Source: Marispirochaeta sp. (GTDB lineage Bacteria; Spirochaetota; Spirochaetia; JC444; Marispirochaetaceae). Taken from it: 64,000 bases of DNA. Positions 1 to 64,000 of the stretch are shown here, piece after piece. The translations under genes were made by a program, and so were the position numbers. The stretch spans positions 480,001 through 544,000 of the forward strand of contig CAXXFF010000001.1 of assembly GCA_963676835.2 (NCBI GenBank), in the 5' to 3' direction. The notes beneath the pieces are model-generated. The model made no database searches and was not told the DNA's origin. It saw nothing but the letters and a program-made list of their open reading frames with translations. Position 1 is the first letter of the stretch; every line of letters starts with the position of its first letter.

Positions 1-86
1 CCCAGCGGGTTATCAAAGCAGTCGGCCAGGGATTTATTCTCTGTATTGTGGCGGATGCCCTGATAACCATGATCTATTATCTTTAA
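1..86 (+). CDS. C-terminal fragment of a probable MlaE-family ABC permease (truncated by window edge)
   Basis: Frame from nt 3 reads QRVIKAVGQGFILCIVADALITMIYYL-stop: a hydrophobic C-terminus directly upstream of MlaF/MlaD-like genes. Confidence 0.6.
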   Translation, partial: QRVIKAVGQGFILCIVADALITMIYYL

Positions 87-121
87 CAAAGGTAAAAAGG
101 GAAAGCGAGGAGTAACAGCCG

Positions 122-928
122 GTGGGAAGTATTCTGGAACTGAAAGAGACAAGCGTTATCCGCGGAGGTGTGGAGATTCTGAACCAGGCCTCTGCAGTGT
201 TCGACGAAGGCTCAGTCACGGTGATTGTAGGTGCTTCGGGCTCCGGAAAAAGCACCCTCCTCAAGGTTGCAGCGGGAATCATGCCGCCGGAAAAAGGCAA
301 GGTTCTCTACCGGGAAAAGGATCTCTTTTCTTTAGGGGACGAACACAACCGTGAGTTCCGAAAAAACAACGGCTTTGCCTTTCAGGACGGCGCCCTCTGG
401 TCCAACCGCTCCGTCTATGACAACCTCAGTCTGCCCCTGGAATATCACTTTCCCGGGCTGTCCCGGCCGGAAATAGATACGCGCATTAAAGATGCAATCC
501 GCAAAGTGGGCTTCAGAGACAACCCCCAGCTGCGTCCCGCCCAGCTCTCCGGCGGAGAGCGCAAGATGATTGGCTTTATCCGGGCACTGATGACAGACCC
601 GGAGATAGTCTTTATGGATACCCCAACAGACAATGTTGATGCTGCGGTGGCAGGCCGTATACGGGGGATTATCGGAAGCCTGAAAAAGGAAGGCAAAACC
701 ATGCTCATCAGCACCCACGACAAGGAGCTGATCGCAAAAGTTGCAGACAGGCTCCTGATAATAGAAACCGGTGAAATACTTGCCTACGGCCCCTTGCGTA
801 GAGTACTCGAAGGGGAAGATGAAAAGATACGGGAAATAATCGGCTCCGTAATCGACACAGAGTCCTTTTTAGGGGATGATCTTGCGGATCTGATGGGGAA
901 AAGCGAAGAGAATCCATTTGAGTTTTGA
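122..928 (+). CDS. ABC transporter ATP-binding protein, MlaF-like
   Basis: Walker A GASGSGKST, Q-loop FQDGALW, signature LSGGE, H-loop STHD; Walker B reads VFMDT; next to an MCE gene. Confidence 0.85.
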   Translation: MGSILELKETSVIRGGVEILNQASAVFDEGSVTVIVGASGSGKSTLLKVAAGIMPPEKGKVLYREKDLFSLGDEHNREFRKNNGFAFQDGALWSNRSVYDNLSLPLEYHFPGLSRPEIDTRIKDAIRKVGFRDNPQLRPAQLSGGERKMIGFIRALMTDPEIVFMDTPTDNVDAAVAGRIRGIIGSLKKEGKTMLISTHDKELIAKVADRLLIIETGEILAYGPLRRVLEGEDEKIREIIGSVIDTESFLGDDLADLMGKSEENPFEF

Positions 929-930
929 AA

Positions 931-959
931 TTGACACACCTCCGGGCTGCAGCTAGAAT
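931..959 (+). promoter_or_regulatory. sigma70-type promoter upstream of the mlaD-like gene
   Basis: TTGACA (931-936), 17 bp spacer, TAGAAT (954-959). Confidence 0.7.
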
Positions 960-1001
960 GAAAGAGTCCGGAATTGTGTACTGAATAAACGGGAATTGCA
1001 G

Positions 1002-2033
1002 ATGAAATTCAAAATAAAATATGCCGAGCAGATAACCGGTATTTTTGTGCTGGTAGCCATTATCTTTATAACCCTGGTAATGATCCTTATGGGGATCAAC
1101 CAGCGCTGGTTTAAACACGATCCCGCCTTTTACAGTATTTTCGATTCAGCGGAAGGTTTAAAGCTTGGAATGTCCATCAAACTCAAGGGCTTCCAGATAG
1201 GTACGGTAAAGAAAATACAGCTGCTGGATAACAACCGGGTGGAAATTCACTTTTCAATTTATGAGAACTACCATGTAAAAGTCCGCGAAAACTCCATTCT
1301 GCAGCTCTCTTCTAACCCCCTCGGCCTGGGCGGCGGACTTCTGCTCTACCCCGGCAGGTATGCATCGGCCCCTCTGCCGGAAGGCTCCTACATTCCCTCC
1401 ACGGATTTTTCCGAAGGTAAGCAGCTTATCTCAAGCGGACTGGTGGAAATCAACGAAAGCGATGCCATTAGCCTGCTCATGGACGATGTTTCCACCATAC
1501 TGGGCAATACCAATCAGACAATTCTCGATCTCGATGACATTCTCAAAGGGGTCAAGCTGATTATGGCAGGGAATGATCCCGGACCGGTGGGCGGCATTGT
1601 CAACAACGTGGACAGTATTACCGGAGAGCTTTCCGCCGCAATGGGAGAGCTTACGGGACACATCAATGCCACTATGGCGAATATAGAAACCCTCTCGGAA
1701 AAGATCACCGAGCCTGCGGATTTTATGTCCGATTTTGTTGCCTCCGACAGCTCCATAGCCAAAATCCTGAACGACAAGCAGGAACTCTACGGTGAAATTC
1801 TCTCCATTCTGGCGGGTATCAACGATACCATAGCCCAGCTTGAGGAGTTTACCGTCTATATCAACGATACCACTCCCCAGATATCCGGACTGCTTGAAGA
1901 CAGCAGGGAAGCCCTTGATCAGGGCAAGGATGTTCTGGAGGGACTCAAGAACAATCCCCTTCTCCGGGGCGGTATCAGCGATACGAAGGAACAGCCGGCA
2001 ACCTACCAGTCCTACCGGGATAAGGATTTTTAA
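1002..2033 (+). CDS. MlaD/MCE family protein
   Basis: N-terminal TM helix, MCE motif FDSAEGLKLGMSIKLKGFQIGTV, long helical C-terminus ending NNPLLRGG; ATG at 1002 (track start 996). Confidence 0.85.
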   Translation: MKFKIKYAEQITGIFVLVAIIFITLVMILMGINQRWFKHDPAFYSIFDSAEGLKLGMSIKLKGFQIGTVKKIQLLDNNRVEIHFSIYENYHVKVRENSILQLSSNPLGLGGGLLLYPGRYASAPLPEGSYIPSTDFSEGKQLISSGLVEINESDAISLLMDDVSTILGNTNQTILDLDDILKGVKLIMAGNDPGPVGGIVNNVDSITGELSAAMGELTGHINATMANIETLSEKITEPADFMSDFVASDSSIAKILNDKQELYGEILSILAGINDTIAQLEEFTVYINDTTPQISGLLEDSREALDQGKDVLEGLKNNPLLRGGISDTKEQPATYQSYRDKDF

Positions 2034-2980
2034 TGAAGATTATATCCGGAAAATACATACTTCTTATAACTGCGGCTTCCCTCTTCTCTGTTTTAGTCGG
2101 CTGCTCTTCAGCTCCCGAAACTCCGGACCACGTTACCGATACCCGCAACAGGGCAGCGGAATACGCGGATTTCGGCAACCGCTACCTCGACAGGGGACAG
2201 TATGATCAGGCAATGAAATTCTTCAACCTGGCCCTGGAAGACAATATCGCCATCGATAACGAGGAGGGAATTGTTCTCTCCCGTAATTCCATCGGCGAGA
2301 CCTACCTTATGACCGGCAGGCTGGATCAGGCGGAATCATACTTTGACTCAGCCATGGAACTCTCCCTGCGGATTGAACGGAAGGACCTGGAACTTCGCAC
2401 CCTTAACAACCTCGGCAAGCTTGCGCTCAACCGGGGCGACAATGACATTGCCCTGGCGGTATTTGCCGATGCCCGGGAGATTATCGACACGGAGAAGAAT
2501 GCACCTTCGGAAGTTGTGGCGGATATCTACCACAGCATCGGTGCTCTGTATAAGATTCTGGGAGATTACGATAAATCCAGAGAAAACCTTCAGGAGAGCC
2601 TTAGGCGCAACAAGGATCTCAAACGCCAGGAGGAGATGGCATCCACCTACTACATGCTCTCCTCGGTCTATTCCAAGCTTGAGGATTATGGCCAGGCAGA
2701 GAACTACATGCAGAATGCCCTGGATCTGGACAAGAAGATCGAAAACAGCCATGGCATAGCCGACGACTATTTCGGCCTGGGACTGATTACCCGAAAAGCC
2801 GGAAAAAGCGATGAGTCTTACACCTATTTCCGTACCGCCCTGGAAAAATACATAATTCTGAATAAACTTCAGGACACCCTGGAGACCTTAAAAATACTTC
2901 AGGACCTTGCCCTGGAACTGGGCAGACAGGAAGATTTTGCCGGCTACTCGGATACTATTGAGCTGCTGAATAAACAGTAA
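2033..2980 (+). CDS. TPR-repeat lipoprotein
   Basis: Lipobox LVGC after a signal peptide; multiple TPR-like repeats (NSIGETY..G..DQAESYF). Confidence 0.8.
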   Translation: MKIISGKYILLITAASLFSVLVGCSSAPETPDHVTDTRNRAAEYADFGNRYLDRGQYDQAMKFFNLALEDNIAIDNEEGIVLSRNSIGETYLMTGRLDQAESYFDSAMELSLRIERKDLELRTLNNLGKLALNRGDNDIALAVFADAREIIDTEKNAPSEVVADIYHSIGALYKILGDYDKSRENLQESLRRNKDLKRQEEMASTYYMLSSVYSKLEDYGQAENYMQNALDLDKKIENSHGIADDYFGLGLITRKAGKSDESYTYFRTALEKYIILNKLQDTLETLKILQDLALELGRQEDFAGYSDTIELLNKQ

Positions 2981-2992
2981 CTGAAACAGGAA

Positions 2993-3868
2993 ATGAGAAG
3001 CATTGCCCTCATTCTTATCATACTTTCCGCCCATTCGCTGCTGCAGGCCCTGCCGGAATACCCCCGCATAGAGCAACTAAACTTCCGGGATCCCCTTTAC
3101 CGGCAGCTGGAGGATTTTGTTTCAGATTTTCATAAATCCTCCGCCCGGGGCGAGACTCTGCCGAATCTGCTCTTTTTTCGCCATACCCTGACAGAAGAAA
3201 CGGATCTTTTTTCCCTGGCAAGCCGCTGCGGCCTTACCTATGACTCCCTTGCAACCCTGAATGGATACACCCGGAATACGCCGGTAAAAGCCGGTACCGA
3301 ACTGCTGATCCCCAGTGTTCCGGGAATCTTTACTCCCATAAGGGCACGGAACGACCTGGACCGCTTTATTGCGGCATCACCACGAAGCGGAGGCCAATCC
3401 TGCACCCCCTTCGGGGATGGGGAATACCTTTATTACCCCGGAGAGCGCTTCAACAGCGTGGAGAGGGCCTTTTTTCTGGGGGTATTCCTGGGATTTCCCC
3501 TGCGTGACGGGGTAGTAAGTTCCCCCTACGGTGTACGTACCGACCCTTTTACGGGGCACAAGGCCTTCCACCACGGAGTGGATCTGGCGGCACCGCTGGG
3601 TTCGGAAGTTCTTGCAGCCCGGGCGGGGACCGTCGTTTTTTCTGGAAACGATGCAGTCTACGGCAACTATCTTATCATTTCCCACGAAAACGGGTATCGT
3701 ACACTCTACGGGCACCTAAAAAACGCGCTGGTGAGATTGAATCAGCATGTGGTATTGGGTATGATTATAGGAGAAGTGGGCGTAACCGGACAGACTACCG
3801 GGCCGCACCTGCATTTTGAAGTCTTGAAGGATGGAGTTACCAGAGATCCGTCTGAATATATCCATTAA
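2993..3868 (+). CDS. M23 family metallopeptidase with LysM-like domain
   Basis: HHGVD, YGHL and TGPHLHFE M23 motifs; signal peptide; LysM-like segment DLFSLASRCGLTYDSLATLNG. Confidence 0.9.
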   Translation: MRSIALILIILSAHSLLQALPEYPRIEQLNFRDPLYRQLEDFVSDFHKSSARGETLPNLLFFRHTLTEETDLFSLASRCGLTYDSLATLNGYTRNTPVKAGTELLIPSVPGIFTPIRARNDLDRFIAASPRSGGQSCTPFGDGEYLYYPGERFNSVERAFFLGVFLGFPLRDGVVSSPYGVRTDPFTGHKAFHHGVDLAAPLGSEVLAARAGTVVFSGNDAVYGNYLIISHENGYRTLYGHLKNALVRLNQHVVLGMIIGEVGVTGQTTGPHLHFEVLKDGVTRDPSEYIH

Positions 3869-3877
3869 GGACATTGG

Positions 3878-4846
3878 ATGAAATCGTTTTTCCGGACAGC
3901 TCTGCTGCTCCTGGCGATGGCTGCGGCCGCGCCGGTCCTTTCAGCTGACGCCATCAGGGGGTCAGTGGTGGATATTCTGCAGGTACGCCCAAACGATCAG
4001 GCTGCCGGCAGCTGCCGTCTCGAAGAACTTCTGGCGGTGGATCTTCCGGAAGGGGCCTCATTCTTTAAAGGTATTGAGATCGAGATAACCATCCCGCAGG
4101 AGCTGATGCGCTTCCGGAACAGCTTTGCGGTCTATCTGTATAAATCAGCATCACCGGAACCGGTGGAAGAGCAGATTAAGCGCTATACCGCGGAATCAAT
4201 CGGATACTACATTATTCCCAACACCCGCAAAATGTATATGCAGATTCCTCTCAGGGCCAATGCCGATCTTCCAAGATCTCCGGAAACAATCCTGGTAAAA
4301 AACCTTGATGAAAACAGCGATTTTCCCCTGCTGCTCACAATCCTGCCCATTATGAAGGGTATTCCTTCGGATATAAGCAGGGCTGATTTTGCGGTTAAAG
4401 CATATCCTTATATGGCGGATGAAGGTATCCTGCAGCTTGATCTGGATACCCCCGGCAACGAGGCCTATTCCGTACTGGTGGACAAGCAGCCTCTCGCCTA
4501 CAGAAACGGAGGATATCTGCTCTCTGCCGGAGCCCATGAGGTTGAAATACGTTCAGAAGCCTATCTTCCCGTAACCCGCACCGTATCGATTGGAGCCGGA
4601 AAAACAACCAGACTCGAAATAGTTCTGGAAAAGAAAGAGCCAAGCCTCAATTTTGAAGTTCCCGACGGAACCATCATTTTTCTTGACGGAAATCAGGTGA
4701 GCGGTACATCATTAAAGACGACAGAGGGACATCATACTGTGGTATTTAAACTTGGCGATTATTCAATGACCCGTGAGTTTGAAGTCATCGGAGGAAAGCG
4801 ATATACGGTTACCCTCTTTTTTGATGTTTTTGTTAAGGAAAACTAA
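3878..4846 (+). CDS. Exported PEGA-domain protein
   Basis: Signal peptide; C-terminal PEGA-like repeats (LSAGAHEVEIR, TTEGHHTVVFK). Confidence 0.6.
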   Translation: MKSFFRTALLLLAMAAAAPVLSADAIRGSVVDILQVRPNDQAAGSCRLEELLAVDLPEGASFFKGIEIEITIPQELMRFRNSFAVYLYKSASPEPVEEQIKRYTAESIGYYIIPNTRKMYMQIPLRANADLPRSPETILVKNLDENSDFPLLLTILPIMKGIPSDISRADFAVKAYPYMADEGILQLDLDTPGNEAYSVLVDKQPLAYRNGGYLLSAGAHEVEIRSEAYLPVTRTVSIGAGKTTRLEIVLEKKEPSLNFEVPDGTIIFLDGNQVSGTSLKTTEGHHTVVFKLGDYSMTREFEVIGGKRYTVTLFFDVFVKEN

Positions 4847-4873
4847 TCTTTTCCTGAAATTAGTCGATATAAA

Positions 4874-4965
4874 AGGTGTCGGATACATATAGTTCCCCTC
4901 CCAGTTTACTATATTATTCGGCGACCTACCAACCTGGCCGATTCTTCGGAATCGGCCTTTTTTTT
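4874..4965 (+). ncRNA. Candidate small RNA: long hairpin with C-rich loop followed by an intrinsic terminator
   Basis: 4874-4893 pairs with 4908-4927; loop TCCCCTCCCAGTTT; then terminator; sigma28-like TAAT-N15-GTCGATAT at 4844-4870. Confidence 0.45.
4936..4965 (+). terminator. Rho-independent terminator
   Basis: GGCCGATTC-TTCG-GAATCGGCC followed by T8. Confidence 0.9.
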
Positions 4966-5001
4966 CGTCCCCACAAGATCAATTCTCTTCCCTGATCTCT
5001 C

Positions 5002-5030
5002 TTGACAAAAGCCATACGCCCTCCTACTGT
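5002..5030 (+). promoter_or_regulatory. sigma70 promoter of the PBP1A gene, likely leaderless
   Basis: TTGACA-17bp-TACTGT ending 5 nt before ATG 5036; no SD. Confidence 0.7.
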
Positions 5031-5035
5031 AGCCT

Positions 5036-7525
5036 ATGGCATTTTCCCGTCGTCAGCGTATTGTACTCGAAGTTATTATTGGCCTAACCCTGCTGGTTGC
5101 CCTGGGTACCGGAGTTACCCTGGGTGTAGCAATGGCCGCCATGAAGAATATAGATATTGTAAGAGAGCTCAGGGATTACAAACCGGCTCTTCCCACCCAG
5201 GTTCTGGACCGTAACGGTAGGCTTATCACCGAGTTTTTCGGTGAAGAGAAGCGCGATATCGTCCATATCGATGAACTTCCCAAGCATCTGATCTATGCCG
5301 TACTCACCCGGGAGGACCGTAATTTCTACGAACACAAGGGTTTTGACTTTTTCCGGACCGCCCGGGCTACCCTCGATATGGTTACCGGAAACTTCTCGGG
5401 AGGCGGCAGTACCATTACCCAGCAGGTTGCCGGCCGTCTTTTTGCCGACCGTTCCCAGAAGACCATTACCAGGAAGCTGGTGGAGCTCTGGTATGCTGTT
5501 CTGCTTGAACGGGCTCTGACTAAAAACGAAATTCTGGAACTGTATTTAAATCAGGAAATTCTCGGACACGGAACCTACGGCGTGGAAGCCGCATCTCAGC
5601 TTTACTTCGGTCATTCCGCCCGGGATGTCAGCGTTGCGGAAGCTGCCGTGCTGGTGCCGCTCTTTTCCGCACCTTCCCGGTATTCGCCTATTCTTCACCC
5701 CGAGTTTGCCAAGGACCGGCAGCGCTATGTCCTTGATCAGATGGTGAGCATCGGCTATGTAAGCAAAGAAGAAGCAGACAGCTCATTTGAAAAATTCTGG
5801 GACAACTGGGACTTTACCCGGTCAAACACCACCAGCGCCTATTTTTCCAACGAGAGCCTTGCACCCTACTTCTCTGAGTATGTGCGCCAGGAACTTGAAG
5901 ATCTGCTCTTCGGTTCGGTGGATATCTATAAAGACGGTTACGTTGTTCATACCACCCTGGACCTTGATTACCAGCGCGATGCGGATGAGATTATGCAGGA
6001 GGGCCTCCGCTCGGTTAACCAGCGCTATCAGGCAACCTCCAACGACCGCTTCGACGTGGTAAATCAGGAATACATACCCTTTCTTGATATGATGGCCCTG
6101 GCATTCAACCTGGAGAATCTCAAGGTAGCCGGAGCGCAGCAGAAGCGGGATGCGAAGAATGATTACCTGAGCGATGTTAACCCCCTGGTAGACCTCTTGG
6201 CGATGACCACCGGTTCCCGGGAACTGCATAAACTTGCCAGGGAAACCTATAACCTCATTAAAGAGAAAAACGAGCGCACCACCGTTGAAGGCGCCCTTAT
6301 AAGTCTTGAGAACGAAACAGGACATATTCTTGCCATGGTGGGCGGTTCGGATTTTGAGACCAAGAAACTCAACAGGGCGGTACAGTCAAAGCTGCAGCCC
6401 GGCTCCAGTTTCAAGCCTCTTTACTACTCTGCCGCCATTTCCTCTGGCAAGTTCACCCCGGCAACCAGGCTGTATGATGGTCCCATCGTATTCTGGAATG
6501 CCGACGGCACCCCCTATGAACCGACCAACTATCTTGGAGAGTGGAAGGGATCTGTTCTGCTCCGGTTTGCACTGGCAACCTCCATGAACGTTCCTTCCAT
6601 CCAGGTTCTTGACGGCATAGGCTTCGATGCAGCCATAGACCGGGCATCACGGCTGCTGGGGCTCTATGAATACCGCAATAACGAGGATATTTTTCCCAGG
6701 CGTTATCCCCTTGGATTGGGAATTGTGTCGGTTGCCCCTATAAATATGGTCAGAGCCTTTGCCACCTTCCCCAACGGCGGAAAAGAGGTGGTGCCCATTG
6801 CCATAACCTATATTCAGGACCGCCAGGGGAATATGGTCCTTGAACACGAAAAAGATCTGCTTAACGAACGCAAAGGCAAGGACACCCGGATACTTTCTCC
6901 CCAGGCAGCCTACGTAATGGTCAACCTGCTGCAGAGTACAGTGGAGTTCGGAACCCTTGCTAACCGGCGCCGCAATATCGGCGGCTTCGACGGAATGCCC
7001 ATGGCGGGTAAAACCGGAACCACCCAGAACTGGGGAGACGCCTGGACCGTCGGATTTTCCCCTTACATGACCACTGCCGTCTGGTTCGGATTTGATATGC
7101 CCGGAAACAGTCTGGGGCGCTACCTTACAGGAGCTACCGCTGCCGGTCCCATCTGGGCCAAATACATGAAAACCGTTCACACAGGTCTTGAACCCAAAGA
7201 GTTCACCAAACCCGATTCCGGGCTGGTTACCGTCAGGGTCTGCGCCGAATCGGGAATGCTGCCCACCCAGGACTGTGACGACGGCATTATTGAAGAGATA
7301 TTCATCGCCGGCACCGAACCCCGGCAAGCCTGTGACATACACGAGTTCCAGAAGGACCGGGATGAGCTGTTGATAAAGAAAATTCAGGACAACATGCTTA
7401 CCCAGGACCTTTCGCTGGATTCTTTCGATATTCCCGATCTTCCCCTTCCCTTCGATGAAGATCCCGGTGACAGCAATCCGCTTCTGGATGATTCCAGCGA
7501 TTCCGTTAATCCGCTGCTTGACTGA
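5036..7525 (+). CDS. Class A penicillin-binding protein 1A (transglycosylase/transpeptidase)
   Basis: EDRNFYEHKG and GGSTITQQ (TG); GSSFK (SxxK), SMN and KTGTT (TP). Confidence 0.95.
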   Translation: MAFSRRQRIVLEVIIGLTLLVALGTGVTLGVAMAAMKNIDIVRELRDYKPALPTQVLDRNGRLITEFFGEEKRDIVHIDELPKHLIYAVLTREDRNFYEHKGFDFFRTARATLDMVTGNFSGGGSTITQQVAGRLFADRSQKTITRKLVELWYAVLLERALTKNEILELYLNQEILGHGTYGVEAASQLYFGHSARDVSVAEAAVLVPLFSAPSRYSPILHPEFAKDRQRYVLDQMVSIGYVSKEEADSSFEKFWDNWDFTRSNTTSAYFSNESLAPYFSEYVRQELEDLLFGSVDIYKDGYVVHTTLDLDYQRDADEIMQEGLRSVNQRYQATSNDRFDVVNQEYIPFLDMMALAFNLENLKVAGAQQKRDAKNDYLSDVNPLVDLLAMTTGSRELHKLARETYNLIKEKNERTTVEGALISLENETGHILAMVGGSDFETKKLNRAVQSKLQPGSSFKPLYYSAAISSGKFTPATRLYDGPIVFWNADGTPYEPTNYLGEWKGSVLLRFALATSMNVPSIQVLDGIGFDAAIDRASRLLGLYEYRNNEDIFPRRYPLGLGIVSVAPINMVRAFATFPNGGKEVVPIAITYIQDRQGNMVLEHEKDLLNERKGKDTRILSPQAAYVMVNLLQSTVEFGTLANRRRNIGGFDGMPMAGKTGTTQNWGDAWTVGFSPYMTTAVWFGFDMPGNSLGRYLTGATAAGPIWAKYMKTVHTGLEPKEFTKPDSGLVTVRVCAESGMLPTQDCDDGIIEEIFIAGTEPRQACDIHEFQKDRDELLIKKIQDNMLTQDLSLDSFDIPDLPLPFDEDPGDSNPLLDDSSDSVNPLLD

Positions 7526-7539
7526 TTAAGGAGGCTTCC

Positions 7540-7932
7540 ATGCAGGTAATGATCAAGGATGTAATAGTAAAACGCCGAATCCGCGTGAATCTGGGAAACC
7601 TTAATCAGCTTGCCGAGAGCCTCCGTAATCACGGACAGATGAACCCCATTGTACTTACCCCGAAAAACGAGCTTATAGCAGGCCACAGGCGGCTTGAGGC
7701 GGCAAAAAAACTGGGATGGCAGACTATTGAGGCAAAAGTGGTGGGAAACATCTCGGAAGCGGATAAAATAGAGATGGAGATTGATGAGAACCTTCACCGC
7801 CGGCCCTTAAGCCCCGACGAACTTGCCGACGGCTACGGCCGGCTGGACAAGCTCCGCAACCCCGGTTTTTTCCGGCGGCTCTGGTTAAAGATCGCCGCTT
7901 TCTTTAAAAAGATCTTTCGAAAGCGGCGCTGA
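7540..7932 (+). CDS. Small ParB/Srx N-terminal-domain protein with basic amphipathic C-terminal helix
   Basis: LAESLRNHGQMNPI, IAGHRRLEA, DENLHR; C-terminus FFRRLWLKIAAFFKKIFRKRR; SD AGGAGG. Confidence 0.8.
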   Translation: MQVMIKDVIVKRRIRVNLGNLNQLAESLRNHGQMNPIVLTPKNELIAGHRRLEAAKKLGWQTIEAKVVGNISEADKIEMEIDENLHRRPLSPDELADGYGRLDKLRNPGFFRRLWLKIAAFFKKIFRKRR

Positions 7933-7972
7933 ATTAAAACTTACCTTTCTGTTTACTTTCTCAACTTCCAGG

Positions 7973-9550
7973 CTACTGCAGGTTCCAGATATCATGGAAT
8001 GAGTGGCTGTGCTCACAGTAGCGGCAGACAAAGCGGTTTTCCAGAGACTGGATAAACTCGGGCTGTACATTCTCATGAAACTCACCCCTGGAAATACAGT
8101 TTTCATTCTTACAGGAGATCTCATCAAAGCCGTACACTTTAGGGGGCATATTCATGCGGTACTTTTTCTGCACCATGGAGTTGTCGATTATATTCAGGGT
8201 ACATCCCGGGGCAATTGCCGCAAGCATTTTTAGCTGGTGCTCATCGAAGGAGATAATATCCGGCAGGGAGATTAAGCCCTTAAAAATCTCGGGATGACTT
8301 GAGTGATAAACCCCGTGGGAGGAGCGGATATTGAAGCCCATAATACGGCGGATCTTGTCTATGTGATCCCAGATAAGCTTCACATCCCTTCCCCGGCCGA
8401 TATGATCAATAACAATACCCCGTTCCACCGGCTTAATGCCGACCTTGTATTCATCCTGCTTTTTACCGCCATGGGCAACGGCAACTTCCTGAACAAACTC
8501 TTCGCTGATCTCTTTTTCAGAATGGGGCTCACCCTTGAAATCTTTGCCAAGATCCCCTGCAAGCAGCCCTATCTCGACAATACGGGTGTAATATCCGTTT
8601 ACGGACTGCTCGTCCCAGGCATTAAGGTTTGTATGATCCAGAAACCCGGGGATTGTCGGATGTTCCCTGTGTCTTGGAAGGGGATGATAGAAACGGGTGC
8701 CTTCGTTGAGCATTGGAATAAACTCTTTACGAAAGGTAATTGCCCGGCGCAGGGATTCTGCCTTTTCAAGGATTTCATCTCCCATTCTTTCAAGCTGGGG
8801 ACGGGTAAAATACCAGATAAGCGCCGGGTTTCCGGCGGCAAGATACTCTTCAATAGACTCAAACTCATTAACCTTGAAGCCGTTCTCCGCCATTTTGTCT
8901 TTGTAATAGGCAGGCATGGAGAGCTCTTCCGGAGCTACCAGGTCTACTTCCACATTCTTGAATACCTTGAGGCCGTTAACCTTTGAATGGACCGTTCTGC
9001 CGTGAAAAAGATCTCCCACCAGGGCAATGCGCAGATGATCCCGGTTCCAGTTCAGATGTTCAAGAAAGCTGAACTCATCCAGAAACTCCTGGGTCGGATG
9101 CTCGTGTTTGCCGTCACCGCCGTTTATGAAGGATGGCCGTTCCTTGCCGATCCGCTCAGCATAGGCGCCCAGCTCTTCATCCAGCCAGCGGCAGAGCCCC
9201 TCCTGCCTTGAACGGACAATAAACAGGGACCGTTCACAGTAGCCGAAAAGCATTTTAATGGTATCCGTAATGCTTTCGCTTTTGTTGAAGGATGAGGTTG
9301 CTGTGTTAAAGTGATTGACCCGTACACCGTGGAATTGCGCCGCATTGGCAAATGATTCGCGGGTTCTGGTGCTGTCCTCCAGAAAAAAGAGATATGCCCC
9401 GAGGTTGGGATCATTAATGCGGAACTGTTCAAGCCCCTTTCCGCTTTTCAGACACTCCTTAAGCTCACGGGTCTTCTCATACAGATAGAGCTGTTCATCA
9501 ATTGAAAAATCCTCTACAACGGTTAGACTACGTCCCTTGAATACCGACAC
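7973..9550 (-). CDS. pyrBI: Bifunctional aspartate carbamoyltransferase, catalytic + regulatory fusion (PyrB-PyrI)
   Basis: STRTRESF, HEHPTQ, HPLP; C-terminal PyrI-like part GIVIDHI, CKNENC...CRYC. Confidence 0.92.
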   Translation of the reverse strand: MSVFKGRSLTVVEDFSIDEQLYLYEKTRELKECLKSGKGLEQFRINDPNLGAYLFFLEDSTRTRESFANAAQFHGVRVNHFNTATSSFNKSESITDTIKMLFGYCERSLFIVRSRQEGLCRWLDEELGAYAERIGKERPSFINGGDGKHEHPTQEFLDEFSFLEHLNWNRDHLRIALVGDLFHGRTVHSKVNGLKVFKNVEVDLVAPEELSMPAYYKDKMAENGFKVNEFESIEEYLAAGNPALIWYFTRPQLERMGDEILEKAESLRRAITFRKEFIPMLNEGTRFYHPLPRHREHPTIPGFLDHTNLNAWDEQSVNGYYTRIVEIGLLAGDLGKDFKGEPHSEKEISEEFVQEVAVAHGGKKQDEYKVGIKPVERGIVIDHIGRGRDVKLIWDHIDKIRRIMGFNIRSSHGVYHSSHPEIFKGLISLPDIISFDEHQLKMLAAIAPGCTLNIIDNSMVQKKYRMNMPPKVYGFDEISCKNENCISRGEFHENVQPEFIQSLENRFVCRYCEHSHSFHDIWNLQ

Positions 9551-9585
9551 ACATTCCTCCAGCGATTAAATACCCTGCGGGCAAT

Positions 9586-9618
9586 GGACAGCTCTAAAAA
9601 CGTGGTTTAGAGCTGCCC
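9586..9618 (-). other. Stem-loop just downstream of the P83/100 gene (possible terminator or processing hairpin)
   Basis: GGACAGCTCTAAA...TTTAGAGCTGCCC inverted repeat; no clear U-tract. Confidence 0.45.
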
Positions 9619-9623
9619 CTATA

Positions 9624-11165
9624 TTATTCTGCAATACTCTGCAGAGTTTCAGGATCAAGTACAAGCAGGCTGCCGTCATCCGCCTGGGCGTAAAGGGCAC
9701 CGGATTTCAGGCTGAGCCAGCTCTGGGGCAGTACTCCTGCTTCGGATGCGGCTTCCAGCTGCAGGTCGCCGTTAAAGCGGCCGATCTTATAGCCGTTATC
9801 GTCAATAACACCGAAAACCCTGCGTCCATCCACAAGAATAAAACTTTCTGCAAACATATCCGTATCGCCCTGGGCATTCATTTCAAAGCTTTCGGGATCT
9901 ATGCTTACAAGGCGTATGGCACGGTTGCCTCCGGACTCTCCGGCAATAACCAGGTAGGCATCTCCGAGAACCGCCAGATCCCGGGAGTGAATGGTATTGA
10001 TGCCGGAACGGCGGGTAATGCTTCCGCTTTTTGAATCGGAGTTGATAAGCTGTCTCAAACCGGCGGATTTATCCACCAGGTAAAGGAAAGGAACCTGCTC
10101 GGATTTATCCGCCGCCCGTTCTTCGATAATTCCCCGCTCATCGCCGGCAATTCCTTCACGTTCATCCCGGATTCTCTCAACCCGCTGCTGCACATCCGCT
10201 TCCGCCTTGCTTATATCCTCTTCCTTTGCGGCGGTATCTTCCTGCCGCTTCTGCACATCCTCTTCGCGTTTCGCAAGCTCATCTTCTCTGGCTGCAAGCT
10301 CTTCCTCCCGGGCTGCCCGCTCTTCGGGATTGCTTATTTCCTTCGCCTGCGCCTTGTCTTCTTCAAGCTGCGATTTGTCTTCGATGATCTGCCGGCTGTC
10401 TTCCTCGATGGCGGATTTTTCCTCTGCCAGAGCGTCTTTCGCCTCTTCGATCTTTCCCTGGTCCTCTTCTATTTCCCGCTCTTTCAATTCCGTCATCTCT
10501 TTGCGTTCCGGGATACCCTTATCTTCCTCACCCCGAAGTTCATTGATAACCTCATCGCCCGTAAGAGCATCGGTAGCAATTTTACCTTCGCCGTCGGAGA
10601 ACATGGCAGCTGTCAGGGGCAGAAGCAGCTGGGTATTGCCCGGCCACTGGCTGTAGACCGTTGCAAGGCCGGCCTTTGCAGGATCGAGAAAAGAGACCAC
10701 CATGGGCTGATAGGAGCTTGAAAAGTAGCCCGCATCGCCCCGGTGCACGGCGTTATAATAGCTTGCGAACTCAGCCAGCAGCTCTGCCTCTTCAAAACTG
10801 TAGCCGTAGGCCTGTTCAATATATGCGGCAAGAATCCGACGGAGGTTGCGGATATGATCCACCTGAGCGGATGCTTCGAGGATAAAAATATCTGCACTTA
10901 GAAGCTCCTGTTCCGCATCGTAAATACGCTTAATACGGTATTTACCGTCCAGCAGCACCGATCCGCCGGACATGCCGGAAGCAAGACTGCGGCCGATTCC
11001 AAGAATCTGGGAGAGAGAATCAATACGGTCGTGGGGGCCCTCATAATTGACAAATTCAACGGTGCCGATATCGACACTCTTAAGTTCAGATTCATCCAGA
11101 TCCTGGGACCATAGCGGCGAGATCAGAACGGCAGCGACGGCCAAAAGCGGCAGCAGACGTTTCAT
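9624..11165 (-). CDS. P83/100 antigen family protein (spirochete)
   Basis: FVNYEGPH, VDHIRNLRRI and YNAVHRG motifs; charged coiled-coil centre; signal peptide from ATG 11165 behind GGAGG. Confidence 0.8.
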   Translation of the reverse strand: MKRLLPLLAVAAVLISPLWSQDLDESELKSVDIGTVEFVNYEGPHDRIDSLSQILGIGRSLASGMSGGSVLLDGKYRIKRIYDAEQELLSADIFILEASAQVDHIRNLRRILAAYIEQAYGYSFEEAELLAEFASYYNAVHRGDAGYFSSSYQPMVVSFLDPAKAGLATVYSQWPGNTQLLLPLTAAMFSDGEGKIATDALTGDEVINELRGEEDKGIPERKEMTELKEREIEEDQGKIEEAKDALAEEKSAIEEDSRQIIEDKSQLEEDKAQAKEISNPEERAAREEELAAREDELAKREEDVQKRQEDTAAKEEDISKAEADVQQRVERIRDEREGIAGDERGIIEERAADKSEQVPFLYLVDKSAGLRQLINSDSKSGSITRRSGINTIHSRDLAVLGDAYLVIAGESGGNRAIRLVSIDPESFEMNAQGDTDMFAESFILVDGRRVFGVIDDNGYKIGRFNGDLQLEAASEAGVLPQSWLSLKSGALYAQADDGSLLVLDPETLQSIAE

Positions 11166-11237
11166 GGCATCCTCCATTACCTTCAAGTATACGGTAGAAG
11201 CGCGGTTTTGACAGCCCATTTTACTGTGAGTTGAAAC

Positions 11238-12983
11238 TTAATTGCGGTACTGAATAAGCTCCAGGGCATACTTGCGGTTTTCCCCATCCGGAGAGAGCCG
11301 ATAAACAGCCAGAGCACTCCGATAGAGGGAAAAATCAGGAATTGCGCCGTTATAGTCGAGGATTTTTCCAAGCGCCCCTATGCCCGCCCGTACAAGAAGG
11401 GAATTACCCCGGGCGACACCTTCAGCCTCAAGGACGGAAGCTATAGCCCTGCAGGAACTTCCATCCGCATCAGAGCCTATATTCCCGAGCCCCTCCATGG
11501 CAGCGGCTATAACTTCGTCCTGCCAGCCCTCCCGGGTTATTCGCTGCAGGGTTTTGCGCGAGGAAAACGCCCCCTCAGCGGCCAGGAGCTTTACACTCCT
11601 TAAACGGAGATCCGGATAATCGTTGGAAACTCTGGAACCGCTGTACAGTGGTGCCTCAAAGGCTTCTGCGGCTATTCTTCGAACCGTGTCAGCATAGAAT
11701 GGCGGATAACGGTAATTCCCCGGCTCCCCTTCTCCAAGCTTCTCCTCCGCCAGGGCCAGGGCTTTTTCACGGCCGAATCTGCCCGGCTGCTCCATAAAAG
11801 CCTGAATAAGCAGATAATCCGGGTCTGTTTGCCATGGAGCCGGCCGGGGGAGGCCGCCGATGAGCCTGCGGTTCCAGCGGCTGCCGGAAGCAGCACCGGG
11901 ACCGTTCCAGAGATCACCGGCAAAATCGGGAGAAGCACGGTATACGTAGAGGTTCCAGTCAGCACCGCCGCCGGCAAGAAGATCCTTCCCGGCCATGCCC
12001 GGCCGGTCGGTAACTCCCGGAAGCTTCAGGGTCTGAATAATTTCACCCCGGGGGGAAATTGTCGAAAGAGTTCCGTCCTCCCCGCAGGCAGTCAAACCGC
12101 CCCCGGTATTTGTAAAAAGCGCGGCGGGTCGGGTAAGCGGGGTTTTGATCCGGAAAAGTTCATCCCCGGCGCTATTGAAGGCAGTTACAGTTCCGCTTTT
12201 TTCAAGAACAGCGATGCCTCCTGGAACTTCACTTAAAAAATAGCCGGGACCGGATAGCTGCCTGCTCCAGGAGAGATGTCCGTCGGATGTAACTGCAGCC
12301 AGGGTGCCTTCGTTGCTGGCTGCATAGAGATACTCATCTCCCGCTGCCAGGGCCACCGCAGGGCCGGCCAGTCTGAAGCGCCAGGAAGGCTCTCCCCAGG
12401 GGTACCAGGCCTGCAGAAAACCGCTGCTTTCAGGCAGTATCAGCCTGCCCCTGCTGTCAATCAGAGGCTGACCGTAAACACTGGTCTCCAGATTCTCCTT
12501 CCAGAGAAGGGTCCCACGGTGATCAAGGGTCAGCATGGTTTTCCCCGCCACAGCATATATCTGCCCATCACTTCCACTGACAGGATCGGCGGTCAGAGGT
12601 TCATCGAGTCCCAGGTTCCATATCACTCTTCCGGCATTGTTAAGGGCAGTCAGCCTGGGCCTGCGCAGACCCATATAGGTGGTTCCGTCCACACCGACAC
12701 TTAAGAAATCTCCGGGGATTCCCGGAAGATCATCGCGCCTGAGGATTTTGCCCTCCCTGCTGACCCGGTATATGTACCGGTCTTCCGAAGCGAATAGAAT
12801 ATTCCCCCGTAAGTCTGCAGCAGGACGGCCCTTAATACGCCCCCCCGTGGGGAGCCTGAATAAAAATCCCTGCTGATTTTCATCGTACTCTTCTGCTGCA
12901 AGAGAACCGGAGGCGGCGGTTATAGCGAGGAAAAGCATAAAAATCATGATGGGAAATCTGAGAAAGCCGATAAGCCTCAACAC
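11238..12983 (-). CDS. Exported PQQ-like beta-propeller repeat protein with helical C-terminal domain
   Basis: Repeated G...W propeller motifs (GRVIW, GTLLW, GHLSW); signal peptide. Confidence 0.7.
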   Translation of the reverse strand: MLRLIGFLRFPIMIFMLFLAITAASGSLAAEEYDENQQGFLFRLPTGGRIKGRPAADLRGNILFASEDRYIYRVSREGKILRRDDLPGIPGDFLSVGVDGTTYMGLRRPRLTALNNAGRVIWNLGLDEPLTADPVSGSDGQIYAVAGKTMLTLDHRGTLLWKENLETSVYGQPLIDSRGRLILPESSGFLQAWYPWGEPSWRFRLAGPAVALAAGDEYLYAASNEGTLAAVTSDGHLSWSRQLSGPGYFLSEVPGGIAVLEKSGTVTAFNSAGDELFRIKTPLTRPAALFTNTGGGLTACGEDGTLSTISPRGEIIQTLKLPGVTDRPGMAGKDLLAGGGADWNLYVYRASPDFAGDLWNGPGAASGSRWNRRLIGGLPRPAPWQTDPDYLLIQAFMEQPGRFGREKALALAEEKLGEGEPGNYRYPPFYADTVRRIAAEAFEAPLYSGSRVSNDYPDLRLRSVKLLAAEGAFSSRKTLQRITREGWQDEVIAAAMEGLGNIGSDADGSSCRAIASVLEAEGVARGNSLLVRAGIGALGKILDYNGAIPDFSLYRSALAVYRLSPDGENRKYALELIQYRN

Positions 12984-13684
12984 CGGTAGGCACCTTTACA
13001 GAAAGAGGCACAGGGGCATGAGACACAGCTGCACCGGGCTCCGCAATGCTGTTTGCCGTGCTCCACAATCAGAGCATGGTATTCGCTGTAAATGTCAGCA
13101 TCTGCAGGCAGCACCTGCTCAAACTTGTTTCTCACTTCTTCATAATCCCCCATTTTCTCCACTCCCGCAAGGCGGCTTAAAAAACGGCGGGTGTACAAAT
13201 CAGCAATAAACAGGGGAACAGAAAAGGCATAGAGCAGTATGGAGTCGGCGGTTTCATAGCCGACACCCTTTATGGAGAGAAGAAAATCACGGCCCGGGGG
13301 ATTTTCCGGGAAGCTGAGATAGGGAGCTAAGGCTTTTGCCACTGCCAGAATACGCACAGCCTTCTGCCGGAAATATCCGCTTGACCGTATGAGACTCTCT
13401 ATCTCCTCCCGACCAAAGCGCAGCAGGTCTTCAGGAAGCAAAACACCTGCATTATACAGATTTATAAGTGCCTTTTCGGCATTATTCCAGTTGGTATTCT
13501 GGGTAAGTACCGCTCCAAGAATAATGGAGAAACGCTCCTCAGCACCGATCTCAGCCTTGTATCCGGCCAGCCGGTATCCCCGGGGACCATATCCATGGGT
13601 ACCGGCACGATACGGAATGGGCCACCATCCCTGTTCCCCGTAGGCGGCAAAAAGAATACTGTACACTTTTTCCAGACCGCTCAT
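12977..13684 (-). CDS. HhH-GPD / endonuclease III-related DNA glycosylase
   Basis: GAVLTQNTNW, IRSSGYFRQKA, IKGVGYETADSILLYA; C-terminal Cys cluster. Confidence 0.85.
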   Translation of the reverse strand: MSGLEKVYSILFAAYGEQGWWPIPYRAGTHGYGPRGYRLAGYKAEIGAEERFSIILGAVLTQNTNWNNAEKALINLYNAGVLLPEDLLRFGREEIESLIRSSGYFRQKAVRILAVAKALAPYLSFPENPPGRDFLLSIKGVGYETADSILLYAFSVPLFIADLYTRRFLSRLAGVEKMGDYEEVRNKFEQVLPADADIYSEYHALIVEHGKQHCGARCSCVSCPCASFCKGAYRC

Positions 13685-13713
13685 CCCCGGAAGTGTTGCA
13701 TTAATAGGGGGAT

Positions 13714-13745
13714 AAAAAAAGAGCCCCCGCTAACACGGAGGCTCT
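13714..13745 (-). terminator. Rho-independent terminator of ppdK
   Basis: Minus strand GAGCCTCCG-loop-CGGGGGCTC then T7. Confidence 0.8.
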
Positions 13746-13766
13746 GCAGTAAGCAGTCCCGCAGAC

Positions 13767-16424
13767 TTATCTGTCTGACAGAACCGCCTGAGCTGCCGCA
13801 AGACGGGCAATGGGCACCCTGAAGGGAGAACAGGAGACATAGTTGAGCCCGGTTTTATAGAAGAATTCTATAGACCGGGGATCTCCGCCATGTTCCCCGC
13901 AGACTCCCATCTTCATGCCGGGTTTGGTTTTACGTCCAAGTTCCACGGCAGTCGAAACCAGTCTGCCTACACCGGATATATCGATACTGGAAAAGGGATC
14001 GTGGTGAAGAATATTCTTCTCCAGATACTGGGGAATGAAGCTGCCCGCATCATCCCTGGAGAAGCCGTAGGTCATCTGGGTGAGGTCGTTGGTTCCAAAG
14101 CTGAAAAAATCTGCGTGGGCAGCCACTTCATCAGCAGTTATCGCCGCCCGGGGAATCTCTATCATGGTACCCACGGAACAGACAATGTCCACCTTTTTCT
14201 TCTTCATGGTCTCATCGGCAACTCTACAGGCAAGCTCCCGCAGAATCTCAATCTCCTCCCGGGTTCCAACCAGGGGAATCATGATTTCGGGAAACACTTC
14301 AACTCCGCTTTTTTTAACCTCACAGGCAGCCTGAATAATTGCTTCCACCTGCATTTCATAAATTTCCGGGAAGGTAACTCCCAGGCGGCAGCCCCGATGT
14401 CCAAGCATGGGGTTTGCCTCATGCAGAGATTCGATCTTTGCCTTCAGGGCTGCAGGCTTTATTCCAAGATCAGCGGAGATCTGCTTTATGTCCGCCGGTG
14501 TGGAGGGGACAAACTCATGCAGCGGCGGATCGAGAAGCCGAATAGTAACAGGATTACCGGCCATGGCCTTGAAGATGCCTTTGAAATCCTTTTTCTGCAA
14601 AGGCAGCAGCCGCTTCAGGGCCTTCTTTCTCTCTTCTGTGGAATCGGCAACAATCATCTCCTGAAAGATTGCCAGCTTGCCGTTCTCGAAAAACATATGC
14701 TCCGTGCGGCAGAGACCTATACCTTCCGCTCCGAAGCTGCGGGCCACCACGGCATCCTGCGGCTGATCGGCATTGGTGCGGATGGAAAATCCTTTTCCAT
14801 CGACATTTTCCCGTTCGGCACTGTTACGTATTTCGTCTGTCCAGGAGAGAAAGCGGGCAAGATCTTTTGTCATCTTCGGAACCACCAATGCCGCTTTTCC
14901 GGCAAATACTTCTCCGGTAGTACCGTTAATGGTAACCCAGTCCCCCTCTTTGAATTTATGGCTGCCAACTGCAAAGGTTTTTCCGCTGATGTTCAGCTCC
15001 TTACAGCCGGCAACACAGGGAGTTCCCATACCCCGGGCCACAACTGCAGCATGGCTGGTCATTCCGCCGGTGGACGTCAGCACGCCTTCGGCGGCATGCA
15101 TTCCACCGATATCTTCAGGGCTGGTCTCCCGGCGTACAAGCAGTACTTTTTTTCCCAGCGAAACCCATCGTTCCGCCTCATCCGCACTGAACACCACCTG
15201 TCCTGCAGCCGCACCGGGAGAGGCATTAAGTCCCTTTGTAATCAGTTTCACATCCTGATTCTGTTTGGGATCGATATTCGGATGAAAAAGCTGATCCAGC
15301 TGGGCAGGGCTCACCCGCAAGACTGCAGTATTTCGGTCAATGGCGCCTTCTTCCACCATATCTACAGCACATTTTACAGCCGCAGCCCCGGTACGTTTTG
15401 CATTTCTTGTCTGGAGGATAAAAAGCTCACCTTCCTGAATGGTAAACTCCATATCCTGCATATCCCGGTAATGATCTTCCAGAGAATCTTTGAGATCGAC
15501 CAGCTTTTTATATGCCTGAGCATTGGTTTTTTTCAGGGTACTTATAGGCCGGGGGGTTCGGATTCCCGCCACAACATCTTCACCCTGGGCATTCATAAGA
15601 AACTCACCATAAAAAACATTCTTTCCCGTTGAAGGGTCCCGGCTGAAACAGACACCGGTACCGCTGGTGTCACCGAAATTGCCGAAAACCATACTCTGAA
15701 CATTTACTGCGGTACCGAGAAGATCATCAATCTCGTTTATTCGACGGTATTTAATTGCCTGGGGATTATTCCATGAGCCGAATACCGCATCGATGGCATA
15801 ATTAAGCTGAACCTTGGGATCCTGGGGAAAGGCTTTCCCTGAGGCTTTTTTATATGCCCCCTTGTAGAGATCTACCAGTTCTTCGAGATCCCCGGCGGTA
15901 AGATGGGTATCCTCCTCCACTTTTTTCTTCTTTTTCATCCTGTGCAGAAGATCCTCAAACAGATTGATATCCAGACCCATGGCCACATTGGCAAACATCT
16001 GGATAAACCGGCGGTAGGCATCCCAGGCAAAACGGGGATTTCCCGTAAGCTCGCTCAAGCCTTTTACCGCCTTGTCGTTCATTCCCAGGTTGAGAATGGT
16101 GTCCATCATACCCGGCATGGATACAGCTGCTCCGGAACGGACCGAAACAAGCAGGGGATCTTTATGATCTCCCAGCTTCTTTCCCATCAGTTTTTCCAGA
16201 TGATCAAGATTTTCTGCAATCTGTTCGGATACACCATCGGGATAGGTACGGTTGTTTTTGTAGTAGGAGTCGCACACTTCTGTAGAAATAGTGAACCCCG
16301 GGGGGACGGGAATACCCAGGATGGTCATTTCCGCCAGGTTTGCCCCCTTTCCGCCGAGAAGCTCCTTCATAGATGCGCTTCCGTCGGCGTTTCCGTTACC
16401 GAAGAAATAGACGAATTTCTCCAT
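13767..16424 (-). CDS. ppdK: Pyruvate, phosphate dikinase
   Basis: LLGGKGANLAEM, SVRSGAAVSMPGMMDT, GGMTSHAAVVARG (phospho-His), FSFGTNDLTQ, CGEHGG. Confidence 0.97.
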   Translation of the reverse strand: MEKFVYFFGNGNADGSASMKELLGGKGANLAEMTILGIPVPPGFTISTEVCDSYYKNNRTYPDGVSEQIAENLDHLEKLMGKKLGDHKDPLLVSVRSGAAVSMPGMMDTILNLGMNDKAVKGLSELTGNPRFAWDAYRRFIQMFANVAMGLDINLFEDLLHRMKKKKKVEEDTHLTAGDLEELVDLYKGAYKKASGKAFPQDPKVQLNYAIDAVFGSWNNPQAIKYRRINEIDDLLGTAVNVQSMVFGNFGDTSGTGVCFSRDPSTGKNVFYGEFLMNAQGEDVVAGIRTPRPISTLKKTNAQAYKKLVDLKDSLEDHYRDMQDMEFTIQEGELFILQTRNAKRTGAAAVKCAVDMVEEGAIDRNTAVLRVSPAQLDQLFHPNIDPKQNQDVKLITKGLNASPGAAAGQVVFSADEAERWVSLGKKVLLVRRETSPEDIGGMHAAEGVLTSTGGMTSHAAVVARGMGTPCVAGCKELNISGKTFAVGSHKFKEGDWVTINGTTGEVFAGKAALVVPKMTKDLARFLSWTDEIRNSAERENVDGKGFSIRTNADQPQDAVVARSFGAEGIGLCRTEHMFFENGKLAIFQEMIVADSTEERKKALKRLLPLQKKDFKGIFKAMAGNPVTIRLLDPPLHEFVPSTPADIKQISADLGIKPAALKAKIESLHEANPMLGHRGCRLGVTFPEIYEMQVEAIIQAACEVKKSGVEVFPEIMIPLVGTREEIEILRELACRVADETMKKKKVDIVCSVGTMIEIPRAAITADEVAAHADFFSFGTNDLTQMTYGFSRDDAGSFIPQYLEKNILHHDPFSSIDISGVGRLVSTAVELGRKTKPGMKMGVCGEHGGDPRSIEFFYKTGLNYVSCSPFRVPIARLAAAQAVLSDR

Positions 16425-16526
16425 AACTATTTTTTTCCTCCATATGTTAATACCGGACCTTCATCGCCGGTATGAGATACACGATATTGGTCTTACCAGT
16501 TATCACTATAAACCCGATTCGGCCAT

Positions 16527-16564
16527 AAAAAAAGCCCTGATTCCATATATTTGGAAATCAGGGC
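16527..16564 (-). terminator. Rho-independent terminator of the sigma factor gene
   Basis: GCCCTGATT(T)CCA inverted repeat with T7 on the minus strand. Confidence 0.8.
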
Positions 16565-16588
16565 CGAATATTCAGTATATGAGACAGA

Positions 16589-17461
16589 TCAGGCGGTGTA
16601 AGCCTCCAGATACTGGCTCCGGGAAGGATGCTGAAGCCGTTTAATGGCTTTTTTCTCGATCTGCCGGATCCGTTCCTTGGTAAGGTTATACTTGTCGCCG
16701 ATCTCCTTGAGAGAGAGAGGACTGTAGCCGTTCAGTCCGAAACGGTACTGGATAATCTCGGATTCCTTATCGGTGAGGGTGTTGAGTACCTCGTTGATAT
16801 CAGCTATCAGAGAGTTTTCAATTGCTACATCTTCAGGCTGTTCGTAACCGGAATCTTCGATAAAATCTCCAAGCTGGGAAGAATCTTTCTCGTTGTAAAC
16901 CGGTGTCTCCAGAGAAACCAGATCCCGTGAGATATTTATCAGGTCCTGTACATGGCTTTCGTCCATGTTAACCGCCCGGGCAATCTCCTTCAGTTCAGGA
17001 TCTTCCGCTTTACCGGACTGCAGTTCCTTGCGTGCCTTCTCTATCTGGACCAGTTCGTTTGCCCTGTTTAAGGGTAGACGGATCATTCTGGACTTTTCGC
17101 AGATTGCCTTCAGTATAGCCTGCCGGATCCACCATACCGCGTAGGATATGAAATGGTATCCCTTGTCTACATCAAAGCGCTCGATGGCGTTCATAAGACC
17201 GATATTGCCTTCGCTTATCAGGTCTGTCAGGGGGAGTCCCTGATTCTGATATTTTTTGGCCACGTTTACTACAAAACGAAGGTTTGCCTGAACCAGTTTA
17301 TCTTTTGCCCACTGCTCGCCTTTTTCAGCTGCCCGGGCGTATTTATCTTCTTCCTCCCTGGTCAACAGGGGGATTCGGTTGATTTCCTTGAGGTACATGG
17401 AAAGAACGTTTTCATCGTCATATGAACTTCTTTTACCTGCATACTGTCGTGTCTGAGCCAT
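16589..17461 (-). CDS. Group 2 sigma70-family factor lacking region 1.1 (RpoS-like of spirochetes)
   Basis: YLKEINRIPLLT, ANLRFVVNVAKKY, SYAVWWIRQAI, TKERIRQIE; 290 aa from ATG 17461 with AGGAGG SD. Confidence 0.9.
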   Translation of the reverse strand: MAQTRQYAGKRSSYDDENVLSMYLKEINRIPLLTREEEDKYARAAEKGEQWAKDKLVQANLRFVVNVAKKYQNQGLPLTDLISEGNIGLMNAIERFDVDKGYHFISYAVWWIRQAILKAICEKSRMIRLPLNRANELVQIEKARKELQSGKAEDPELKEIARAVNMDESHVQDLINISRDLVSLETPVYNEKDSSQLGDFIEDSGYEQPEDVAIENSLIADINEVLNTLTDKESEIIQYRFGLNGYSPLSLKEIGDKYNLTKERIRQIEKKAIKRLQHPSRSQYLEAYTA

Positions 17462-17483
17462 TGTTGCCTCCTGCATAATATAA

Positions 17484-17500
17484 TGCAATCGGTGTGCCAA
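17484..17500 (-). promoter_or_regulatory. sigma54 (-24/-12) promoter
   Basis: Minus strand TTGGCACACCGATTGCA matches TGGCAC-N5-TTGCA exactly, 22 nt before the start codon. Confidence 0.85.
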
Positions 17501-17635
17501 CAAACACAATTTTAACAAATTTTATATTTCGTTACAGGGTAGCGATTTATTTAATGCGATTATTTTAATAATCTTTACCCTGAATATGCGGTGAGTCAAA
17601 ATAACCCAGTATCAATATTTTTCCCTTTTACTGCG

Positions 17636-18313
17636 TCAAAAAAGGCCAAATAGGAGTTCTTCCTCAGCGATTGTGCGCCCGCAGCATTGAGAATAGGATA
17701 AACCGCTTCTGCAGGGGCAGGGATCAGAGCCGTTTACCCGGTTATGCTTATGAAAATCTACGGTTATTATGCCGCCGTTTTCATCCGGATCATCGGGAAC
17801 GGAAAAATAGGGAAAAATAATATCAATGGAAGCAAAGAGTTCAAGCTTCTCACACAGGCCCTTGCTGCGGAGAACTCCCGAATGGATTATCCCCTGCCAG
17901 TACTCGTAGATAAGGTCCCAGATCATGTCCTTTTCGCCCTGACTGCCGATCTTTCTGCTGCGTTTGGAGCTGAGGTACTTTTTCAGCTGTATGGCATAGA
18001 ATGCATTCCAGTCGTCAAGCTCCTGGTTAGGCTGACGCAGCATACCGTAATCATTGATAAAGCGGTCGGCCATTCGTCCGGCATAACTTCTTGGTGCAAC
18101 AGTTCTGGCGGTTTTCCAGGTTTTGAGGGCGGAAGAAGGCATACCCACCTTTTTCAGGGCAATTCCAAGGTAGAAAAGCCTCATGACCAGATCGTTACGC
18201 TGACTGACAGGACAACGCTTTACCGACTGACGAAGATACTCCAGAGCGACTCCGGGCCTGTGATGCGCAAGAAGCCGTTTTCCGCTGATGAACATTCTTT
18301 TGCTCGTATGCAT
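17636..18313 (-). CDS. Hypothetical protein with TPR-like N-terminus and C-terminal SEC-C motif
   Basis: DPCPCRSGLSYSQCCG SEC-C motif. Confidence 0.7.
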   Translation of the reverse strand: MHTSKRMFISGKRLLAHHRPGVALEYLRQSVKRCPVSQRNDLVMRLFYLGIALKKVGMPSSALKTWKTARTVAPRSYAGRMADRFINDYGMLRQPNQELDDWNAFYAIQLKKYLSSKRSRKIGSQGEKDMIWDLIYEYWQGIIHSGVLRSKGLCEKLELFASIDIIFPYFSVPDDPDENGGIITVDFHKHNRVNGSDPCPCRSGLSYSQCCGRTIAEEELLFGLF

Positions 18314-18368
18314 CCCTAACTCCAGGAGATAAAATACTTACACAAAAGCAAATCGGCAATAGGCGCCC

Positions 18369-18397
18369 TTGACCCTTTTTCCCTCACTCCGTATATT
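18369..18397 (+). promoter_or_regulatory. sigma70 promoter of groES
   Basis: TTGACC-17bp-TATATT. Confidence 0.65.
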
Positions 18398-18461
18398 TCA
18401 GAACGAATTCAATTAACACTTAGGTAATTTTCCCCGGTGGAAATATATACAGGAGGAATGA

Positions 18462-18725
18462 ATGAAGGTTAATCCGATTGGCGATCGCGTACTGATCAAG
18501 CTTGAAGAAATGGAAGAGAAAACTGCAAGCGGGATCTTTATCCCCCAGACAGCCCAGGAAAAAACTCAGTCCGGAATTATCGAAGCAGTAGGCGACGATG
18601 AGTCTGTTACCGTAAAGGTCGGACAGAAGGTAATGTACGACAAATATGCCGGAACAACCATTACCGTTGACGGTACTGATATGCTCCTCGTACGCATGTC
18701 AGACATTATGGCTGTTATCGACTGA
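18462..18725 (+). CDS. groES: Co-chaperonin GroES (monocistronic)
   Basis: PIGDRVLI, KTASGIFIP, KYAGT; SD AGGAGG. Confidence 0.95.
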   Translation: MKVNPIGDRVLIKLEEMEEKTASGIFIPQTAQEKTQSGIIEAVGDDESVTVKVGQKVMYDKYAGTTITVDGTDMLLVRMSDIMAVID

Positions 18726-18756
18726 TACAGATCAATGCGAATTCAAATGAGTTCGG

Positions 18757-18789
18757 ACCTCCCGCTTAAAACAGGCGGGAGGTTTTTTT
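18757..18789 (+). terminator. Rho-independent terminator after groES
   Basis: ACCTCCCGC-loop-GCGGGAGGT followed by a T-tract. Confidence 0.9.
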
Positions 18790-18835
18790 ATACCCTTAAA
18801 AAATTGCAGTCTGCAGCCGCATTGTCCGGCAGCAT

Positions 18836-21256
18836 TTAACTGTAGAGAAAGTCCTCCACATCACGCAGAATCTGCTCCTCAGATCCAAAGGATCTGCGGG
18901 TTTCCGGCAGAGACTGAAGGAAGATCCGGCCGTAACTCTTGCGCAGAATACGGGGATCGCAGACAACAACCACCCCCCGGTCGGTCTGACTGCGAATAAG
19001 CCTGCCGAACCCCTGCTTGAAACGCATGACAGCCTGGGGAAGGGAAAGCTGAAAGAAGGAGTTTCCGCCGCCGGCTTCAACAGCCTCCATCCGGGCCTGA
19101 AGCACAGGATCAGAGGGCACCGTAAAGGGAAGCCTGAAAAGTATAAGCATGGTCAGAGTCTCTCCGGGGCTGTCCACCCCCTCCCAGAAAGATTCAGTTG
19201 CAAAGAGAACACTTCCTGTATCCCGGTTAAACTGCTCTAAAAGCCTGGTGCGGTCATCATCACCCTGTTTGAGCACGGTTATCCCGGCCTGCTCCAGTTC
19301 CGGCGCTGTCGTCTCATATACCGAACGCAGCATACTGTAGGAGGTAAACAGCAGAAGCCCCCTGCCCTCGCTGATCTTCAGCAGATCAAGGGCCAGGCTG
19401 CCGGTAAAGGGCGTATATTCCGGCTGCTGCGGATCCGGAGCACCCTCGGGAATACAGAGCAGCACATTGGATTTATAGGGGAAAGGAGAGGCGAACATGG
19501 CACTCATATGGGGATAATCAACCAGGCCCATACGTTCTTCCCAGTAGGTAAACTCCTGCCGTACTGTAAGAGTCGCTGAGGTCATAACCACAGTATCAAA
19601 AGGATCATATACCGCTTCCCGCATGAGGGTACGGATATCCAGGGGGCTGGCATTGTAGAAGATATGAAAATCCTTACCCAGCCGCTTTTTCTCCAGCCAG
19701 AAAACCTGATCCGGCCGCTCCCGGAATTCCCGGAAGCTGTCGCAGACAGAGAGAAAGCCTGCTATCCGGCGCTGAATCACCTTCAGTTCGTGGAGGGCCG
19801 GATCTTCAAGGTGCTCTTCCGGAACCGACTCGGCAATACGGCCCAGTAGGGAGTAGAGCTCCCCCAGGGGACGGTGGACCTGGTTCAGAACATCCAGTAC
19901 CAGCTCCGCAAGCTTCTCATCTCCCGCAGCCTTAAGCCTCCAGGTTCCTGCGGTTTCAAGGATTCGGTCAAGTTCCTTTTCGGCATCTTCAAAGGCATCA
20001 CGGATATTCTGAATAGCCTGGGGCGTTTTACTGCTGACAGCAGTATCCGGCAGCAGGGCCTCAACCTTGACCAGGGCCCCGAATACACGGTTTCGCCTCT
20101 TTCTGTGCAGCCTGGCCAGCTGTTTATAGACCGACAGCCGGGAAAGTCCGGAGGAAAAATAGGAGGTGGCGTTACGCTCAATGTTATGTGCTTCATCAAA
20201 GACAATCTTATGAAACGGCGGAAGCACTGCAGTACCTTCAAAGCCCAGGGATTCCATACGCAGGGCAAGATCGGAAAAAAGCAGATGATGATTAACAATC
20301 AGAACCTGGGCAGCCGCCGCCTGCCGGCGTGCCTTGATAACGAAACAGGCTTCCCGGTGCCGGCAGCGCAGTCCAAGACAGCTGTCTGCCTCGGAGTTAA
20401 CCTTGTTCCAGAGCTCCCGGGAGGGATAAACAGGCAGATCACTCAAGGAGCCGGAATCAGTGATTTCCGCCCACTCTTTTATGGTCTCAAGGTCACCTCC
20501 CTCTTCACGGAAAAGGGAATCCTCCTCCAGGGTCTCCTCAAGGCGATGATAGCAGAGATAATTTCCCCGGCCTTTAACCAGGACACAATTGACTTTGGAC
20601 TGCATAATTTTAAGAACAGTAGGAATATCCTTGTCCAGAAGCTGGTTCTGCAGATTGATTGTTCCTGTAGAGAGCACAACCCGCTGTTTGTTGGTTTCCG
20701 CCCAGGCAACGGCAGGCAGGAGGTAGGCGAAAGACTTTCCAACTCCCGTTCCCGCTTCCACAAGAGATACACTGTTGCGGTTGAAGCTGTCGGTTACCAT
20801 GCGGGCCATCTCTATCTGGGTATCACGCTTTTCATAGCGGATTTGTTCAGATAGGGGCCCCGACGGTGAGAGAAAGGATTCAATGTAATCCGGATCTATT
20901 TCACTGATCTCATCTCCGGAAACCGCTTCCGCCACTACATAAATATTCTCAACCGGGTTATCCACAATATAAAAACCGACACCCCGGTTCCCGAGAAAGG
21001 AAGCGATCCCCAGGTCCGCGCCACTGGGCTGCAGATTTCCCGAAGGATGGTTGTGGAGTACAACATCAGCTTTTTCCAGAAAGGGTGCAAGTGCGGGAAC
21101 GGAGACTTCATTACCCCGGGCTCCCACCATAACTGTCGAAACCATCCCGTCATCGTTGAGGGTCCCGATAAAAAAGACCTCATTCCCGCCGGCTTCCTCA
21201 ATGGCAGAAAGAATGTTCTCCCGTACATGCGCGAGAAGATAATTTTCTATTTTCAT
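18836..21256 (-). CDS. DinG/YoaA-family Fe-S helicase with N-terminal JAB/RadC-like domain
   Basis: EAGTGVGKS, KGRGNYLC, DEAH, FWEGVD, QGFGRLIR; N-terminal E...HNHPSG...S..D. Confidence 0.9.
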   Translation of the reverse strand: MKIENYLLAHVRENILSAIEEAGGNEVFFIGTLNDDGMVSTVMVGARGNEVSVPALAPFLEKADVVLHNHPSGNLQPSGADLGIASFLGNRGVGFYIVDNPVENIYVVAEAVSGDEISEIDPDYIESFLSPSGPLSEQIRYEKRDTQIEMARMVTDSFNRNSVSLVEAGTGVGKSFAYLLPAVAWAETNKQRVVLSTGTINLQNQLLDKDIPTVLKIMQSKVNCVLVKGRGNYLCYHRLEETLEEDSLFREEGGDLETIKEWAEITDSGSLSDLPVYPSRELWNKVNSEADSCLGLRCRHREACFVIKARRQAAAAQVLIVNHHLLFSDLALRMESLGFEGTAVLPPFHKIVFDEAHNIERNATSYFSSGLSRLSVYKQLARLHRKRRNRVFGALVKVEALLPDTAVSSKTPQAIQNIRDAFEDAEKELDRILETAGTWRLKAAGDEKLAELVLDVLNQVHRPLGELYSLLGRIAESVPEEHLEDPALHELKVIQRRIAGFLSVCDSFREFRERPDQVFWLEKKRLGKDFHIFYNASPLDIRTLMREAVYDPFDTVVMTSATLTVRQEFTYWEERMGLVDYPHMSAMFASPFPYKSNVLLCIPEGAPDPQQPEYTPFTGSLALDLLKISEGRGLLLFTSYSMLRSVYETTAPELEQAGITVLKQGDDDRTRLLEQFNRDTGSVLFATESFWEGVDSPGETLTMLILFRLPFTVPSDPVLQARMEAVEAGGGNSFFQLSLPQAVMRFKQGFGRLIRSQTDRGVVVVCDPRILRKSYGRIFLQSLPETRRSFGSEEQILRDVEDFLYS

Positions 21257-21272
21257 TCCCTTCTGCGGTTTC

Positions 21273-22073
21273 CTAAAGCAGGATCTCCATGACGGTTTCC
21301 ACCATGCTGCGGAATTGAGACTCCACCCTGGCGGCGGTTTCTATTACCTCTGAGTGATTCAGCGGCTGATCAAGAATACCCGCAGCCATGTTGGTAATAC
21401 AGGAAAAACCGACGGTCTTCATGCCGAGATAGTTCGCCATTACCGCTTCGGGTACGGTAGACATTCCCACCATATCAGCCCCCATGGCCTCCGCCATGCG
21501 GATCTCCGCCGGAGTTTCGTAGCAGGGGCCGGAAAAGCCGGCATATACCCCCTCTTCCGGCGCAGGAGAAAGGGTCTCCCGGATTGTTTTACGCAGCTCC
21601 CGTGAGTATGTATCGGTCATATCCGGGAAGCGCGGCCCCAGGGATGAGTCGTTGGGCCCGGTAAGGGGATTGGCTCCCATCAGGTTGATATGATCCTTAA
21701 TCAGGACAATCTGTCCCGGTGTATAGCCGCGGTTCACCCCGCCTGCAGCGTTGGTGACAATAAGACGCTCCACCCCCATGGCCTTGAGCAGAAGCACCGG
21801 CTTGACCACATCCTTCATCGGGTGGCCTTCATAGAAATGGAATCTTCCTGCAAGCAGGGCATAGTCGGAGCTTACTTTCAGAAATCCGCGGTGCCCTTCT
21901 ACGGTGGGTTTGGGAAAATCCGGCAGTTCTCCGTAGTCAATAACTTCGCCGTCCAGAGAATCGGCAATAGAGGAGAGTCCCGAACCGAGAATAACTCCGA
22001 CCACGGGACGGTGTGCTGTACGTTTGGCAGCTGCTTCCTGCAGCCGGGATATAACAGATGCATAGGTATTCAT
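21273..22073 (-). CDS. punA: Purine nucleoside phosphorylase (trimeric type)
   Basis: ILGSGL, GRFHFYEG, TNAAGG, GPCYETPAE, VGMSTVPE, TNMAAG. Confidence 0.93.
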   Translation of the reverse strand: MNTYASVISRLQEAAAKRTAHRPVVGVILGSGLSSIADSLDGEVIDYGELPDFPKPTVEGHRGFLKVSSDYALLAGRFHFYEGHPMKDVVKPVLLLKAMGVERLIVTNAAGGVNRGYTPGQIVLIKDHINLMGANPLTGPNDSSLGPRFPDMTDTYSRELRKTIRETLSPAPEEGVYAGFSGPCYETPAEIRMAEAMGADMVGMSTVPEAVMANYLGMKTVGFSCITNMAAGILDQPLNHSEVIETAARVESQFRSMVETVMEILL

Positions 22074-22258
22074 ATTCAACTCCCCCTTCAATGATTATCT
22101 CCGGTGATGATAAAAAATTCAAGCAAGACCGGCTGTTTGGGAATATCCTGACCGGTGACGCGTTGACAATGCATTTTCTTCATGGTACTAGATGAAGGCT
22201 CTAATCTGATACAAAAAATCTACGAAACTGGAAGGATTTATTCCTCAAGGAGCTTGGT

Positions 22259-23596
22259 ATGGTTGTTATGAAATTCGGGGGAACTTCTGTTCAGGACGCA
22301 CAGCGCATCGATCAGGCGCTGGATATTGCAGCAGCACAGCTGGTTAACGAACCTCTGCTTGTGTCCTCTGCCATGGCGAAAATTACCGACACCCTGGTTG
22401 CTATTACCGGCCTTGCGGAAGAGGGCAATTTTTCCGAAGCTGAAAAACTTCTGGTAGAGATGAAAGACCGCCATTTATCTGTGGCTGAAGATTTTCTTGA
22501 GGATAAACAGCTTTCCGCCTGCAGAAACGATATAGATGAACTCTACCTGCAGCTTATAGCCCTTGTCCGGGGTTCAAGTCTGCTGCATGAATGCAGCCCC
22601 AGGAGCAGAGACGCGATATTCTCCTTCGGCGAACTCCTTTCCACCAAGCTGATCTACCACCGGGCGGTGGCCCGGGGAATAGATGCGGTTTGGGTGGATT
22701 CGCGGCAGTGCATAATTACAGACAGCAACTTTACTGCTGCTATCCCGAACTTCGATGCCACCGACAAAGCGGTGCGCAAACATATCAAACCCCACAAAAA
22801 CCATCTCTATGTTGCTCAGGGCTTTATATCGAGTGACAGCCGGGGAACAACCACAACCCTTGGCCGTGGAGGTAGCGACTACAGCGCCGCCATCTTCGGT
22901 GCGGCCCTGAAGGCAGACGAAGTGCAGATATGGACCGACGTTAACGGTATTCTCACTTCCGACCCGCGGCTGGTGCCACAGGCCCGCACCATCGGCTCAA
23001 TCACCTACGACGAAGCTGCTGAGCTTGCCTATTTCGGAGCCAAGGTTGTTCACCCTTCAACCATTCAGCCGGCGGTTCGCCACAATATACCGGTGTTTGT
23101 AAAAAATACCGGCGAACCGGAAAATCCCGGAACCCTTATCAGCGGCAAAGCGGAAGGATCCGGATTGAGAGCCATTGCCGGTAAAAAAGGCATTACCCTG
23201 ATAAATGTTTCCTCCTCCCGCATGCTGAATGCCTACGGCTTTTTAAGCAGGATCTTTGCAACCTTCAACGACTTCCACACTCCGGTAGACCTGGTGGCAA
23301 CATCTGAAGTCAGTGTCAGCATGACCATCGATTCCACGAAGTACCTTGAAGAAATTACCGTGGAACTTGAAAAAATCGGTCAGGTCAAGGTTATGAAAGA
23401 CGTCAGCATTATCTGTCTGGTAGGTCTCAACCTGTGGAGGGACTCCATGCTTATTTCACGGGTCTTTGCAGCCCTCGACGGTGTACCCATCCAGATGGTT
23501 TCACTCGGGTCCTCCGATATAAACCTTTCGCTGGTAGTACCCGCTGAACATGGTGATTCGGCCATAAAAACACTGCACAAGCAGCTTCTGGAATAG
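22259..23596 (+). CDS. lysC: Aspartate kinase (AK III-like, two ACT domains)
   Basis: KFGGTSV, LGRGGSDYSA, WTDVNG, ELAYFGAKVVHP, TSEVSVS. Confidence 0.93.
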   Translation: MVVMKFGGTSVQDAQRIDQALDIAAAQLVNEPLLVSSAMAKITDTLVAITGLAEEGNFSEAEKLLVEMKDRHLSVAEDFLEDKQLSACRNDIDELYLQLIALVRGSSLLHECSPRSRDAIFSFGELLSTKLIYHRAVARGIDAVWVDSRQCIITDSNFTAAIPNFDATDKAVRKHIKPHKNHLYVAQGFISSDSRGTTTTLGRGGSDYSAAIFGAALKADEVQIWTDVNGILTSDPRLVPQARTIGSITYDEAAELAYFGAKVVHPSTIQPAVRHNIPVFVKNTGEPENPGTLISGKAEGSGLRAIAGKKGITLINVSSSRMLNAYGFLSRIFATFNDFHTPVDLVATSEVSVSMTIDSTKYLEEITVELEKIGQVKVMKDVSIICLVGLNLWRDSMLISRVFAALDGVPIQMVSLGSSDINLSLVVPAEHGDSAIKTLHKQLLE

Positions 23597-23612
23597 GCAC
23601 CGGAGGCCTTCA

Positions 23613-24467
23613 GTGAACCTGCCTTTCTATAAACTGTCCGTGGGCACAAACGATTTTCTGCTGATCAACTTCATGGGAGAAGCCATTCCCGACGAACAGC
23701 TTCTTCCGGTTCTGACTGCCCGTATCTGCCGCCGGCACAAAGGTGTTGGCGCCAACGGGGTAGCCTTTCTTTTTGACCATCCCGAAGCAGGAGCGAAAAT
23801 CCGTTACTTTACTTCACGGGGACGGGAACTGCAGCGGTTTTATGATCCCCTCCTGGGTGCAGCCCGCTATCTCTTCGATTCCGGGTTTTCCGGAACCAGG
23901 GCAATCACCGTGGAGGTTCCCACAGGAATCCAGACAATAGAATCCATCGACAGTGCCAACTTCAGGATTTCCCTGGGGAATCCTCTGGATGTTGAAGGTT
24001 CACCCCTCAAGGAAGAGATTTCCAGTGAAGGGGGGATTTTTATCAGCCTTGAAAACAGCACCTATCCCCTGACACCTGTCCAGCTGCATATGCTCTGGGG
24101 TACAGTCTTCTTCGAGAATGATCCCAGAAAAGGAACCGGACACATTGCAAAGGCAATGGGCAGCAGCACCATTAGCGGCAGCAGCTTTACCCCTCTCTTT
24201 GTACAGGTCTACTCGGACGATGATATACTTGTAGCTCCCCAATGGAAAAAGAAAAGCCACCTTGAACTTTCCATTGCAGCCGGTGCTGCGGCGGTTTCCA
24301 CCGCAGTCAGAGGTTTCGGCGGCAGCTCCCTCATGACCCGCATCGGGAGTCAGGAATTCTTCATCGAATGGAAAACAGCAAATCAGGAATTACTCTGCAC
24401 CGGCGGCGGGGAATATGTCTTTACCGGGGATTATTTCTTTGACGAATCGATCCTCTATGGTGATTGA
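23613..24467 (+). CDS. DapF-like protein lacking both catalytic cysteines
   Basis: FYK...NDF and RHKGVGANG match the DapF N-terminus, but the CGNG and ACGTG motifs are absent. Confidence 0.7.
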   Translation: MNLPFYKLSVGTNDFLLINFMGEAIPDEQLLPVLTARICRRHKGVGANGVAFLFDHPEAGAKIRYFTSRGRELQRFYDPLLGAARYLFDSGFSGTRAITVEVPTGIQTIESIDSANFRISLGNPLDVEGSPLKEEISSEGGIFISLENSTYPLTPVQLHMLWGTVFFENDPRKGTGHIAKAMGSSTISGSSFTPLFVQVYSDDDILVAPQWKKKSHLELSIAAGAAAVSTAVRGFGGSSLMTRIGSQEFFIEWKTANQELLCTGGGEYVFTGDYFFDESILYGD

Positions 24468-24479
24468 GAGGAAAGTGAG

Positions 24480-24872
24480 ATGTCACAGATATTTGACCGG
24501 TTCAACCGTATCGTCCGCTCTGTAATCAACGACACAGTAAAGACTTCTGCCGGAACCTTCACCCGCCATGAAGACGATGATATGCGCGAAGCATGGGAAG
24601 AACTGAACAGTTTCCTTGAAAATGACCCCGAACCCGGTAAGGTACATGATTCTGCCGAATCCATTCCGGAAAACATCCGAACTGCCTACATCCGGCTGGA
24701 TCTTAATCCCGGAGCCCCGTGGCCGGAAGTTCAGAAAGCCTACCGCAATCTGCTCTACGCCAACCATCCAGACCGGAACAGCTCCCCCGACGCCGGAAAG
24801 AACACCCGGGAAATACTCACAGCCTTCCGCAGTATAAAAGCCTGGCAGGAAGAAAAATCCCGACAGGGATAA
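24480..24872 (+). CDS. Small protein with C-terminal J-domain
   Basis: EVQKAYRNLLYANHPDRN (HPD motif). Confidence 0.8.
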   Translation: MSQIFDRFNRIVRSVINDTVKTSAGTFTRHEDDDMREAWEELNSFLENDPEPGKVHDSAESIPENIRTAYIRLDLNPGAPWPEVQKAYRNLLYANHPDRNSSPDAGKNTREILTAFRSIKAWQEEKSRQG

Positions 24873-24887
24873 TAAGGCAGAATCCGC

Positions 24888-26252
24888 TTAAATTTCTACA
24901 ATATTATACTCGCTGATCTTGCGGTGCAGGGTTTTGCGGCCGATGCCCAGAACATCAGCTGTCTTGCTCTTGTTGCCGTTACAGTAGTTAAGGGTGCTCT
25001 CGATAATAACCTTTTCAGCTTCCGCCATACTTACCCCGAGATCTATTTTTATGTAGGTACCCTCCTCGCCGGAAACAACACTGGGAGGTAGATCCTCAAG
25101 GGTAATGACGCTGTTTTTACACATAACAACCGCACTTTCTATGGAATTCCTGAGCTCCCGGATATTGCCGGGCCAGGAGTAGTTATACAGAGCAAGGTTG
25201 GCTTTGTGGTCAATTCCTTCCAGGGGTTTGCCGTTTTCTTCGGAGAACTCCTTAAGAAAGGCTGCCGCCAGAAGGGGAATATCCTCTTTCCGCTCCCTTA
25301 AAGGAGGAACATGAATATTAACCACATTGAGACGGTAGTAGAGGTCCTCCCGGAAATTACCTTTTTCTATCTCAGTCTTGAGATCCCGGTTGGTGGCGGA
25401 AATTATACGGACATCCACCTCCTGGGTCTCCTCGCCGCCGACGCGTTCAAAGCGTTTTTCCTGCAGCACCCTTAAAATTTTAATCTGCACCGACTGATTG
25501 ATTTCACCTATTTCATCGAGAAAAATGGATCCCATATGGGCAAGTTCGAAGCGTCCCCGCTTGCGGGCAACAGCACCGGTAAAGGCGCCTTTTTCATGAC
25601 CGAAGAGTTCACTTTCAAGCAGGGTTTCGCTCAAGGCGGCACAGTGTACCTTTATGCTGGCTTTATCCTTACGGGGCGAAAGCTTGTGAATGGCATCGGC
25701 AATCAGCTCCTTTCCAACGCCGCTCTCGCCGGTAATAAGCACCGAAGCCTTGGTTGCAGCAACCTGCTCCACCACCTCCATAACCTTGCGCATCTGGGAA
25801 CTTTTACCAATGATATTGGCATAGCGGTTGCGCTCCCCGATAAGGTCAATCTCCTCCTGGAGGGCCCGGTGCTGGAGTACCAGTTCCCGGTTGGCAAGGG
25901 CCCGTTTGACAAGCAGGGAGAGCCGGTCCAGATTGAGGGGCTTGGTTAGAAAGTCGTAAGCTCCGTCACGCATTGCGTTTACCGCCGATTCGATGGTGCC
26001 GTGGCCGGTAAGAATAATGACAGGAACAGTGGGATAGGCAGAAGCCACTTTCTTGAGCAGATCTTCGCCGGACATTTCCGGCATCTTCAGGTCGGTAACA
26101 ATGAGATCAATCTCTTCCGAATTGAGCTGCTTGAGAGCCTCTTTGCCGTTTTCTGCCAGATAAACCTGGTAGTCTTCAAGTTCCAGGGCCTTTCCAAGAC
26201 CTTCACGGATGTTTTTCTCATCATCAACAATAAGGATATTAAACTTCATCAC
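24888..26252 (-). CDS. sigma54-dependent NtrC-family response regulator (Rrp2-like)
   Basis: REC (VDDE, TDLKMP), GESGVGKE, GAFTGA, FLDEIGE, WPGNIREL, Fis-type HTH. Confidence 0.95.
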   Translation of the reverse strand: MMKFNILIVDDEKNIREGLGKALELEDYQVYLAENGKEALKQLNSEEIDLIVTDLKMPEMSGEDLLKKVASAYPTVPVIILTGHGTIESAVNAMRDGAYDFLTKPLNLDRLSLLVKRALANRELVLQHRALQEEIDLIGERNRYANIIGKSSQMRKVMEVVEQVAATKASVLITGESGVGKELIADAIHKLSPRKDKASIKVHCAALSETLLESELFGHEKGAFTGAVARKRGRFELAHMGSIFLDEIGEINQSVQIKILRVLQEKRFERVGGEETQEVDVRIISATNRDLKTEIEKGNFREDLYYRLNVVNIHVPPLRERKEDIPLLAAAFLKEFSEENGKPLEGIDHKANLALYNYSWPGNIRELRNSIESAVVMCKNSVITLEDLPPSVVSGEEGTYIKIDLGVSMAEAEKVIIESTLNYCNGNKSKTADVLGIGRKTLHRKISEYNIVEI

Positions 26253-27420
26253 TCTGCCATCCTAAAAGGCGTTTCTCTTTCTGGGGAACCGGCAGGGAGA
26301 TGGTGAAACTTGTCCCCTCACCCTCACGGCTGTGAAGATTTATCTCTCCCTGATGTTCCTTAATTATTTTGTAGACCAGGGTCAGGCCGAGACCGGAACC
26401 GAAATCCCTGGTGGTAAAGTAGGGTTCAAAGATCTTGGCCATATTTTCCTCAGGGATTCCAACACCGGTATCGGCAACAACAAGCTGAACCTGGTCGTCT
26501 TTTATTTCTGTAATTACCGTCAGTGTTCCGCCTTCCGGCATTGCGGAGATGGCGTTTTTAACAATATTAAGCAGAGCCTGCTTAAGGTACTTGGAATCCA
26601 GCTGCAGAACCGGGAGTTTCGGCTCAAGATTCTGAATAAGCTCTATTCCCTGCTCCTCCAGCTCGTAATGCATAAACTCGAAAAGCTCCCGTATGAGTTC
26701 GTTCAGGTCCTGTCCCACCAGGTTCATGTCCATAGGACGGACGGCAAACAGAAAATCCACGATTATTCCGTTCAGCCGTTCAACCTCTTCGTTAACAATA
26801 TCCAGATAGTTCTGCATCATGTTGATTTTGGAGTTGTCCTCAAGTTCGGGAAGCTTGTTCAGCGCCTTCTGAATGAGCTGGATGTGAATACTGATGGATC
26901 CCAGGGGGTTCTTGATTTCATGGGCAACCCCTGCGGTAAGGGTTGTCAGTGCGGCGAGATTCTCCGCCCGGCGCAGACGGGCTTCCTTGCCCTTCTTTTC
27001 CGTAACATCCTCTATATGCAGCAGACCACCCTGTATCTTTCCCTCCCGCACCAGGGGCATCATGGTACAGGAGAGGATTCGGGTACCGCCGCCGGACTGG
27101 ATGGCAATCTCCTTATCCTCGATGTTTTCCTGATTAGCCAGGGCTTTATGAAAGAAACTGCTGAAGGAATTGTCTCCAAGAGCATCCCATAAAGGACGCT
27201 CCAGGGCATCGCCGCTTTTAAAGGGAAGGAGCCTTTCGGCGGCTTTATTCAGAAGAATTATATTGTGGTTTTCATCCAGTACCACCACACCGTCTGTCAT
27301 GGAATACAAAACCATTTCCAGCAGTTCATTCTCCTGAACAACATGCATAATCAGCTGCCGGATCTGATCAATATCCAGTTTGCTGATCATCTTCAAGGCC
27401 CGGTTAAGGAATTTCCTCAT
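26239..27420 (-). CDS. Cytoplasmic PAS sensor histidine kinase (Hk2-like)
   Basis: PAS (SMTDGVVVLD), H-box AHEIKNPL, N box, DTGVGI, FEPYFTT, GSGLGL; no TM segment. Confidence 0.92.
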   Translation of the reverse strand: MRKFLNRALKMISKLDIDQIRQLIMHVVQENELLEMVLYSMTDGVVVLDENHNIILLNKAAERLLPFKSGDALERPLWDALGDNSFSSFFHKALANQENIEDKEIAIQSGGGTRILSCTMMPLVREGKIQGGLLHIEDVTEKKGKEARLRRAENLAALTTLTAGVAHEIKNPLGSISIHIQLIQKALNKLPELEDNSKINMMQNYLDIVNEEVERLNGIIVDFLFAVRPMDMNLVGQDLNELIRELFEFMHYELEEQGIELIQNLEPKLPVLQLDSKYLKQALLNIVKNAISAMPEGGTLTVITEIKDDQVQLVVADTGVGIPEENMAKIFEPYFTTRDFGSGLGLTLVYKIIKEHQGEINLHSREGEGTSFTISLPVPQKEKRLLGWQSDEV

Positions 27421-28592
27421 GTACCGCCTCCGTAAAGAAGCCCCTCTATAAGAAGATCCGGACTCTGATTATAACTTTCGAACATCCTTCTGGACCGCTG
27501 CAGATTGCGGTGAAGCCGTTCCAGAGCATCAAGGGCGGGATTGCCTTCCCGGGGGGGAAGCATTTCCCTGAGAACGGCCTCAGCCTCTTCCAGGAGGGGA
27601 ATAAACCGCTCTTTCCTTTCGGCGAGGATTGAAAAAATCCCGGAGAGATCGCCTTCTGCAGGCAAGCCCAGAGCAAGATGAACAAGGGTTGCTGCATGAT
27701 GCCTGAGTTCGGATGTTCCCAGGTCGAAGCCCAGGAAATATTCCCGCAGCGAACGGTACTCTCCAGAGGGTTCCCGGAAAATACGGTCGAGAACCTCCCG
27801 TTCTCCGGCTTCATCCCGTTCCCGGAATCCGTAAGGTCTGAGCCTGCTTATAATGGTAGGCAGCAGAGAACCTTTGCGGGTTGAGGTAAGAATAAAGGTT
27901 ACCCCTTCCGGCGGTTCTTCGAGAATCTTCAGCAAGGCATTCCGCGCTCCCTCCAGCATGGCATCGGCATTTTCGAGAATTATGGTCTTTCCCCTTCCCT
28001 GCCCGGTGGTATGAGCCCAGGAGGCAATGTTACGGACCATAAAAATGGGGATGTGGGAAAGGTTGACCGATTTTACTATCTTTGCAGACTCCGCTGAGAG
28101 GGATGAGAGCTGTTTCTCCAGCTCCTTTGCGGGGAGCTCTCCCGATACAGGGCTGATACTGTCGATAATTTCTTCCACCGAATCCAGGCTTCCCCGTATG
28201 CCTTTGAGTTTGGACTCCTCACCTTCCCATATCCAGGGATCAAAGCGGCGGGTAAGCTTGCGGGCAGCCCGGATCATCAGATAGCGGGCAAAGGCTTTTT
28301 GTGTCCGCCGCAGTACTTCGGCCGAACCATCCAGTTCCCGCAGGAAATACCGCGGCCCCGCCATAACAAGGTCGGGGTGGGTCATTTCACGCTGCCTGCG
28401 GCAGCTTCCACAGGAACAGGACCAGAGCGCCTCTTTCTGACAGCTTAAGACCCTGGCAAGCTCCAGAGCAGTGGAAAGCTTGGCACTGTAGTTGGGGCCG
28501 TAAAAAAGCATGGAAGATGCCAGACTGGCTGAAGAGATATCATCTTCTATCCGTTTAACTACATGCTCCTGGCCGAGTATATTCTCAAACAC
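27417..28592 (-). CDS. DNA polymerase III delta'-like clamp-loader subunit
   Basis: FENILGQ, Zn-like CSCGSC..HPD, ARNALLKILEEPP, LLPTIISR. Confidence 0.75.
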   Translation of the reverse strand: MFENILGQEHVVKRIEDDISSASLASSMLFYGPNYSAKLSTALELARVLSCQKEALWSCSCGSCRRQREMTHPDLVMAGPRYFLRELDGSAEVLRRTQKAFARYLMIRAARKLTRRFDPWIWEGEESKLKGIRGSLDSVEEIIDSISPVSGELPAKELEKQLSSLSAESAKIVKSVNLSHIPIFMVRNIASWAHTTGQGRGKTIILENADAMLEGARNALLKILEEPPEGVTFILTSTRKGSLLPTIISRLRPYGFRERDEAGEREVLDRIFREPSGEYRSLREYFLGFDLGTSELRHHAATLVHLALGLPAEGDLSGIFSILAERKERFIPLLEEAEAVLREMLPPREGNPALDALERLHRNLQRSRRMFESYNQSPDLLIEGLLYGGGT

Positions 28593-28596
28593 CTTG

Positions 28597-29091
28597 TTAA
28601 AACACCTTTTCCGGAATAATAGTACCGCCGCCCTGAAATACCGGCAGAAAATCAGCTACAAATCCCGCGGCAATGCTGCTGTTTATCAGATCTTCCACAT
28701 CAAAAAATGGCTGGTTAAGCAGAAGAATCAGAATCAGAAGAGAAACAACGGTTCCCTCTATAATTCCGAGAAAAAAAGCCAGCGCCTTGTCGAGGTTTTC
28801 CAGAGCCACAGACTCTATGGCGCGATAGAGAACCCCTTCAAGAATTTTCATTACTAAATATACGAACAGAAAGATAATCAGAAAAGCAATTACCCTGTTC
28901 CACGGTGATTCCCCCAGACCCCGGGCAATAATTTCTGCACCATAAGCAGAAAAAAGAATACCGCAGATGATTCCTCCTCCCAGGGAGGCAACCGCCAGCA
29001 CCTCAGCCACAAAACCTCTGAATACACAGCGGACAATGGCTATAAGAGTGACCGCGGCAAAGATGTAATCCAGAACTCCCGGGCTGATCAC
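28597..29091 (-). CDS. cvpA: CvpA (colicin V production) family membrane protein
   Basis: LDYIF, RGFVAE, LDKALAFFLG; four TM segments. Confidence 0.85.
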   Translation of the reverse strand: MISPGVLDYIFAAVTLIAIVRCVFRGFVAEVLAVASLGGGIICGILFSAYGAEIIARGLGESPWNRVIAFLIIFLFVYLVMKILEGVLYRAIESVALENLDKALAFFLGIIEGTVVSLLILILLLNQPFFDVEDLINSSIAAGFVADFLPVFQGGGTIIPEKVF

Positions 29092-30212
29092 TTTCGGCTG
29101 CTCTCGTTTTCAGCAGTTTCCTCCACCAGCTGTGCGCAGAGGTTGGAACCGGAAAGGCCTGTAAGAGAGGCGGCAGCCTGCCCCATGGCAGCTCTTTTAT
29201 CCGGAGACGAGAGAAGTTCCAGCACCGCTGCCTGCAGGGATTTGCCGCAGGCATCTTCCCCTTCAAGAACCAGGGCGGCTCCTTTTTCCTGAAAATAAGC
29301 AGCATTCCGCAGCTGGTCTCCCCGGCTGCCGGAAGTGTCCAGAGGTATAAGAATCATGGCTTTCCCCAGGGTTCCGCACTCCCAGAGGGTCCCTGCTCCG
29401 GCACGGGTAATAACCAGATCCGCCGCTGATAGAATGTGAGGAATTTCCTCATTGATATACTCTTTGCGCACATAACCGGGAGCAGGTATCTCTTCACCAT
29501 TTCCGGCGCCGGTCTGGTGAATAATTTCGGCATGGGGCAGTATCTCCCGGTAGATTTCCTCCATGAGGGAGTTGATCTGGGATGCTCCCAGGCTTCCGCC
29601 GATGACAAAAATCAGTGGTTTGTCCCCTTTCAGTCCGAAAAGAGATTTTCCGGCGGCCCCATCGCCCTTGAGAACCTCCGGCCGGATCGGGTTGCCGGTG
29701 AGCACTGTTTTTTCCCTTAGATGGGCAGGGAAATAGCCGGCAGTCTTATCATAGGAGATGCAGATACGGCTGGCAAAACGGGAGTTTATTCTGGTGGCAA
29801 GTCCGGGATCAAGGTCGGATTCGTGGGTAATAACAGGAATCCTGCATAAACGGGCGGCAAGCACAGGCGGAACGGAAACATAACCCCCCTTTGAAAAGAG
29901 CAGTACCGGACGCTTACGGATCATCAGATAGAGACTTTTGAGTACCGCCCAGGATATATTGAAAATATCAGAAAAATTTCTGAATGAGAAATAGCGTCTC
30001 AGTTTACCCGCAGGCAGAGGTATATAGCGTATGCCCGCATTTTTAAGAATGGTACGTTCCATTCCTTTTGAAGAGCCTATCCAGTAAAGGTCCCGGGATT
30101 CGAAAAAGCCCCGTTCCTGCAGAACTCTTATAACAGCCAGGCCGGGATACACATGTCCGCCGGTCCCGCCGCCGGTAAAAAATACTGTCTGTTTGGCTCT
30201 CTTTTTCATCAA
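29088..30212 (-). CDS. murG: Undecaprenyl-PP-MurNAc-pentapeptide GlcNAc transferase
   Basis: TGGGTGGHVYP, KGGYVS, TGNPIR, GGSLGA, RAGAGT, DQLRNA. Confidence 0.95.
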   Translation of the reverse strand: MMKKRAKQTVFFTGGGTGGHVYPGLAVIRVLQERGFFESRDLYWIGSSKGMERTILKNAGIRYIPLPAGKLRRYFSFRNFSDIFNISWAVLKSLYLMIRKRPVLLFSKGGYVSVPPVLAARLCRIPVITHESDLDPGLATRINSRFASRICISYDKTAGYFPAHLREKTVLTGNPIRPEVLKGDGAAGKSLFGLKGDKPLIFVIGGSLGASQINSLMEEIYREILPHAEIIHQTGAGNGEEIPAPGYVRKEYINEEIPHILSAADLVITRAGAGTLWECGTLGKAMILIPLDTSGSRGDQLRNAAYFQEKGAALVLEGEDACGKSLQAAVLELLSSPDKRAAMGQAAASLTGLSGSNLCAQLVEETAENESSRK

Positions 30213-30216
30213 AAGC

Positions 30217-30246
30217 AGAGTACCATGGAGAGACAGCTCTTTTCAA
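30217..30246 (-). promoter_or_regulatory. sigma70 promoter of the murG operon, likely leaderless
   Basis: TTGAAA-18bp-TACTCT with TGn extension, 7 nt before ATG 30209; no SD. Confidence 0.55.
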
Positions 30247-30275
30247 TTATAAATAAACTCATGAAATTCCCCCAA

Positions 30276-30313
30276 TTAACGCAAAGCTAACAAAACCTTT
30301 ATACATCCCTCAC
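30276..30313 (+). promoter_or_regulatory. Pho-box-like 11-bp-period direct repeats upstream of pstS
   Basis: TTAAC/CTAAC/TTTAT/CTCAC at exact 11-bp spacing. Confidence 0.6.
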
Positions 30314-30372
30314 CCCGGGGGCCTATTTCTTACACAACATTTAATCATTCAATCCGATTATGGAGGAACGAA

Positions 30373-31209
30373 ATGAAGAAAGCTTTAGTTCTTGTATGCC
30401 TGCTTCTTACTGCAGGTCTTGTATTCGCCGGTGGTCAGTCTGAAGGTGCAGCTGACTCTGAAGGTCTTTCCGGAAACTACGCATTCGGTGGTTCAACTAC
30501 CCTCGAAGGTTTCCTTCGCCCCGCAATTGACGAGTTCACAGAGATGCACCCCGGTGTAACCATCTCTTACGACGCTCCCGGTTCTTCTGCCGGTGTTAAA
30601 GGCGCTCTTGACGGAACCTACAGCCTCGGTGCTGCTTCCCGGAAGATCAAACCCGAAGAGATTGAAGCTGGCGCAGTTGGTGTAGCCGTTGCTCTCGACG
30701 GTGTTGCAATTGTAGTTAACAAAGAGACCGTAACTATCGACAACCTGACCATGGATCAGATCTCCGAGATTTTCCAGGGAAAAATATCCAACTGGAAAGA
30801 GGTTGGCGGTCCGGACCATGCGATCACTGTTGTAAACCGTGACGAAGCTTCCGGAACCCGGGCTGCTTTTCACGAAGTAGCTGTTGGAAAGAAAGATTCT
30901 TTCACTGACAGTGCCATCATCACCACCGGTAACGGAGACATGGTTTCCAAAGTAGGATCCATTCCCTATGCTGTTGGTTACTGCGGGTTCGCTTACATCG
31001 AGAAAGATCCCGGAACCAAGGCTGTAACGGTAGAAGGTGTTGAGCCCACCATGGCTAACGTTCTTTCCATGGAGTTCCCCGTACAGCGCCCCCTGAACAT
31101 GGTTTACAAGGGAGAGCTCGGAGAAGTTGAGCAGGCTTTCCTGGACTTCCTTCTTTCTGCTGACGGCCAGGCCATCATCGCTGAAGAAGGTTTCATCAAG
31201 GTAAAATAA
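30373..31209 (+). CDS. pstS: Phosphate ABC transporter substrate-binding protein
   Basis: GGSTT, GSSAG, ASR, NWKEVGG, RDEASGTR. Confidence 0.92.
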   Translation: MKKALVLVCLLLTAGLVFAGGQSEGAADSEGLSGNYAFGGSTTLEGFLRPAIDEFTEMHPGVTISYDAPGSSAGVKGALDGTYSLGAASRKIKPEEIEAGAVGVAVALDGVAIVVNKETVTIDNLTMDQISEIFQGKISNWKEVGGPDHAITVVNRDEASGTRAAFHEVAVGKKDSFTDSAIITTGNGDMVSKVGSIPYAVGYCGFAYIEKDPGTKAVTVEGVEPTMANVLSMEFPVQRPLNMVYKGELGEVEQAFLDFLLSADGQAIIAEEGFIKVK

Positions 31210-31230
31210 TCAGTTCTGCTGATCAGCTTT

Positions 31231-31270
31231 AAAATCCGCCGGTTTATCTTTAGACCGGCGGATTTTTTTT
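31231..31270 (+). terminator. Terminator/attenuating hairpin after pstS
   Basis: AAAATCCGCCGGTTTA...TAGACCGGCGGATTTT plus T-tract. Confidence 0.85.
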
Positions 31271-31306
31271 AACACAATCTTAACAAAACATTTATCCGGC
31301 CTTCAC
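31269..31306 (+). promoter_or_regulatory. Second Pho-box-like array upstream of pstC
   Basis: TTAAC/TTAAC/TTTAT/TTCAC at 11-bp spacing, same pattern as before pstS. Confidence 0.6.
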
Positions 31307-31322
31307 GCTCAAACTATTTCTT

Positions 31323-32231
31323 ATGATCAAGGATTTACACAAGGAGTTATCCGTTTTGAAACTGAAAAAAACAGTGGAAGGATTTATCGAGCGTTTTCTT
31401 GCGCTATGTGCCTTCATCTCCGTACTCAGTGTTGTTTTCATTACCATATTTATCTTCCGTGAAGGACTTCCCCTATTCAAGGAAACCGATCCGTTCAGCT
31501 TCCTTTTTGGTTCAAAATGGTCGCCCACGGGCAATCCTCCCTCATATGGAATCCTCAGCTTTATTTTCGGCTCCCTCTGGGTTACCGGAGGCTCCCTTAT
31601 CCTGGCCCTGCCCATCGGACTTTCCGTCGGCATCTTCATGGCGGAATACGCAAAGGGAAGGTTTGCCGGGGCAATCCGTTCCGTTGTTGAGCTTCTGGCG
31701 GGTATTCCCTCGGTTATCTACGGGCTTTTCGGCTATATTGCCATAGCGCCGATTATCCGAACTCTGACCCCGTCGGAAACAGGTCTGGGAGTACTCACCG
31801 CCTCAATTGTGCTGGCAATTATGGTTCTTCCCACCATAATCAATATCACCGAAGTCTCTATCCGCGCAGTACCGGCGGAGCTTAAGGAAGCATCCCTGGG
31901 CCTTGGTGCAACCCACTGGCAGACGATTATCCGCACAATAATACCTGCGGCACACTCGGGTATTCTTGCAGGTATTGTACTGGGTATGGGACGCTCCATC
32001 GGTGAGACCATGGCGGTACTCATGGTTGCAGGAAATGCCATCACCATGCCGACCAATCCGCTCTCGTTGACCAGAACCCTCACCATGAACGTCGCAACCG
32101 ATATGTCCTATGCCTCCGGGGCTCACTGGACCAGTCTGTTCACCACCGGAATGGTACTGTTCGTCTTTATTCTGATTATCAACATTTCGGTACAGGTTCT
32201 TCTGAAACAGGCCGTCAAGGAGACCAAATAA
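31323..32231 (+). CDS. pstC: Phosphate ABC transporter permease PstC
   Basis: ELLAGIPSVIYG, EASLGLGAT, GRSIGETMAV. Confidence 0.93.
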   Translation: MIKDLHKELSVLKLKKTVEGFIERFLALCAFISVLSVVFITIFIFREGLPLFKETDPFSFLFGSKWSPTGNPPSYGILSFIFGSLWVTGGSLILALPIGLSVGIFMAEYAKGRFAGAIRSVVELLAGIPSVIYGLFGYIAIAPIIRTLTPSETGLGVLTASIVLAIMVLPTIINITEVSIRAVPAELKEASLGLGATHWQTIIRTIIPAAHSGILAGIVLGMGRSIGETMAVLMVAGNAITMPTNPLSLTRTLTMNVATDMSYASGAHWTSLFTTGMVLFVFILIINISVQVLLKQAVKETK

Positions 32232-33871
32232 TGGAACTCAGTAAATCTACCCGTATCAGCAAAATGCAGGAAAACATTGCCAGAGGGGTTATCTGGTCTT
32301 TTGCGGGCCTGACAATCGTTATCCTGGTCTGGATTGTAGGATATATTCTCTACCGCGGATTTTATTCCCGCCAGTATATCCCCTATGAGGTTCTTCCTAT
32401 AGAAGAGACCGTCCTCCCCGTTGACGCAGAGGGAGATGCGGGGCTTAAAGTTATAGTAAACAAGAAAATAAAACTCGATGTACTTACCATGAGTCAGCTT
32501 AATACCCTGTTTACCAAAAGCCGCCGGGAAAACTGGGGCTTTTATACACAGCAGGATATAAAGGTTCAGCCCTTTGCCTATAAATCGAACCAGAGCAGCA
32601 GTTCCTTCGAGTATAAAGCGGAAAACACACTGCTGATGGAGGCTGAGAAACTGTCGAAATATACAACCTTTGTATCCACCCCCCAAGAGATGATTGAGAT
32701 GGTTCACTCAACCCCCGGTGCAGTAGGCTACCTGCCTGCCGATTTTGACGGCAGCATTAAAGGGGTTAAAACAATACCGATCCGCAACTACGGCCTGATT
32801 TTCAATGCAGCCACCCTGGAAGTTGAAAACAACAAAAAACTTCAGGAGCTGGATGAAGATAAGCTGAAAGATATTTTCCGCAAAAGCGAAGAAAACTGGC
32901 TGGCCCTGGGAGGGATTGATCTTCCCGTAAAACCCGCGCTCTACGATTTCGGCAACGGTTTTCTCAAAAGCTTTACCGACACCTACATGAATAAAACTCC
33001 CATGGAGGCCGGTATCGCACTGTACAGCGATTTAGATAAATACTTCCAGTTTATCGCCGCTACTCCCGGAGCCGTGGGAGTTGCCCCCTATGCGGTAATA
33101 CAGGAGAAACAGCTCTCCTCGGTACCGGTAATTCATAAAGAGACCGGATGGAACCTTACCCTTGATTTTCTGATAAAGCCCCCTGCCCGCTCAGGTGCCT
33201 GGGGAGGTATCTCCTACATTATAATCAACACTCTGGTGCTGATCCTCGCAACCCTGCTGATCTCAACACCTATAGGTGTGGCGGCGGCTATCTATCTCAC
33301 AGAATACGCCAAACAGGGACCGCTGCTCAAACTCCTCAGAATGGGTACTGAAACCCTTGCGGGTATTCCCTCCATCGTTTTCGGACTCTTCGGCCGCATC
33401 TTCTTCGTGCAGATTCTCGGTATGGGGATCGGATTTCTCTCCTCCACCCTGACCATTACATTAATGATTCTGCCAACCATTGTACGCACCTCCGAGGAGG
33501 CACTCTCTGCAGTGCCCACTACTTTCAGGGAAGGATCCCTGGCTCTGGGAGCAACCAAGTTTGAAACTATCCGCAAGGTTGTACTTTCTGCAGCCAGCCC
33601 GGGAATACTTACCGGCGTAATTCTCGGTATCGGCCGGGTTGTCGGCGAGACAGCGGTTCTGCTCTACACCCTGGGATCAAGCTACGAGCTGGTTTCCGGC
33701 CCGAGCTCCCCTGCCCGCGTATTGAGCCTTCACCTCTACCTGCTCTTCTCCGAGGCGGTCTCATTCGACCGGGCCTTCGCCACCGGGACGGTGCTAATTT
33801 TCATTATTCTCATTGTAAACAGACTGACAACCAGAATGATCAGCCGTATGAACAAAATGGCGGGATCCTGA
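32231..33871 (+). CDS. pstA: Phosphate ABC transporter permease PstA with a large inserted extracytoplasmic domain
   Basis: C-terminal YLTEY, LAGIPSIVFG, EGSLALGAT, RVVGETA; ~260-aa soluble insert after TM1. Confidence 0.88.
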   Translation: MELSKSTRISKMQENIARGVIWSFAGLTIVILVWIVGYILYRGFYSRQYIPYEVLPIEETVLPVDAEGDAGLKVIVNKKIKLDVLTMSQLNTLFTKSRRENWGFYTQQDIKVQPFAYKSNQSSSSFEYKAENTLLMEAEKLSKYTTFVSTPQEMIEMVHSTPGAVGYLPADFDGSIKGVKTIPIRNYGLIFNAATLEVENNKKLQELDEDKLKDIFRKSEENWLALGGIDLPVKPALYDFGNGFLKSFTDTYMNKTPMEAGIALYSDLDKYFQFIAATPGAVGVAPYAVIQEKQLSSVPVIHKETGWNLTLDFLIKPPARSGAWGGISYIIINTLVLILATLLISTPIGVAAAIYLTEYAKQGPLLKLLRMGTETLAGIPSIVFGLFGRIFFVQILGMGIGFLSSTLTITLMILPTIVRTSEEALSAVPTTFREGSLALGATKFETIRKVVLSAASPGILTGVILGIGRVVGETAVLLYTLGSSYELVSGPSSPARVLSLHLYLLFSEAVSFDRAFATGTVLIFIILIVNRLTTRMISRMNKMAGS

Positions 33872-33915
33872 ATCAATCCCTAAGGGATCACAAGCAATAA
33901 ACCAGGAGTAAAGAG

Positions 33916-34674
33916 ATGGATAACAATATAAAACTGCAGTGTAAAGATCTTAACCTTTTCTATGGAGATTTTCAGGCTCTCCACGACATAAGCATGGACG
34001 TGGAAGCCAACAAGGTAACCGCCCTTATCGGCCCGTCAGGCTGCGGAAAATCGACCTTTTTAAGAACCCTTAACAGAATGAACGACATTCTTGACTATGT
34101 GCGCATAACCGGTGAAGTCAGCTACGACGGTGTTAACATCTTTACCGACTACGATGTAATCGAGCTGAGAAAGCGGATCGGCATGGTTTTCCAGAAACCG
34201 AACCCCTTTCCCATGAGTGTTTTCGACAACGTCGCCTACGGCCCCAAGCTTCACGGAGTCAAGGACAAATCCGAGCTGGAGGAGATTGTCGAGAAAGCTC
34301 TCCGGCAGGCGGCTATCTGGGATGAAATTAAAGACCGGCTCTACAAGCCTGCCCTGGGGATTTCCGGAGGGCAGCAGCAGAGACTCTGCATTGCCCGAAC
34401 CCTCGCGGTTAATCCCGATGTGGTTCTCATGGATGAACCAACTTCAGCCCTGGACCCGATATCAACCTCAAGAATCGAGGATCTTATCGATGAACTGAAA
34501 ACCCAATATACCATCATAATTGTAACCCACAACATGCAGCAGGCAGGCCGGGTATCGGACTACACCGCCTTCTTTCTCAACGGTGTTATAGAAGAGTTTG
34601 GAACCACTGAAAAAATATTCTTCAACCCGGAAAACCCCCAGACTGAAGCATATATAACCGGTAAGTTCGGCTGA
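33916..34674 (+). CDS. pstB: Phosphate ABC transporter ATPase
   Basis: [43 protein letters not shown]. Confidence 0.96.
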
Positions 34675-34702
34675 TATCAGTAATATGTAAGGAGCAGGCA
34701 GG

Positions 34703-35368
34703 ATGTCTTCAGTCCCCAGACGTCACTTCTCATCCAACCTCTATGACCTTCACCAGGAGATCCTCAAAATGGGAGTGCTGGTGGAGGAGATTATCCGCAA
34801 AGCTATCCTTGCCCTTAAAAACAGGGATGAGTTTCTGGCCGCAGAGGTACTGAAGGATGATGACGCCGTAAACGATATTGAAACCCGTATAAACGACAAG
34901 GCGGTTATCCTCCTGGCCACCGAGCAGCCCGTGGCAGGAGATCTGCGTTTTATAGTTTCTGCCATCAAGGCTGCCAATGAACTTGAACGCATAGCGGATC
35001 AGGCTGTGCATGTGGCTAAATGTTCTCTTAAGATCGGGGATGAAAAACTAATCAAACCCCTTGTAGACATTCCCCGCATGACAGAGCTCTGTATTCTGAT
35101 GATCCATGACATTCTGTCAGCACTGGTAGAAAATGATGCGGACAAAGCACGGAAAATCGCCGAAATGGATGACGAAATCGATGAACTTCACAATCGGGTA
35201 TCCCGGGAAATGGTCTCGTACATGCTTGAAGACAGTTCACGGATAAGTCAGGGGCTGGAACTCTCTTTTGCAGCCCGGTACATAGAGCGGATCGGGGATC
35301 ATGTAACCAATATCGCCGAGCTGATCGTCTATAACGCCACCGGAAAAAGAGTCGAATTAAACAGGTAA
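34703..35368 (+). CDS. phoU: Phosphate signalling protein PhoU
   Basis: QPVAGDLR, ELERIAD, ERIGDHVTNI. Confidence 0.95.
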   Translation: MSSVPRRHFSSNLYDLHQEILKMGVLVEEIIRKAILALKNRDEFLAAEVLKDDDAVNDIETRINDKAVILLATEQPVAGDLRFIVSAIKAANELERIADQAVHVAKCSLKIGDEKLIKPLVDIPRMTELCILMIHDILSALVENDADKARKIAEMDDEIDELHNRVSREMVSYMLEDSSRISQGLELSFAARYIERIGDHVTNIAELIVYNATGKRVELNR

Positions 35369-35407
35369 CAAAACAAAACCGTAACATAAAGGTACAGGAA
35401 AAGAACA

Positions 35408-36118
35408 ATGTCAGAAGAACGACTGCTTATTGTTGATGATGAAGAATACATCCGGGAGCTCCTCAGTTTCAATCTGAAAAAAGAGGGGTACGCCATATCT
35501 TCCGCCGCCAGCGGAGAGGAGGCTCTGGAATCAGTGCTGAGCAACCCTCCGGATCTGATAATCCTGGATCTTATGCTTCCGGGAGTTGATGGCATTGAAG
35601 TATGTCAGCGGCTGAAAAAAGATCCGAAAACCAGGAATATTCCGGTAATTATGATTACAGCAAAAAGCGAGGATACCGATGTTATTCTCGGACTCGAGAT
35701 AGGTGCTGATGATTATATCACCAAACCCTTCAGCCCCAGGATAATCACTGCCAGGGTAAGAGCGGTACTGCGAAGAAAAGGCAGCCCGGAAGATGAGGCG
35801 GCAAGGGGAGAAAAGTTTATCATCCACGATATAACCATAGATTTCGCCCGTCATGAGGTAACCTGCGGAGATGAAGCGGTGGACCTCAGCGTAACAGAGT
35901 TTTCCATCCTTGAGTTTCTTTCCCGCAATGCGGGCTGGGTTTTTTCCCGCAGCCAGATTATCGGGGCAGTCAAGGGAGACGATTACCCGGTTACTGAAAG
36001 GGCTGTGGACGTACAGATTCTGGGTTTACGCAAAAAACTTGGAGATCGGGGCAACTATATTGAGACTGTCCGCGGTGTCGGCTACCGCATGCGGGAATCT
36101 GTGGAGCAGGCGGTCTAA
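35408..36118 (+). CDS. phoB: PhoB/PhoP-like OmpR-family response regulator
   Basis: LDLMLPG, GADDYITKPF, IETVRGVGY; directly follows phoU. Confidence 0.8.
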   Translation: MSEERLLIVDDEEYIRELLSFNLKKEGYAISSAASGEEALESVLSNPPDLIILDLMLPGVDGIEVCQRLKKDPKTRNIPVIMITAKSEDTDVILGLEIGADDYITKPFSPRIITARVRAVLRRKGSPEDEAARGEKFIIHDITIDFARHEVTCGDEAVDLSVTEFSILEFLSRNAGWVFSRSQIIGAVKGDDYPVTERAVDVQILGLRKKLGDRGNYIETVRGVGYRMRESVEQAV

Positions 36119-37134
36119 TCGACGCAGGTCTGATTTCTTCCCTCAGCCTTGGCCCTGTACATGGCGGAATCGGCCCGGGCAATCCATGCTTCCCGGGTCT
36201 CCATTTTCTGAAACTGTGCAACCCCCAGGGAGGCAGTGTAGGTAATAACAGCCCCTTCAGCCTCTACACGGCAATCCATAATTGCCGTGCGGAAACGTTC
36301 GGCGATTATGAGAGCCTGATCCTTATAGGTATTGGGGAGAACAAGAAAGAATTCCTCTCCCCCGTATCTCCCGGCGTGGTCGTATTTTCTCAAGGTTCCC
36401 TGAAGCTTCATTCCTATTTCCCGGATAACCAGATCTCCCACAGGGTGTCCATAGTTATCGTTGATAAACTTGAAATGATCGATATCCATCATAATACCTG
36501 ACAGGGGCGTATTTGTACGCCGTGACCGTTCTATTTCGATATCGATAAGGGTAAAAAGACTCATACGGTTCAGCAGCCCTGAAAGCATGTCGTACTTGGC
36601 AATATGTTCAAGCTCTTCCTTGGTTTTCTCAAGCTGCTCCTTCTCCCCTTCAACTACTTCAAGGGTCTGTTTCAGATGGAGATGCCGATCGAGAATCTTA
36701 CTGGCAAGCTCCTCTTCCTGTTTCACCGCCTGGCGGTAAAACTCCCGCTCTTCGTAAAGGCGGACTTCGCTTCTGAGGCGGATATGTGATGCTTTTATGC
36801 GGGTCTGGAACTCGAGCTTGCGTAAAGGCTTCTGGATGTAATCATCAGCTCCTCCTTCGAGGGATTCATTGAGAAGCTTTTTTCTGGCAGCGGTAATGAC
36901 AATCTGCAGGGGGCGCTGGAAGTACTGCTTACGGAACTCCATGGCCAGCTCTCTCCACGAAGGATCCCTTACATCGAGGCTGATGACACAGATATTGATT
37001 TCTTCGCTTTTCAGAAAATTCAGGGCTTCACAGGAGCTTTCAGCAGCAAAAACCTGATAGCCTTCTCCCTCGAGGCAGGATTGCATGAATTCAAGATCTT
37101 CCAAGTGCGTATCAACCAGCAGAATACGGGTCAT
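36115..37134 (-). CDS. Diguanylate cyclase with degenerate N-terminal receiver domain
   Basis: DIDHFK, RKYD I-site, RYGGEEF; REC has Ser in place of the phospho-Asp (CVISLDV). Confidence 0.9.
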   Translation of the reverse strand: MTRILLVDTHLEDLEFMQSCLEGEGYQVFAAESSCEALNFLKSEEINICVISLDVRDPSWRELAMEFRKQYFQRPLQIVITAARKKLLNESLEGGADDYIQKPLRKLEFQTRIKASHIRLRSEVRLYEEREFYRQAVKQEEELASKILDRHLHLKQTLEVVEGEKEQLEKTKEELEHIAKYDMLSGLLNRMSLFTLIDIEIERSRRTNTPLSGIMMDIDHFKFINDNYGHPVGDLVIREIGMKLQGTLRKYDHAGRYGGEEFFLVLPNTYKDQALIIAERFRTAIMDCRVEAEGAVITYTASLGVAQFQKMETREAWIARADSAMYRAKAEGRNQTCVD

Positions 37135-37163
37135 GTACCACCTATTTCTTCACATATTTTTAT

Positions 37164-38450
37164 TTAAAGTCCCAGCAAGTAGAGCAGAACCTGAACCCCT
37201 CCTATAACTGATCCAAGAAATGCACCGAAAATATTGATCCACTTAAGCTGCTTCTCTATCACTTCTAATAATAATGTCTCAACTCTCTCAATAGCAAGAG
37301 AATCAATCCGGTTTACAACAAGTTTCTCAATATCGACCACCTGCAGTGCTCCGGGAACGGCTTTCCTTATCAGATCGCCCGCTGCATCGGCAACTACCGG
37401 TACAAGCTGTTCCGAACCGCCTCTGTTCCAGTCAAGCAGATCGCCGATGAGAACATTGTCCGGCAGGTGTCCCATCAGCTGCCGCAGGGAAAATTTTCCT
37501 ATACCCGCAAGCAGATCAGGCTTATCAAGAATTCCCCTGAAGGCATTGGAAAAGTCTTCTGAACCCTTGGTCCTAAACAGCTCCTTCAGCGACCTTTTTC
37601 TGTTTCTGTTAAGATACTCCCGGAATGTGCTCACAAGGGAATCAGCGGTACTGGGAGATTCTATACTTTCTGTCAGGCTCTGACTGAAGCGGTCCACCAG
37701 ATAAGACATCTTCTCTTCCATAGTCCGGTCGTACTGCCCGGCAATAACAAAAAGACGCTGAAAGCTGTTCAAACTGTCCACGGCATCCCGCATCAGCAGG
37801 ACTCCCCGGCGATGCAGCTCTCTGCGGGTTGCCGGTCGATTAAGCCACTGAAGGATAAGTTCCCGCAGCAGAGGAAAGGCCCGTTCCATGGCGGCAATTA
37901 CTGCCGATTCCACAGAGGGGGAGACCAAATCGCCAAGGGTACATTCCTGGCTCAGCTTTGTATCGAGAAACCCTTTCTCCTCAAGGCCGGGATCACTGCC
38001 GCAGGCAAAGTTCTCCAGAAATGAGCGGAGAGAGCTGTTTAAAAGTTCGTGCAGCCCCCGGGAGCTGCCCACTGTCTGGAGTACAGCAGGAATAAATCCC
38101 TCTTTTCCATCCAGGCTCTGCAGCAGAGGCTTCAGGGGCAGATCGGCCCATTCATTTCCGGTTTTTAACAGAGCATCTTCGACTGCATGTCTGAAAGAGT
38201 CGGTTTCAAGCTGGGCGGTTACCGACTCTTCTGTAAACAGTTCCCGGGCAACCTGGCGTCCGATGCTTTTTGAAAGCTCATAGCGCTGCCTGGGTATTAT
38301 CCCCGGTGTCAGAGGCACCGGAATACCCAGAAACCTTTTCTTCTCATGAGGCCGGAATAGCATGATTATGGCAATTTTATTGGTTACATAGCCGATAAGC
38401 GCCCCGGCTGCGGGGGGAATAGTAAGGGCTGCAATAAATCCCGGGTCCAT
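37164..38450 (-). CDS. DUF445 family membrane protein
   Basis: GALIGYVTNKIAIIMLFRP N-terminus; LKWINIFGAFLGSVIG C-terminus. Confidence 0.85.
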   Translation of the reverse strand: MDPGFIAALTIPPAAGALIGYVTNKIAIIMLFRPHEKKRFLGIPVPLTPGIIPRQRYELSKSIGRQVARELFTEESVTAQLETDSFRHAVEDALLKTGNEWADLPLKPLLQSLDGKEGFIPAVLQTVGSSRGLHELLNSSLRSFLENFACGSDPGLEEKGFLDTKLSQECTLGDLVSPSVESAVIAAMERAFPLLRELILQWLNRPATRRELHRRGVLLMRDAVDSLNSFQRLFVIAGQYDRTMEEKMSYLVDRFSQSLTESIESPSTADSLVSTFREYLNRNRKRSLKELFRTKGSEDFSNAFRGILDKPDLLAGIGKFSLRQLMGHLPDNVLIGDLLDWNRGGSEQLVPVVADAAGDLIRKAVPGALQVVDIEKLVVNRIDSLAIERVETLLLEVIEKQLKWINIFGAFLGSVIGGVQVLLYLLGL

Positions 38451-38465
38451 TACAAAACCGTGGGG

Positions 38466-38885
38466 CTAGCGGCTTTCCCTGGCCGCTCTGAGAGCCTGTT
38501 CCTTGGTACTGTACATCTCAACATAAGCTCCGAAGACCCAGCCGATGAGCCCGTCATAGGAAACCTGGTACCAGTAGCCTTCCCGTCCTTCAACCTCAAG
38601 CTTCCTGCCGGACTGGCTCAAAACCTCAAGCACCACATCACGCCGGTTCCAGAAAGTAGTAACCACATCGCTTCCAGCATCGGGAGCGGAACGCAGTCTC
38701 AGATGAGAAGAGGTGATGACACCCCATTTTTCCCGCATGGAGAGAATCGGCGTGGGCGGCAGGTTTATGGACGTTACCGGCTCTTCTTTTGCGCAGGAGG
38801 CAGCAAGTACCAGGAGAAAAATGGAATATACTGCAAATCTGCCCTTTAACTGCTTACACCGCATTCTGTTACAACTCTTTCTCAT
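38466..38885 (-). CDS. SH3b-domain lipoprotein
   Basis: Lipobox-like LAASC; LRLRSAP...WYQV...GWVFG. Confidence 0.75.
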   Translation of the reverse strand: MRKSCNRMRCKQLKGRFAVYSIFLLVLAASCAKEEPVTSINLPPTPILSMREKWGVITSSHLRLRSAPDAGSDVVTTFWNRRDVVLEVLSQSGRKLEVEGREGYWYQVSYDGLIGWVFGAYVEMYSTKEQALRAARESR

Positions 38886-38916
38886 TAATGAATCTTATAT
38901 AAGGATATCGGCATGG

Positions 38917-38945
38917 ATTATAGCACAGCCCGGGAAGGATGTCAG
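38917..38945 (-). promoter_or_regulatory. sigma70 promoter upstream of the SH3/DUF445/DGC genes
   Basis: CTGACA-17bp-TATAAT with TGn extension. Confidence 0.6.
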
Positions 38946-38978
38946 GATTCCTTTTTACTGCCCTTTTTAATCCCCTTT

Positions 38979-40961
38979 TTAATCCCCTTTTAAACGCTGT
39001 ATCTCGTCCCGGATGAGGGCTGCTTTTTCGAATTCAAGATTCTTTGCCGTCTCGAGCATCTCATTCTCGAGGGCTTTTATCAGGGCTGCCTTCTCTTTTG
39101 GTATAAGAATGTTATAACTGTTCTTAAGCACATCGATAACCTTCTCTTCCGCAGCCCGGCTCTCCTCTTTCTGCCGCACCAGAATATCCTGTATCGCCTT
39201 CTTTACCGTTTGAGGGGTTATACCGTGCTCCCGGTTGTACTCCTCCTGAATAGCCCTGCGCCGGGCGGTTTCACTAATAGCCTCGGTCATGGCCCGGGAC
39301 TCCCGGTCGGCATACATGATAACCCGGCCGTCGGCGTTACGGGCAGCCCGCCCGATGGTCTGGATCAGGGATGTGGCAGAACGGAGAAAGCCGATTTTAT
39401 CGGCATCGAGAATGGCGATCAGGGCTACTTCAGGCAAATCCAGCCCTTCCCGCAGGAGGTTGATTCCCACCAGCACGTCAAAGGACCCCTGACGCAGCTG
39501 GGTAAGCAGCTCCACCCGCTCTATGGTTTCAATTTCAGAATGCAGATAACGCACCCGAACCCCCAGCCCGCTGAGGTAATCCGTAAGGTCTTCGGACATT
39601 TTCTTGGTAAGGGTAGTAATCAGGGTACGGTATCCCGCGGCGGTGCTCTTTTTTATCTCGCCGTAAAGATCCTCTATCTGGCCGTCGGTGGGCCGCACCT
39701 CAATGGGAGGATCCAGAAGCCCTGTAGGGCGGATAACCTGCTCCACAACCTGGCTTGAGCGGCGGATCTCCTCGGTCCCGGGGGTGGCGCTGACAAAAAC
39801 CGCCTGATCCAGAAGCTGCTCAAACTCGGCAAAGATAAGCGGCCGGTTATCCAGGGCCGAGGGAAGACGGAAACCATGGTTTACAAGATTGTTTTTCCTG
39901 GACCGGTCCCCCTCATACATCCCCCCTACCTGAGGCAGGGTGACATGGCTCTCATCCACCATGGTAAGAAATCCCGGTGGAAAATAATCCAATAGAACCG
40001 AGGGACGCTCTCCCTCAATACGGTTGGAAAGATGACGGGAGTAGTTCTCTATCCCGGAACAGTAGCCCATCTCCTCCATCATCTCCAGGTCGTATTCGGT
40101 ACGGGTTTTAAGCCGTTGTGCTTCCACTATGCGGCCGGCCTCATTGAGACTGGTATATTGCTCCTCAAGCTCATCCCGGATAGCCTGAAGGGATTTGTGA
40201 ATCTGATCTTCGGGCATGACAAAATGCTTGGCAGGATAGACCACACAGTGGTCGGTCTCTTCCAGAACAGTCATTCCCACCGGGTCCATGCGGCGGATAC
40301 GGGCGATCTCATCCCAGTCAAGCTCAATTCGGTAGGCATGCTCAGCATAGGCCGGGTAGATTTCCAGCACATCACCGCGGATACGGAAATTACCCCTGTC
40401 AAGGATATGATCATTCCGGGTGTACTGCAGCCCGATAAGCTGCCGGGCTATTACAGCGGAATCAGCCACATCCCCCACCTTGAAGCGCAGACGCATATCA
40501 CTGAAGGATTTCGGGCTGCCAAGGCCGTAGATGCACGAAACAGTCGCTACGATAATCACATCCTCACGTTCCATCAGTGAGGAGGTGGCCGAGAGGCGCA
40601 GCCGGTCTATCTCGTCATTGATGGACGCATCCTTCTCAATATAGAGATCCCGGGACGGGACATAGGCTTCGGGCTGATAATAATCGTAGTAGGAGACAAA
40701 GTATTCCACCGCATTATCCGGGAAGAAATCGAGGAACTCCCGGTAGAGCTGGGCGGCAAGGGTCTTGTTGTGGCTCACCACCAGGGTCGGTTTCTGTACG
40801 GCCTCGATAATCTTGGCCATGGTGAAGGTTTTTCCCGACCCGGTAACACCTTTGAGGGTCTGAAAGCGGTCCCCTCTGCGGATTCCTTCAACCAGAGATT
40901 TTATTGCCGGCCCCTGGTCTCCGGCGGGTTCATATGCGGCTTTTACGGTAAAAGAGGCCAT
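38979..40961 (-). CDS. uvrB: Excinuclease ABC subunit B
   Basis: GVTGSGKT, YFVSYYDYYQPEAY, DESH, GINLLREGLD, QTIGRAAR. Confidence 0.97.
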   Translation of the reverse strand: MASFTVKAAYEPAGDQGPAIKSLVEGIRRGDRFQTLKGVTGSGKTFTMAKIIEAVQKPTLVVSHNKTLAAQLYREFLDFFPDNAVEYFVSYYDYYQPEAYVPSRDLYIEKDASINDEIDRLRLSATSSLMEREDVIIVATVSCIYGLGSPKSFSDMRLRFKVGDVADSAVIARQLIGLQYTRNDHILDRGNFRIRGDVLEIYPAYAEHAYRIELDWDEIARIRRMDPVGMTVLEETDHCVVYPAKHFVMPEDQIHKSLQAIRDELEEQYTSLNEAGRIVEAQRLKTRTEYDLEMMEEMGYCSGIENYSRHLSNRIEGERPSVLLDYFPPGFLTMVDESHVTLPQVGGMYEGDRSRKNNLVNHGFRLPSALDNRPLIFAEFEQLLDQAVFVSATPGTEEIRRSSQVVEQVIRPTGLLDPPIEVRPTDGQIEDLYGEIKKSTAAGYRTLITTLTKKMSEDLTDYLSGLGVRVRYLHSEIETIERVELLTQLRQGSFDVLVGINLLREGLDLPEVALIAILDADKIGFLRSATSLIQTIGRAARNADGRVIMYADRESRAMTEAISETARRRAIQEEYNREHGITPQTVKKAIQDILVRQKEESRAAEEKVIDVLKNSYNILIPKEKAALIKALENEMLETAKNLEFEKAALIRDEIQRLKGD

Positions 40962-40964
40962 AAC

Positions 40965-42197
40965 CTAGTTCCAGTACAGCTCTTCCGGCCGTTCCGAGAG
41001 TTCAAGCTGGAAGGTTTTCTCACTTCTGCCCCGGAGAACTACAACCTCTACAATATCACCTGGCCGGTTGTCTTCCAGAGCACCCAGAAGATCCGAAATT
41101 GTCTCAGTCTCCTCACCGTCGACCTTGATAATGATATCCCCTCCGAGGTAGAGCACAGAACGGCCGTAGCGGACAGGATTGTTCTGATCCCCCCCCCGAA
41201 TGCCGGCTTTCTCCGCAGCCCCCCCACGGGTAAGCTTGGACACCAGAATCCCCTTCTCCACGGGAAGCTTGGCATAACGGACAATATTCACATCCAGCTG
41301 AACCGGGACCAGATCTATCCATCCCCGGCGGACAACACCGTATTCGATAAGATCGGGAACAATTCTACGGGCGGTATCAACGGGAGAAGCAAACCCGATT
41401 CCCACGGAGCCACCGGAGGGACTGTAGATCATGGTATTTATTCCAATCATCTCTCCCCGGGAATTAAGCAGCGGCCCCCCGGAGTTTCCGGGATTAATGC
41501 TGGCATCGGTCTGAATCATGTCCCGGATAACCATATTCGAAGAGGTCCGTACCGGCCGTCCCAGACCGGAAACAATACCGGTGGTAAGGGTACGGTCGTA
41601 ACCGAATGGGTTTCCAATGGCAAGAACCTTCTGTCCCACCTTCAGATCGGAAGAGGTTCCGAAGGGTATGGTGACAAGTTCCTTCCCCGCCGGATCAAAC
41701 TTAACCACCGCAAGGTCGTTCTCGGCATCCTTGCCTACAACCTCTCCGTCGTACTGACTGCCGTCGGCCAGGTTTATATGAACCTTATAGGCCTTCTCTA
41801 CCACATGATAGTTGGTAAGAATATATCCCCGGCGGTCTATGATGGAGCCGGAACCGGTGCCGCCGTCGGAGGGTACGGGCTCGAGAAACCAGTTGAGAGC
41901 CAGGGTTTCGGTCGTAATATTGACTACCCCCTGATTCATTCGCTCATAGGTGCGGATATTCTGCAGCTCGTCTTCGGTATACTCATTTGAGTCATTAACA
42001 AAGTAGGCATGCTCAGGGGGCAGAGGGTTTGTTTCGAGATTGAAGGAGGACTCAGGCGCGGCTTTGCTGCCGGACACCGGAATTGCAGTCTCGCCGGAAG
42101 AACGGCTGAAAAGCCCAAACCCTGCGGCAATAAGAACCACAATCAGGGCGGTGGCAAGGGTATAGAAAAGCATCTGTCCGCGGCTGTAGAGTTTCAT
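40965..42197 (-). CDS. htrA: HtrA/DegP-family serine protease with one PDZ domain
   Basis: TNYHVV, DLAVVK, INPGNSGGPL catalytic triad; N-terminal TM. Confidence 0.92.
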   Translation of the reverse strand: MKLYSRGQMLFYTLATALIVVLIAAGFGLFSRSSGETAIPVSGSKAAPESSFNLETNPLPPEHAYFVNDSNEYTEDELQNIRTYERMNQGVVNITTETLALNWFLEPVPSDGGTGSGSIIDRRGYILTNYHVVEKAYKVHINLADGSQYDGEVVGKDAENDLAVVKFDPAGKELVTIPFGTSSDLKVGQKVLAIGNPFGYDRTLTTGIVSGLGRPVRTSSNMVIRDMIQTDASINPGNSGGPLLNSRGEMIGINTMIYSPSGGSVGIGFASPVDTARRIVPDLIEYGVVRRGWIDLVPVQLDVNIVRYAKLPVEKGILVSKLTRGGAAEKAGIRGGDQNNPVRYGRSVLYLGGDIIIKVDGEETETISDLLGALEDNRPGDIVEVVVLRGRSEKTFQLELSERPEELYWN

Positions 42198-42222
42198 GCT
42201 GCCTCCTTACTGCAACCCTTTT

Positions 42223-42251
42223 AATATAGCGGTATGGAGGCCCTCTGCCAA
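42223..42251 (-). promoter_or_regulatory. sigma70 promoter of htrA-uvrB
   Basis: TTGGCA-17bp-TATATT. Confidence 0.55.
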
Positions 42252-42275
42252 CCGAGAACAGATATTCCTAAACAA

Positions 42276-43658
42276 CTACTTCATGGTGCGGGCAGCCTCT
42301 TCCAGGGCGGCCACCAGCTCTTCGGTGGAGGGAATTATGGAAGGATATTTCATCTCTCCGTTGATATAGATACAGGGAAGACAGGGTATCTCCTGATACT
42401 GAATTCTGGCTATATCACCGGGGGTGTTGTACTGAAACACCTGCATCTCTATGGCGTCTTTAAGAATTTCCTCTGCAGATTCCGCTGAAGCAAGCATGTA
42501 GGTACAGGCAGCGCAGGCCTTGGGATCGAGGAGAAAAACCTCCATCAAGGGCTTTTCCAGGGAAGAATAGTCCGGCAGACGCACCTGTATATTTGCGAAA
42601 CTGCCTCCGGTGGAGTATTTCTTTACAATATCCCTGATTGCATTTCGTTCCTGTACCGCCTGGGCTACGCCTACTGCATTTTCAGGAGGTACATCGTAGG
42701 GCATGTCGCAACCCGGAGCTATAATCAGATTCTTTGTAAGAGAGAGTCCCGCACCTTCGATCCTGTCCATGAGATCAATGGTAAACTTCATGTTATCCAT
42801 CTGGTTTCCGAAGAGCATGACCGTTGTAAGGGGAATGTTTCCTCCAAGTACAATATTGTACTTGTCGGTAATGGTTTTTGCCTCGATCATGTTAACATTT
42901 TCATCCACCGCAATGGCATCAGGCGCGGTACGGCACATATTTTCTATGTTGAAGATGGCATTGCCGCAGACAAAGAGAGAACTGAAGGCCTTGCGGCTGC
43001 GGATATGATCAAAAAGCCGGGTGTAGGGTTCCAGAAAAAACTGCTCAAAATGCTTCGGAGAGATCTGTGACATAAGCGGATCAACAGGAACAATCACGTC
43101 CATGCCCTCATCGATATAGTAATCCGCCATGGCAATGGCAATATCCGTTGTGTAGGCAATAATCTTATGGATATATTCAGGCGCCTTGACCAGATTCATG
43201 AAAAGCTTCATCCCCCTCAGGTGAGAAGCTAGGGTCAGGGGACCGCAGAACAGACCATAGAGGGCGGTAGTCTCACCGACGGCCTCTTTAAACCGGCGCA
43301 TCACATCCCAGACCATGGGCAGACGGCCCTCATCCTTTCCAGGAATCTTTGTCGGAATCTCATCGGTTTTTTCTAATGGATGACTCACCACCGAGGGCAG
43401 ATTGTTCTCTATCCAGGCAAGTTCGCAACCGAGAATCTCTGCTTCAAGCTGCAGATCAAACATAACGGTCTGACCGTCGGGACTGTAAAGACGGTTAACC
43501 TCCATAAGGGATTCAAACAGTTTATCCGGATCCTGAAGCACCTCTATGGCGTTGTATCCTCTGGTTTTTCCCGCATGGATGCCCGCATAAGGAACCCATG
43601 GCGGACGTTCCACCTCTTCGTGACGGAGTACTTTATATATAAGCTCTTTACCGTTCAT
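42276..43658 (-). CDS. MtaA/UroD-family methylcobamide methyltransferase (MT2-like) fused to a C-terminal thioredoxin-like domain
   Basis: DLQLEAEILGC, GPLTLA, FVCGN, GNIP, APGCD; C-terminus CAACTYM...PCIYING; ATG 43658 with CAGGAG SD. Confidence 0.85.
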   Translation of the reverse strand: MNGKELIYKVLRHEEVERPPWVPYAGIHAGKTRGYNAIEVLQDPDKLFESLMEVNRLYSPDGQTVMFDLQLEAEILGCELAWIENNLPSVVSHPLEKTDEIPTKIPGKDEGRLPMVWDVMRRFKEAVGETTALYGLFCGPLTLASHLRGMKLFMNLVKAPEYIHKIIAYTTDIAIAMADYYIDEGMDVIVPVDPLMSQISPKHFEQFFLEPYTRLFDHIRSRKAFSSLFVCGNAIFNIENMCRTAPDAIAVDENVNMIEAKTITDKYNIVLGGNIPLTTVMLFGNQMDNMKFTIDLMDRIEGAGLSLTKNLIIAPGCDMPYDVPPENAVGVAQAVQERNAIRDIVKKYSTGGSFANIQVRLPDYSSLEKPLMEVFLLDPKACAACTYMLASAESAEEILKDAIEMQVFQYNTPGDIARIQYQEIPCLPCIYINGEMKYPSIIPSTEELVAALEEAARTMK

Positions 43659-43680
43659 AGCATAATCTCCTGCTCTGGTA

Positions 43681-44352
43681 TTAAAAATATTGCTCCATCC
43701 CCATAACTTCTCCGGGTGGCAGAATGATAATATCTTCCGACTCTTCAAAGAGAAGCATCCGCTCAAACAGACTTCCCCGGACAGAGCGCTCCTCAAATTC
43801 AAGGGCGAACTCATCTGCAAACCCTTGAGAAATCTCCCGGTACTTTTCCATTCCGTATGCCCCGGTATCAAGCAGCATGATCCTTCTGTAATGGGTAAGG
43901 ATCATCCCCATATACTCCCTGGCCTGCTCTTCGCCGTAGCGCTCTTTGTACGCCGGATATTCAAGGAGATGGCACTGCCCTTCTGCGGACTCAATAAAGC
44001 CTTTTGTCAGGTAGAGGGTTCCCTGTTCCTCTTCCGTGGCTTCACGGAACTGCCTGTGGGAACCGAAAAAAAGACCTATACAGTCATGCACCCGGGGAAA
44101 AACAAGCTCTTTGTCCGCAGAAGTGAGCCCGACAACACTGTTTGAACAGAGTCCGATACCGAAAATAATCCGTCTGATTTCCGCCGGGGCAGTGTCTATG
44201 GTTTCCTGCAGATAGCTGTTCATCTCTTCCTGACGGCTGTGTTTTTCAAAGGGAACAACATGAACCATCATCTCCGGTGGAATGAGTTTTCCGTATTCGT
44301 ACACTACAGTCTGGCAGATAACCACCATGGTATCGGCAGGGGGAGTATTCAT
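43681..44352 (-). CDS. DUF1638 family protein
   Basis: ICQTV, GLCSN, HDCI, LYLTKG, YGEEQA...HYRRIMLLDTG pattern typical of DUF1638. Confidence 0.75.
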   Translation of the reverse strand: MNTPPADTMVVICQTVVYEYGKLIPPEMMVHVVPFEKHSRQEEMNSYLQETIDTAPAEIRRIIFGIGLCSNSVVGLTSADKELVFPRVHDCIGLFFGSHRQFREATEEEQGTLYLTKGFIESAEGQCHLLEYPAYKERYGEEQAREYMGMILTHYRRIMLLDTGAYGMEKYREISQGFADEFALEFEERSVRGSLFERMLLFEESEDIIILPPGEVMGMEQYF

Positions 44353-44370
44353 ATCACCGTAAAATGTAAA

Positions 44371-44389
44371 CCGGCAGCACTGCTGCCGG
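44371..44389. other. GC-rich inverted repeat between the corrinoid and DUF1638 genes
   Basis: CCGGCAGCA-C-TGCTGCCGG. Confidence 0.4.
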
Positions 44390-44401
44390 CCATATTCTGC
44401 A

Positions 44402-45100
44402 TCAGGCGTTCAGGGCGCCGAGAATAATCGGCTCCTGACTGCCTCCGGCAGCCCCGCGTTCCATAAGCTGGTTGCAGAGATGCACACATTCACCGGCGGT
44501 ATTTGAGTACCCGTCGGCACTTATCATCTGCGTCCACTGGGGAGTAACCGGCCCTCCGCCGAGAATTACCGAATACTTATCCCGGATCCCCATAGCTTTA
44601 AGGGTCTCAATAAGCTCTTTCTGGTAGGGAAGAGAGGTGGTAATAAGGGTTGAGCAGGCAATTATATCCGCCTCTTCCCTCACTGCAGTATCAATAAACT
44701 GCTTTACTCCTACATCAATTCCCAGATCGACGACCTTGAAGCCGTTGGCGGAAAGCACCGCCTTGACCAGGTTCTTTCCGATATCATGGTGATCCCCGGC
44801 CATTACTCCCAGAATGATAGTCCCGGACTCGGCACCGTCGCCTCCGCGTTTGCGGATTTCCGCAAGAAGAATATTCATTGCCTCAGTGGCCGCCTCACCG
44901 CCGAGCATCAGCTCCGGAAGAAAGGCTTCTCCGTCCTCAAACTGCTGGCCCATAAGATCCATGGCAGTCTGAATCCCCTGTTTGATTACCGTCAGGGGCT
45001 CCAATCCGGCAGCCAGACTCTCTTCTGCAGCCTTTGCGGCATCTTCAGCCTCGCCTTCCATAACAGCGTTATACAGTTTCTTGATTATTTCATCTGACAT
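44402..45100 (-). CDS. Methyltransferase-cognate corrinoid protein (MtmC/MttC-like)
   Basis: Cap domain FLPELML; B12-binding DHHDIGKNLV (DxHxxG), DLGIDV, GGGPVT. Confidence 0.92.
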   Translation of the reverse strand: MSDEIIKKLYNAVMEGEAEDAAKAAEESLAAGLEPLTVIKQGIQTAMDLMGQQFEDGEAFLPELMLGGEAATEAMNILLAEIRKRGGDGAESGTIILGVMAGDHHDIGKNLVKAVLSANGFKVVDLGIDVGVKQFIDTAVREEADIIACSTLITTSLPYQKELIETLKAMGIRDKYSVILGGGPVTPQWTQMISADGYSNTAGECVHLCNQLMERGAAGGSQEPIILGALNA

Positions 45101-45156
45101 ATCGTCTCTCCTGATTACGTTCTCTTTTCAAATCAGCTCAAATCGGCACTCAAAAT

Positions 45157-46536
45157 TTAAGCCAGGGGAAATCCGCTTTTAACGGCCTCTTCCCGTACCT
45201 GGTCATATACCTTCTCCGCCTCCGGCAGGGGCCGGAAATTCTTCAGATCCCAGACCTCTTCCACGGGCTTTCCAATATCCGGCGTTTTGATCTGATCCTC
45301 GTATTTGGGGGCGAAGGTTTTCGCAAGCTCGTTCACAGATTCCAGGGACATTCCCGATGCAGCATGGGCAACTTCAGCACACCAGCGGCACTCAAGGGGA
45401 GAAAGATAGTCATTGAACTTTCCTCCCGCTGCCCGGGGACCGGTACTGAAAGCGGCACCTGACGCGGCAATAATGGAAACTCCAACCAGGGTTTCGTACA
45501 TAAGGCCCGGTGTTCCCGGTCCGCTTACCTGGTTTGCAATACCGTGGGAGCAGATATGGGTGTTTCTGCTCAGGGCCTGGTGGGTAACACTGAGAGCCCA
45601 GAGTCCATCCCGGTTTACATTGGAGAGATAGCGGATATCGTAGAGTTCTCCACCGCCGACGGTGGAAAAGAGCACTGCATACTGAAGAAGACCTGCAGCG
45701 ATACTTGAGATGATAGCCCCTTCAGGGGTTCCCGGCATTCCACCGATCATTCCCGGAGAACCGGCAAATATCATTCCATCGACTTCAAGGGAATGGACTA
45801 CCTTGTGAAGAGTCTGATTATTGATCTTCAGCTCAGAAGGATAGAGAATCAGCGAGAGATCGGTATTATAGAAACCATCCTTTGCGCCATAGCAGAACTG
45901 ACCGTATTCGGTAACCGCGGAAATATTACCGATTCCCGGCATACCTTCCCGTCCGGCCTTTTTGCGGATAACCCGGTGCATCTTGGCCTGCTCATAGGTT
46001 AGCAGGGTTTCCGAAGGATCATTGGGAAGGGCTTCAAGTCCGTTGATGGTACACATGGATCCGCCTTCCAGAAGGTCAACCTCAAGCTGACGGGCAATAC
46101 CTTCAGTAAGCAGAGGCCATTTATCTTCCGAGATAGTTATACCCAGAGAAGCTCCGAAAAGCATGGGTCTGGGATCCTCGGGAACCCGGCTTTTCATAAC
46201 CCGCTTGTCCGGTCCGAAACCGAGGGTTACTTCCGAAGGGGCCAGATGAAGGGCGCTTTTAAGTTCGTCTTCACTGATGCGTATTATTCTCTCCCGGGCT
46301 TCGTTATACATACCCAGTTCCAGGGCCAGCTCAAATCCAGCCTGGAAAAACCTGTCTGCCAGCTCCATGTTGGTGTTTACAGGATTCTCCCGGTCTACAC
46401 TCTTCTGAAGCTCATACTTCTGCAGCATTTTCTTTACCGCCTGGGGGATCTTTTTCAGGTCCCAGTCCCTGGCACTGCAGTACTCTCCCTCACGGGAACG
46501 GCGTAAAATCTCTATCAAATCCGGTTTCTGTTTCAC
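45157..46536 (-). CDS. MtmB-family (monomethylamine methyltransferase-like) protein without pyrrolysine
   Basis: Full-length similarity to recalled MtmB motifs (GE.C...DWDL.KIP, FQAGFE, AGR.GM, ELKI, GP.T, ASG, E.R...EVA); no in-frame TAG; GTG start with AAGGAG SD. Confidence 0.88.
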   Translation of the reverse strand: MKQKPDLIEILRRSREGEYCSARDWDLKKIPQAVKKMLQKYELQKSVDRENPVNTNMELADRFFQAGFELALELGMYNEARERIIRISEDELKSALHLAPSEVTLGFGPDKRVMKSRVPEDPRPMLFGASLGITISEDKWPLLTEGIARQLEVDLLEGGSMCTINGLEALPNDPSETLLTYEQAKMHRVIRKKAGREGMPGIGNISAVTEYGQFCYGAKDGFYNTDLSLILYPSELKINNQTLHKVVHSLEVDGMIFAGSPGMIGGMPGTPEGAIISSIAAGLLQYAVLFSTVGGGELYDIRYLSNVNRDGLWALSVTHQALSRNTHICSHGIANQVSGPGTPGLMYETLVGVSIIAASGAAFSTGPRAAGGKFNDYLSPLECRWCAEVAHAASGMSLESVNELAKTFAPKYEDQIKTPDIGKPVEEVWDLKNFRPLPEAEKVYDQVREEAVKSGFPLA

Positions 46537-46638
46537 AGTCTACTCCTTATAAAACGTGATCATACAGACCTGTCACTGTCTGGTTGAATTAGTGTTTTAG
46601 AAAGAAGGCAGTTATACTAAGTTCGTGAAATCGCCATT

Positions 46639-46688
46639 CAAGCAGCTTGGTTTTAGACTTGCACCAGTTGCAAGGTTTCATTTGCCTG
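46639..46688 (-). promoter_or_regulatory. Conserved leader element copy A (candidate cis-regulatory RNA)
   Basis: CAGGCA-AATGAAAC-CTTGC-AACTGGT-GCAAG-TCTAAAACCAAGC-TGCTTG; near-copy at 53642-53690. Confidence 0.55.
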
Positions 46689-46806
46689 TGATTAAAATGC
46701 TTTCACTATAACCACAATCTTTTTTTCCGGCCCTTACCTGAAAGTATGGTACAGAAGGTACGGAACATTCCAATCTCTTTTACTGCTTTCCTCCTCCCGT
46801 TCTCCC

Positions 46807-48690
46807 TTATATCCCCCGGGGAATATCAAAATACATATGCGCCATCAGCCTCCGGCTGAAACCTTTATCAAAGGAAAGTTCCAGATAATCCAGACTCTCC
46901 CTCAGCTTTCCTGTACGGCGGCGAAAATCCCCGGACAGGGTATAATAGACCGCACCCCGCTGGGAGGTGTTCCCGGAAGGAATCACCCGGCCCTTAAGCT
47001 CTGCAGGCAGAAGCCCGATCTGAAATGCGCTCTCAGGATCAAGGGCACTGCCGAAACCGCCTGCAAGATAGACCATCTCAACATCTGTTACCGCCATGTT
47101 CCGGCAATTGAGCAGGGTCTCTATTCCGGCAGCAACCGCACCCTTGGCCAGTTGAACCTCCCTGAGATCCTTCTGGGAAAAATAAACCGGCGAACCATGG
47201 GCCGATTCCGATGCAGGTGAAAGGAGAAATACCTCCTCACCGTCTATAGTTGTCCGGCGGGATTTCAGCTCATCTCCGGTAGATGACGAAAGCTTATCCA
47301 CTGCCAGAAAACGGCCTTTGCCGTCAACCAGGCCTTCCCGTACAAGAAGGGCGGCTATGTCGACGATACCGCTGCCGCAGATACCGGAAGGAGCTCCTCC
47401 TCCAATGCAGCCAGTTTTCAGACGGCCTGTATCCGCTTCAAAAACAACACTGTAAACCGCACCGGCTATACTGCCGGTCCCGCAGGCAATATGAGCCCCT
47501 TCAAAGGCCGGACCCGCCGCGGTGGCACAGGAAACAAGCGCATCCCTGCTGCCCAGAACAATTTCTCCATTGGTGCCGATATCCACAAAAAGAGCGGTCT
47601 CTTCCTGCATATCCATACCAACCGCGGCAATCCCGACGGTAATATCCGCACCGATGTAGGCGGAACGTCCCGGAACAAGCCTGGTAACCATTTTACCGAA
47701 AGGGCTGCTGCCCAGGGGACCGGTTCCTTCTGCAAAATGCAGTGCCTCGGTAAAAACCGGCACATAGGGCGTCTGGGCTATCCCCAGGGGATACACTCCG
47801 GCAAAAAGGTGCAGCATACTGGTGTTGCCTGCCAGAACACAGGAATTCACCTTTTCCGGTCTGATTCCATTTTTTATGCAGAGATCTTCCATCATCTCCC
47901 CAATCTGAAGAGTGATGGAATCCTGCAGCTCCTTAAGCCCTTCCACTGAATCTGCAGCATGGGAAATCCGGGTAATTACGTCGGCACCGTAGATTCCCTG
48001 CCGGTTCAGACCCGCCCGCCGGTCAATCTCCTTACCGCTGCTGGCATCAACCAGACTGACAACAACCGATGTAGTTCCTATATCTACTGCAAAGGACCAG
48101 AGGGCTGCGGAGGTATCCCCGGATTCAATATCCAAAACCCTGTTTCCGTCCAGAATCAAAGTAACCCTTCTCTCCCGCAGCTGCACAAGCCGGGAAAGAC
48201 TATCTGCAGCTGAGCCGGAAAAAACCATATCCTCTATCCCTGAAACCTTCCGTACCTGGTCAAAAAGGTTCAGCTGGCTCTTCCCGTCCCTCTCCTCAAG
48301 GAGAATCATCTGCTTGCGGACAAGAGGGCTAACTACCCCCCCGAAAGCCACAGGGGAGACCAGCACTGCTGCCTCTCCGGAACTCTGCAGCTCAACCGTA
48401 AGATCCCCGGATGGAAACAGGCGGCATGCCAGCCGCATCCCGCTTTTAAGCTCCTGTTCCGAAAGAGACTGCTTTTCTTCCGGACCGGGTTCACGACAGT
48501 CACCGGATAAAATCCGAACACGGCATTTTCCACAGGTTCCCTTCCCGCCGCAGGGAGCGGCCATTTCCCGGCCGGAGCGGCTTTTTCTCAAAACCTCGAG
48601 CAGACTCGGTCCGGGTGGAAAATCAACAAACTCGTTACCGGGAATAATTTCAAGTCTGAACTCCCCGGAATTCACCTCTCCTGCAGCCAC
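46807..48690 (-). CDS. ASKHA-domain corrinoid reductive activator (RACo/DUF4445 type) with N-terminal 2Fe-2S domain
   Basis: CGGKGTCGKC...RLAC, DIGTTS, GADVITRI, DIGTNGE, AAGPAFEG, GICGSG, LAGGFG. Confidence 0.92.
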   Translation of the reverse strand: MAAGEVNSGEFRLEIIPGNEFVDFPPGPSLLEVLRKSRSGREMAAPCGGKGTCGKCRVRILSGDCREPGPEEKQSLSEQELKSGMRLACRLFPSGDLTVELQSSGEAAVLVSPVAFGGVVSPLVRKQMILLEERDGKSQLNLFDQVRKVSGIEDMVFSGSAADSLSRLVQLRERRVTLILDGNRVLDIESGDTSAALWSFAVDIGTTSVVVSLVDASSGKEIDRRAGLNRQGIYGADVITRISHAADSVEGLKELQDSITLQIGEMMEDLCIKNGIRPEKVNSCVLAGNTSMLHLFAGVYPLGIAQTPYVPVFTEALHFAEGTGPLGSSPFGKMVTRLVPGRSAYIGADITVGIAAVGMDMQEETALFVDIGTNGEIVLGSRDALVSCATAAGPAFEGAHIACGTGSIAGAVYSVVFEADTGRLKTGCIGGGAPSGICGSGIVDIAALLVREGLVDGKGRFLAVDKLSSSTGDELKSRRTTIDGEEVFLLSPASESAHGSPVYFSQKDLREVQLAKGAVAAGIETLLNCRNMAVTDVEMVYLAGGFGSALDPESAFQIGLLPAELKGRVIPSGNTSQRGAVYYTLSGDFRRRTGKLRESLDYLELSFDKGFSRRLMAHMYFDIPRGI

Positions 48691-48710
48691 TTCGACGAAT
48701 GCCCCGGTAA

Positions 48711-49652
48711 CTACCGTTCTTCCCTGAAGTAGGAGACACCCAGTGCCTGGGGAGCTTTGCTCACGCTGCTGCGGCGCACTGCATCCATAATCAGAATCAG
48801 AATGGTCATGCCGTAGGGAAGAACATCCAGCACATACTGGGATACGGGCAGATCAAATTTCTGCAGCCGGAAACCGATTATATCCAGACCGCCGAAAAAG
48901 AGAGCGCCTAAAAGAAGGCGGTAGGGATTCCATTTTGAAAAGATAACCAGCGCAACAGCGATCCACCCCCTGCCGGCAACAAGTGAATCCTGCCAGGCCG
49001 GAACATATACGAGAGAAAGGTAGCCTCCGGCAAAACCGCACAGGCCGCCGCCAACCAGGAGGTGAACATACTTGTAGAGCCCCACGGGAATACCCAGAGC
49101 GTCCGCAGCAGCGGGATTTTCCCCCACGATGCGGAGATTGAGTCCTGTCCTGGTGGTGTACAGATAGAGGCCGGATACAAGAACCAGCAGAAAGCTTATA
49201 TAGATGAGGATATCGTGGTTGAAGAAAATCTCCCCCAGATAGGGAATATCACCAAGTACCGGAAGCTTCAGGGGCCGGAAAACCTGCATAATACCATCCG
49301 GGGCCTTCTGGCCCACCATGGAAGCTCCTGCAAATCCTGCAAAACCTGTTCCGAACAAAGTAAGGGTCAGACCGGTTACAATCTGGTTGGCCCTCATACT
49401 GATGGTAAGAAAACCGAAAATTAGTGCACCGGTCATTCCCGCAAGTACAGAACCGGCAACAGCCATAAGAGCCGAGCCGGACTGAAGACCGAAGTAGAAG
49501 CCCATGACAGCGCCCATATACATCATGCCTTCAACCCCCAGGTTGAGACTGCCACTCTCTTCGCTGATCAGCTCACCGAGGCCGGCTATCAGAAGAGGAG
49601 TTGCAGACACCACCGCGGCGGCCAGAAAGTTTACTACCCAGGCACTATCCAT
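48711..49652 (-). CDS. Nucleoside-type (CUT2) ABC transporter permease
   Basis: GELISEESGSLNLGVEGMM, GENPAAA, GRGWIAVA. Confidence 0.9.
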   Translation of the reverse strand: MDSAWVVNFLAAAVVSATPLLIAGLGELISEESGSLNLGVEGMMYMGAVMGFYFGLQSGSALMAVAGSVLAGMTGALIFGFLTISMRANQIVTGLTLTLFGTGFAGFAGASMVGQKAPDGIMQVFRPLKLPVLGDIPYLGEIFFNHDILIYISFLLVLVSGLYLYTTRTGLNLRIVGENPAAADALGIPVGLYKYVHLLVGGGLCGFAGGYLSLVYVPAWQDSLVAGRGWIAVALVIFSKWNPYRLLLGALFFGGLDIIGFRLQKFDLPVSQYVLDVLPYGMTILILIMDAVRRSSVSKAPQALGVSYFREER

Positions 49653-50773
49653 TACCTTTCTCCTTCCTCCGGGGTTCCCTCATCTTCAGTCTCTGTTACC
49701 GGTGAAACAGCAGCATGCCTGCCGGAGGAGAAACTGAAGTGAACCTTGTAGCGGATAAAAAACTCGCTGCCCAGAACAAAGAACAGAATAAGCCCCTGGA
49801 GCAGATCTGCAGCTGCCTGGGGAATATGATACACAGTCTGAATAAAGGAACCGCCTTCCACCATGACAGCGAAAAAGAACGAGGCAATCAGAATAGTCAC
49901 CGCGTTCAGCTGGGCGAGCCAGGCGATTATTATGGCGGTATACCCCACCCCGTTGCTGACATCCACACTCAGGGTACTGTTAACTCCGGAAACCTGGATC
50001 ATGCCCACAAGACCGCAGATACCGCCGCTGGCAAACAGGGTTGCTCCGATAATCAGGGGAACGTTCATGCCGGCATAGCGGGCAGTCTCTTCACTTTCAC
50101 CAATAACCCGAATCTCATAGCCTTTTTTAGTGTAGCGTATAAACAGAAAGAGCCCTGCCACCAGCACCGGCAACAACAGCAATCCGATATGCACCCCGAA
50201 AAGATCGGGTAGCTGGCCGTTTTCCGCCAGATTAGGGATTTTCGGATAGCCGTATGCCTCTTTATCCCGCCAGGCGACATACTGAAGCCAGGTTATCCAC
50301 TTAAGGGCAACATAATTCAGCATCAGTGTAAGGATTGTTTCGTTGGCTTTAAAGCGTATTTTAAATACCGCGGGAAAGAGCGCCCAGATGCCGCCGGAAA
50401 ACACCGCCACAAGGGCCATGAACAGCAGAAGCAGCGGCCTCGGCATCTCTGGAAATGTGAGGGCCGCCCAGGTTGCCGCAAAGGCTCCCATCATAATCTG
50501 CCCTTCGCCGCCGATATTCCAGAACTTCATTCTGAAAGCAAGGCTTATCCCCAAAGAGGCGATGGCCAGGGGAATGGTACGCACCAGGGTTTCCCGGAAG
50601 CGGTAGCCGCTTCCAAGGCCTCCGTCCAGCATGGATCGGTACACAGAAAAGGGGTTGTACCCCATTAACGCAAGAAGGATTCCCGCCGCTGCCAGGGCGG
50701 CCAATACCGCCAGCAACCGAATCCTGAGGCGGGACTTGAGTGGTGTCTCTGCAATCTGGGTTAATCGGAACAC
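49652..50773 (-). CDS. Nucleoside-type (CUT2) ABC transporter permease
   Basis: WNIGGEGQ, NETILTLMLNY, ARYAG, GYTAIIIAWL; GTG 50773 behind GGGGAG (track start 50887 is likely too long). Confidence 0.9.
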   Translation of the reverse strand: MFRLTQIAETPLKSRLRIRLLAVLAALAAAGILLALMGYNPFSVYRSMLDGGLGSGYRFRETLVRTIPLAIASLGISLAFRMKFWNIGGEGQIMMGAFAATWAALTFPEMPRPLLLLFMALVAVFSGGIWALFPAVFKIRFKANETILTLMLNYVALKWITWLQYVAWRDKEAYGYPKIPNLAENGQLPDLFGVHIGLLLLPVLVAGLFLFIRYTKKGYEIRVIGESEETARYAGMNVPLIIGATLFASGGICGLVGMIQVSGVNSTLSVDVSNGVGYTAIIIAWLAQLNAVTILIASFFFAVMVEGGSFIQTVYHIPQAAADLLQGLILFFVLGSEFFIRYKVHFSFSSGRHAAVSPVTETEDEGTPEEGER

Positions 50774-52284
50774 GATTTGTACTCCCCTAATTGTGACATA
50801 AGCAGTCCAAGTTCCTCTTTCCCCGTTTCGGCGGCAGAAAGAATACCCGATACCTCGCCGCAGTACAGCACCATTATTCTGTCGCACACTTCAAGGAGCA
50901 GATCGAGATCTTCAGCCACAAGCAGCACACCAGCACCGGCGGCTTTCTGCTCATTCAGCATATCGATAACCGTATGGGTTACCCCGAGGTCCAGACCGCG
51001 CACCGGATAGGCTGCAATAAGAACATCCGGCCGGGTATCGATTTCCCGGCCCAGCAGCACTTTCTGCATATTACCCCCGGATAAAACCCGGATAGGCCGG
51101 TTAATCCCGGGGTGCATTATACTCAGGGAGTCTGTCAGTTCCTCCGATTTTTTCTTTCCGAAGGCACGGTCAAAGAGCATCCCCTTCCGGCTTCTGTACT
51201 GGCGGAGCATGATATTGTCCACCAGGTCCATGCCGGTGGCGAGCCCCATACCCGTCCGGTCTTCCGGAATGTATGCCATGCTGATTTCGGGATCGGTTAG
51301 AATCTGCCGGGTTGATTTACTGCTTATATCAGTACCGCAGACAGAGATACGTCCTGCCTGAATCTTCTGCAGACCCAGAAGTGCATGGCAGAGCTGTTTC
51401 TGGCCGCTGCCGGAGACACCGGCTACACCGAGAATTTCTGAACCATGCAGGGTAAAGCTTATATTCTTAAGCTCCCTTGACGCCTCTTTATCTTCGATAC
51501 TGAGGTTTTCCACCTCAAGAACTACCCGCCCCGGGGCGGTTTCCACCCGGGGGTACTCCATATTCATGGATTTACCCACCATAAGCTCTGCCAGAAGCTT
51601 CTGACTCACCTCGGAGGTATTAACCGTTTTTACCAGCCGTCCTTTTCTAAGCACGCTGACCCGGTCGCTTATTTCCATAACCTCGTTGAGCTTATGGGTA
51701 ATGATGATGGTTGTCTTTCCCTGCATTTTCATTTTACGGATAATGCAGAAAAGAACCTCTGTCTCCTGAGGGGTAAGCACCGTGGTGGGCTCATCGAGAA
51801 TCAGAATATCCGCCCCCCGGTAGAGAACCTTCAGAATTTCTACTGTCTGCTTTTCCCCGACACCCATGTCTCGGATTTTTCTGTCCAGATCTACACAAAG
51901 ACCGGTATCATCGGAAAGACTTTGTATTCTCTCCTTTATTGCCCGGGGTTTGAGGAACAGGGAGCCCTTTGTTCCGGCGCAGATATTTTCCCAGGAGCTT
52001 AAGGCATCTATTAGTTTGAAATGCTGATAGATCATACCGATACCGGCGGCAATTGAATCCTGGGGAGACCGGAACCTCTGTTCCTTTCCCCGGAGATGTA
52101 TACTCCCCGAATCGGGAGCATAGATACCGGTAAGGATATTCATGAGGGTACTTTTACCTGCACCGTTTTCACCCAGCACGGCATGAACCTCACCTTCCCG
52201 GACAGATAGATCTATTCTGTCATTGGCTTTGAGACTGCCGAATTCCTTGGTAATTGATTCCATGCGGATAAATTCACCGGACAC
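50761..52284 (-). CDS. CUT2-family ABC ATPase with two NBDs (NupA/YufO-like)
   Basis: GENGAGKSTLM, QHFKL, LDEPT, LSGGNMQK, PVRGLD. Confidence 0.93.
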   Translation of the reverse strand: MSGEFIRMESITKEFGSLKANDRIDLSVREGEVHAVLGENGAGKSTLMNILTGIYAPDSGSIHLRGKEQRFRSPQDSIAAGIGMIYQHFKLIDALSSWENICAGTKGSLFLKPRAIKERIQSLSDDTGLCVDLDRKIRDMGVGEKQTVEILKVLYRGADILILDEPTTVLTPQETEVLFCIIRKMKMQGKTTIIITHKLNEVMEISDRVSVLRKGRLVKTVNTSEVSQKLLAELMVGKSMNMEYPRVETAPGRVVLEVENLSIEDKEASRELKNISFTLHGSEILGVAGVSGSGQKQLCHALLGLQKIQAGRISVCGTDISSKSTRQILTDPEISMAYIPEDRTGMGLATGMDLVDNIMLRQYRSRKGMLFDRAFGKKKSEELTDSLSIMHPGINRPIRVLSGGNMQKVLLGREIDTRPDVLIAAYPVRGLDLGVTHTVIDMLNEQKAAGAGVLLVAEDLDLLLEVCDRIMVLYCGEVSGILSAAETGKEELGLLMSQLGEYKSCSD

Positions 52285-52327
52285 CGTAACTGTTCCCCTC
52301 TTTTTCCTTTATTTCAGAACATCGTAC

Positions 52328-52370
52328 AAAAAGAAAGTCTGCAGAACCCCCGGATATACAGGGGCTCCGC
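52328..52370 (-). terminator. Hairpin/attenuator after the BMP gene
   Basis: Minus strand GCGGAGCCCC...GGGGTTCTGC then AGACTTTCTTTTT. Confidence 0.55.
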
Positions 52371-52380
52371 ATTCTATGCA

Positions 52381-53457
52381 TTATTCTGCAATCTTACCGA
52401 TTACACCTTCAACAAGCCAGTTCATGCCGAGAAGTGCACCATCATCGGGTGTTGTACCTGCGGGTACAACGGTTTCACCCTCATTATTTTTAAGAGGACC
52501 CGCAAAGACCACAAGAGAACCGTCGGCGATTTTCTTCTGGGCTGCTGCAACAGCTTCCGCTGCTCCGGCAGGAGCATTCTTGCCCATTTCAGCTACACGG
52601 ACAATATCCTCGTCCATGCCGCCCCAGTAGTTCACCGCTTCCCAGGTTCCATTCATAACTTCCTGAACAGCCTGAATATAGTAGGGCTCCCAGTTCCAGT
52701 AGGCAGAGGTCAGACAGGCATCGGGTGCTGCATCATTCATGTCTGCATGGTAGCCGATACCCCATACTCCCCGGGCTTCTGCAGCCTGAAGGTTGGCAGG
52801 TCCGGTCTGGTGCTGGGCAATGATATCGCATCCATTGTCAATAAGAGCATTGGCAGCTTCCTTCTCTTTAGGAGGATCATTCCAGTTGTGAGTCCAGATA
52901 ACTTCTACTGTGGCATCGGGATTAACACTGCGCACACCGAGGGTAAAGGCATTGATTCCCCGTACAACCTCGGGAATCTCAAAAGCGGCAAGGTAGCCGA
53001 TCTTATTGCTTTCAGTCTTCATCCCGGCGACAATACCGGACAGGTAACGGGCCTGATACATACGTCCAAGATAGTTGATCGCATTGTCCGCCTGCTTGTA
53101 TCCGCCGCAGTGGAAGAATTTGACATCCGGATTATCCGCGGCAACTTCCAGCATATAGTCCATATAGCCGAAACTTGTTGCAAAGATCATCTTCGCGCCC
53201 TGGGAAATCATGTCACGCATAACCTTTGCAGACTCCTGAGTATTGGGAACACTCTCTTTATAGAGTGTTTTTACTCCAAGCTCTTTCTCAATAGCCAGAC
53301 GACCTCTGTCATGCTGCTGTGTCCAGCCGCCGTCACTTATCGGACCGGTAAAGACAAACCCTACAGTGAACTGCTCTTCCTGCTCACTCTGACCGCCGGC
53401 ATAAGCGAAAGCTGTCAGAAGAGCCAGGCCCAAAAGAAGGACCAGTAATTTTTTCAT
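52381..53457 (-). CDS. BMP-family ABC substrate-binding protein (purine/nucleoside-binding type)
   Basis: GPISDGGWTQQHDRGR, ATSFGY, RYLSGIVAG, PEVVRGINAF, DIIAQH. Confidence 0.92.
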   Translation of the reverse strand: MKKLLVLLLGLALLTAFAYAGGQSEQEEQFTVGFVFTGPISDGGWTQQHDRGRLAIEKELGVKTLYKESVPNTQESAKVMRDMISQGAKMIFATSFGYMDYMLEVAADNPDVKFFHCGGYKQADNAINYLGRMYQARYLSGIVAGMKTESNKIGYLAAFEIPEVVRGINAFTLGVRSVNPDATVEVIWTHNWNDPPKEKEAANALIDNGCDIIAQHQTGPANLQAAEARGVWGIGYHADMNDAAPDACLTSAYWNWEPYYIQAVQEVMNGTWEAVNYWGGMDEDIVRVAEMGKNAPAGAAEAVAAAQKKIADGSLVVFAGPLKNNEGETVVPAGTTPDDGALLGMNWLVEGVIGKIAE

Positions 53458-53641
53458 ACCTAACTCCTAAGAATAGTATTTATGGAAACTCTGCCGCACT
53501 GCAGAATTTTCATCCCTGACTGAGGAGAATCGAAGTTAAGAGTGAGTATAACAGGTAGACTATCAATCTCTTCACATCCGTTCCCTGATGGAAACTGATA
53601 CAAATAGATTCAATTTTTATGCACACACACTGCAGCGTGAG

Positions 53642-53690
53642 CAAGCACGGTCTGTTTTAAACTTGCGATTGCAAGGTATCTTGTTACCTG
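53642..53690 (-). promoter_or_regulatory. Conserved leader element copy B (candidate cis-regulatory RNA)
   Basis: CAGGTA-ACAAGATAC-CTTGC-AATC-GCAAG-TTTAAAACAGACCG-TGCTTG; TGGTACATT extended -10 lies 18 nt upstream. Confidence 0.55.
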
Positions 53691-54138
53691 CCGGATACAT
53701 AAAGAACCAATGTACCAGTAGATTATTTTGAAGAAGTATTTCCAACACCATGCAATCCCTGAAGGATCTATGGTATTTTTCCGTGAATACAACTCTTCGC
53801 AAATAAGTTGCAAAATATGAACCAACTTCAGCCAGGCTGCTGTACCATTCCGGTTCCTACACTAATAATACCATACTATTTAATTGATATACAAACAGTT
53901 ATTACACAGGTAAAACCAATAAATTTTTATCTTAAATATTTTTCCCCGGCCACAACCTGACAGAGACAGCAAAAAAACATACAACAATGTACCCAATCGC
54001 CATAAGGTTTTACAATTTTGTAGATAATTTTACAAAATGATGTAATCAGGCAAGCTGCATATTTCTCCGGTGTAAAAGGGCAAAAGACTATTGCGGGGCC
54101 TGGCAGTCCAACCATGAAAAGCCCTTACTCTGCCTCTC

Positions 54139-57100
54139 CTACTTTGACTGCAGATAGCCGTTCAGAAGATCCAGCGCCTTTTCATACTCAATATCTTCAA
54201 TCTCTTTCTGTATTTCCAGAAAAACCTCTGCATCAGCTGTCCCCTTCATACGCAGTACAAGCTCTTCAACCACATCTCCCGCCCGGGAATCATCCCCCAG
54301 TAAGAGCGCCTTAAGGTCACCTGCAAGATCTGAAATATCCTCTGGAGAGGTTTCAGCCGCTGTATCAGGGGGACTCTCTTCAACAAGATGGTTGTTTATC
54401 TCAGTTACTATGGTATCGAGGATATTCCCAATCTCGTTCAGCAATGCCGCTGTTTGATCCTGTTCGTCACCCTTAAGCAGACTTTCCAACCCCCGGGCCT
54501 TTTCCTGGAGTTCCGAAGCGCCTACGGTACCGGCTATCCCTTTCAGAGTATGGGCAATCCTGACAGCCTCTTCCATCGACCCGGAGTTTATGGCTTCCTG
54601 TATTCTTACGTGTGCTCCCCCCTGATTGGATGCAAACTGCCGCAGCAGCTTTTTATACCTGCCGATATTCCCTCCGGTTCTCTCGATTCCAGAAGAAACG
54701 TTTATTCCCGGAAGAACCGGAATGGAACCATCGGGACTATCAGCGGCTCCATTCCGGCCGGACAGGGAGGCTATATACTCCCCGGGCAGCACTCTTTTCC
54801 CCGGGGTAATCCATTTATACAGCACCGAATAGAGAGCCTCAGGATCAACCGGCTTTGTTACATAATCGTTCATGCCGATCTTCAGCACCTTTTCGGAAAC
54901 ACCACTCATGGCATCAGCAGTCATGGCTATTATGGGAAGATCAGCAAAACGTACATCTTCACGGATCAGTTCGGTTGCAGTATAGCCGTCCATAACCGGC
55001 ATCTGCAGGTCCATAAGCACAAGATCAAAGGATTCACCCTCTGCGGAAGCAAGGACCGCATCAACCGCCTCTTTTCCATCCCTGGCAAGGGATACAACAA
55101 AGCCTTCTCCTTCGAGCAGTTCCGTAGCCACCTGCTGATTAAACTCATTATCTTCAACCAGGAGCAGCCGGGAACCTCTGACCTCATCGAAATTATCCGG
55201 AATAACAATATCAGCTCCCCTTCGGGGGGTCCTTACCGCAACATCGAAGCCGAAAACATCCATAATAGTATTAAAAAGCACCGACGGACTTACCGGTTTT
55301 ACCAGAAACGCATCGATACCAATATCCTCAGCCAGCATCATATACTCTTCCCTGCCATAGCCCGTTACCAGGATCACTTTTGTATATTTTCCCAGTTCAG
55401 GATTGGATTTGATAATTCCCGCGGCCTCAATACCATCCATATCGGGCATACGGAGATCCATCAGCACCAGGGGTATGCGCTTTTCGCCGGCAGAGTCTTC
55501 AAGAATCTCCAGAGCATCCACCGCTGATGTGGCGGTGGTAACCTCAAAACCGAATTCTTTGATAATATTGCGCATGGTACCAAGAGAGTTTTCATCATCA
55601 TCTACAATTAAGACCCTGAGACCTTTCAGATCCAGTCCGGGAGTCGCATACTTTTTATCCTTCCCGGCCTGTTCACTCTGGAGCCTGAATGGAAGTTTTA
55701 CCCAGAATGTACTGCCTTCTCCCGGAGCCGAAATAACACCGATCTCACCCCCCATTAACTCCGACAATTTCTTGCTTATGGCAAGTCCGAGACCGGTCCC
55801 TCCGTATTTTCGGGTTGTGGAGGTATCTGCCTGGGTAAAGGACTGAAAGAGCTTATCCTGCTGCTCCGGAGTCATACCAATACCGGTATCCCGTACACTG
55901 AAGCGGACCAGTACAGATTCTTCGTCTCTTTCAAGAATCTCAGCAGACACCAGAATATCGCCCTCTTTGGTAAACTTAACGGCATTACTACTCAGGTTCA
56001 GAAGGATCTGCCCGAGACGCAGAGGATCACCGATTAAGTAGGCAGGAAAATCCGGGGCAAGATCGAATTTCAGTTCAAGGCCCTTTTCATTGCATTTTAC
56101 CCCGATCATGCCAGCCAGGTTGTCCAGAACATCATCAAAGACAAAAGGCACCGTCTCTATTTCCAGTTTTCCCGCTTCAATCTTACTGAAATCAAGAATA
56201 TCGTTGATGATATTCAGCAATGATTTTGAAGACTGATCTATTTTATTCAGGTAGTCCCGCTGGCGGTGGGTAAGCTCGGTTTTCAGAGCAAGGTGGCTCA
56301 TTCCGATAATCGCATTCATGGGAGTCCGGATTTCGTGACTCATGTTGGCCAGAAAGTCACTTTTTATCCGGTTGGCAGCCTCTGCAGCCTCCTTGGCTTC
56401 CCACAGGGCGGTTTCTCCTTTTTTACGCTCCGTAATATCCTGCAGCCAGCCTAGAACCCCCTCTTCTCCCTCGTAGGTAATGGGAAGAAAGGTAATCAGG
56501 TAGTCCCGGATATCCCGGTTTATGTCTATCAGTTTTATTTCGTGGTTATCCAGCACTCCCGTCTCATGCATCTTCTCAATTACTTCCTGCCTGTCCTCAG
56601 GGTTCTGATATATTTTTATAGCAGGGTCTCCAATATCCAGGCCGAACATTTCGACGAATCTATGGTTGGTAAAGCGGAAAATCCCGTTAAAGGTAAATGC
56701 AACCCCCACAGGAGCATTATTCAGAATAAACTCCAGCTGGTCCCGGGCCCTTTTTATCTCGTTTTCCGCCCGCTTGCTTTCAGTAATATCTTCCAGTGTG
56801 CTGATTACATCATAGGGATAGCCACCTGAATGCACCGGGTTGAACAGTATTCTTAAAAATGCCTTTTTACCTCCGGTAACTGAAATGTACTCACCCTCAA
56901 ATTTGGAATTCTTCCCCGTAAGTGCCGTTGTTAAGGTCTGACGCATCTCCGGATCAACTATCTGCCTGGGAGCATTAAAGCCGAGCAGCTTCTCCATTGG
57001 TGCTCCCAGGTAATCTGCAGCAATGGAGTTACAATTAATAATGGTGCCTTCACTGTTGAAGTGAATAATGCCTATGGGAGAGTTTTCAACAATAATACGC

Positions 57101-59874
57101 AGCTGGGCTTCCCTTACCCGGATTTTTTCCTCATCCTGTTTTCGCCGGGTAATATCTGTAGATAAAACTAAAAGAGCATAGGGCTCTCCCCGGTCATCGC
57201 GAAGAAGCACTTTATTGGTCAGATAGGTATGGGGTGTACCGTCCGGATGAGGCGGCATCTGCCATTCAAAGCGGACATTTTCTCCACTTTCAATAATCTC
57301 CCGGTCCTTCTCCATTATAATACGGGCTGTTTCCTGAGGAAATATCTCGGCATCGGTGAACCCGAGAATCTTCTCCGACGAAAAACCGGTGGCTTGTTCA
57401 AAAAAGCTGTTGACCAGAAGATGCCGACCATCCAGGTCCTTGAGAACCACGGAACTGGGAAGGTTGTCGATAATTACCTGAAGCTGCTGCCGGCCGGCAC
57501 TGAGCTCTTCTTCAATCTTCTTCCGCTCCGTTATATCCTGATGGGAACCGTAGATTGAGGCGGGCGCTCCTTTTTCATTAAAACGAACATGGTAGCGCAC
57601 ATGGGAAATCTGAATTTCCCCGTCTGGAAGAACTACCCGATAGTCCAGCTCCCGTTCATAATCCTCATGTTCCTGATAAGCCTGGCCGATATTTTTTCTC
57701 AACAAGGCCCGGTCATCGGGATGACAAAAACGGCTCAGATACTTATCAACCGCTATTTCAGCGGATCCTTCTCCTTCAATACTGGTTCCAAGCAAATTCC
57801 ACAGCAGAGCGTCAAAAGTAAAGACCATGGAAGACAGATCGAGTTCAAAATAGCCAAGTTTGGATATCTTTGCTGTTTCGATTATGCGCTCTTCATTTCG
57901 TTTTACCGCAACCTCCATCTCCCGCCGCTGGGTGATATCTTCCCGTATGGCCACAAAATGGCTTATCTCTCCGTCGGGTTTTCGCACCGGGGCCAGGGTC
58001 ATAAACTCCCAGAAGGGTTCCCCGTTTTTTCTGTGGTTGCGAAACTCTCCATACCAGGGGTGACCGGCCTGGAGTTCCGCTTTCATAACCTTATAGTAGT
58101 GCTCCGAGATATCACCGTATTTCAGATAACCCGCATCCTGCCCAAGAACTTCAGCTTCTATATAGCCCGTAAGATCTGTGTAGGCAGGATTAACATATTC
58201 AATAGTACCGGTTGCATCGGTTATCATAACCGCCATTGGACTTGCAGCAATGGCCTCGGAAAGCTTGTGCAGCTCCGCCTCCGATTTATATCGCGCAGTT
58301 ACATCCTGAAAACTCCAAACCCGGCCTATTATCTCATTTCCCAGACGCTGGGGCCGGGAATAGCGGTGCAGAATCCTGCCGTCCTTCAGATGAAAAATCG
58401 AAGAGTCTTCTGCCGCCGGCTTGCTGTAGAGATCATTCACTGATTTTATGAATTCATCCTCACCAAGAACCTTTTTGATACAGGCACCCAGCAGCACTTT
58501 ATCCTCACCGCTTTTAGCAAGGGATTCATCTACCTGCCAAATCTCCAGAAAGCGACGGTTATAGGAGCTTATATTCTGGTTTAAATCGACAACAAGAATG
58601 CCGTCGGTGGTGGATTCAAGGGTGGCAGAAAGCCTGGATGTCCGTTCATCAATATTTGCAACCATTCTGTCCAGAGCCAGGGAAAGCTGACCGATTTCAT
58701 CCCGCCGTGCCAATGCTCTCCAGTGATGCCGCTCCCCCCGGGAGACGTCATCTGCCATGGCAATAATTTTTTTGAGGGGACGGGTAAAGGTGGTACCCAT
58801 AAATACCGCAAACAGAACAATACAGGCGGTAAGCATCATGGCCACCACCGCCGCCTGATTCAGCAGGGTAATAACCGGCTGCTCCACTTCAGCTTCATCA
58901 ATCTCCGCAATAATCGCCCAGGTTATTCCTCCGGGAAGGATAAGAGGAGAATAGCTGGTAAGCACCTTATTTCCTCTATAATCAATTATTATGCCGTCAC
59001 CGGAATTCCATTCCAATGCATTTCGAACAGCTTCCGTATCAACACCATTGACCTCAACTGTTCCGGCGAGGGAAGCCTGGACAGAATGGTTATCCGGATC
59101 AAGGTAGGAATCGGTTCTCATGAGCTTATCAGGCCCTACAAGGTAGGTCTCGGCGGTGCCCCCCATACCGGTACGTCCCTGCATAATGCGGTTAAGGCTC
59201 TCAAGATTCAGCTGAACCGCCAGGACAGCAAGTATCTCGCCATTCTCCGACAGAAGAGGAGTACCCATAAACATGGCGGGTACGTTTCCCGAAGGAAGAT
59301 ACAAAGCCATGTCGGACCAGGAAATTCCACCCGACTCTCTCACCGCCTTCCAGACTTTATGAAGACCGCTGTTTTGCATACTGCCCTGGCTTACATCATC
59401 TCCCGGATTTCCTTCCCTGGTTGCTGAATAGAGAAGATGTCCATGCTCCGGACAAAGAAGAAATGCGTTGTAGAAATCATAGGTACTGATAATATATTCA
59501 AGAAATTTTCCATTTTCCCGGTGAATAGTATAGTACTCATCAGACCGGTCAAGAGGTGTTTCCGATCCCAATTCATGGGTTTCAAGAAAGGTGCTTATTT
59601 TAATAAATGTATTGCGTACATCCGTACTGTTTGCCAGAGCTTTAAGATCGCGGGTACAATCCATGAAATAGTCAAGAACCTGTTCTCTTTTTATGGACTT
59701 TACGGCTTTAAGTTTATACAGGGCATCATCAAGCATGTAATTGTCCATCTTCATTAGAAGGACAGTTACAGCAATAAAGAGGGGAATTAACCCGGAAAAG
59801 AGAAAGGCTCCGATCAGCTTGGGCCTGATTTTGATATTCTTAAGTAAAAACCTTTCTATCCCCGACTTTTGCAT
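54139..59874 (-). CDS. Hybrid sensor histidine kinase: TM-Cache-TM-HAMP-6xPAS-HisKA-HATPase-REC-REC-Hpt
   Basis: YLVGPD Cache motif, [12 protein letters not shown], six PAS starts, [19 protein letters not shown], two MDLxMP receivers, AHTLKG Hpt. Confidence 0.92.
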
Positions 59875-59986
59875 TCCCCGGCCTGTCTCTTCCCCTATAG
59901 CTATACGATTCCCCTTTAATTCTAATGGGGCCTGTGGGGAGAATGCAATTTATTTATTCAGGGACTTCTAAAAAAGAAATTAAAAA

Positions 59987-60448
59987 TCAGCGCTCAGCCT
60001 TTACTGCTGCGATCGCTTCCTGCACCAGGGCATCACAGCGTTCATTCTCGGGATGACCGGCATGCCCTTTAACCCAGGCCCAACTTACATTGAGTGAATC
60101 CCGGAGCTCCTTTAAGGGAACCCACAAATCCTTGTTTTTAACCGGCTGCTTCGAGGCCGTACGCCAGCCGTTACGGGACCAGTTTTCTATCCAGCTGCTT
60201 ATGCCGTTTTTTACATACTGGGAATCGGTGTGTACCGCTATCTTCAGCTCTTTCAACTCCGGTTTCGCTGAAACGAGGGTCAAAGCCTCTATAACCGCGG
60301 TAAGTTCCATACGGTTATTGGTGGTGGCAGCCTCTCCGCCCTTACCTTCAAGGGCCCCGTTTGCTGTCAGTAACCTGTAAGCCCAGCCGCCGGGTCCGGG
60401 GTTTCCCCAGCAGCCGCCGTCGGTGTAGATGTTTATATCGCTATCCAT
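59987..60448 (-). CDS. rnhA: Ribonuclease HI
   Basis: YTDGGC.GNPGPGG, TTNNRMEL, TDSQYV, WVKGHAG, NERCD; start at ATG 60448. Confidence 0.95.
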   Translation of the reverse strand: MDSDINIYTDGGCWGNPGPGGWAYRLLTANGALEGKGGEAATTNNRMELTAVIEALTLVSAKPELKELKIAVHTDSQYVKNGISSWIENWSRNGWRTASKQPVKNKDLWVPLKELRDSLNVSWAWVKGHAGHPENERCDALVQEAIAAVKAER

Positions 60449-60454
60449 GGGGCC

Positions 60455-60483
60455 ATAGTAGGCAAAAGCGGCTTCTCCTGCAA
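60455..60483 (-). promoter_or_regulatory. sigma70 promoter of rnhA, likely leaderless
   Basis: TTGCAG-17bp-TACTAT, 6 nt, then ATG. Confidence 0.65.
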
Positions 60484-60518
60484 GATCTTCCGTATTCAGG
60501 CCTACCGGATACATTCCG

Positions 60519-60547
60519 TTGACCCGCAGGCCCCTGGAGCCTATACT
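60519..60547 (+). promoter_or_regulatory. sigma70 promoter of the AAA ATPase-galM-MBL genes
   Basis: TTGACC-17bp-TATACT. Confidence 0.7.
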
Positions 60548-60583
60548 GGAGGCCTAAAGCGTCCGTGCCTTGGAACGGGAGGG

Positions 60584-62338
60584 GTGATGTCGGAACAGCT
60601 GATAGTTAAAAACCTGGATTTTATCAAGATTCTGCCCAGCTGGGCCCAGGAACTTTCCTATAAATATCTCTCAAAAACCACAAACCTTTACATAGCCCAC
60701 GGGAACATCCGGGACTTTCTACCCAACAAGATGATTGCGGGCGAATTCGTTTTTGTCCGTATTCAGGAGTTTATCTCCGAGGTCCTCTTCGGAAACCGGG
60801 ATATTGTCGCCTTTTACGACCGCTCCTCGGGTATCAATTTCTGTACCCCGGAGATGCAGAAAGAGTATCTGGATATAATGGAAGCCCAGTTTCCCGATAC
60901 AGACCGGAGGGATTTTATCTCCCTGGACCCCATGAAAGCCTTTGATTATCTGGAAAAATACTTTTTCATGAACCTTCCCCATAAGAAGAGGATTGTTCTG
61001 ATAATAGACTATGCGGAAACCCTTATTCCCAACACAGAACTGGCCCGGCTCTCCGATGAAGACCGTTACGCTCTGGTTACCCTCAATCGCTGGTCCCATG
61101 ATCCCATTTTCACCCAGGGGGATGTCTCCATAATCCTGCTTACGGAAAACCTGGCAGATCTCAGTCCAAGGATAGTCCGTTCTCCCCACACAGTTAAGGT
61201 ACATGTTCCCATTCCGGACGAAACCGTACGTGAACGCTTTCTTGAATTTCTGGACAGACAGGAAATTCTTCTCCTGGAAGGCCGCTTAACACCGAAAAGG
61301 GTGGCTAAGATCACCTCGGGACTGAATCTGCAGAACCTCAACCAGATTGCCGCCGAAAGTTACCAGGAAGACAAGGCAATAAGCCTTGAATACCTTACTG
61401 AGCGGAAGAAAGAGATTATCGAAAACGAAGCGGTGGGACTGCTTGAGTTTATTGAGAGTGAACACGACCTCTCCATGGTTTCCGGCCACGAGTTTGTAAA
61501 AAAGCGCTTTAAAAGTGCTGCCCGGGCAATCAAACAGGGCCGGCTGGATGTGCTTCCCATGGGTTATCTCATGGCCGGCCCGGTAGGAACGGGAAAAAGC
61601 TTTATGGTCACCGCTTTTACCTCGGAAATTGGCGTACCCATTGTACGCTTAAGGAATTTCAGAAGTAAATGGCAGGGAGAAACTGAAGCAAACCTGGAGA
61701 AGGTACTGAATATTCTGAAAGCCATGGCCCCGGTAGGGGTGATGATCGACGAGGCGGATGCATTTCTGGGCGACCGCAACCAGGAGGGTGATTCCGGCAC
61801 CAGTAACCGCATATTCGCCCAGATTGCCAGCTTTATGGGCAACACGGAATACCGGGGGCGCATTATCTGGTTCCTCATAACCTGCCGTCCCGACCTGCTC
61901 CCCATCGACCTCAAACGCCAGGGCCGTGCAGAAGAGCATCTGGCGATTTTCTACCCGGAAACAGTCACAGAAAAAGAGGAACTCTTTACCACCCTGGTCA
62001 AAAAACTGAAAATCAAACTGCAGAATTTCCCCGTTGCAGATCTTTTAAAACGTTTTCCCAATGAATACTCCGGTGCCGACCTGGAATCCATTCTAATCCG
62101 GGCAAAATTTAACGCTGCCATGGAAAATCATGTCATAATAACCCGTGAAGATTTAGAAAAGGCGATGCACGACTTTGTTCCTTCCAGTTATCCCCACGAG
62201 ATACGGCTTCAGAACCTTGTGGCGGTGCTTGAGTGTACAAGCAGAGAGATGGTTCCCAAACGGTTTCAGAATCTTGACCGATCCAAACTGGTGTCGGAAA
62301 TTCGGGACCTCAAGGAACTCCTGGGCGAAAAGGCCTGA
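60584..62338 (+). CDS. AAA+ ATPase (Ycf46/SpoVK-like; degenerate N-terminal and active C-terminal AAA module)
   Basis: GPVGTGKS, MIDEAD, LPIDLKRQGR, SGADLE; N-terminal IIDYAE pseudo-Walker B. Confidence 0.85.
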   Translation: MMSEQLIVKNLDFIKILPSWAQELSYKYLSKTTNLYIAHGNIRDFLPNKMIAGEFVFVRIQEFISEVLFGNRDIVAFYDRSSGINFCTPEMQKEYLDIMEAQFPDTDRRDFISLDPMKAFDYLEKYFFMNLPHKKRIVLIIDYAETLIPNTELARLSDEDRYALVTLNRWSHDPIFTQGDVSIILLTENLADLSPRIVRSPHTVKVHVPIPDETVRERFLEFLDRQEILLLEGRLTPKRVAKITSGLNLQNLNQIAAESYQEDKAISLEYLTERKKEIIENEAVGLLEFIESEHDLSMVSGHEFVKKRFKSAARAIKQGRLDVLPMGYLMAGPVGTGKSFMVTAFTSEIGVPIVRLRNFRSKWQGETEANLEKVLNILKAMAPVGVMIDEADAFLGDRNQEGDSGTSNRIFAQIASFMGNTEYRGRIIWFLITCRPDLLPIDLKRQGRAEEHLAIFYPETVTEKEELFTTLVKKLKIKLQNFPVADLLKRFPNEYSGADLESILIRAKFNAAMENHVIITREDLEKAMHDFVPSSYPHEIRLQNLVAVLECTSREMVPKRFQNLDRSKLVSEIRDLKELLGEKA

Positions 62339-62375
62339 TACATTGCCGGTATATCGCTTATAAAAAGGAGAAATA

Positions 62376-63419
62376 ATGAAACTTGAAAGAATACCCTACG
62401 GGACAACCGAAACCGGGGAAAAGATTGATGCATTCTCCGTGGATAACGGATCCGTCTCTTTTCAGGCACTCACCTGGGGTGCAACATTGAGTTCCGTTAA
62501 AAGTATTGACCGCGACGGCAACATGGAGGAACTCACCCTGGGCTTTGATGAGCTTTCCGGTTGGACAGGAAAGCATCCCCATTTCGGTGGTACCATAGGA
62601 CGCTTCGCCAACCGCATCGGCGGCGCAGCCTTTACCCTGGATGGAAAAACCTACCCCCTTCTGGCCAACAACGGCCCGAACCACCTGCACGGGGGAGCAC
62701 AGAACTTTGAGAAATTCGTGTGGGACGGTTTTCCCTTCCAGAACGACCGGGAAGCGGGGGTTAAATTCTCCCGCACCAGCAGTGCCGGCGAAGAAGGTTA
62801 TCCGGGAAATCTGGATATAACCGTGACCTTTTCCCTTTCCATAGATAATGAACTGTCCATCAGCTATGAGGCTGCCTGTGATGCCCCGACAGTAATCAAT
62901 ATGACCAACCACACCTACTGGAACCTTGACGGCTCCGGAGGGAAAACCGATGTACTGGACCATGAACTGGTACTTCATGCTGACAACTACCTGGAAGTGG
63001 ATGAAGGGGCCATTCCAACGGGAAAAATACTTTCGGTAAACGGTACCGCCTTCGATTTCACCAGCCGTAAAGCGGTGGGCAAAGATATTGCCGGTCCCGG
63101 CGGCTTTGACCATTGTTTTATTGTAAAGCAGACCGAAAAAGAGGAACCTTCTCTGGCCGCCGAGGTTTACTCACCGGCAAGCGGGCGGGTAATGAAGGTT
63201 TACGGAACACAGCCGGGGATTCAGTTTTATACCGGCAATTTTCTCAACGGTTCGGTAACCTGTAGAAATGGAATAAAAGCGGAAAAACATTCAGCCCTCT
63301 GCCTGGAAACAGAGGCTTTCCCCGATGCCCCCAATAAAACGGAATTCCCTTCGGCGGTACTCCGGCCCGGGGAACGGTATTTTGAGAAAACAGTCCACCA
63401 TTTTTCGGTGATCAGGTAA
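62376..63419 (+). CDS. galM: Aldose 1-epimerase (galactose mutarotase)
   Basis: GRFANRI, NHLHGG, NMTNHTYWNL, QFYTGNFL, LCLETE. Confidence 0.95.
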   Translation: MKLERIPYGTTETGEKIDAFSVDNGSVSFQALTWGATLSSVKSIDRDGNMEELTLGFDELSGWTGKHPHFGGTIGRFANRIGGAAFTLDGKTYPLLANNGPNHLHGGAQNFEKFVWDGFPFQNDREAGVKFSRTSSAGEEGYPGNLDITVTFSLSIDNELSISYEAACDAPTVINMTNHTYWNLDGSGGKTDVLDHELVLHADNYLEVDEGAIPTGKILSVNGTAFDFTSRKAVGKDIAGPGGFDHCFIVKQTEKEEPSLAAEVYSPASGRVMKVYGTQPGIQFYTGNFLNGSVTCRNGIKAEKHSALCLETEAFPDAPNKTEFPSAVLRPGERYFEKTVHHFSVIR

Positions 63420-63428
63420 GGAAAATTA

Positions 63429-64000
63429 ATGAAGATTGTTAAGCAGTCCGTAAAAGACGGACTTAAACTGACCAACGATGGAGAGCTGAGTTTATTCTGG
63501 CTGGGAGTGGGCAGTGCCTTCTCCAAGCTTCACTACCAGACCAATCTGCTGATTATCAAGGGTGACGACCATATTCTCATTGACTGCGGAACCAAGGCCC
63601 CCCAGGCCCTTTACGATCTGGGGGTGGCAACCACGGATATCCGCAACTTTCTCATTACCCACTCACATGCCGACCATATCGGCGGTCTGGAAGAGGTAAT
63701 GCTCCTGAACCGCTATGTTACCCGGCAGAAACCTACCATTGTAATTAACCCGACCTATCAGCACCTTCTATGGGACCTTTCTCTCAGAGGCGGAACGGCC
63801 TATAACGAGGAGAAAGGCGGGGCCGATCTAGCCTTCGGCGATCTGTGGGATATTATCCGCCCGGAATGGCTCCCCTCCTACCCCCGGGAAACCCACGAGG
63901 CAAATGTCGGGTCCATAAATCTCAAGATGTTCAGAACCATGCACATCCCGGACATGACGGGCAGCTGGCAGGGGTCGTTCTGGAGCTGCGGTGTCGTTAT
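63429..64000 (+). CDS. MBL-fold metallo-hydrolase (truncated by window edge)
   Basis: ATG 63429; LGVGSAF, LIDCG, ITHSHADHIGG. Confidence 0.85.
   Translation, partial: MKIVKQSVKDGLKLTNDGELSLFWLGVGSAFSKLHYQTNLLIIKGDDHILIDCGTKAPQALYDLGVATTDIRNFLITHSHADHIGGLEEVMLLNRYVTRQKPTIVINPTYQHLLWDLSLRGGTAYNEEKGGADLAFGDLWDIIRPEWLPSYPRETHEANVGSINLKMFRTMHIPDMTGSWQGSFWSCGVV

Follow-up and report, generated by a model that had tools for sequence, protein, structure and literature searches.

Removal of N-methyl groups from purines is known from NdmABCDE of caffeine-degrading Pseudomonas, Rieske O2-dependent monooxygenases that release formaldehyde, with separate enzymes for each ring position. To our knowledge, all demethylases of methylated purines are O2 dependent. 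Such compounds are ubiquitous; their sources include RNA and DNA turnover, marine invertebrate metabolites, and the caffeine and theobromine in waste water. Anaerobic N-demethylation is represented by the pyrrolysine-free MttB systems, which act on glycine betaine (MtgB), proline betaine (MtpB), carnitine (MtcB), and gamma-butyrobetaine (MtyB). MtgB is named in PMC13080624. In the MtmB family, the sole characterized pyrrolysine-free enzyme is MtqB of Methanococcoides methylutens Q3c, with tetramethylammonium and choline as substrates, and the words “purine” and “transporter” are both absent from the available text of that paper (PMC13044021). In anoxic marine sediment, labeled methyl groups of caffeine were observed to enter methane, and the available text of the preprint knows of no enzyme for this (bioRxiv 10.64898/2026.01.06.697959). 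No published corrinoid-dependent or O2-independent route of purine N-demethylation was found in the limited literature searched, in agreement with the original prediction for the locus described here, whose author knew of none.

The window, a 64,000-nucleotide stretch of DNA from Marispirochaeta sp., contains an operon of nine co-oriented genes, all found where they had been predicted (Table 1). The operon is best explained as combining an ABC importer of the purine-base type with a full set of components for corrinoid-dependent methyl transfer. A purine-type importer and B12-dependent methyl transfer in one operon, in a family that lies beside purine genes, point to an undescribed, O2-free demethylation of a purine-like compound. 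From gene content and comparison with related loci, we judge it probable, with some reserve, that an N-methylated purine-type base is imported and then demethylated in a corrinoid-dependent manner.

Table 1. Features of the operon and its leader elements (window positions; bit scores are those of the Pfam matches or, for the leader copies, of the motif)
Feature	Position	Strand	Basis
Operon, nine co-oriented genes	42276-53457	-	Pfam assignments
Leader RNA motif copy 1, upstream of bmp	53629..53701	-	60.7 bits
BMP-family substrate-binding protein, purine-base subfamily (by nearest structures), 358 aa	52381..53457	-	Pfam Bmp 214.7 bits
13-bp hairpin, directly 3' of bmp stop codon	52340..52371	-	
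ABC ATPase, two ABC_tran domains, 507 aa	50761..52284	-	Pfam
Permease 1, BPD_transp_2	49652..50887 (ORF as listed)	-	Pfam
Permease 2, BPD_transp_2, 313 aa	48711..49652	-	Pfam
RACo-type reductive activator of corrinoid proteins, 627 aa	46807..48690	-	Pfam
Leader RNA motif copy 2, upstream of mtmB-like gene	46625..46700	-	69.5 bits
Pyrrolysine-free MtmB homologue, presumed MT1 (substrate:corrinoid methyltransferase), 459 aa	45157..46536	-	
Corrinoid protein, 232 aa, DHHDIG at residue 103	44402..45100	-	Pfam + motif
10-bp hairpin after corrinoid protein gene	44369..44391	-	
DUF1638 protein, 223 aa	43681..44352	-	Pfam 131.1 bits
MtaA-like URO-D family methyltransferase with Trx-like tail, presumed MT2, 460 aa	42276..43658	-	

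The listed open reading frame of permease 1 overlaps the ATPase gene, and its true start is therefore probably further downstream. The URO-D frame as listed, with a TTG start at 43871, runs into the DUF1638 gene; translation more likely begins at the ATG at 43658, preceded by GGAG. The corrinoid protein carries both the B12-binding and B12-binding_2 domains (83.5 and 59.5 bits) and the DxHxxG motif of methyltransferase-cognate corrinoid proteins. The activator has the 2Fe-2S ferredoxin, RACo middle, and ASKHA domains of RACo/RamA-like reductive activators (Fer2, 38.3; Raco_middle, 152.9; RACo_C_ter, 233.4 bits). DUF1638 is confined to loci of the spirochaete type (n = 7, six related loci and the window).

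The presumed MT1, the only MtmB homologue in the window's genome, is a member of the MtmB family (PF05369), with 222.8 bits against a cut-off of 25 over residues 7-453. It aligns with Methanosarcina barkeri MtmB (1l2q) over residues 6-451 (E 7.6e-45), and no NCBIfam model matched it at E 1e-5. Its gene, which has a GTG start and AAGGAG upstream, is a single open frame, and no in-frame stop codon occurs across its 459 aa. In the alignment with 1l2q, Ile202 falls at the site of pyrrolysine, and isoleucine is invariant there across 18 aligned homologues. The enzyme thus lacks pyrrolysine, as had been claimed; its assignment as MtmB proper, a monomethylamine methyltransferase, was rejected, since the in-frame amber codon for Pyl 202 is replaced by one for isoleucine. 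Among the MtmB-homologue matches listed, most of which are nameless, no named one is from Methanococcoides or Methanosarcina.

The fold of Methanosarcina MtmB is built for very small substrates. Together with MtqB, the only pyrrolysine-free MtmB of shown function and one that uses tetramethylammonium and choline (PMC13044021), this speaks for demethylation of a small methylamine or quaternary amine, with the BMP and purine genes lying nearby on other grounds, for example nitrogen scavenging under shared regulation. We regard this explanation as quite improbable: no BCCT or ProX/OpuA-type carrier is present among the recurrent neighbor families, the transporter adjoins mtmB or RACo within one operon in several phyla and in differing gene orders, and a single leader motif heads the transporter and methyltransferase genes alike.

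The presumed MT2 belongs to the URO-D family (Pfam, 173.9 bits) and has MtaA (4ay7) as its best solved match (E 5e-20), with an NCBIfam MtaA/CmuA score of 131 against a cut-off of 235. UroD-superfamily S-methyltransferases (MtaA, MtbA, MtsA, and Mlp) share a His-Cys-Cys zinc coordination sphere (bioRxiv 10.1101/2023.07.31.551370). Alignment to 4ay7 gives Phe-Cys-Cys at this site in the operon protein, a triad kept in 9/9 full-length fusion proteins (13 rows aligned). With phenylalanine in place of the histidine, assignment to the canonical enzymes of this superfamily was rejected, and the missing histidine counts against the purine reading. The C-terminal tail matches Thioredoxin_3 (PF13192) weakly (E 0.0017, 18.8 bits, below the cut-off of 24.8), but the match spans profile positions 2-75 of 76 and a CAAC motif is present; PF13192 is found on 33-58% of the members of look-alike clusters in the ESM Atlas. 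Of the MtaA/UroD-Trx fusion originally proposed, the URO-D family and the kinship to MtaA are borne out, the protein is not a canonical MtaA, and the Trx part corresponds to this sub-cut-off match with its CAAC motif. CdhC was not found in the window's genome, in which the sole pterin-binding match is MetH; this, too, counts against the purine reading.

The structures nearest to the BMP protein in the PDB are those of Brucella melitensis 3s99 (E 6e-86), with adenine modeled in the site, and AtzT 6pi5 (E 5e-83). About half of the residues of both are identical to the operon protein over its whole length. The nucleoside binders PnrA/TmpC (2fqw, E 5e-11) and BmpD (6shu, E 1e-5) match it at least 70 orders of magnitude worse in E-value. 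By its nearest structures, the importer would belong to the purine-base and not to the nucleoside subfamily, contrary to the nucleoside-type importer first proposed, which makes a methylated base more likely than a nucleoside as the substrate. The original suggestion of a methylated nucleoside or purine is thereby narrowed, with a purine-type base favored and a nucleoside less likely. Uptake of a methylated nucleoside from RNA turnover (m6A, m1A, m7G, or m1G) instead of the free base seems very doubtful. The BMP family as a whole does include PnrA/TmpC and BmpD, and by chemical reasoning the cationic N7- and N1-methylated nucleosides are good methyl donors; set against this are the E-values above and the lack of any nucleoside phosphorylase or hydrolase among the recurrent neighbor clusters, to which annotation was confined.

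AtzT binds guanine with a Kd of 110 nM and adenine with 2.5 μM, and also binds hydroxyatrazine (2.2 μM) and ammeline (0.36 μM) (PMC6834077). Of the residues that line its site, the operon protein retains the Trp/Trp stacking pair, Ser-Phe, and Glu, whereas two polar ligand contacts are changed, Asn218 to His and Asn220 to Thr; the predicted ligand is therefore not simply guanine or adenine. Threonine occupies the Asn220 position in 7 of 8 BMP proteins from spirochaete-type operons and serine in the eighth, while the other BMP paralogue of the genome has aspartate. At three related loci (L007-L009), MtmB orthologues of 69-70% identity are paired with divergent BMP proteins that are only ~25% identical to that of the window and differ in the polar site residues, which counts against the purine reading.

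A search of public genomes with the MtmB alignment gave 67 related loci for comparison, of which 37 span at least 15 kb. Record titles place them in Spirochaetota, Chloroflexota, Verrucomicrobiota/Kiritimatiellae, Acidimicrobiia, Bacillota, and archaea, and in no fewer than five bacterial phyla the MtmB-homologue family adjoins genes of purine degradation. At least one of BMP importer, XDH-family, amidohydrolase, or PucR genes is present within 10 kb at 36 of the 37 longer loci. The BMP/ABC set is found at 32 of the 67 loci (27 of the 37), XDH-family subunits at 30 (22), the amidohydrolase cluster at 23 (20), and PucR at 5 (5); 18 of the 67 lack any marker gene, all but one of these being shorter than 15 kb. 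The predicted linkage of BMP proteins to pyrrolysine-free MtmB homologues is thus conserved across phyla. BMP, XDH, or amidohydrolase matches occur outside the operon in five regions of the window's genome, from which we roughly estimate that ~3% of 21-kb segments drawn at random would contain such a match.

Tested members of the amidohydrolase cluster are mostly 8-oxoguanine-deaminase-like: of 12 tested neighbors, six exceed the 8-oxoguanine deaminase cut-off (NCBIfam, 569-689 bits against 532) and one exceeds that of SsnA. Five spirochaete relatives (L002-L005 and L011) have XdhD- and YgfM-type genes inside the operon, and the operon-internal Mo enzyme of L002 is of the XdhD type (TIGR03313, 1324.7 bits against a cut-off of 1101.9). 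Anaerolineales loci have as many as four MtmB paralogues, which alternate with genes for two XDH sets and three amidohydrolases. The window's own operon lacks XDH and deaminase genes, which counts against the purine reading. Elsewhere in the genome, a separate island encodes YgfK, SsnA, YgeY, an 8-oxoguanine-deaminase-type protein, and XdhD, all above cut-offs, a gene set that matches the reductive urate/2,8-dioxopurine pathway as given in the available text of two preprints (bioRxiv 10.1101/2025.05.19.654654, 10.1101/2025.04.24.650524). The operon would then be an upstream feeder module for this pathway.

The same mechanism could instead serve another planar N-heterocycle, such as N-methylnicotinate (trigonelline), homarine, a methylated pterin or lumazine, or an N-alkylated s-triazine, with the XDH-family and amidohydrolase neighbors processing that ring. 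The substrates of XDH-family enzymes and of the amidohydrolase group also include nicotinate, pterins, and triazines; nicotinate dehydrogenase and enamidase, for instance, belong to these two superfamilies. The amidohydrolases of L007, L061, and L012:7612 score best with TRZ/ATZ or 5'-deoxyadenosine-deaminase models, although below their cut-offs, and most non-spirochaete Mo subunits fall below the pucD/XdhA cut-offs. The polar site residues of the BMP protein are unlike those of guanine and adenine binders, and AtzT, its second-best solved relative, accommodates the two triazines noted above (PMC6834077). We nevertheless consider such a donor unlikely, since the markers that exceed curated cut-offs are purine specific (XdhD-type, 8-oxoguanine deaminase, and SsnA), PucR regulators are present in five loci, and the best solved BMP relatives carry adenine or guanine.

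Both predicted copies of the leader element, before bmp and before the mtmB-like gene, were recovered. The core of copy 1 reads ACCTTGC-loop-GCAAGTTTAAAAC, and a pattern derived from the leader has only two sites in the 4.43 Mb genome, both in the operon. It occurs at the same two positions in five other spirochaete loci and one metagenome locus; altogether 20 instances were found at 13 loci, each on the coding strand and preceding bmp, mtmB, or CoP-mtmB, and solely in front of this type of operon. The hairpin is 96.9% paired, three of its six pairs change on both sides in a compensatory manner, and its covariation score was reached by 0 of 500 shuffles; the loop varies from 4 to about 25 nt. 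Folding energies are not unusual (z -2.8 to +0.7), which counts against the element, and an outer helix around the hairpin was looked for and not established. Rfam gave no match in window positions 36000-61000 at E up to 1, nor Rfam 15 at the motif in seven loci at E up to 5. A conserved, covarying, and operon-specific hairpin with no Rfam family makes the leader a riboswitch candidate.

Import and corrinoid-dependent demethylation of a methylated purine-type compound, as originally predicted, are supported by the BMP linkage, the XDH, amidohydrolase, and PucR neighbors, and the similarity to purine-base binders. Gene content, family assignments, conserved neighborhoods, and hairpin covariation are observed; the class of substrate, the direction in which the methyl group flows, its acceptor, and a regulatory role for the RNA are inferred from them. 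In the proposed sequence of events, the periplasmic BMP protein would capture an N-methylated purine-type base (methylguanine, methyladenine, methylxanthine, or methylurate) for import by the ABC transporter, and the MtmB homologue would move the methyl group onto the Co(I) corrinoid protein. The MtaA-like URO-D/Trx-like protein would hand it to an acceptor, while RACo, with ATP, would restore Co(I) after oxidation. The demethylated purine could then enter the reductive urate/2,8-dioxopurine pathway encoded elsewhere in the genome. The two leader copies probably switch on both halves of the operon upon one signal. A broader proposal is tentative, and we think it may well not hold: that the bacterial and some archaeal pyrrolysine-free MtmB homologues are, as a whole family, methylpurine:corrinoid methyltransferases, that paralogue arrays strip N-methyl groups stepwise from polymethylated purines (methylxanthines, methylurates, methylguanines, and caffeine-type compounds) and deliver the fully demethylated ring into the 2,8-dioxopurine pathway, and that the leader is a new class of methylpurine riboswitch.

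If correct, the demethylation proposed here would be the first oxygen-independent route of purine N-demethylation and would tie methyl-group metabolism to a newly described anaerobic purine pathway. It would also explain what is done by a large family whose members, in metagenome-assembled genomes of several phyla, are currently annotated as monomethylamine methyltransferase, offer a B12-dependent candidate enzyme for the conversion of caffeine methyl groups to methane, and possibly add a riboswitch class.

Among known systems, M. barkeri MtmB1/MtmC/RamA (1l2q, 1nth) is related through the full length of the methyltransferase and a common Pfam family, but the window homologue has Ile for Pyl 202, an activator of the bacterial RACo type, and a context of bacterial importer and purine genes. 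MtqB/MtqC/MtqA, compared by description, likewise pairs a pyrrolysine-free MtmB-family member with a cognate corrinoid protein in an MT1-corrinoid-MT2 chain; unlike the window system, it is archaeal and methanogenic, with a quaternary-amine substrate and CoM as acceptor (PMC13044021). The pyrrolysine-free MttB systems of anaerobic bacteria follow the same principle, in which a methyltransferase from a pyrrolysine family has lost that residue and taken on a new N-methyl substrate, but differ in their superfamily (MttB), aliphatic quaternary amine substrates, pterin-binding MT2, and tetrahydrofolate acceptor. The MT2 candidate shares the URO-D fold with MtaA (4ay7) and with Mlp of type 1 mlp clusters (bioRxiv 10.1101/2023.07.31.551370) and, as in the Mlp clusters, its gene accompanies those of a corrinoid protein and a RACo-type activator, with no tetrahydrofolate methyltransferase nearby; in contrast to MtaA and Mlp, it has the zinc-site Phe and an extra C-terminal Trx-like tail with CAAC. 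The reductive urate/2,8-dioxopurine pathway (XdhD, YgfM, YgfK, SsnA, YgeY, and YgeX), as set out in the available text of its two preprints, has no methyltransferase step, unlike the operon. NdmABCDE has no homology to the window system and works without a corrinoid, but it too removes N-methyl groups from purines, and its position-specific enzymes resemble the MtmB paralogue arrays of Anaerolineales.

The nine genes of the operon were recovered as open reading frames on the minus strand whose products match Pfam families, which confirms the original prediction of a cluster of nine co-oriented genes. The URO-D frame as listed overlaps the DUF1638 gene, and its likely start is the ATG at 43658, with GGAG upstream. 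The corrinoid protein (CoP) carries a DHHDIG motif at residue 103. Genes for HtrA and UvrB (Pfam) lie downstream. A hybrid histidine kinase, composed of dCache, HAMP, several PAS, HisKA, HATPase, two receiver domains and Hpt, was dropped as a part of the system since it is not kept beside the operon in the spirochaete loci L002-L005.

Positions of the operon genes, hairpins and related features (window coordinates unless a contig or locus is named; Pfam+, Pfam match well above the curated cut-off)
Feature	Position	Strand	Remark
Bmp binding protein	52381-53457	-	Pfam+
ABC ATPase	50761-52284	-	two-domain; Pfam+
BPD_transp_2 permease	49652-50887	-	Pfam+
BPD_transp_2 permease	48711-49652	-	Pfam+
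RACo activator	46807-48690	-	Fer2, Raco_middle, RACo_C_ter; Pfam+
MtmB homologue	45157-46536	-	Pfam+
Corrinoid protein	44402-45100	-	B12-binding, B12-binding_2; Pfam+
DUF1638 protein	43681-44352	-	Pfam+
URO-D protein	42276-43871 as listed; likely 42276-43658	-	Pfam+
GC-rich hairpin	52340-52371	-	directly 3' of bmp
GC-rich hairpin	44369-44391	-	directly 3' of the corrinoid protein gene
Hybrid histidine kinase	54139-59874	-	1911 aa; directly upstream of the operon
Purine island (L075)	C2:1503000-1523000		own genome; contig other than the operon's
Second corrinoid set (L073)	C3:797000-812000		own genome
URO-D/Trx-like gene of second set	L073:5740-7086		own genome, C3
Cluster 11 protein	L017:16451-17155		226-266 aa across loci
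CobW-related GTPase and small ORF	L048:8209-9208		directly upstream of CoP-MtmB

The MtmB homologue is a single frame of 459 aa without interruption, and its residues 6-451 align with Methanosarcina barkeri MtmB (1l2q, E = 7.6e-45). Opposite the pyrrolysine position of 1l2q stands Ile202, which is invariant in 18 aligned homologues; the protein is indeed Pyl-free, as had been claimed. The family is large; MAGs of Spirochaetia, Anaerolineales, Acidimicrobiia and other groups carry members under the label monomethylamine methyltransferase. A Methanococcoides protein was absent among the matches listed for an archaeal MtmB homologue used as a query. MtqB, which acts on tetramethylammonium and choline, is described as the only Pyl-free MtmB with a shown function, and the authors assign no function to the other members (PMC13044021); neither "purine" nor "transporter" occurs in the MtqB paper (PMC13044021). 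In strain DCMF grown on dichloromethane, the most induced protein is a Pyl-free member of the MtmB superfamily, with no assigned function (PMC9768040). In two archaeal MAGs (L058 and L062, Thermoproteota-type), Pyl-free homologues are located between a CoP gene and an MtaB gene, with a BMP/ABC set convergent to them.

A search of genome contigs with an 18-sequence MtmB alignment as the query yielded 67 loci, all ORFs of which were clustered and the representatives of recurrent clusters annotated; a metagenome search with a single-protein query added two loci. The locus from a Marispirochaeta MAG (L001) is 97% identical. By cluster counts over the 67 loci, a corrinoid protein is present in 49 and RACo in 23. 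The BMP/ABC set accompanies the MtmB homologue in 32 of the 67 loci and in 27 of the 37 that span at least 15 kb, so that the proposed linkage of BMP to non-Pyl MtmB homologues holds. The corresponding numbers are 30 and 22 for XDH-family subunits, 23 and 20 for one amidohydrolase cluster, 15 and 14 for URO-D proteins, 13 and 9 for pterin-binding methyltransferases, and 5 and 5 for PucR regulators. At least one of four markers (BMP/ABC, XDH, amidohydrolase, PucR) occurs in 36 of the 37 longer loci; all four are absent from 18 of the 67, of which 17 are shorter than 15 kb and one (L064) is 15.5 kb. Marker-type genes lie in five regions of the window's own genome outside the operon, from which a base rate of ∼3% of random 21-kb windows with a marker gene was derived, a rough estimate from one genome, not a formal control.

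The gene order differs among lineages. In the spirochaete loci L002-L005 and L011 it runs BMP, ATPase, two permeases, RACo, MtmB, CoP, DUF1638, YgfM-like FAD subunit, XdhD-like enzyme and URO-D, the contig of L011 stopping before URO-D; in the window and L001, neither of the two XDH genes separates DUF1638 from URO-D. L010 reads GntR, pterin methyltransferase, MtmB, CoP, RACo, BMP, ATPase, permease, an ORF without assignment, amidohydrolase, FAD subunit and FeS subunit. In Verrucomicrobiota and Kiritimatiellae (L007-L009), a divergent amidohydrolase is followed by CoP, MtmB and the BMP/ABC set, with RACo too in L007 and L009. In the Anaerolineales loci L012-L015 and L017, two XDH sets and three amidohydrolases are interspersed with as many as four MtmB paralogues; these islands also encode two corrinoid proteins, an exporter of the YdcZ type and a divergent URO-D-like protein. 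An unassigned protein (cluster 11), found in L017 and 11 other loci, adjoins the pterin-binding second methyltransferase (MT2) in most of them; it matches nothing but the MetH activation domain, and that weakly (E = 0.007), and it may be a reactivation factor replacing RACo. A CobW-related GTPase gene and a small ORF immediately precede CoP-MtmB in three loci of Clostridia and Desulfocucumis (L047-L049).

What the importer carries is suggested by its binding protein. In a comparison with all PDB sequences, the window BMP comes closest to 3s99 of Brucella melitensis (E = 6e-86) and to AtzT (6pi5, E = 5e-83), and nucleoside binders are far weaker (TmpC/PnrA, 5e-11; BmpD, 1e-5). AtzT binds guanine with a Kd of 110 nM, adenine with 2.5 µM and hydroxyatrazine with 2.2 µM, and adenine has been modelled in the 3s99 site (PMC6834077). 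The AtzT site is made up of Tyr45 and Trp194, which stack on the ligand, Ser97, the Phe98 backbone, Glu165, Asn218 and Asn220 (PMC6834077). The window BMP retains the Ser-Phe and Glu of this site but has a Trp/Trp stacking pair, as in 3s99, in place of Tyr45/Trp194; Asn218 is replaced by His, also found in 3s99, and Asn220 by Thr, where 3s99 has Asp. The resulting His-Gln-Thr signature is present in seven of eight spirochaete-type operon BMPs, the eighth having Ser, and a close BMP paralogue in the window's own genome (42.5% identical over the aligned part) has Thr-Glu-Asp at this site. On the PDB ranking and the site residues, the importer is thus predicted to belong to the purine-base type, with changes in the polar part of the pocket. 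A BMP/ABC importer had been recognised correctly, but the nucleoside type assigned to it is not borne out.

The neighbouring enzymes were scored with NCBIfam models. The 957-aa molybdenum enzyme of L002 exceeds the XdhD/YgfN-type cut-off (TIGR03313, 1324.7 bits versus 1101.9); for the other molybdenum subunits the top models are pucD or XdhA, below the cut-offs. Six of 12 neighbouring amidohydrolases pass the 8-oxoguanine deaminase model (569-689 bits versus 532), two fall just under it, one passes SsnA, and the remaining three resemble 5'-deoxyadenosine deaminase or TRZ/ATZ hydrolases at sub-cut-off scores. XdhD is reported to reduce urate to 2,8-dioxopurine, the ring then being degraded anaerobically by YgfK, SsnA, YgeY, YgeX and others (bioRxiv 10.1101/2025.05.19.654654, 10.1101/2025.04.24.650524). 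The window's own genome (4.43 Mb, 97% complete, one MtmB homologue) has a purine island with genes for YgfK, SsnA, YgeY, one to two PALP enzymes, a three-subunit XDH, an 8-oxoguanine-deaminase-type enzyme, a YgfM-like subunit and an XdhD-type enzyme; all five NCBIfam-scored genes exceed their cut-offs. It is a complete-looking reductive urate/2,8-dioxopurine set in a marine spirochaete. The island XdhD shares 57.5% identity with the XdhD encoded inside the L002 operon; for the island deaminase and the one in L010 the figure is 64%.

The second methyltransferase is non-canonical. Its closest solved relative is MtaA (4ay7, E = 5e-20), but the His of the MtaA HxC motif is replaced by Phe, with both Cys retained. 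The C-terminal ∼80 residues, which contain a CAAC motif, match Thioredoxin_3 weakly, with a score under the gathering threshold (E = 0.0017, 18.8 bits); in look-alike clusters of the ESM Atlas (∼446-481 aa), PF13192 is found on 33%-58% of members. Among 13 aligned URO-D neighbours, Phe-Cys-Cys and the tail CAAC occur together in all nine full-length fusion proteins; the short URO-D of L006, without the tail, retains His-Cys-Cys. The fusion forms a distinct family, seen in the window, L002-L005, L039, L061 and the second corrinoid set of the own genome. In this second set, genes for RACo, a PocR/AraC regulator, a corrinoid protein and CobW accompany one for a URO-D/Trx-like protein that has 56% identity to that of the window, and no first methyltransferase is recognisable. 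S-methyltransferases of the URO-D superfamily are reported to be marked by His-Cys-Cys (bioRxiv 10.1101/2023.07.31.551370), and because the window protein has Phe-Cys-Cys it was not classed as an MtaA-type thiol methylase. Speculatively, it may work like one, and the CAAC cysteines perhaps complete the zinc site or join in methyl transfer. In many other lineages, MT2 is a pterin-binding protein with MTHFR adjoining, so the methyl acceptor seems to vary among lineages. A tetrahydrofolate/Wood-Ljungdahl fate of the methyl group was dropped for the window's organism: CdhC was not found in its genome, and the sole match to a pterin-binding methyltransferase query there is full-length MetH. Judged by gene content, the organism is not equipped to oxidise or assimilate methyl-tetrahydrofolate by this route.

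The same leader element had been noted before bmp and the mtmB-like gene. Indeed, local comparison of the two leaders revealed a 40-nt similarity, which global alignment missed, and the core pattern occurs nowhere else in the genome; covariance models found no further sites. Two sites each, positioned as in the window, are present in L001-L005, and one in L011, where the bmp side is cut off; the metagenome loci L089 and L088 have two and one. A variant in which the stem is CTTAAG/CTTAAG and a long hairpin is inserted precedes CoP-MtmB in four Anaerolineales loci (L012, L014, L015, L017). In total, 20 instances in 13 loci all lie on the coding strand. With the covariance models, the genome holding L001, of the window's order, has the leader at the same two positions and nowhere else, and four other motif-carrying genomes have no sites elsewhere. 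In the order of the motif-carrying genome G157, the model R2 recovered just the two known carriers among 151 genomes, the other 149 having none. The model R1 gave two weak matches in 150 further Spirochaetota genomes (E = 0.002 and 0.004), which were rejected because they lie over ORFs and the core sequence is absent. The leader was not detected in the verrucomicrobial loci, and no Rfam family matched at or near the leaders. At motif-less operons, protein regulators are found: GntR/UTRA in L010, L033 and L037 and PucR in five Bacillota loci.

In an alignment of 17 leader sequences, a 6-pair hairpin is paired in 96.9% of cells, and three of its pairs show changes on both sides (GC to AU; CG to UA, AU or UG). 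The covariation score was matched by none of 500 shuffles, and sliding the partner columns lowers pairing to 6%-46%. The loop varies from 4 to ∼25 nt, which favours an RNA stem and argues against a protein operator whose half-sites keep a constant distance. On its 3' side the hairpin is flanked by GUYUAAAAC, which hardly varies, and the hairpin 5' strand and a downstream CUUG repeat could compete for the same CAAG. By eye, each leader appears to form one more hairpin, variable in sequence, which lies 30-50 nt upstream of the ribosome-binding site. Folding energies are ordinary. An outer helix (P1) is plausible and can be drawn in most sequences; it is not claimed because its registers differ, RNAalifold returns the inner hairpin only, and in the bmp copy an equally stable two-hairpin alternative is the minimum-energy fold. 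In our reading, the motif is a cis-regulatory RNA dedicated to this operon type and a candidate riboswitch. The strong, GC-rich hairpins after bmp and the CoP gene are possible internal attenuators or mRNA-stabilising elements; together with the second leader between RACo and mtmB, they point to regulation as two units, one from bmp to RACo and one from mtmB to URO-D, and to attenuation past the first gene or gene pair.

Within the reach of comparative genomics, the original prediction that a methylated purine is imported and demethylated is supported by the purine-gene and BMP neighbourhoods; the methyl donor is more likely a base than a nucleoside. In anoxic sediment, 13C from caffeine N-methyl groups is reported to reach methane, with Anaerolineae and Verrucomicrobiota among the enriched bacteria and no enzyme identified (bioRxiv 10.64898/2026.01.06.697959). 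In line with the statement that no such route had been described, searches of a limited collection of literature that paired MtmB or corrinoids with methylated purines, caffeine, xanthine dehydrogenase or acetogens gave no description of a corrinoid-dependent purine demethylase. Three-component corrinoid methyl transfer served by a RACo activator is a known kind of system; the substrate class, the connection with a purine importer and with the 2,8-dioxopurine pathway, and the leader RNA look new.

Follow-up and report, generated by a model that had tools for sequence, protein, structure and literature searches.

The preQ1-I riboswitch, whose ligand is a modified purine-like base, consists of a short hairpin followed by an A-rich strand, and depends on pairing between its conserved loop and the 3' tail, an H-type pseudoknot. 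The NMT1 motif, or xanthine-I riboswitch, is a small aptamer in which two helices surround a conserved internal loop, and it sits in the leaders of purine-oxidation and transporter genes. The purine (adenine) ON riboswitches of pbuE and ydhL are three-way junctions with a loop-loop contact and act via a terminator. Bacterial homologues of the methyltransferase MtmB that are free of pyrrolysine are widespread. MtqB of Methanococcoides, which serves in the use of tetramethylammonium and choline, is reported as the first function of any pyrrolysine-free MtmB, and the other such homologues are called uncharacterised in the same paper; it is the only function of a pyrrolysine-free MtmB that we found in print (PMC13044021).

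The element described here occurs twice within the 64-kb stretch of DNA that was analysed (the window), once ahead of a gene for an MtmB-like protein and once ahead of a transporter operon. As an RNA it folds into the helices P1 and P2, which flank an asymmetric internal loop; variation is tolerated in the part of P2 distal to that loop. Between P1 and P2 lie two strands that are near-invariant across three phyla, 5'-GNNAC-3' and 5'-UNUAAAAC-3'. The original prediction, made from the window alone, had read this internal loop as GAWAC / UYUAAAAC, a reading that is upheld in relatives and generalises to GNNAC / UNUAAAAC.

The element is about the size of preQ1-I and likewise has a hairpin directly before an A-rich strand (UNUAAAAC here). 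However, its P2 loop varies both in sequence and in length (4 to about 29 nt), and it requires a second helix, P1, together with the GNNAC strand. Membership of preQ1-I was rejected on the conserved-loop requirement and on the lack of an Rfam match. With preQ1-I, NMT1 is the nearest architecture, since both NMT1 and the element have two helices flanking a conserved internal loop. A further likeness to NMT1 lies in the neighbouring genes, which here include xanthine-dehydrogenase-like enzymes and a purine-type binding protein, yet the loop sequences, the phyla and the operon type (corrinoid methyltransferase here) are different, and Rfam NMT1 gave no match at E <= 10 at the motif sites searched. 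With pbuE and ydhL the element shares a predicted behaviour, in that substrate would stabilise the aptamer against a competing helix and turn a transporter or catabolic operon on, although the aptamer here is a two-helix internal loop and no terminator was seen.

Rfam 15 (4227 models) was searched with each family's gathering score as the threshold. No family reached that score anywhere in the 64-kb window, in keeping with the original prediction, which had recognised no known class in the element. At E <= 10 the only matches near copy A were PYLIS_3 (15.3 bits; gathering score 38) and a lncRNA fragment, and among 11 motif-bearing loci (54,259 bases) 2 weak matches were obtained, neither of them at the motif. 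The PYLIS_3 match (RF02510, 46540-46660, E 0.92) overlaps the 3' part of copy A and was treated as chance. The match stands ahead of a gene of a methylamine-methyltransferase family, but it is in a leader and not after a UAG codon, and the gene is without an in-frame UAG. Cobalamin and THF riboswitches were considered because of the pathway, and neither was found by Rfam. No published description of such an RNA element was found in the literature searched, although one may exist in subscription journals or in PMC manuscripts outside that search. With the comparative evidence given below, we hold it to be highly probable that the element is genuine, and that it represents a conserved and structured cis-regulatory RNA absent from Rfam.

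The two copies and the operons they precede

Read on the minus strand, copy A (46688..46639) is CAGGCA-AAUGAAAC-CUUGC-AACUGGU-GCAAG-UCUAAAACCAAGC-UGCUUG and copy B (53690..53642) is CAGGUA-ACAAGAUAC-CUUGC-AAUC-GCAAG-UUUAAAACAGACCG-UGCUUG. Both readings agree with the original prediction, which placed the copies at 46639-46688 and 53642-53690. The P2 loop lengths of 7 and 4 nt that it claimed were the same on re-reading, as were the distances from the end of each -10-like hexamer to the element (TATAGT to copy A, 16 nt; TACATT to copy B, 18 nt). The parts of the two copies are as follows.

46637..46692, minus strand: copy A, whole covariance-model match (65.6 bits, E 1.4e-12)
46688-46683, minus strand: copy A, P1 5' strand, CAGGCA
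46682-46675, minus strand: copy A, J1/2, AAUGAAAC
46674-46670, minus strand: copy A, P2 5' strand, CUUGC
46669-46663, minus strand: copy A, P2 loop
46662-46658, minus strand: copy A, P2 3' strand, GCAAG
46657-46645, minus strand: copy A, J2/1, UCUAAAACCAAGC
46644-46639, minus strand: copy A, P1 3' strand, UGCUUG
53640..53694, minus strand: copy B, whole element (48.4 bits, E 2e-8; 58.6 bits with model R2, see below)
53690-53685, minus strand: copy B, P1 5' strand, CAGGUA
53684-53676, minus strand: copy B, J1/2, ACAAGAUAC
53675-53671, minus strand: copy B, P2 5' strand, CUUGC
53670-53667, minus strand: copy B, P2 loop, AAUC
53666-53662, minus strand: copy B, P2 3' strand, GCAAG
53661-53648, minus strand: copy B, J2/1
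53647-53642, minus strand: copy B, P1 3' strand, UGCUUG

The core common to both, CCTTGCAA-N(1-8)-GCAAGTYTAAAAC, occurs exactly twice in the 64-kb window (0/100 shuffles). A looser pattern, CTTGC-N(3-9)-GCAAGTYTAAAAC, is found 2 times in the 4,429,379-base genome, both on the gene strand, and its reversed control gave 0 matches in the same 4,429,379 bases. A covariance-model search, a step named in the original prediction, returned copies A and B as the sole matches in their own genome (4.4 Mb). When folded as a single sequence neither copy is better than its shuffles (z = +0.20, +0.01, +0.36, -0.91), so the proposed fold is without thermodynamic support and the case for the structure comes from comparison with relatives.

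No intrinsic terminator was found in the leader of copy A or copy B, and a consensus promoter scan of the gene strand over 46400-54200 gave no site. Terminator-like predictions on the plus strand (46658-46674 and 53662-53675) are P2 read backwards and were set aside, as no plus-strand gene ends there; a plus-strand reading of P2 is likewise disfavoured by its G·U pairs, which favour the minus strand.

Copy A lies in the leader of the MtmB-like gene, as had been claimed for it, and is separated from the GTG start by about 100 nt. For copy B, the distance to the gene downstream, which encodes a Bmp/PnrA-type binding protein, is about 180 nt. The genes of the two operons are listed below.

45157..46536, minus strand: MtmB-family methyltransferase, 459 aa, first gene after copy A (Pfam PF05369, E 1e-65)
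44402..45100, minus strand: corrinoid (B12-binding) protein (Pfam PF02310, PF02607)
43681..44352, minus strand: DUF1638 protein (Pfam PF07796)
42276..43871, minus strand: MtaA/CmuA-like (URO-D family) methyltransferase (Pfam PF01208; NCBIfam TIGR01463 below cut-off)
52381..53457, minus strand: Bmp/PnrA-family substrate-binding protein, first gene after copy B (Pfam PF02608)
50761-52284, minus strand: importer ABC ATPase (Pfam PF00005)
49652-50887 and 48711-49652, minus strand: two importer permeases (Pfam PF02653)
46807..48690, minus strand: RACo-type reductive activator of corrinoid proteins, last in the copy-B operon (Pfam PF14574, PF17651, PF00111)

The MtmB-family gene has its Shine-Dalgarno sequence, AAGGAG, at 46548-46543, and because its frame is without an in-frame stop it has no pyrrolysine codon. 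A PDB sequence search gave 3s99 (E 6e-86) and the atrazine-binding AtzT, 6pi5 (E 5e-83), as the nearest solved relatives of the Bmp/PnrA-family protein. As listed, the MtaA-like ORF is 531 aa long with a TTG start and shares about 190 nt with the DUF1638 ORF. The listed start is probably too far upstream on account of this overlap, and since the Pfam domain begins only at residue 75 the true start probably lies downstream.

Immediately upstream of copy B is a gene for a 1911-aa hybrid histidine kinase (window 54139-59874, minus strand) with dCache, HAMP, several PAS, HisKA/HATPase, two receiver domains and Hpt. Its position beside copy B is not kept in the relatives checked, and the upstream neighbour of copy B varies by genome (hybrid kinase, shorter PAS kinase, prismane protein, EAL protein or MscS). 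An inverted repeat, (GG)TACAT-N9-ATGTA(TC), abuts most B copies on their upstream side (53714-53710 and 53700-53696 of the window, minus strand), its 3' arm ending on the first base of the element. The repeat is also present in L088 (~735-752), L170, L171 and L172, whereas L087 and L085 have it in altered form or lack it; it may serve as an operator for a transcription factor or fold as an additional 7-bp RNA hairpin.

Distribution and architectures among relatives

The MtmB-like protein is patchily distributed, with a match in 5 of 41 related genomes, 3 of the 5 being at least 81% identical; 21 homologues were aligned. By organism label, the nearest relative of the window belongs to Marispirochaeta. 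Loci were collected from genomes (75 loci from 110 relatives) and from metagenomes (79 loci from 156 relatives), and the element was found in 7 Spirochaetia genomes, 4 Anaerolineales, 3 Verrucomicrobiota/Kiritimatiellae and 11 metagenome contigs, with a total of 28 distinct homologous sequences. These clades are incompletely independent, as the module may have moved between phyla.

A covariance model built from all ordinary-order copies (R2) gave 28 matches (25 distinct) in 930,510 bases from 100 sources, all at E <= 1.3e-6, and no further match in those bases up to E = 5. All 28 matches lie on the gene strand, upstream of an MtmB-like/corrinoid operon or a Bmp-ABC operon. When 151 Spirochaetia genomes were searched, the 7 that matched were the 7 carrying the module. 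Copies A and B were both obtained for these genomes, one B copy only on a second search. Five of these show two matches in that search; the second copy of G101 came from a separate search, and for G122 only the B copy was reported among the 151. Each of the 4 Anaerolineales genomes with the module has exactly one match, and 150 other genomes of the same class have 0.

Within the Spirochaetia the element is 5' of the MtmB-like gene in loci L008-L012 and L018, and it has this position also in L085-L088 and L103. In L085, L087 and L088/L103 the transporter is preceded by a second copy, some 7 kb upstream of the first, and the genomes behind L008, L010, L012 and L018 also carry a second copy before the transporter. 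No element was seen in the upstream regions read for MtmB-like genes of 59-72% identity in L013, L017, L089, L091-L093, L104 and L105. A wide list of regular expressions added nothing beyond the model matches. A loose descriptor (AC + 5-bp helix + [TG]AAAAC, in either order) was uninformative, giving 319 matches vs 244 in shuffled sequence, and a position-matrix scan for a permuted order was swamped by ordinary sites and left out of the evidence. As for gene content, Chloroflexota loci have two tandem MtmB-like paralogues after one corrinoid protein (L021 6004-7380 and 7505-8881; also L020, L100, L105 and L109) and the window has one.

In Spirochaetia the order of the element is P1 (about CAAGC/GCUUG), a J1/2 that ends in GNNAC, P2 (CUUGY...RCAAG, with loops of 4-12 nt), a J2/1 that begins with UNUAAAAC, and the 3' strand of P1. 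The Anaerolineales members (L019, L021 = L096, L022, L024, L098, L099, L101 and L102) have the same junction strands. Their P2 starts as CUUAAG/CUUAAG and extends as a 35-39-nt hairpin in which distal pairs covary, and their P1 is GCAU-U-GGA/UCC-GUGC. In five of these eight sequences the 5' half of the element overlaps the last ~8 codons of an upstream amidohydrolase (...YRTHWIKQP-stop), and this coding overlap confounds the invariance of the 5' half in those five. The same nucleotides in L019 and L022 sit after a real stop codon, in a degenerate duplicate of the amidohydrolase 3' end. That 3' end (...FRTHW...) is present twice there (L019 ~5000-5262, L022 ~5010-5270), the second, frame-broken copy holding the 5' half of the element, and it looks as if a short duplication moved the element out of the coding region.

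The form found in Verrucomicrobiota/Kiritimatiellae (L014 = L090, L015 and L016) is represented by 3 distinct, closely similar sequences and reads UGUCAG-UUUAAAAC-[short hairpin]-(UG)GAAAC-CUGGCA, ending 8 nt before the AGGAGG and AUG of the corrinoid-protein gene. Here the equivalent of P2 (CUGGCA/UGUCAG vs CUUGCA/UGCAAG) is an open terminal helix that adjoins GAAAC and UUUAAAAC, and the helix equivalent to P1 is capped by a loop; the third P2 pair, U-A in the ordinary order, is G-C in this one. Judged from its sequence, the Verrucomicrobiota form keeps the internal loop of the other clades in circularly permuted order. A sigma-54 promoter was considered for the TGGCAC of this form and rejected, since the ribosome-binding site comes directly after it and the sequence offers no fitting GG-N10-GC spacing.

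Small self-cleaving ribozymes often occur naturally in circularly permuted versions. The permuted order and the small conserved core between two helices would accordingly suit an RNA element of another kind, whether a new small self-cleaving ribozyme, an RNase or stability determinant, or the target of a trans-acting small RNA. We regard such an identity as quite improbable, since no Rfam 15 ribozyme family matches and the strict tie to one catabolic module, with its transporter and enzyme operons, points to pathway-specific regulation.

Helices, covariation and strand

Helices were counted with the structure read off the model alignment, over 25 distinct S-type rows and 274 cells. In these rows 84.3% of cells are paired, compared with 27-43% when the partners are slid by 1-3 columns. 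The percentage paired, the number of double-sided changes (20 vs 8.9) and the covariation score were each reached by 0 of 500 shuffles. Both helices of the original prediction were borne out by the relatives. P2 is paired in 98.4% of its cells and contains compensatory changes, with pair 4 divided between G-C (16) and A-U (9) and pair 5 between C-G (10), A-U (6), U·G (4), U-A (3) and other (2). In P1 the sequence is swapped between clades and complementarity is retained. P1 is paired in 72.5% of cells in the all-clade alignment, a value that reflects an Anaerolineales 5' strand lying 1-2 columns out of register. The mean P1 duplex energy is -7.8 kcal/mol with cognate flanks vs -4.5 (sd 2.2) with shuffled 3' flanks, and cross pairs between Spirochaete and Anaerolineales strands give -4.0 to -5.3 kcal/mol.

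Covariation, which the original prediction named as a check on the fold, is present for P2 across all clades but is weak when the Spirochaetia are taken alone. In that group 91.5% of cells are paired vs 24-47% when slid, yet the helices are conserved in sequence, the covariation score is reached by 36 of 500 shuffles and the changes in P1 are one-sided only. The count of independent compensatory events is small. In the Spirochaete A and B leaders the motif forms an island of conservation, with an identity of 0.75-0.78 vs 0.58-0.67 in the 60-nt flanks; the Anaerolineales are a closely related set with equally conserved flanks (0.75-0.82), and so the comparison is uninformative there.

On the sense strand, wobble pairs (G·U or U·G) account for 20 helix cells. 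The sense strand matters because the same cells would turn into A·C mismatches if the opposite strand, or DNA, were the functional form. The P2 segments fold as a hairpin in all 25 rows at lengths of 14-39 nt, and the variable length of P2, which had been put forward from the two copies as an argument for RNA, is thereby extended to this range among relatives.

These observations bear on whether the site could instead be a DNA operator, in which a transcription factor near the promoter would recognise the inverted repeat CTTGC...GCAAG. The P2 arms of the window do form a perfect palindrome, each copy closely follows a -10-like hexamer, and with the TACAT-N9-ATGTA repeat upstream of several B copies some DNA-level control may coexist. 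However, the spacing of the arms ranges from 4 to about 29 nt, the G·U pairs are confined to the sense strand, the flanking strands GNNAC and UNUAAAAC are asymmetric, and the orientation is always that of the downstream gene. In addition, the permuted element of Verrucomicrobiota ends 8 nt before the ribosome-binding site, too close for a promoter to fit between them, and in Anaerolineales the element runs into the 3' end of the preceding gene, which has the same direction. The comparative data thus largely refute a DNA operator, which we find hardly credible, and the earlier preference for RNA over an operator of fixed spacing is sustained. A -35/-10 pair is ruled out by the 9-17 nt between TTGCAA and TAAAAC. 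A sigma-70 promoter or palindromic operator, for which a fixed spacing is required, was rejected because P2 spans 14-39 nt.

Proposed switch, expression platforms and ligand

The element is a structured 5' leader RNA on the sense strand with covarying helices and near-invariant unpaired strands, as expected of riboswitches in general. On these comparative grounds we lean towards reading it as a new riboswitch class that would act as a translational ON switch. The invariant loop, GNNAC / UNUAAAAC, would form the binding pocket, and the ligand would be the substrate that is imported for corrinoid-dependent demethylation, or a metabolite close to it. The bound fold would withdraw a strand of the aptamer that otherwise pairs with the ribosome-binding site, this strand being ACCUUG (P2, 5' side) for Spirochaetia and UCCGUG (P1, 3' side) for Anaerolineales, while Verrucomicrobiota would use the outer terminal helix. 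Ligand binding would then free the Shine-Dalgarno sequence and allow the importer and methyltransferase operons to be translated.

In all three leaders with the permuted form, both the Shine-Dalgarno sequence and the AUG fall inside a predicted hairpin, GCACU...AGUGC, and the 5' strand of this hairpin has 3 nt in common with the outer pairs of the terminal helix. The ribosome-binding site of the Anaerolineales, (C)ACGGAG or AUGGAG, is complementary to UCCGU(G), the 3' strand of P1, and the two are paired in the minimum-energy fold of L019. In the A leaders of the Spirochaetia loci L009, L010, L011 and L012 the Shine-Dalgarno region finds its best leader-wide partner in the 5' strand of P2 plus the loop, with 9-10 bp at -13.8 to -16.2 kcal/mol vs a leader median of about -3, and matching changes are present in the two sides of this pairing (UGUCCA with UGGAUA; UGUUCAU with AUGAAUA). 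The window's own copies have only weak complementarity between Shine-Dalgarno and anti-Shine-Dalgarno, about -5 kcal/mol. Overall, cognate pairing has a slight advantage (-8.6 vs -6.7 for non-cognate), the difference being small because CCUU/AAGG is common to all. As a hypothesis drawn from the folding models, the three predicted platforms fit an ON switch in which the folded aptamer, presumably with its ligand bound, would withhold the anti-Shine-Dalgarno strand.

The structural evidence would fit a protein site as well as an aptamer. A regulator encoded elsewhere could recognise GNNAC / UNUAAAAC in the structured leader RNA and control translation or mRNA stability; the element is small, and its poor single-sequence stability is something that a protein clamp could offset. 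No conserved regulator gene was found beside the element, however, the neighbourhoods of L014, L016 and L021 holding enzymes and transporters only, and none is kept next to it in the three phyla, which favours direct sensing. One and the same protein partner would also need to accompany the module in each of Spirochaetia, Chloroflexota and Verrucomicrobiota, and would have to be reconciled with three different predicted expression platforms on one core. Different platforms on one core are typical of riboswitch classes. For these reasons we think a protein partner, the main alternative to a riboswitch, unlikely.

The genes next to the module include TRZ/ATZ- or deaminase-like amidohydrolases (all below NCBIfam cut-offs) and xanthine-dehydrogenase-like molybdoenzymes, and in one locus (L014) an S-adenosylhomocysteine hydrolase. 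The coordinates of the flanking enzymes are 10837-14492 in L088, 253-2520 in L021, and 1614-3041 and 3605-5050 in L014. These neighbours hint at the catabolism of a methylated purine-like compound. The neighbouring genes, that of the binding protein related to 3s99 and AtzT among them, suggest, for ligand and substrate, a purine-like or triazine-like N-heterocycle with N-methyl groups. We propose tentatively, and with less confidence than for the switch itself, a new riboswitch class whose ligand would be the physiological substrate of the MtmB homologues that bacteria have without pyrrolysine; an N-methylated purine or some related N-heterocycle would be an example.

Should the element prove to be an aptamer, the pathway's substrate would be revealed by whatever compound binds to it, and screening a 50-nt RNA is far easier than rebuilding an oxygen-sensitive three-protein corrinoid system. 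It would be the first riboswitch known to govern corrinoid-dependent anaerobic demethylation, and a rare natural case of one aptamer in two circularly permuted topologies. A compact permuted aptamer would likewise join a short list of riboswitch architectures, and could provide a sensor part for methylated N-heterocycles.

Some further features of the leaders are recorded here. The copy-A leader contains a second CUAAAAC (46600-46594, minus strand), a duplicate of the conserved J2/1 strand. In the minimum-energy fold it pairs with a GUUUUA that lies just 5' of the AAGGAG ribosome-binding site, and the second CUAAAAC and the J2/1 strand could compete with each other. The leaders of L009, L010, L011 and L018 contain a GC-rich hairpin without a U-run after it (e.g. 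GGGGG-N6-CCCCC), 25-60 nt before the start of the MtmB-like gene, where the window has CAGAC-N8-GUCUG (at about 46581-46564).
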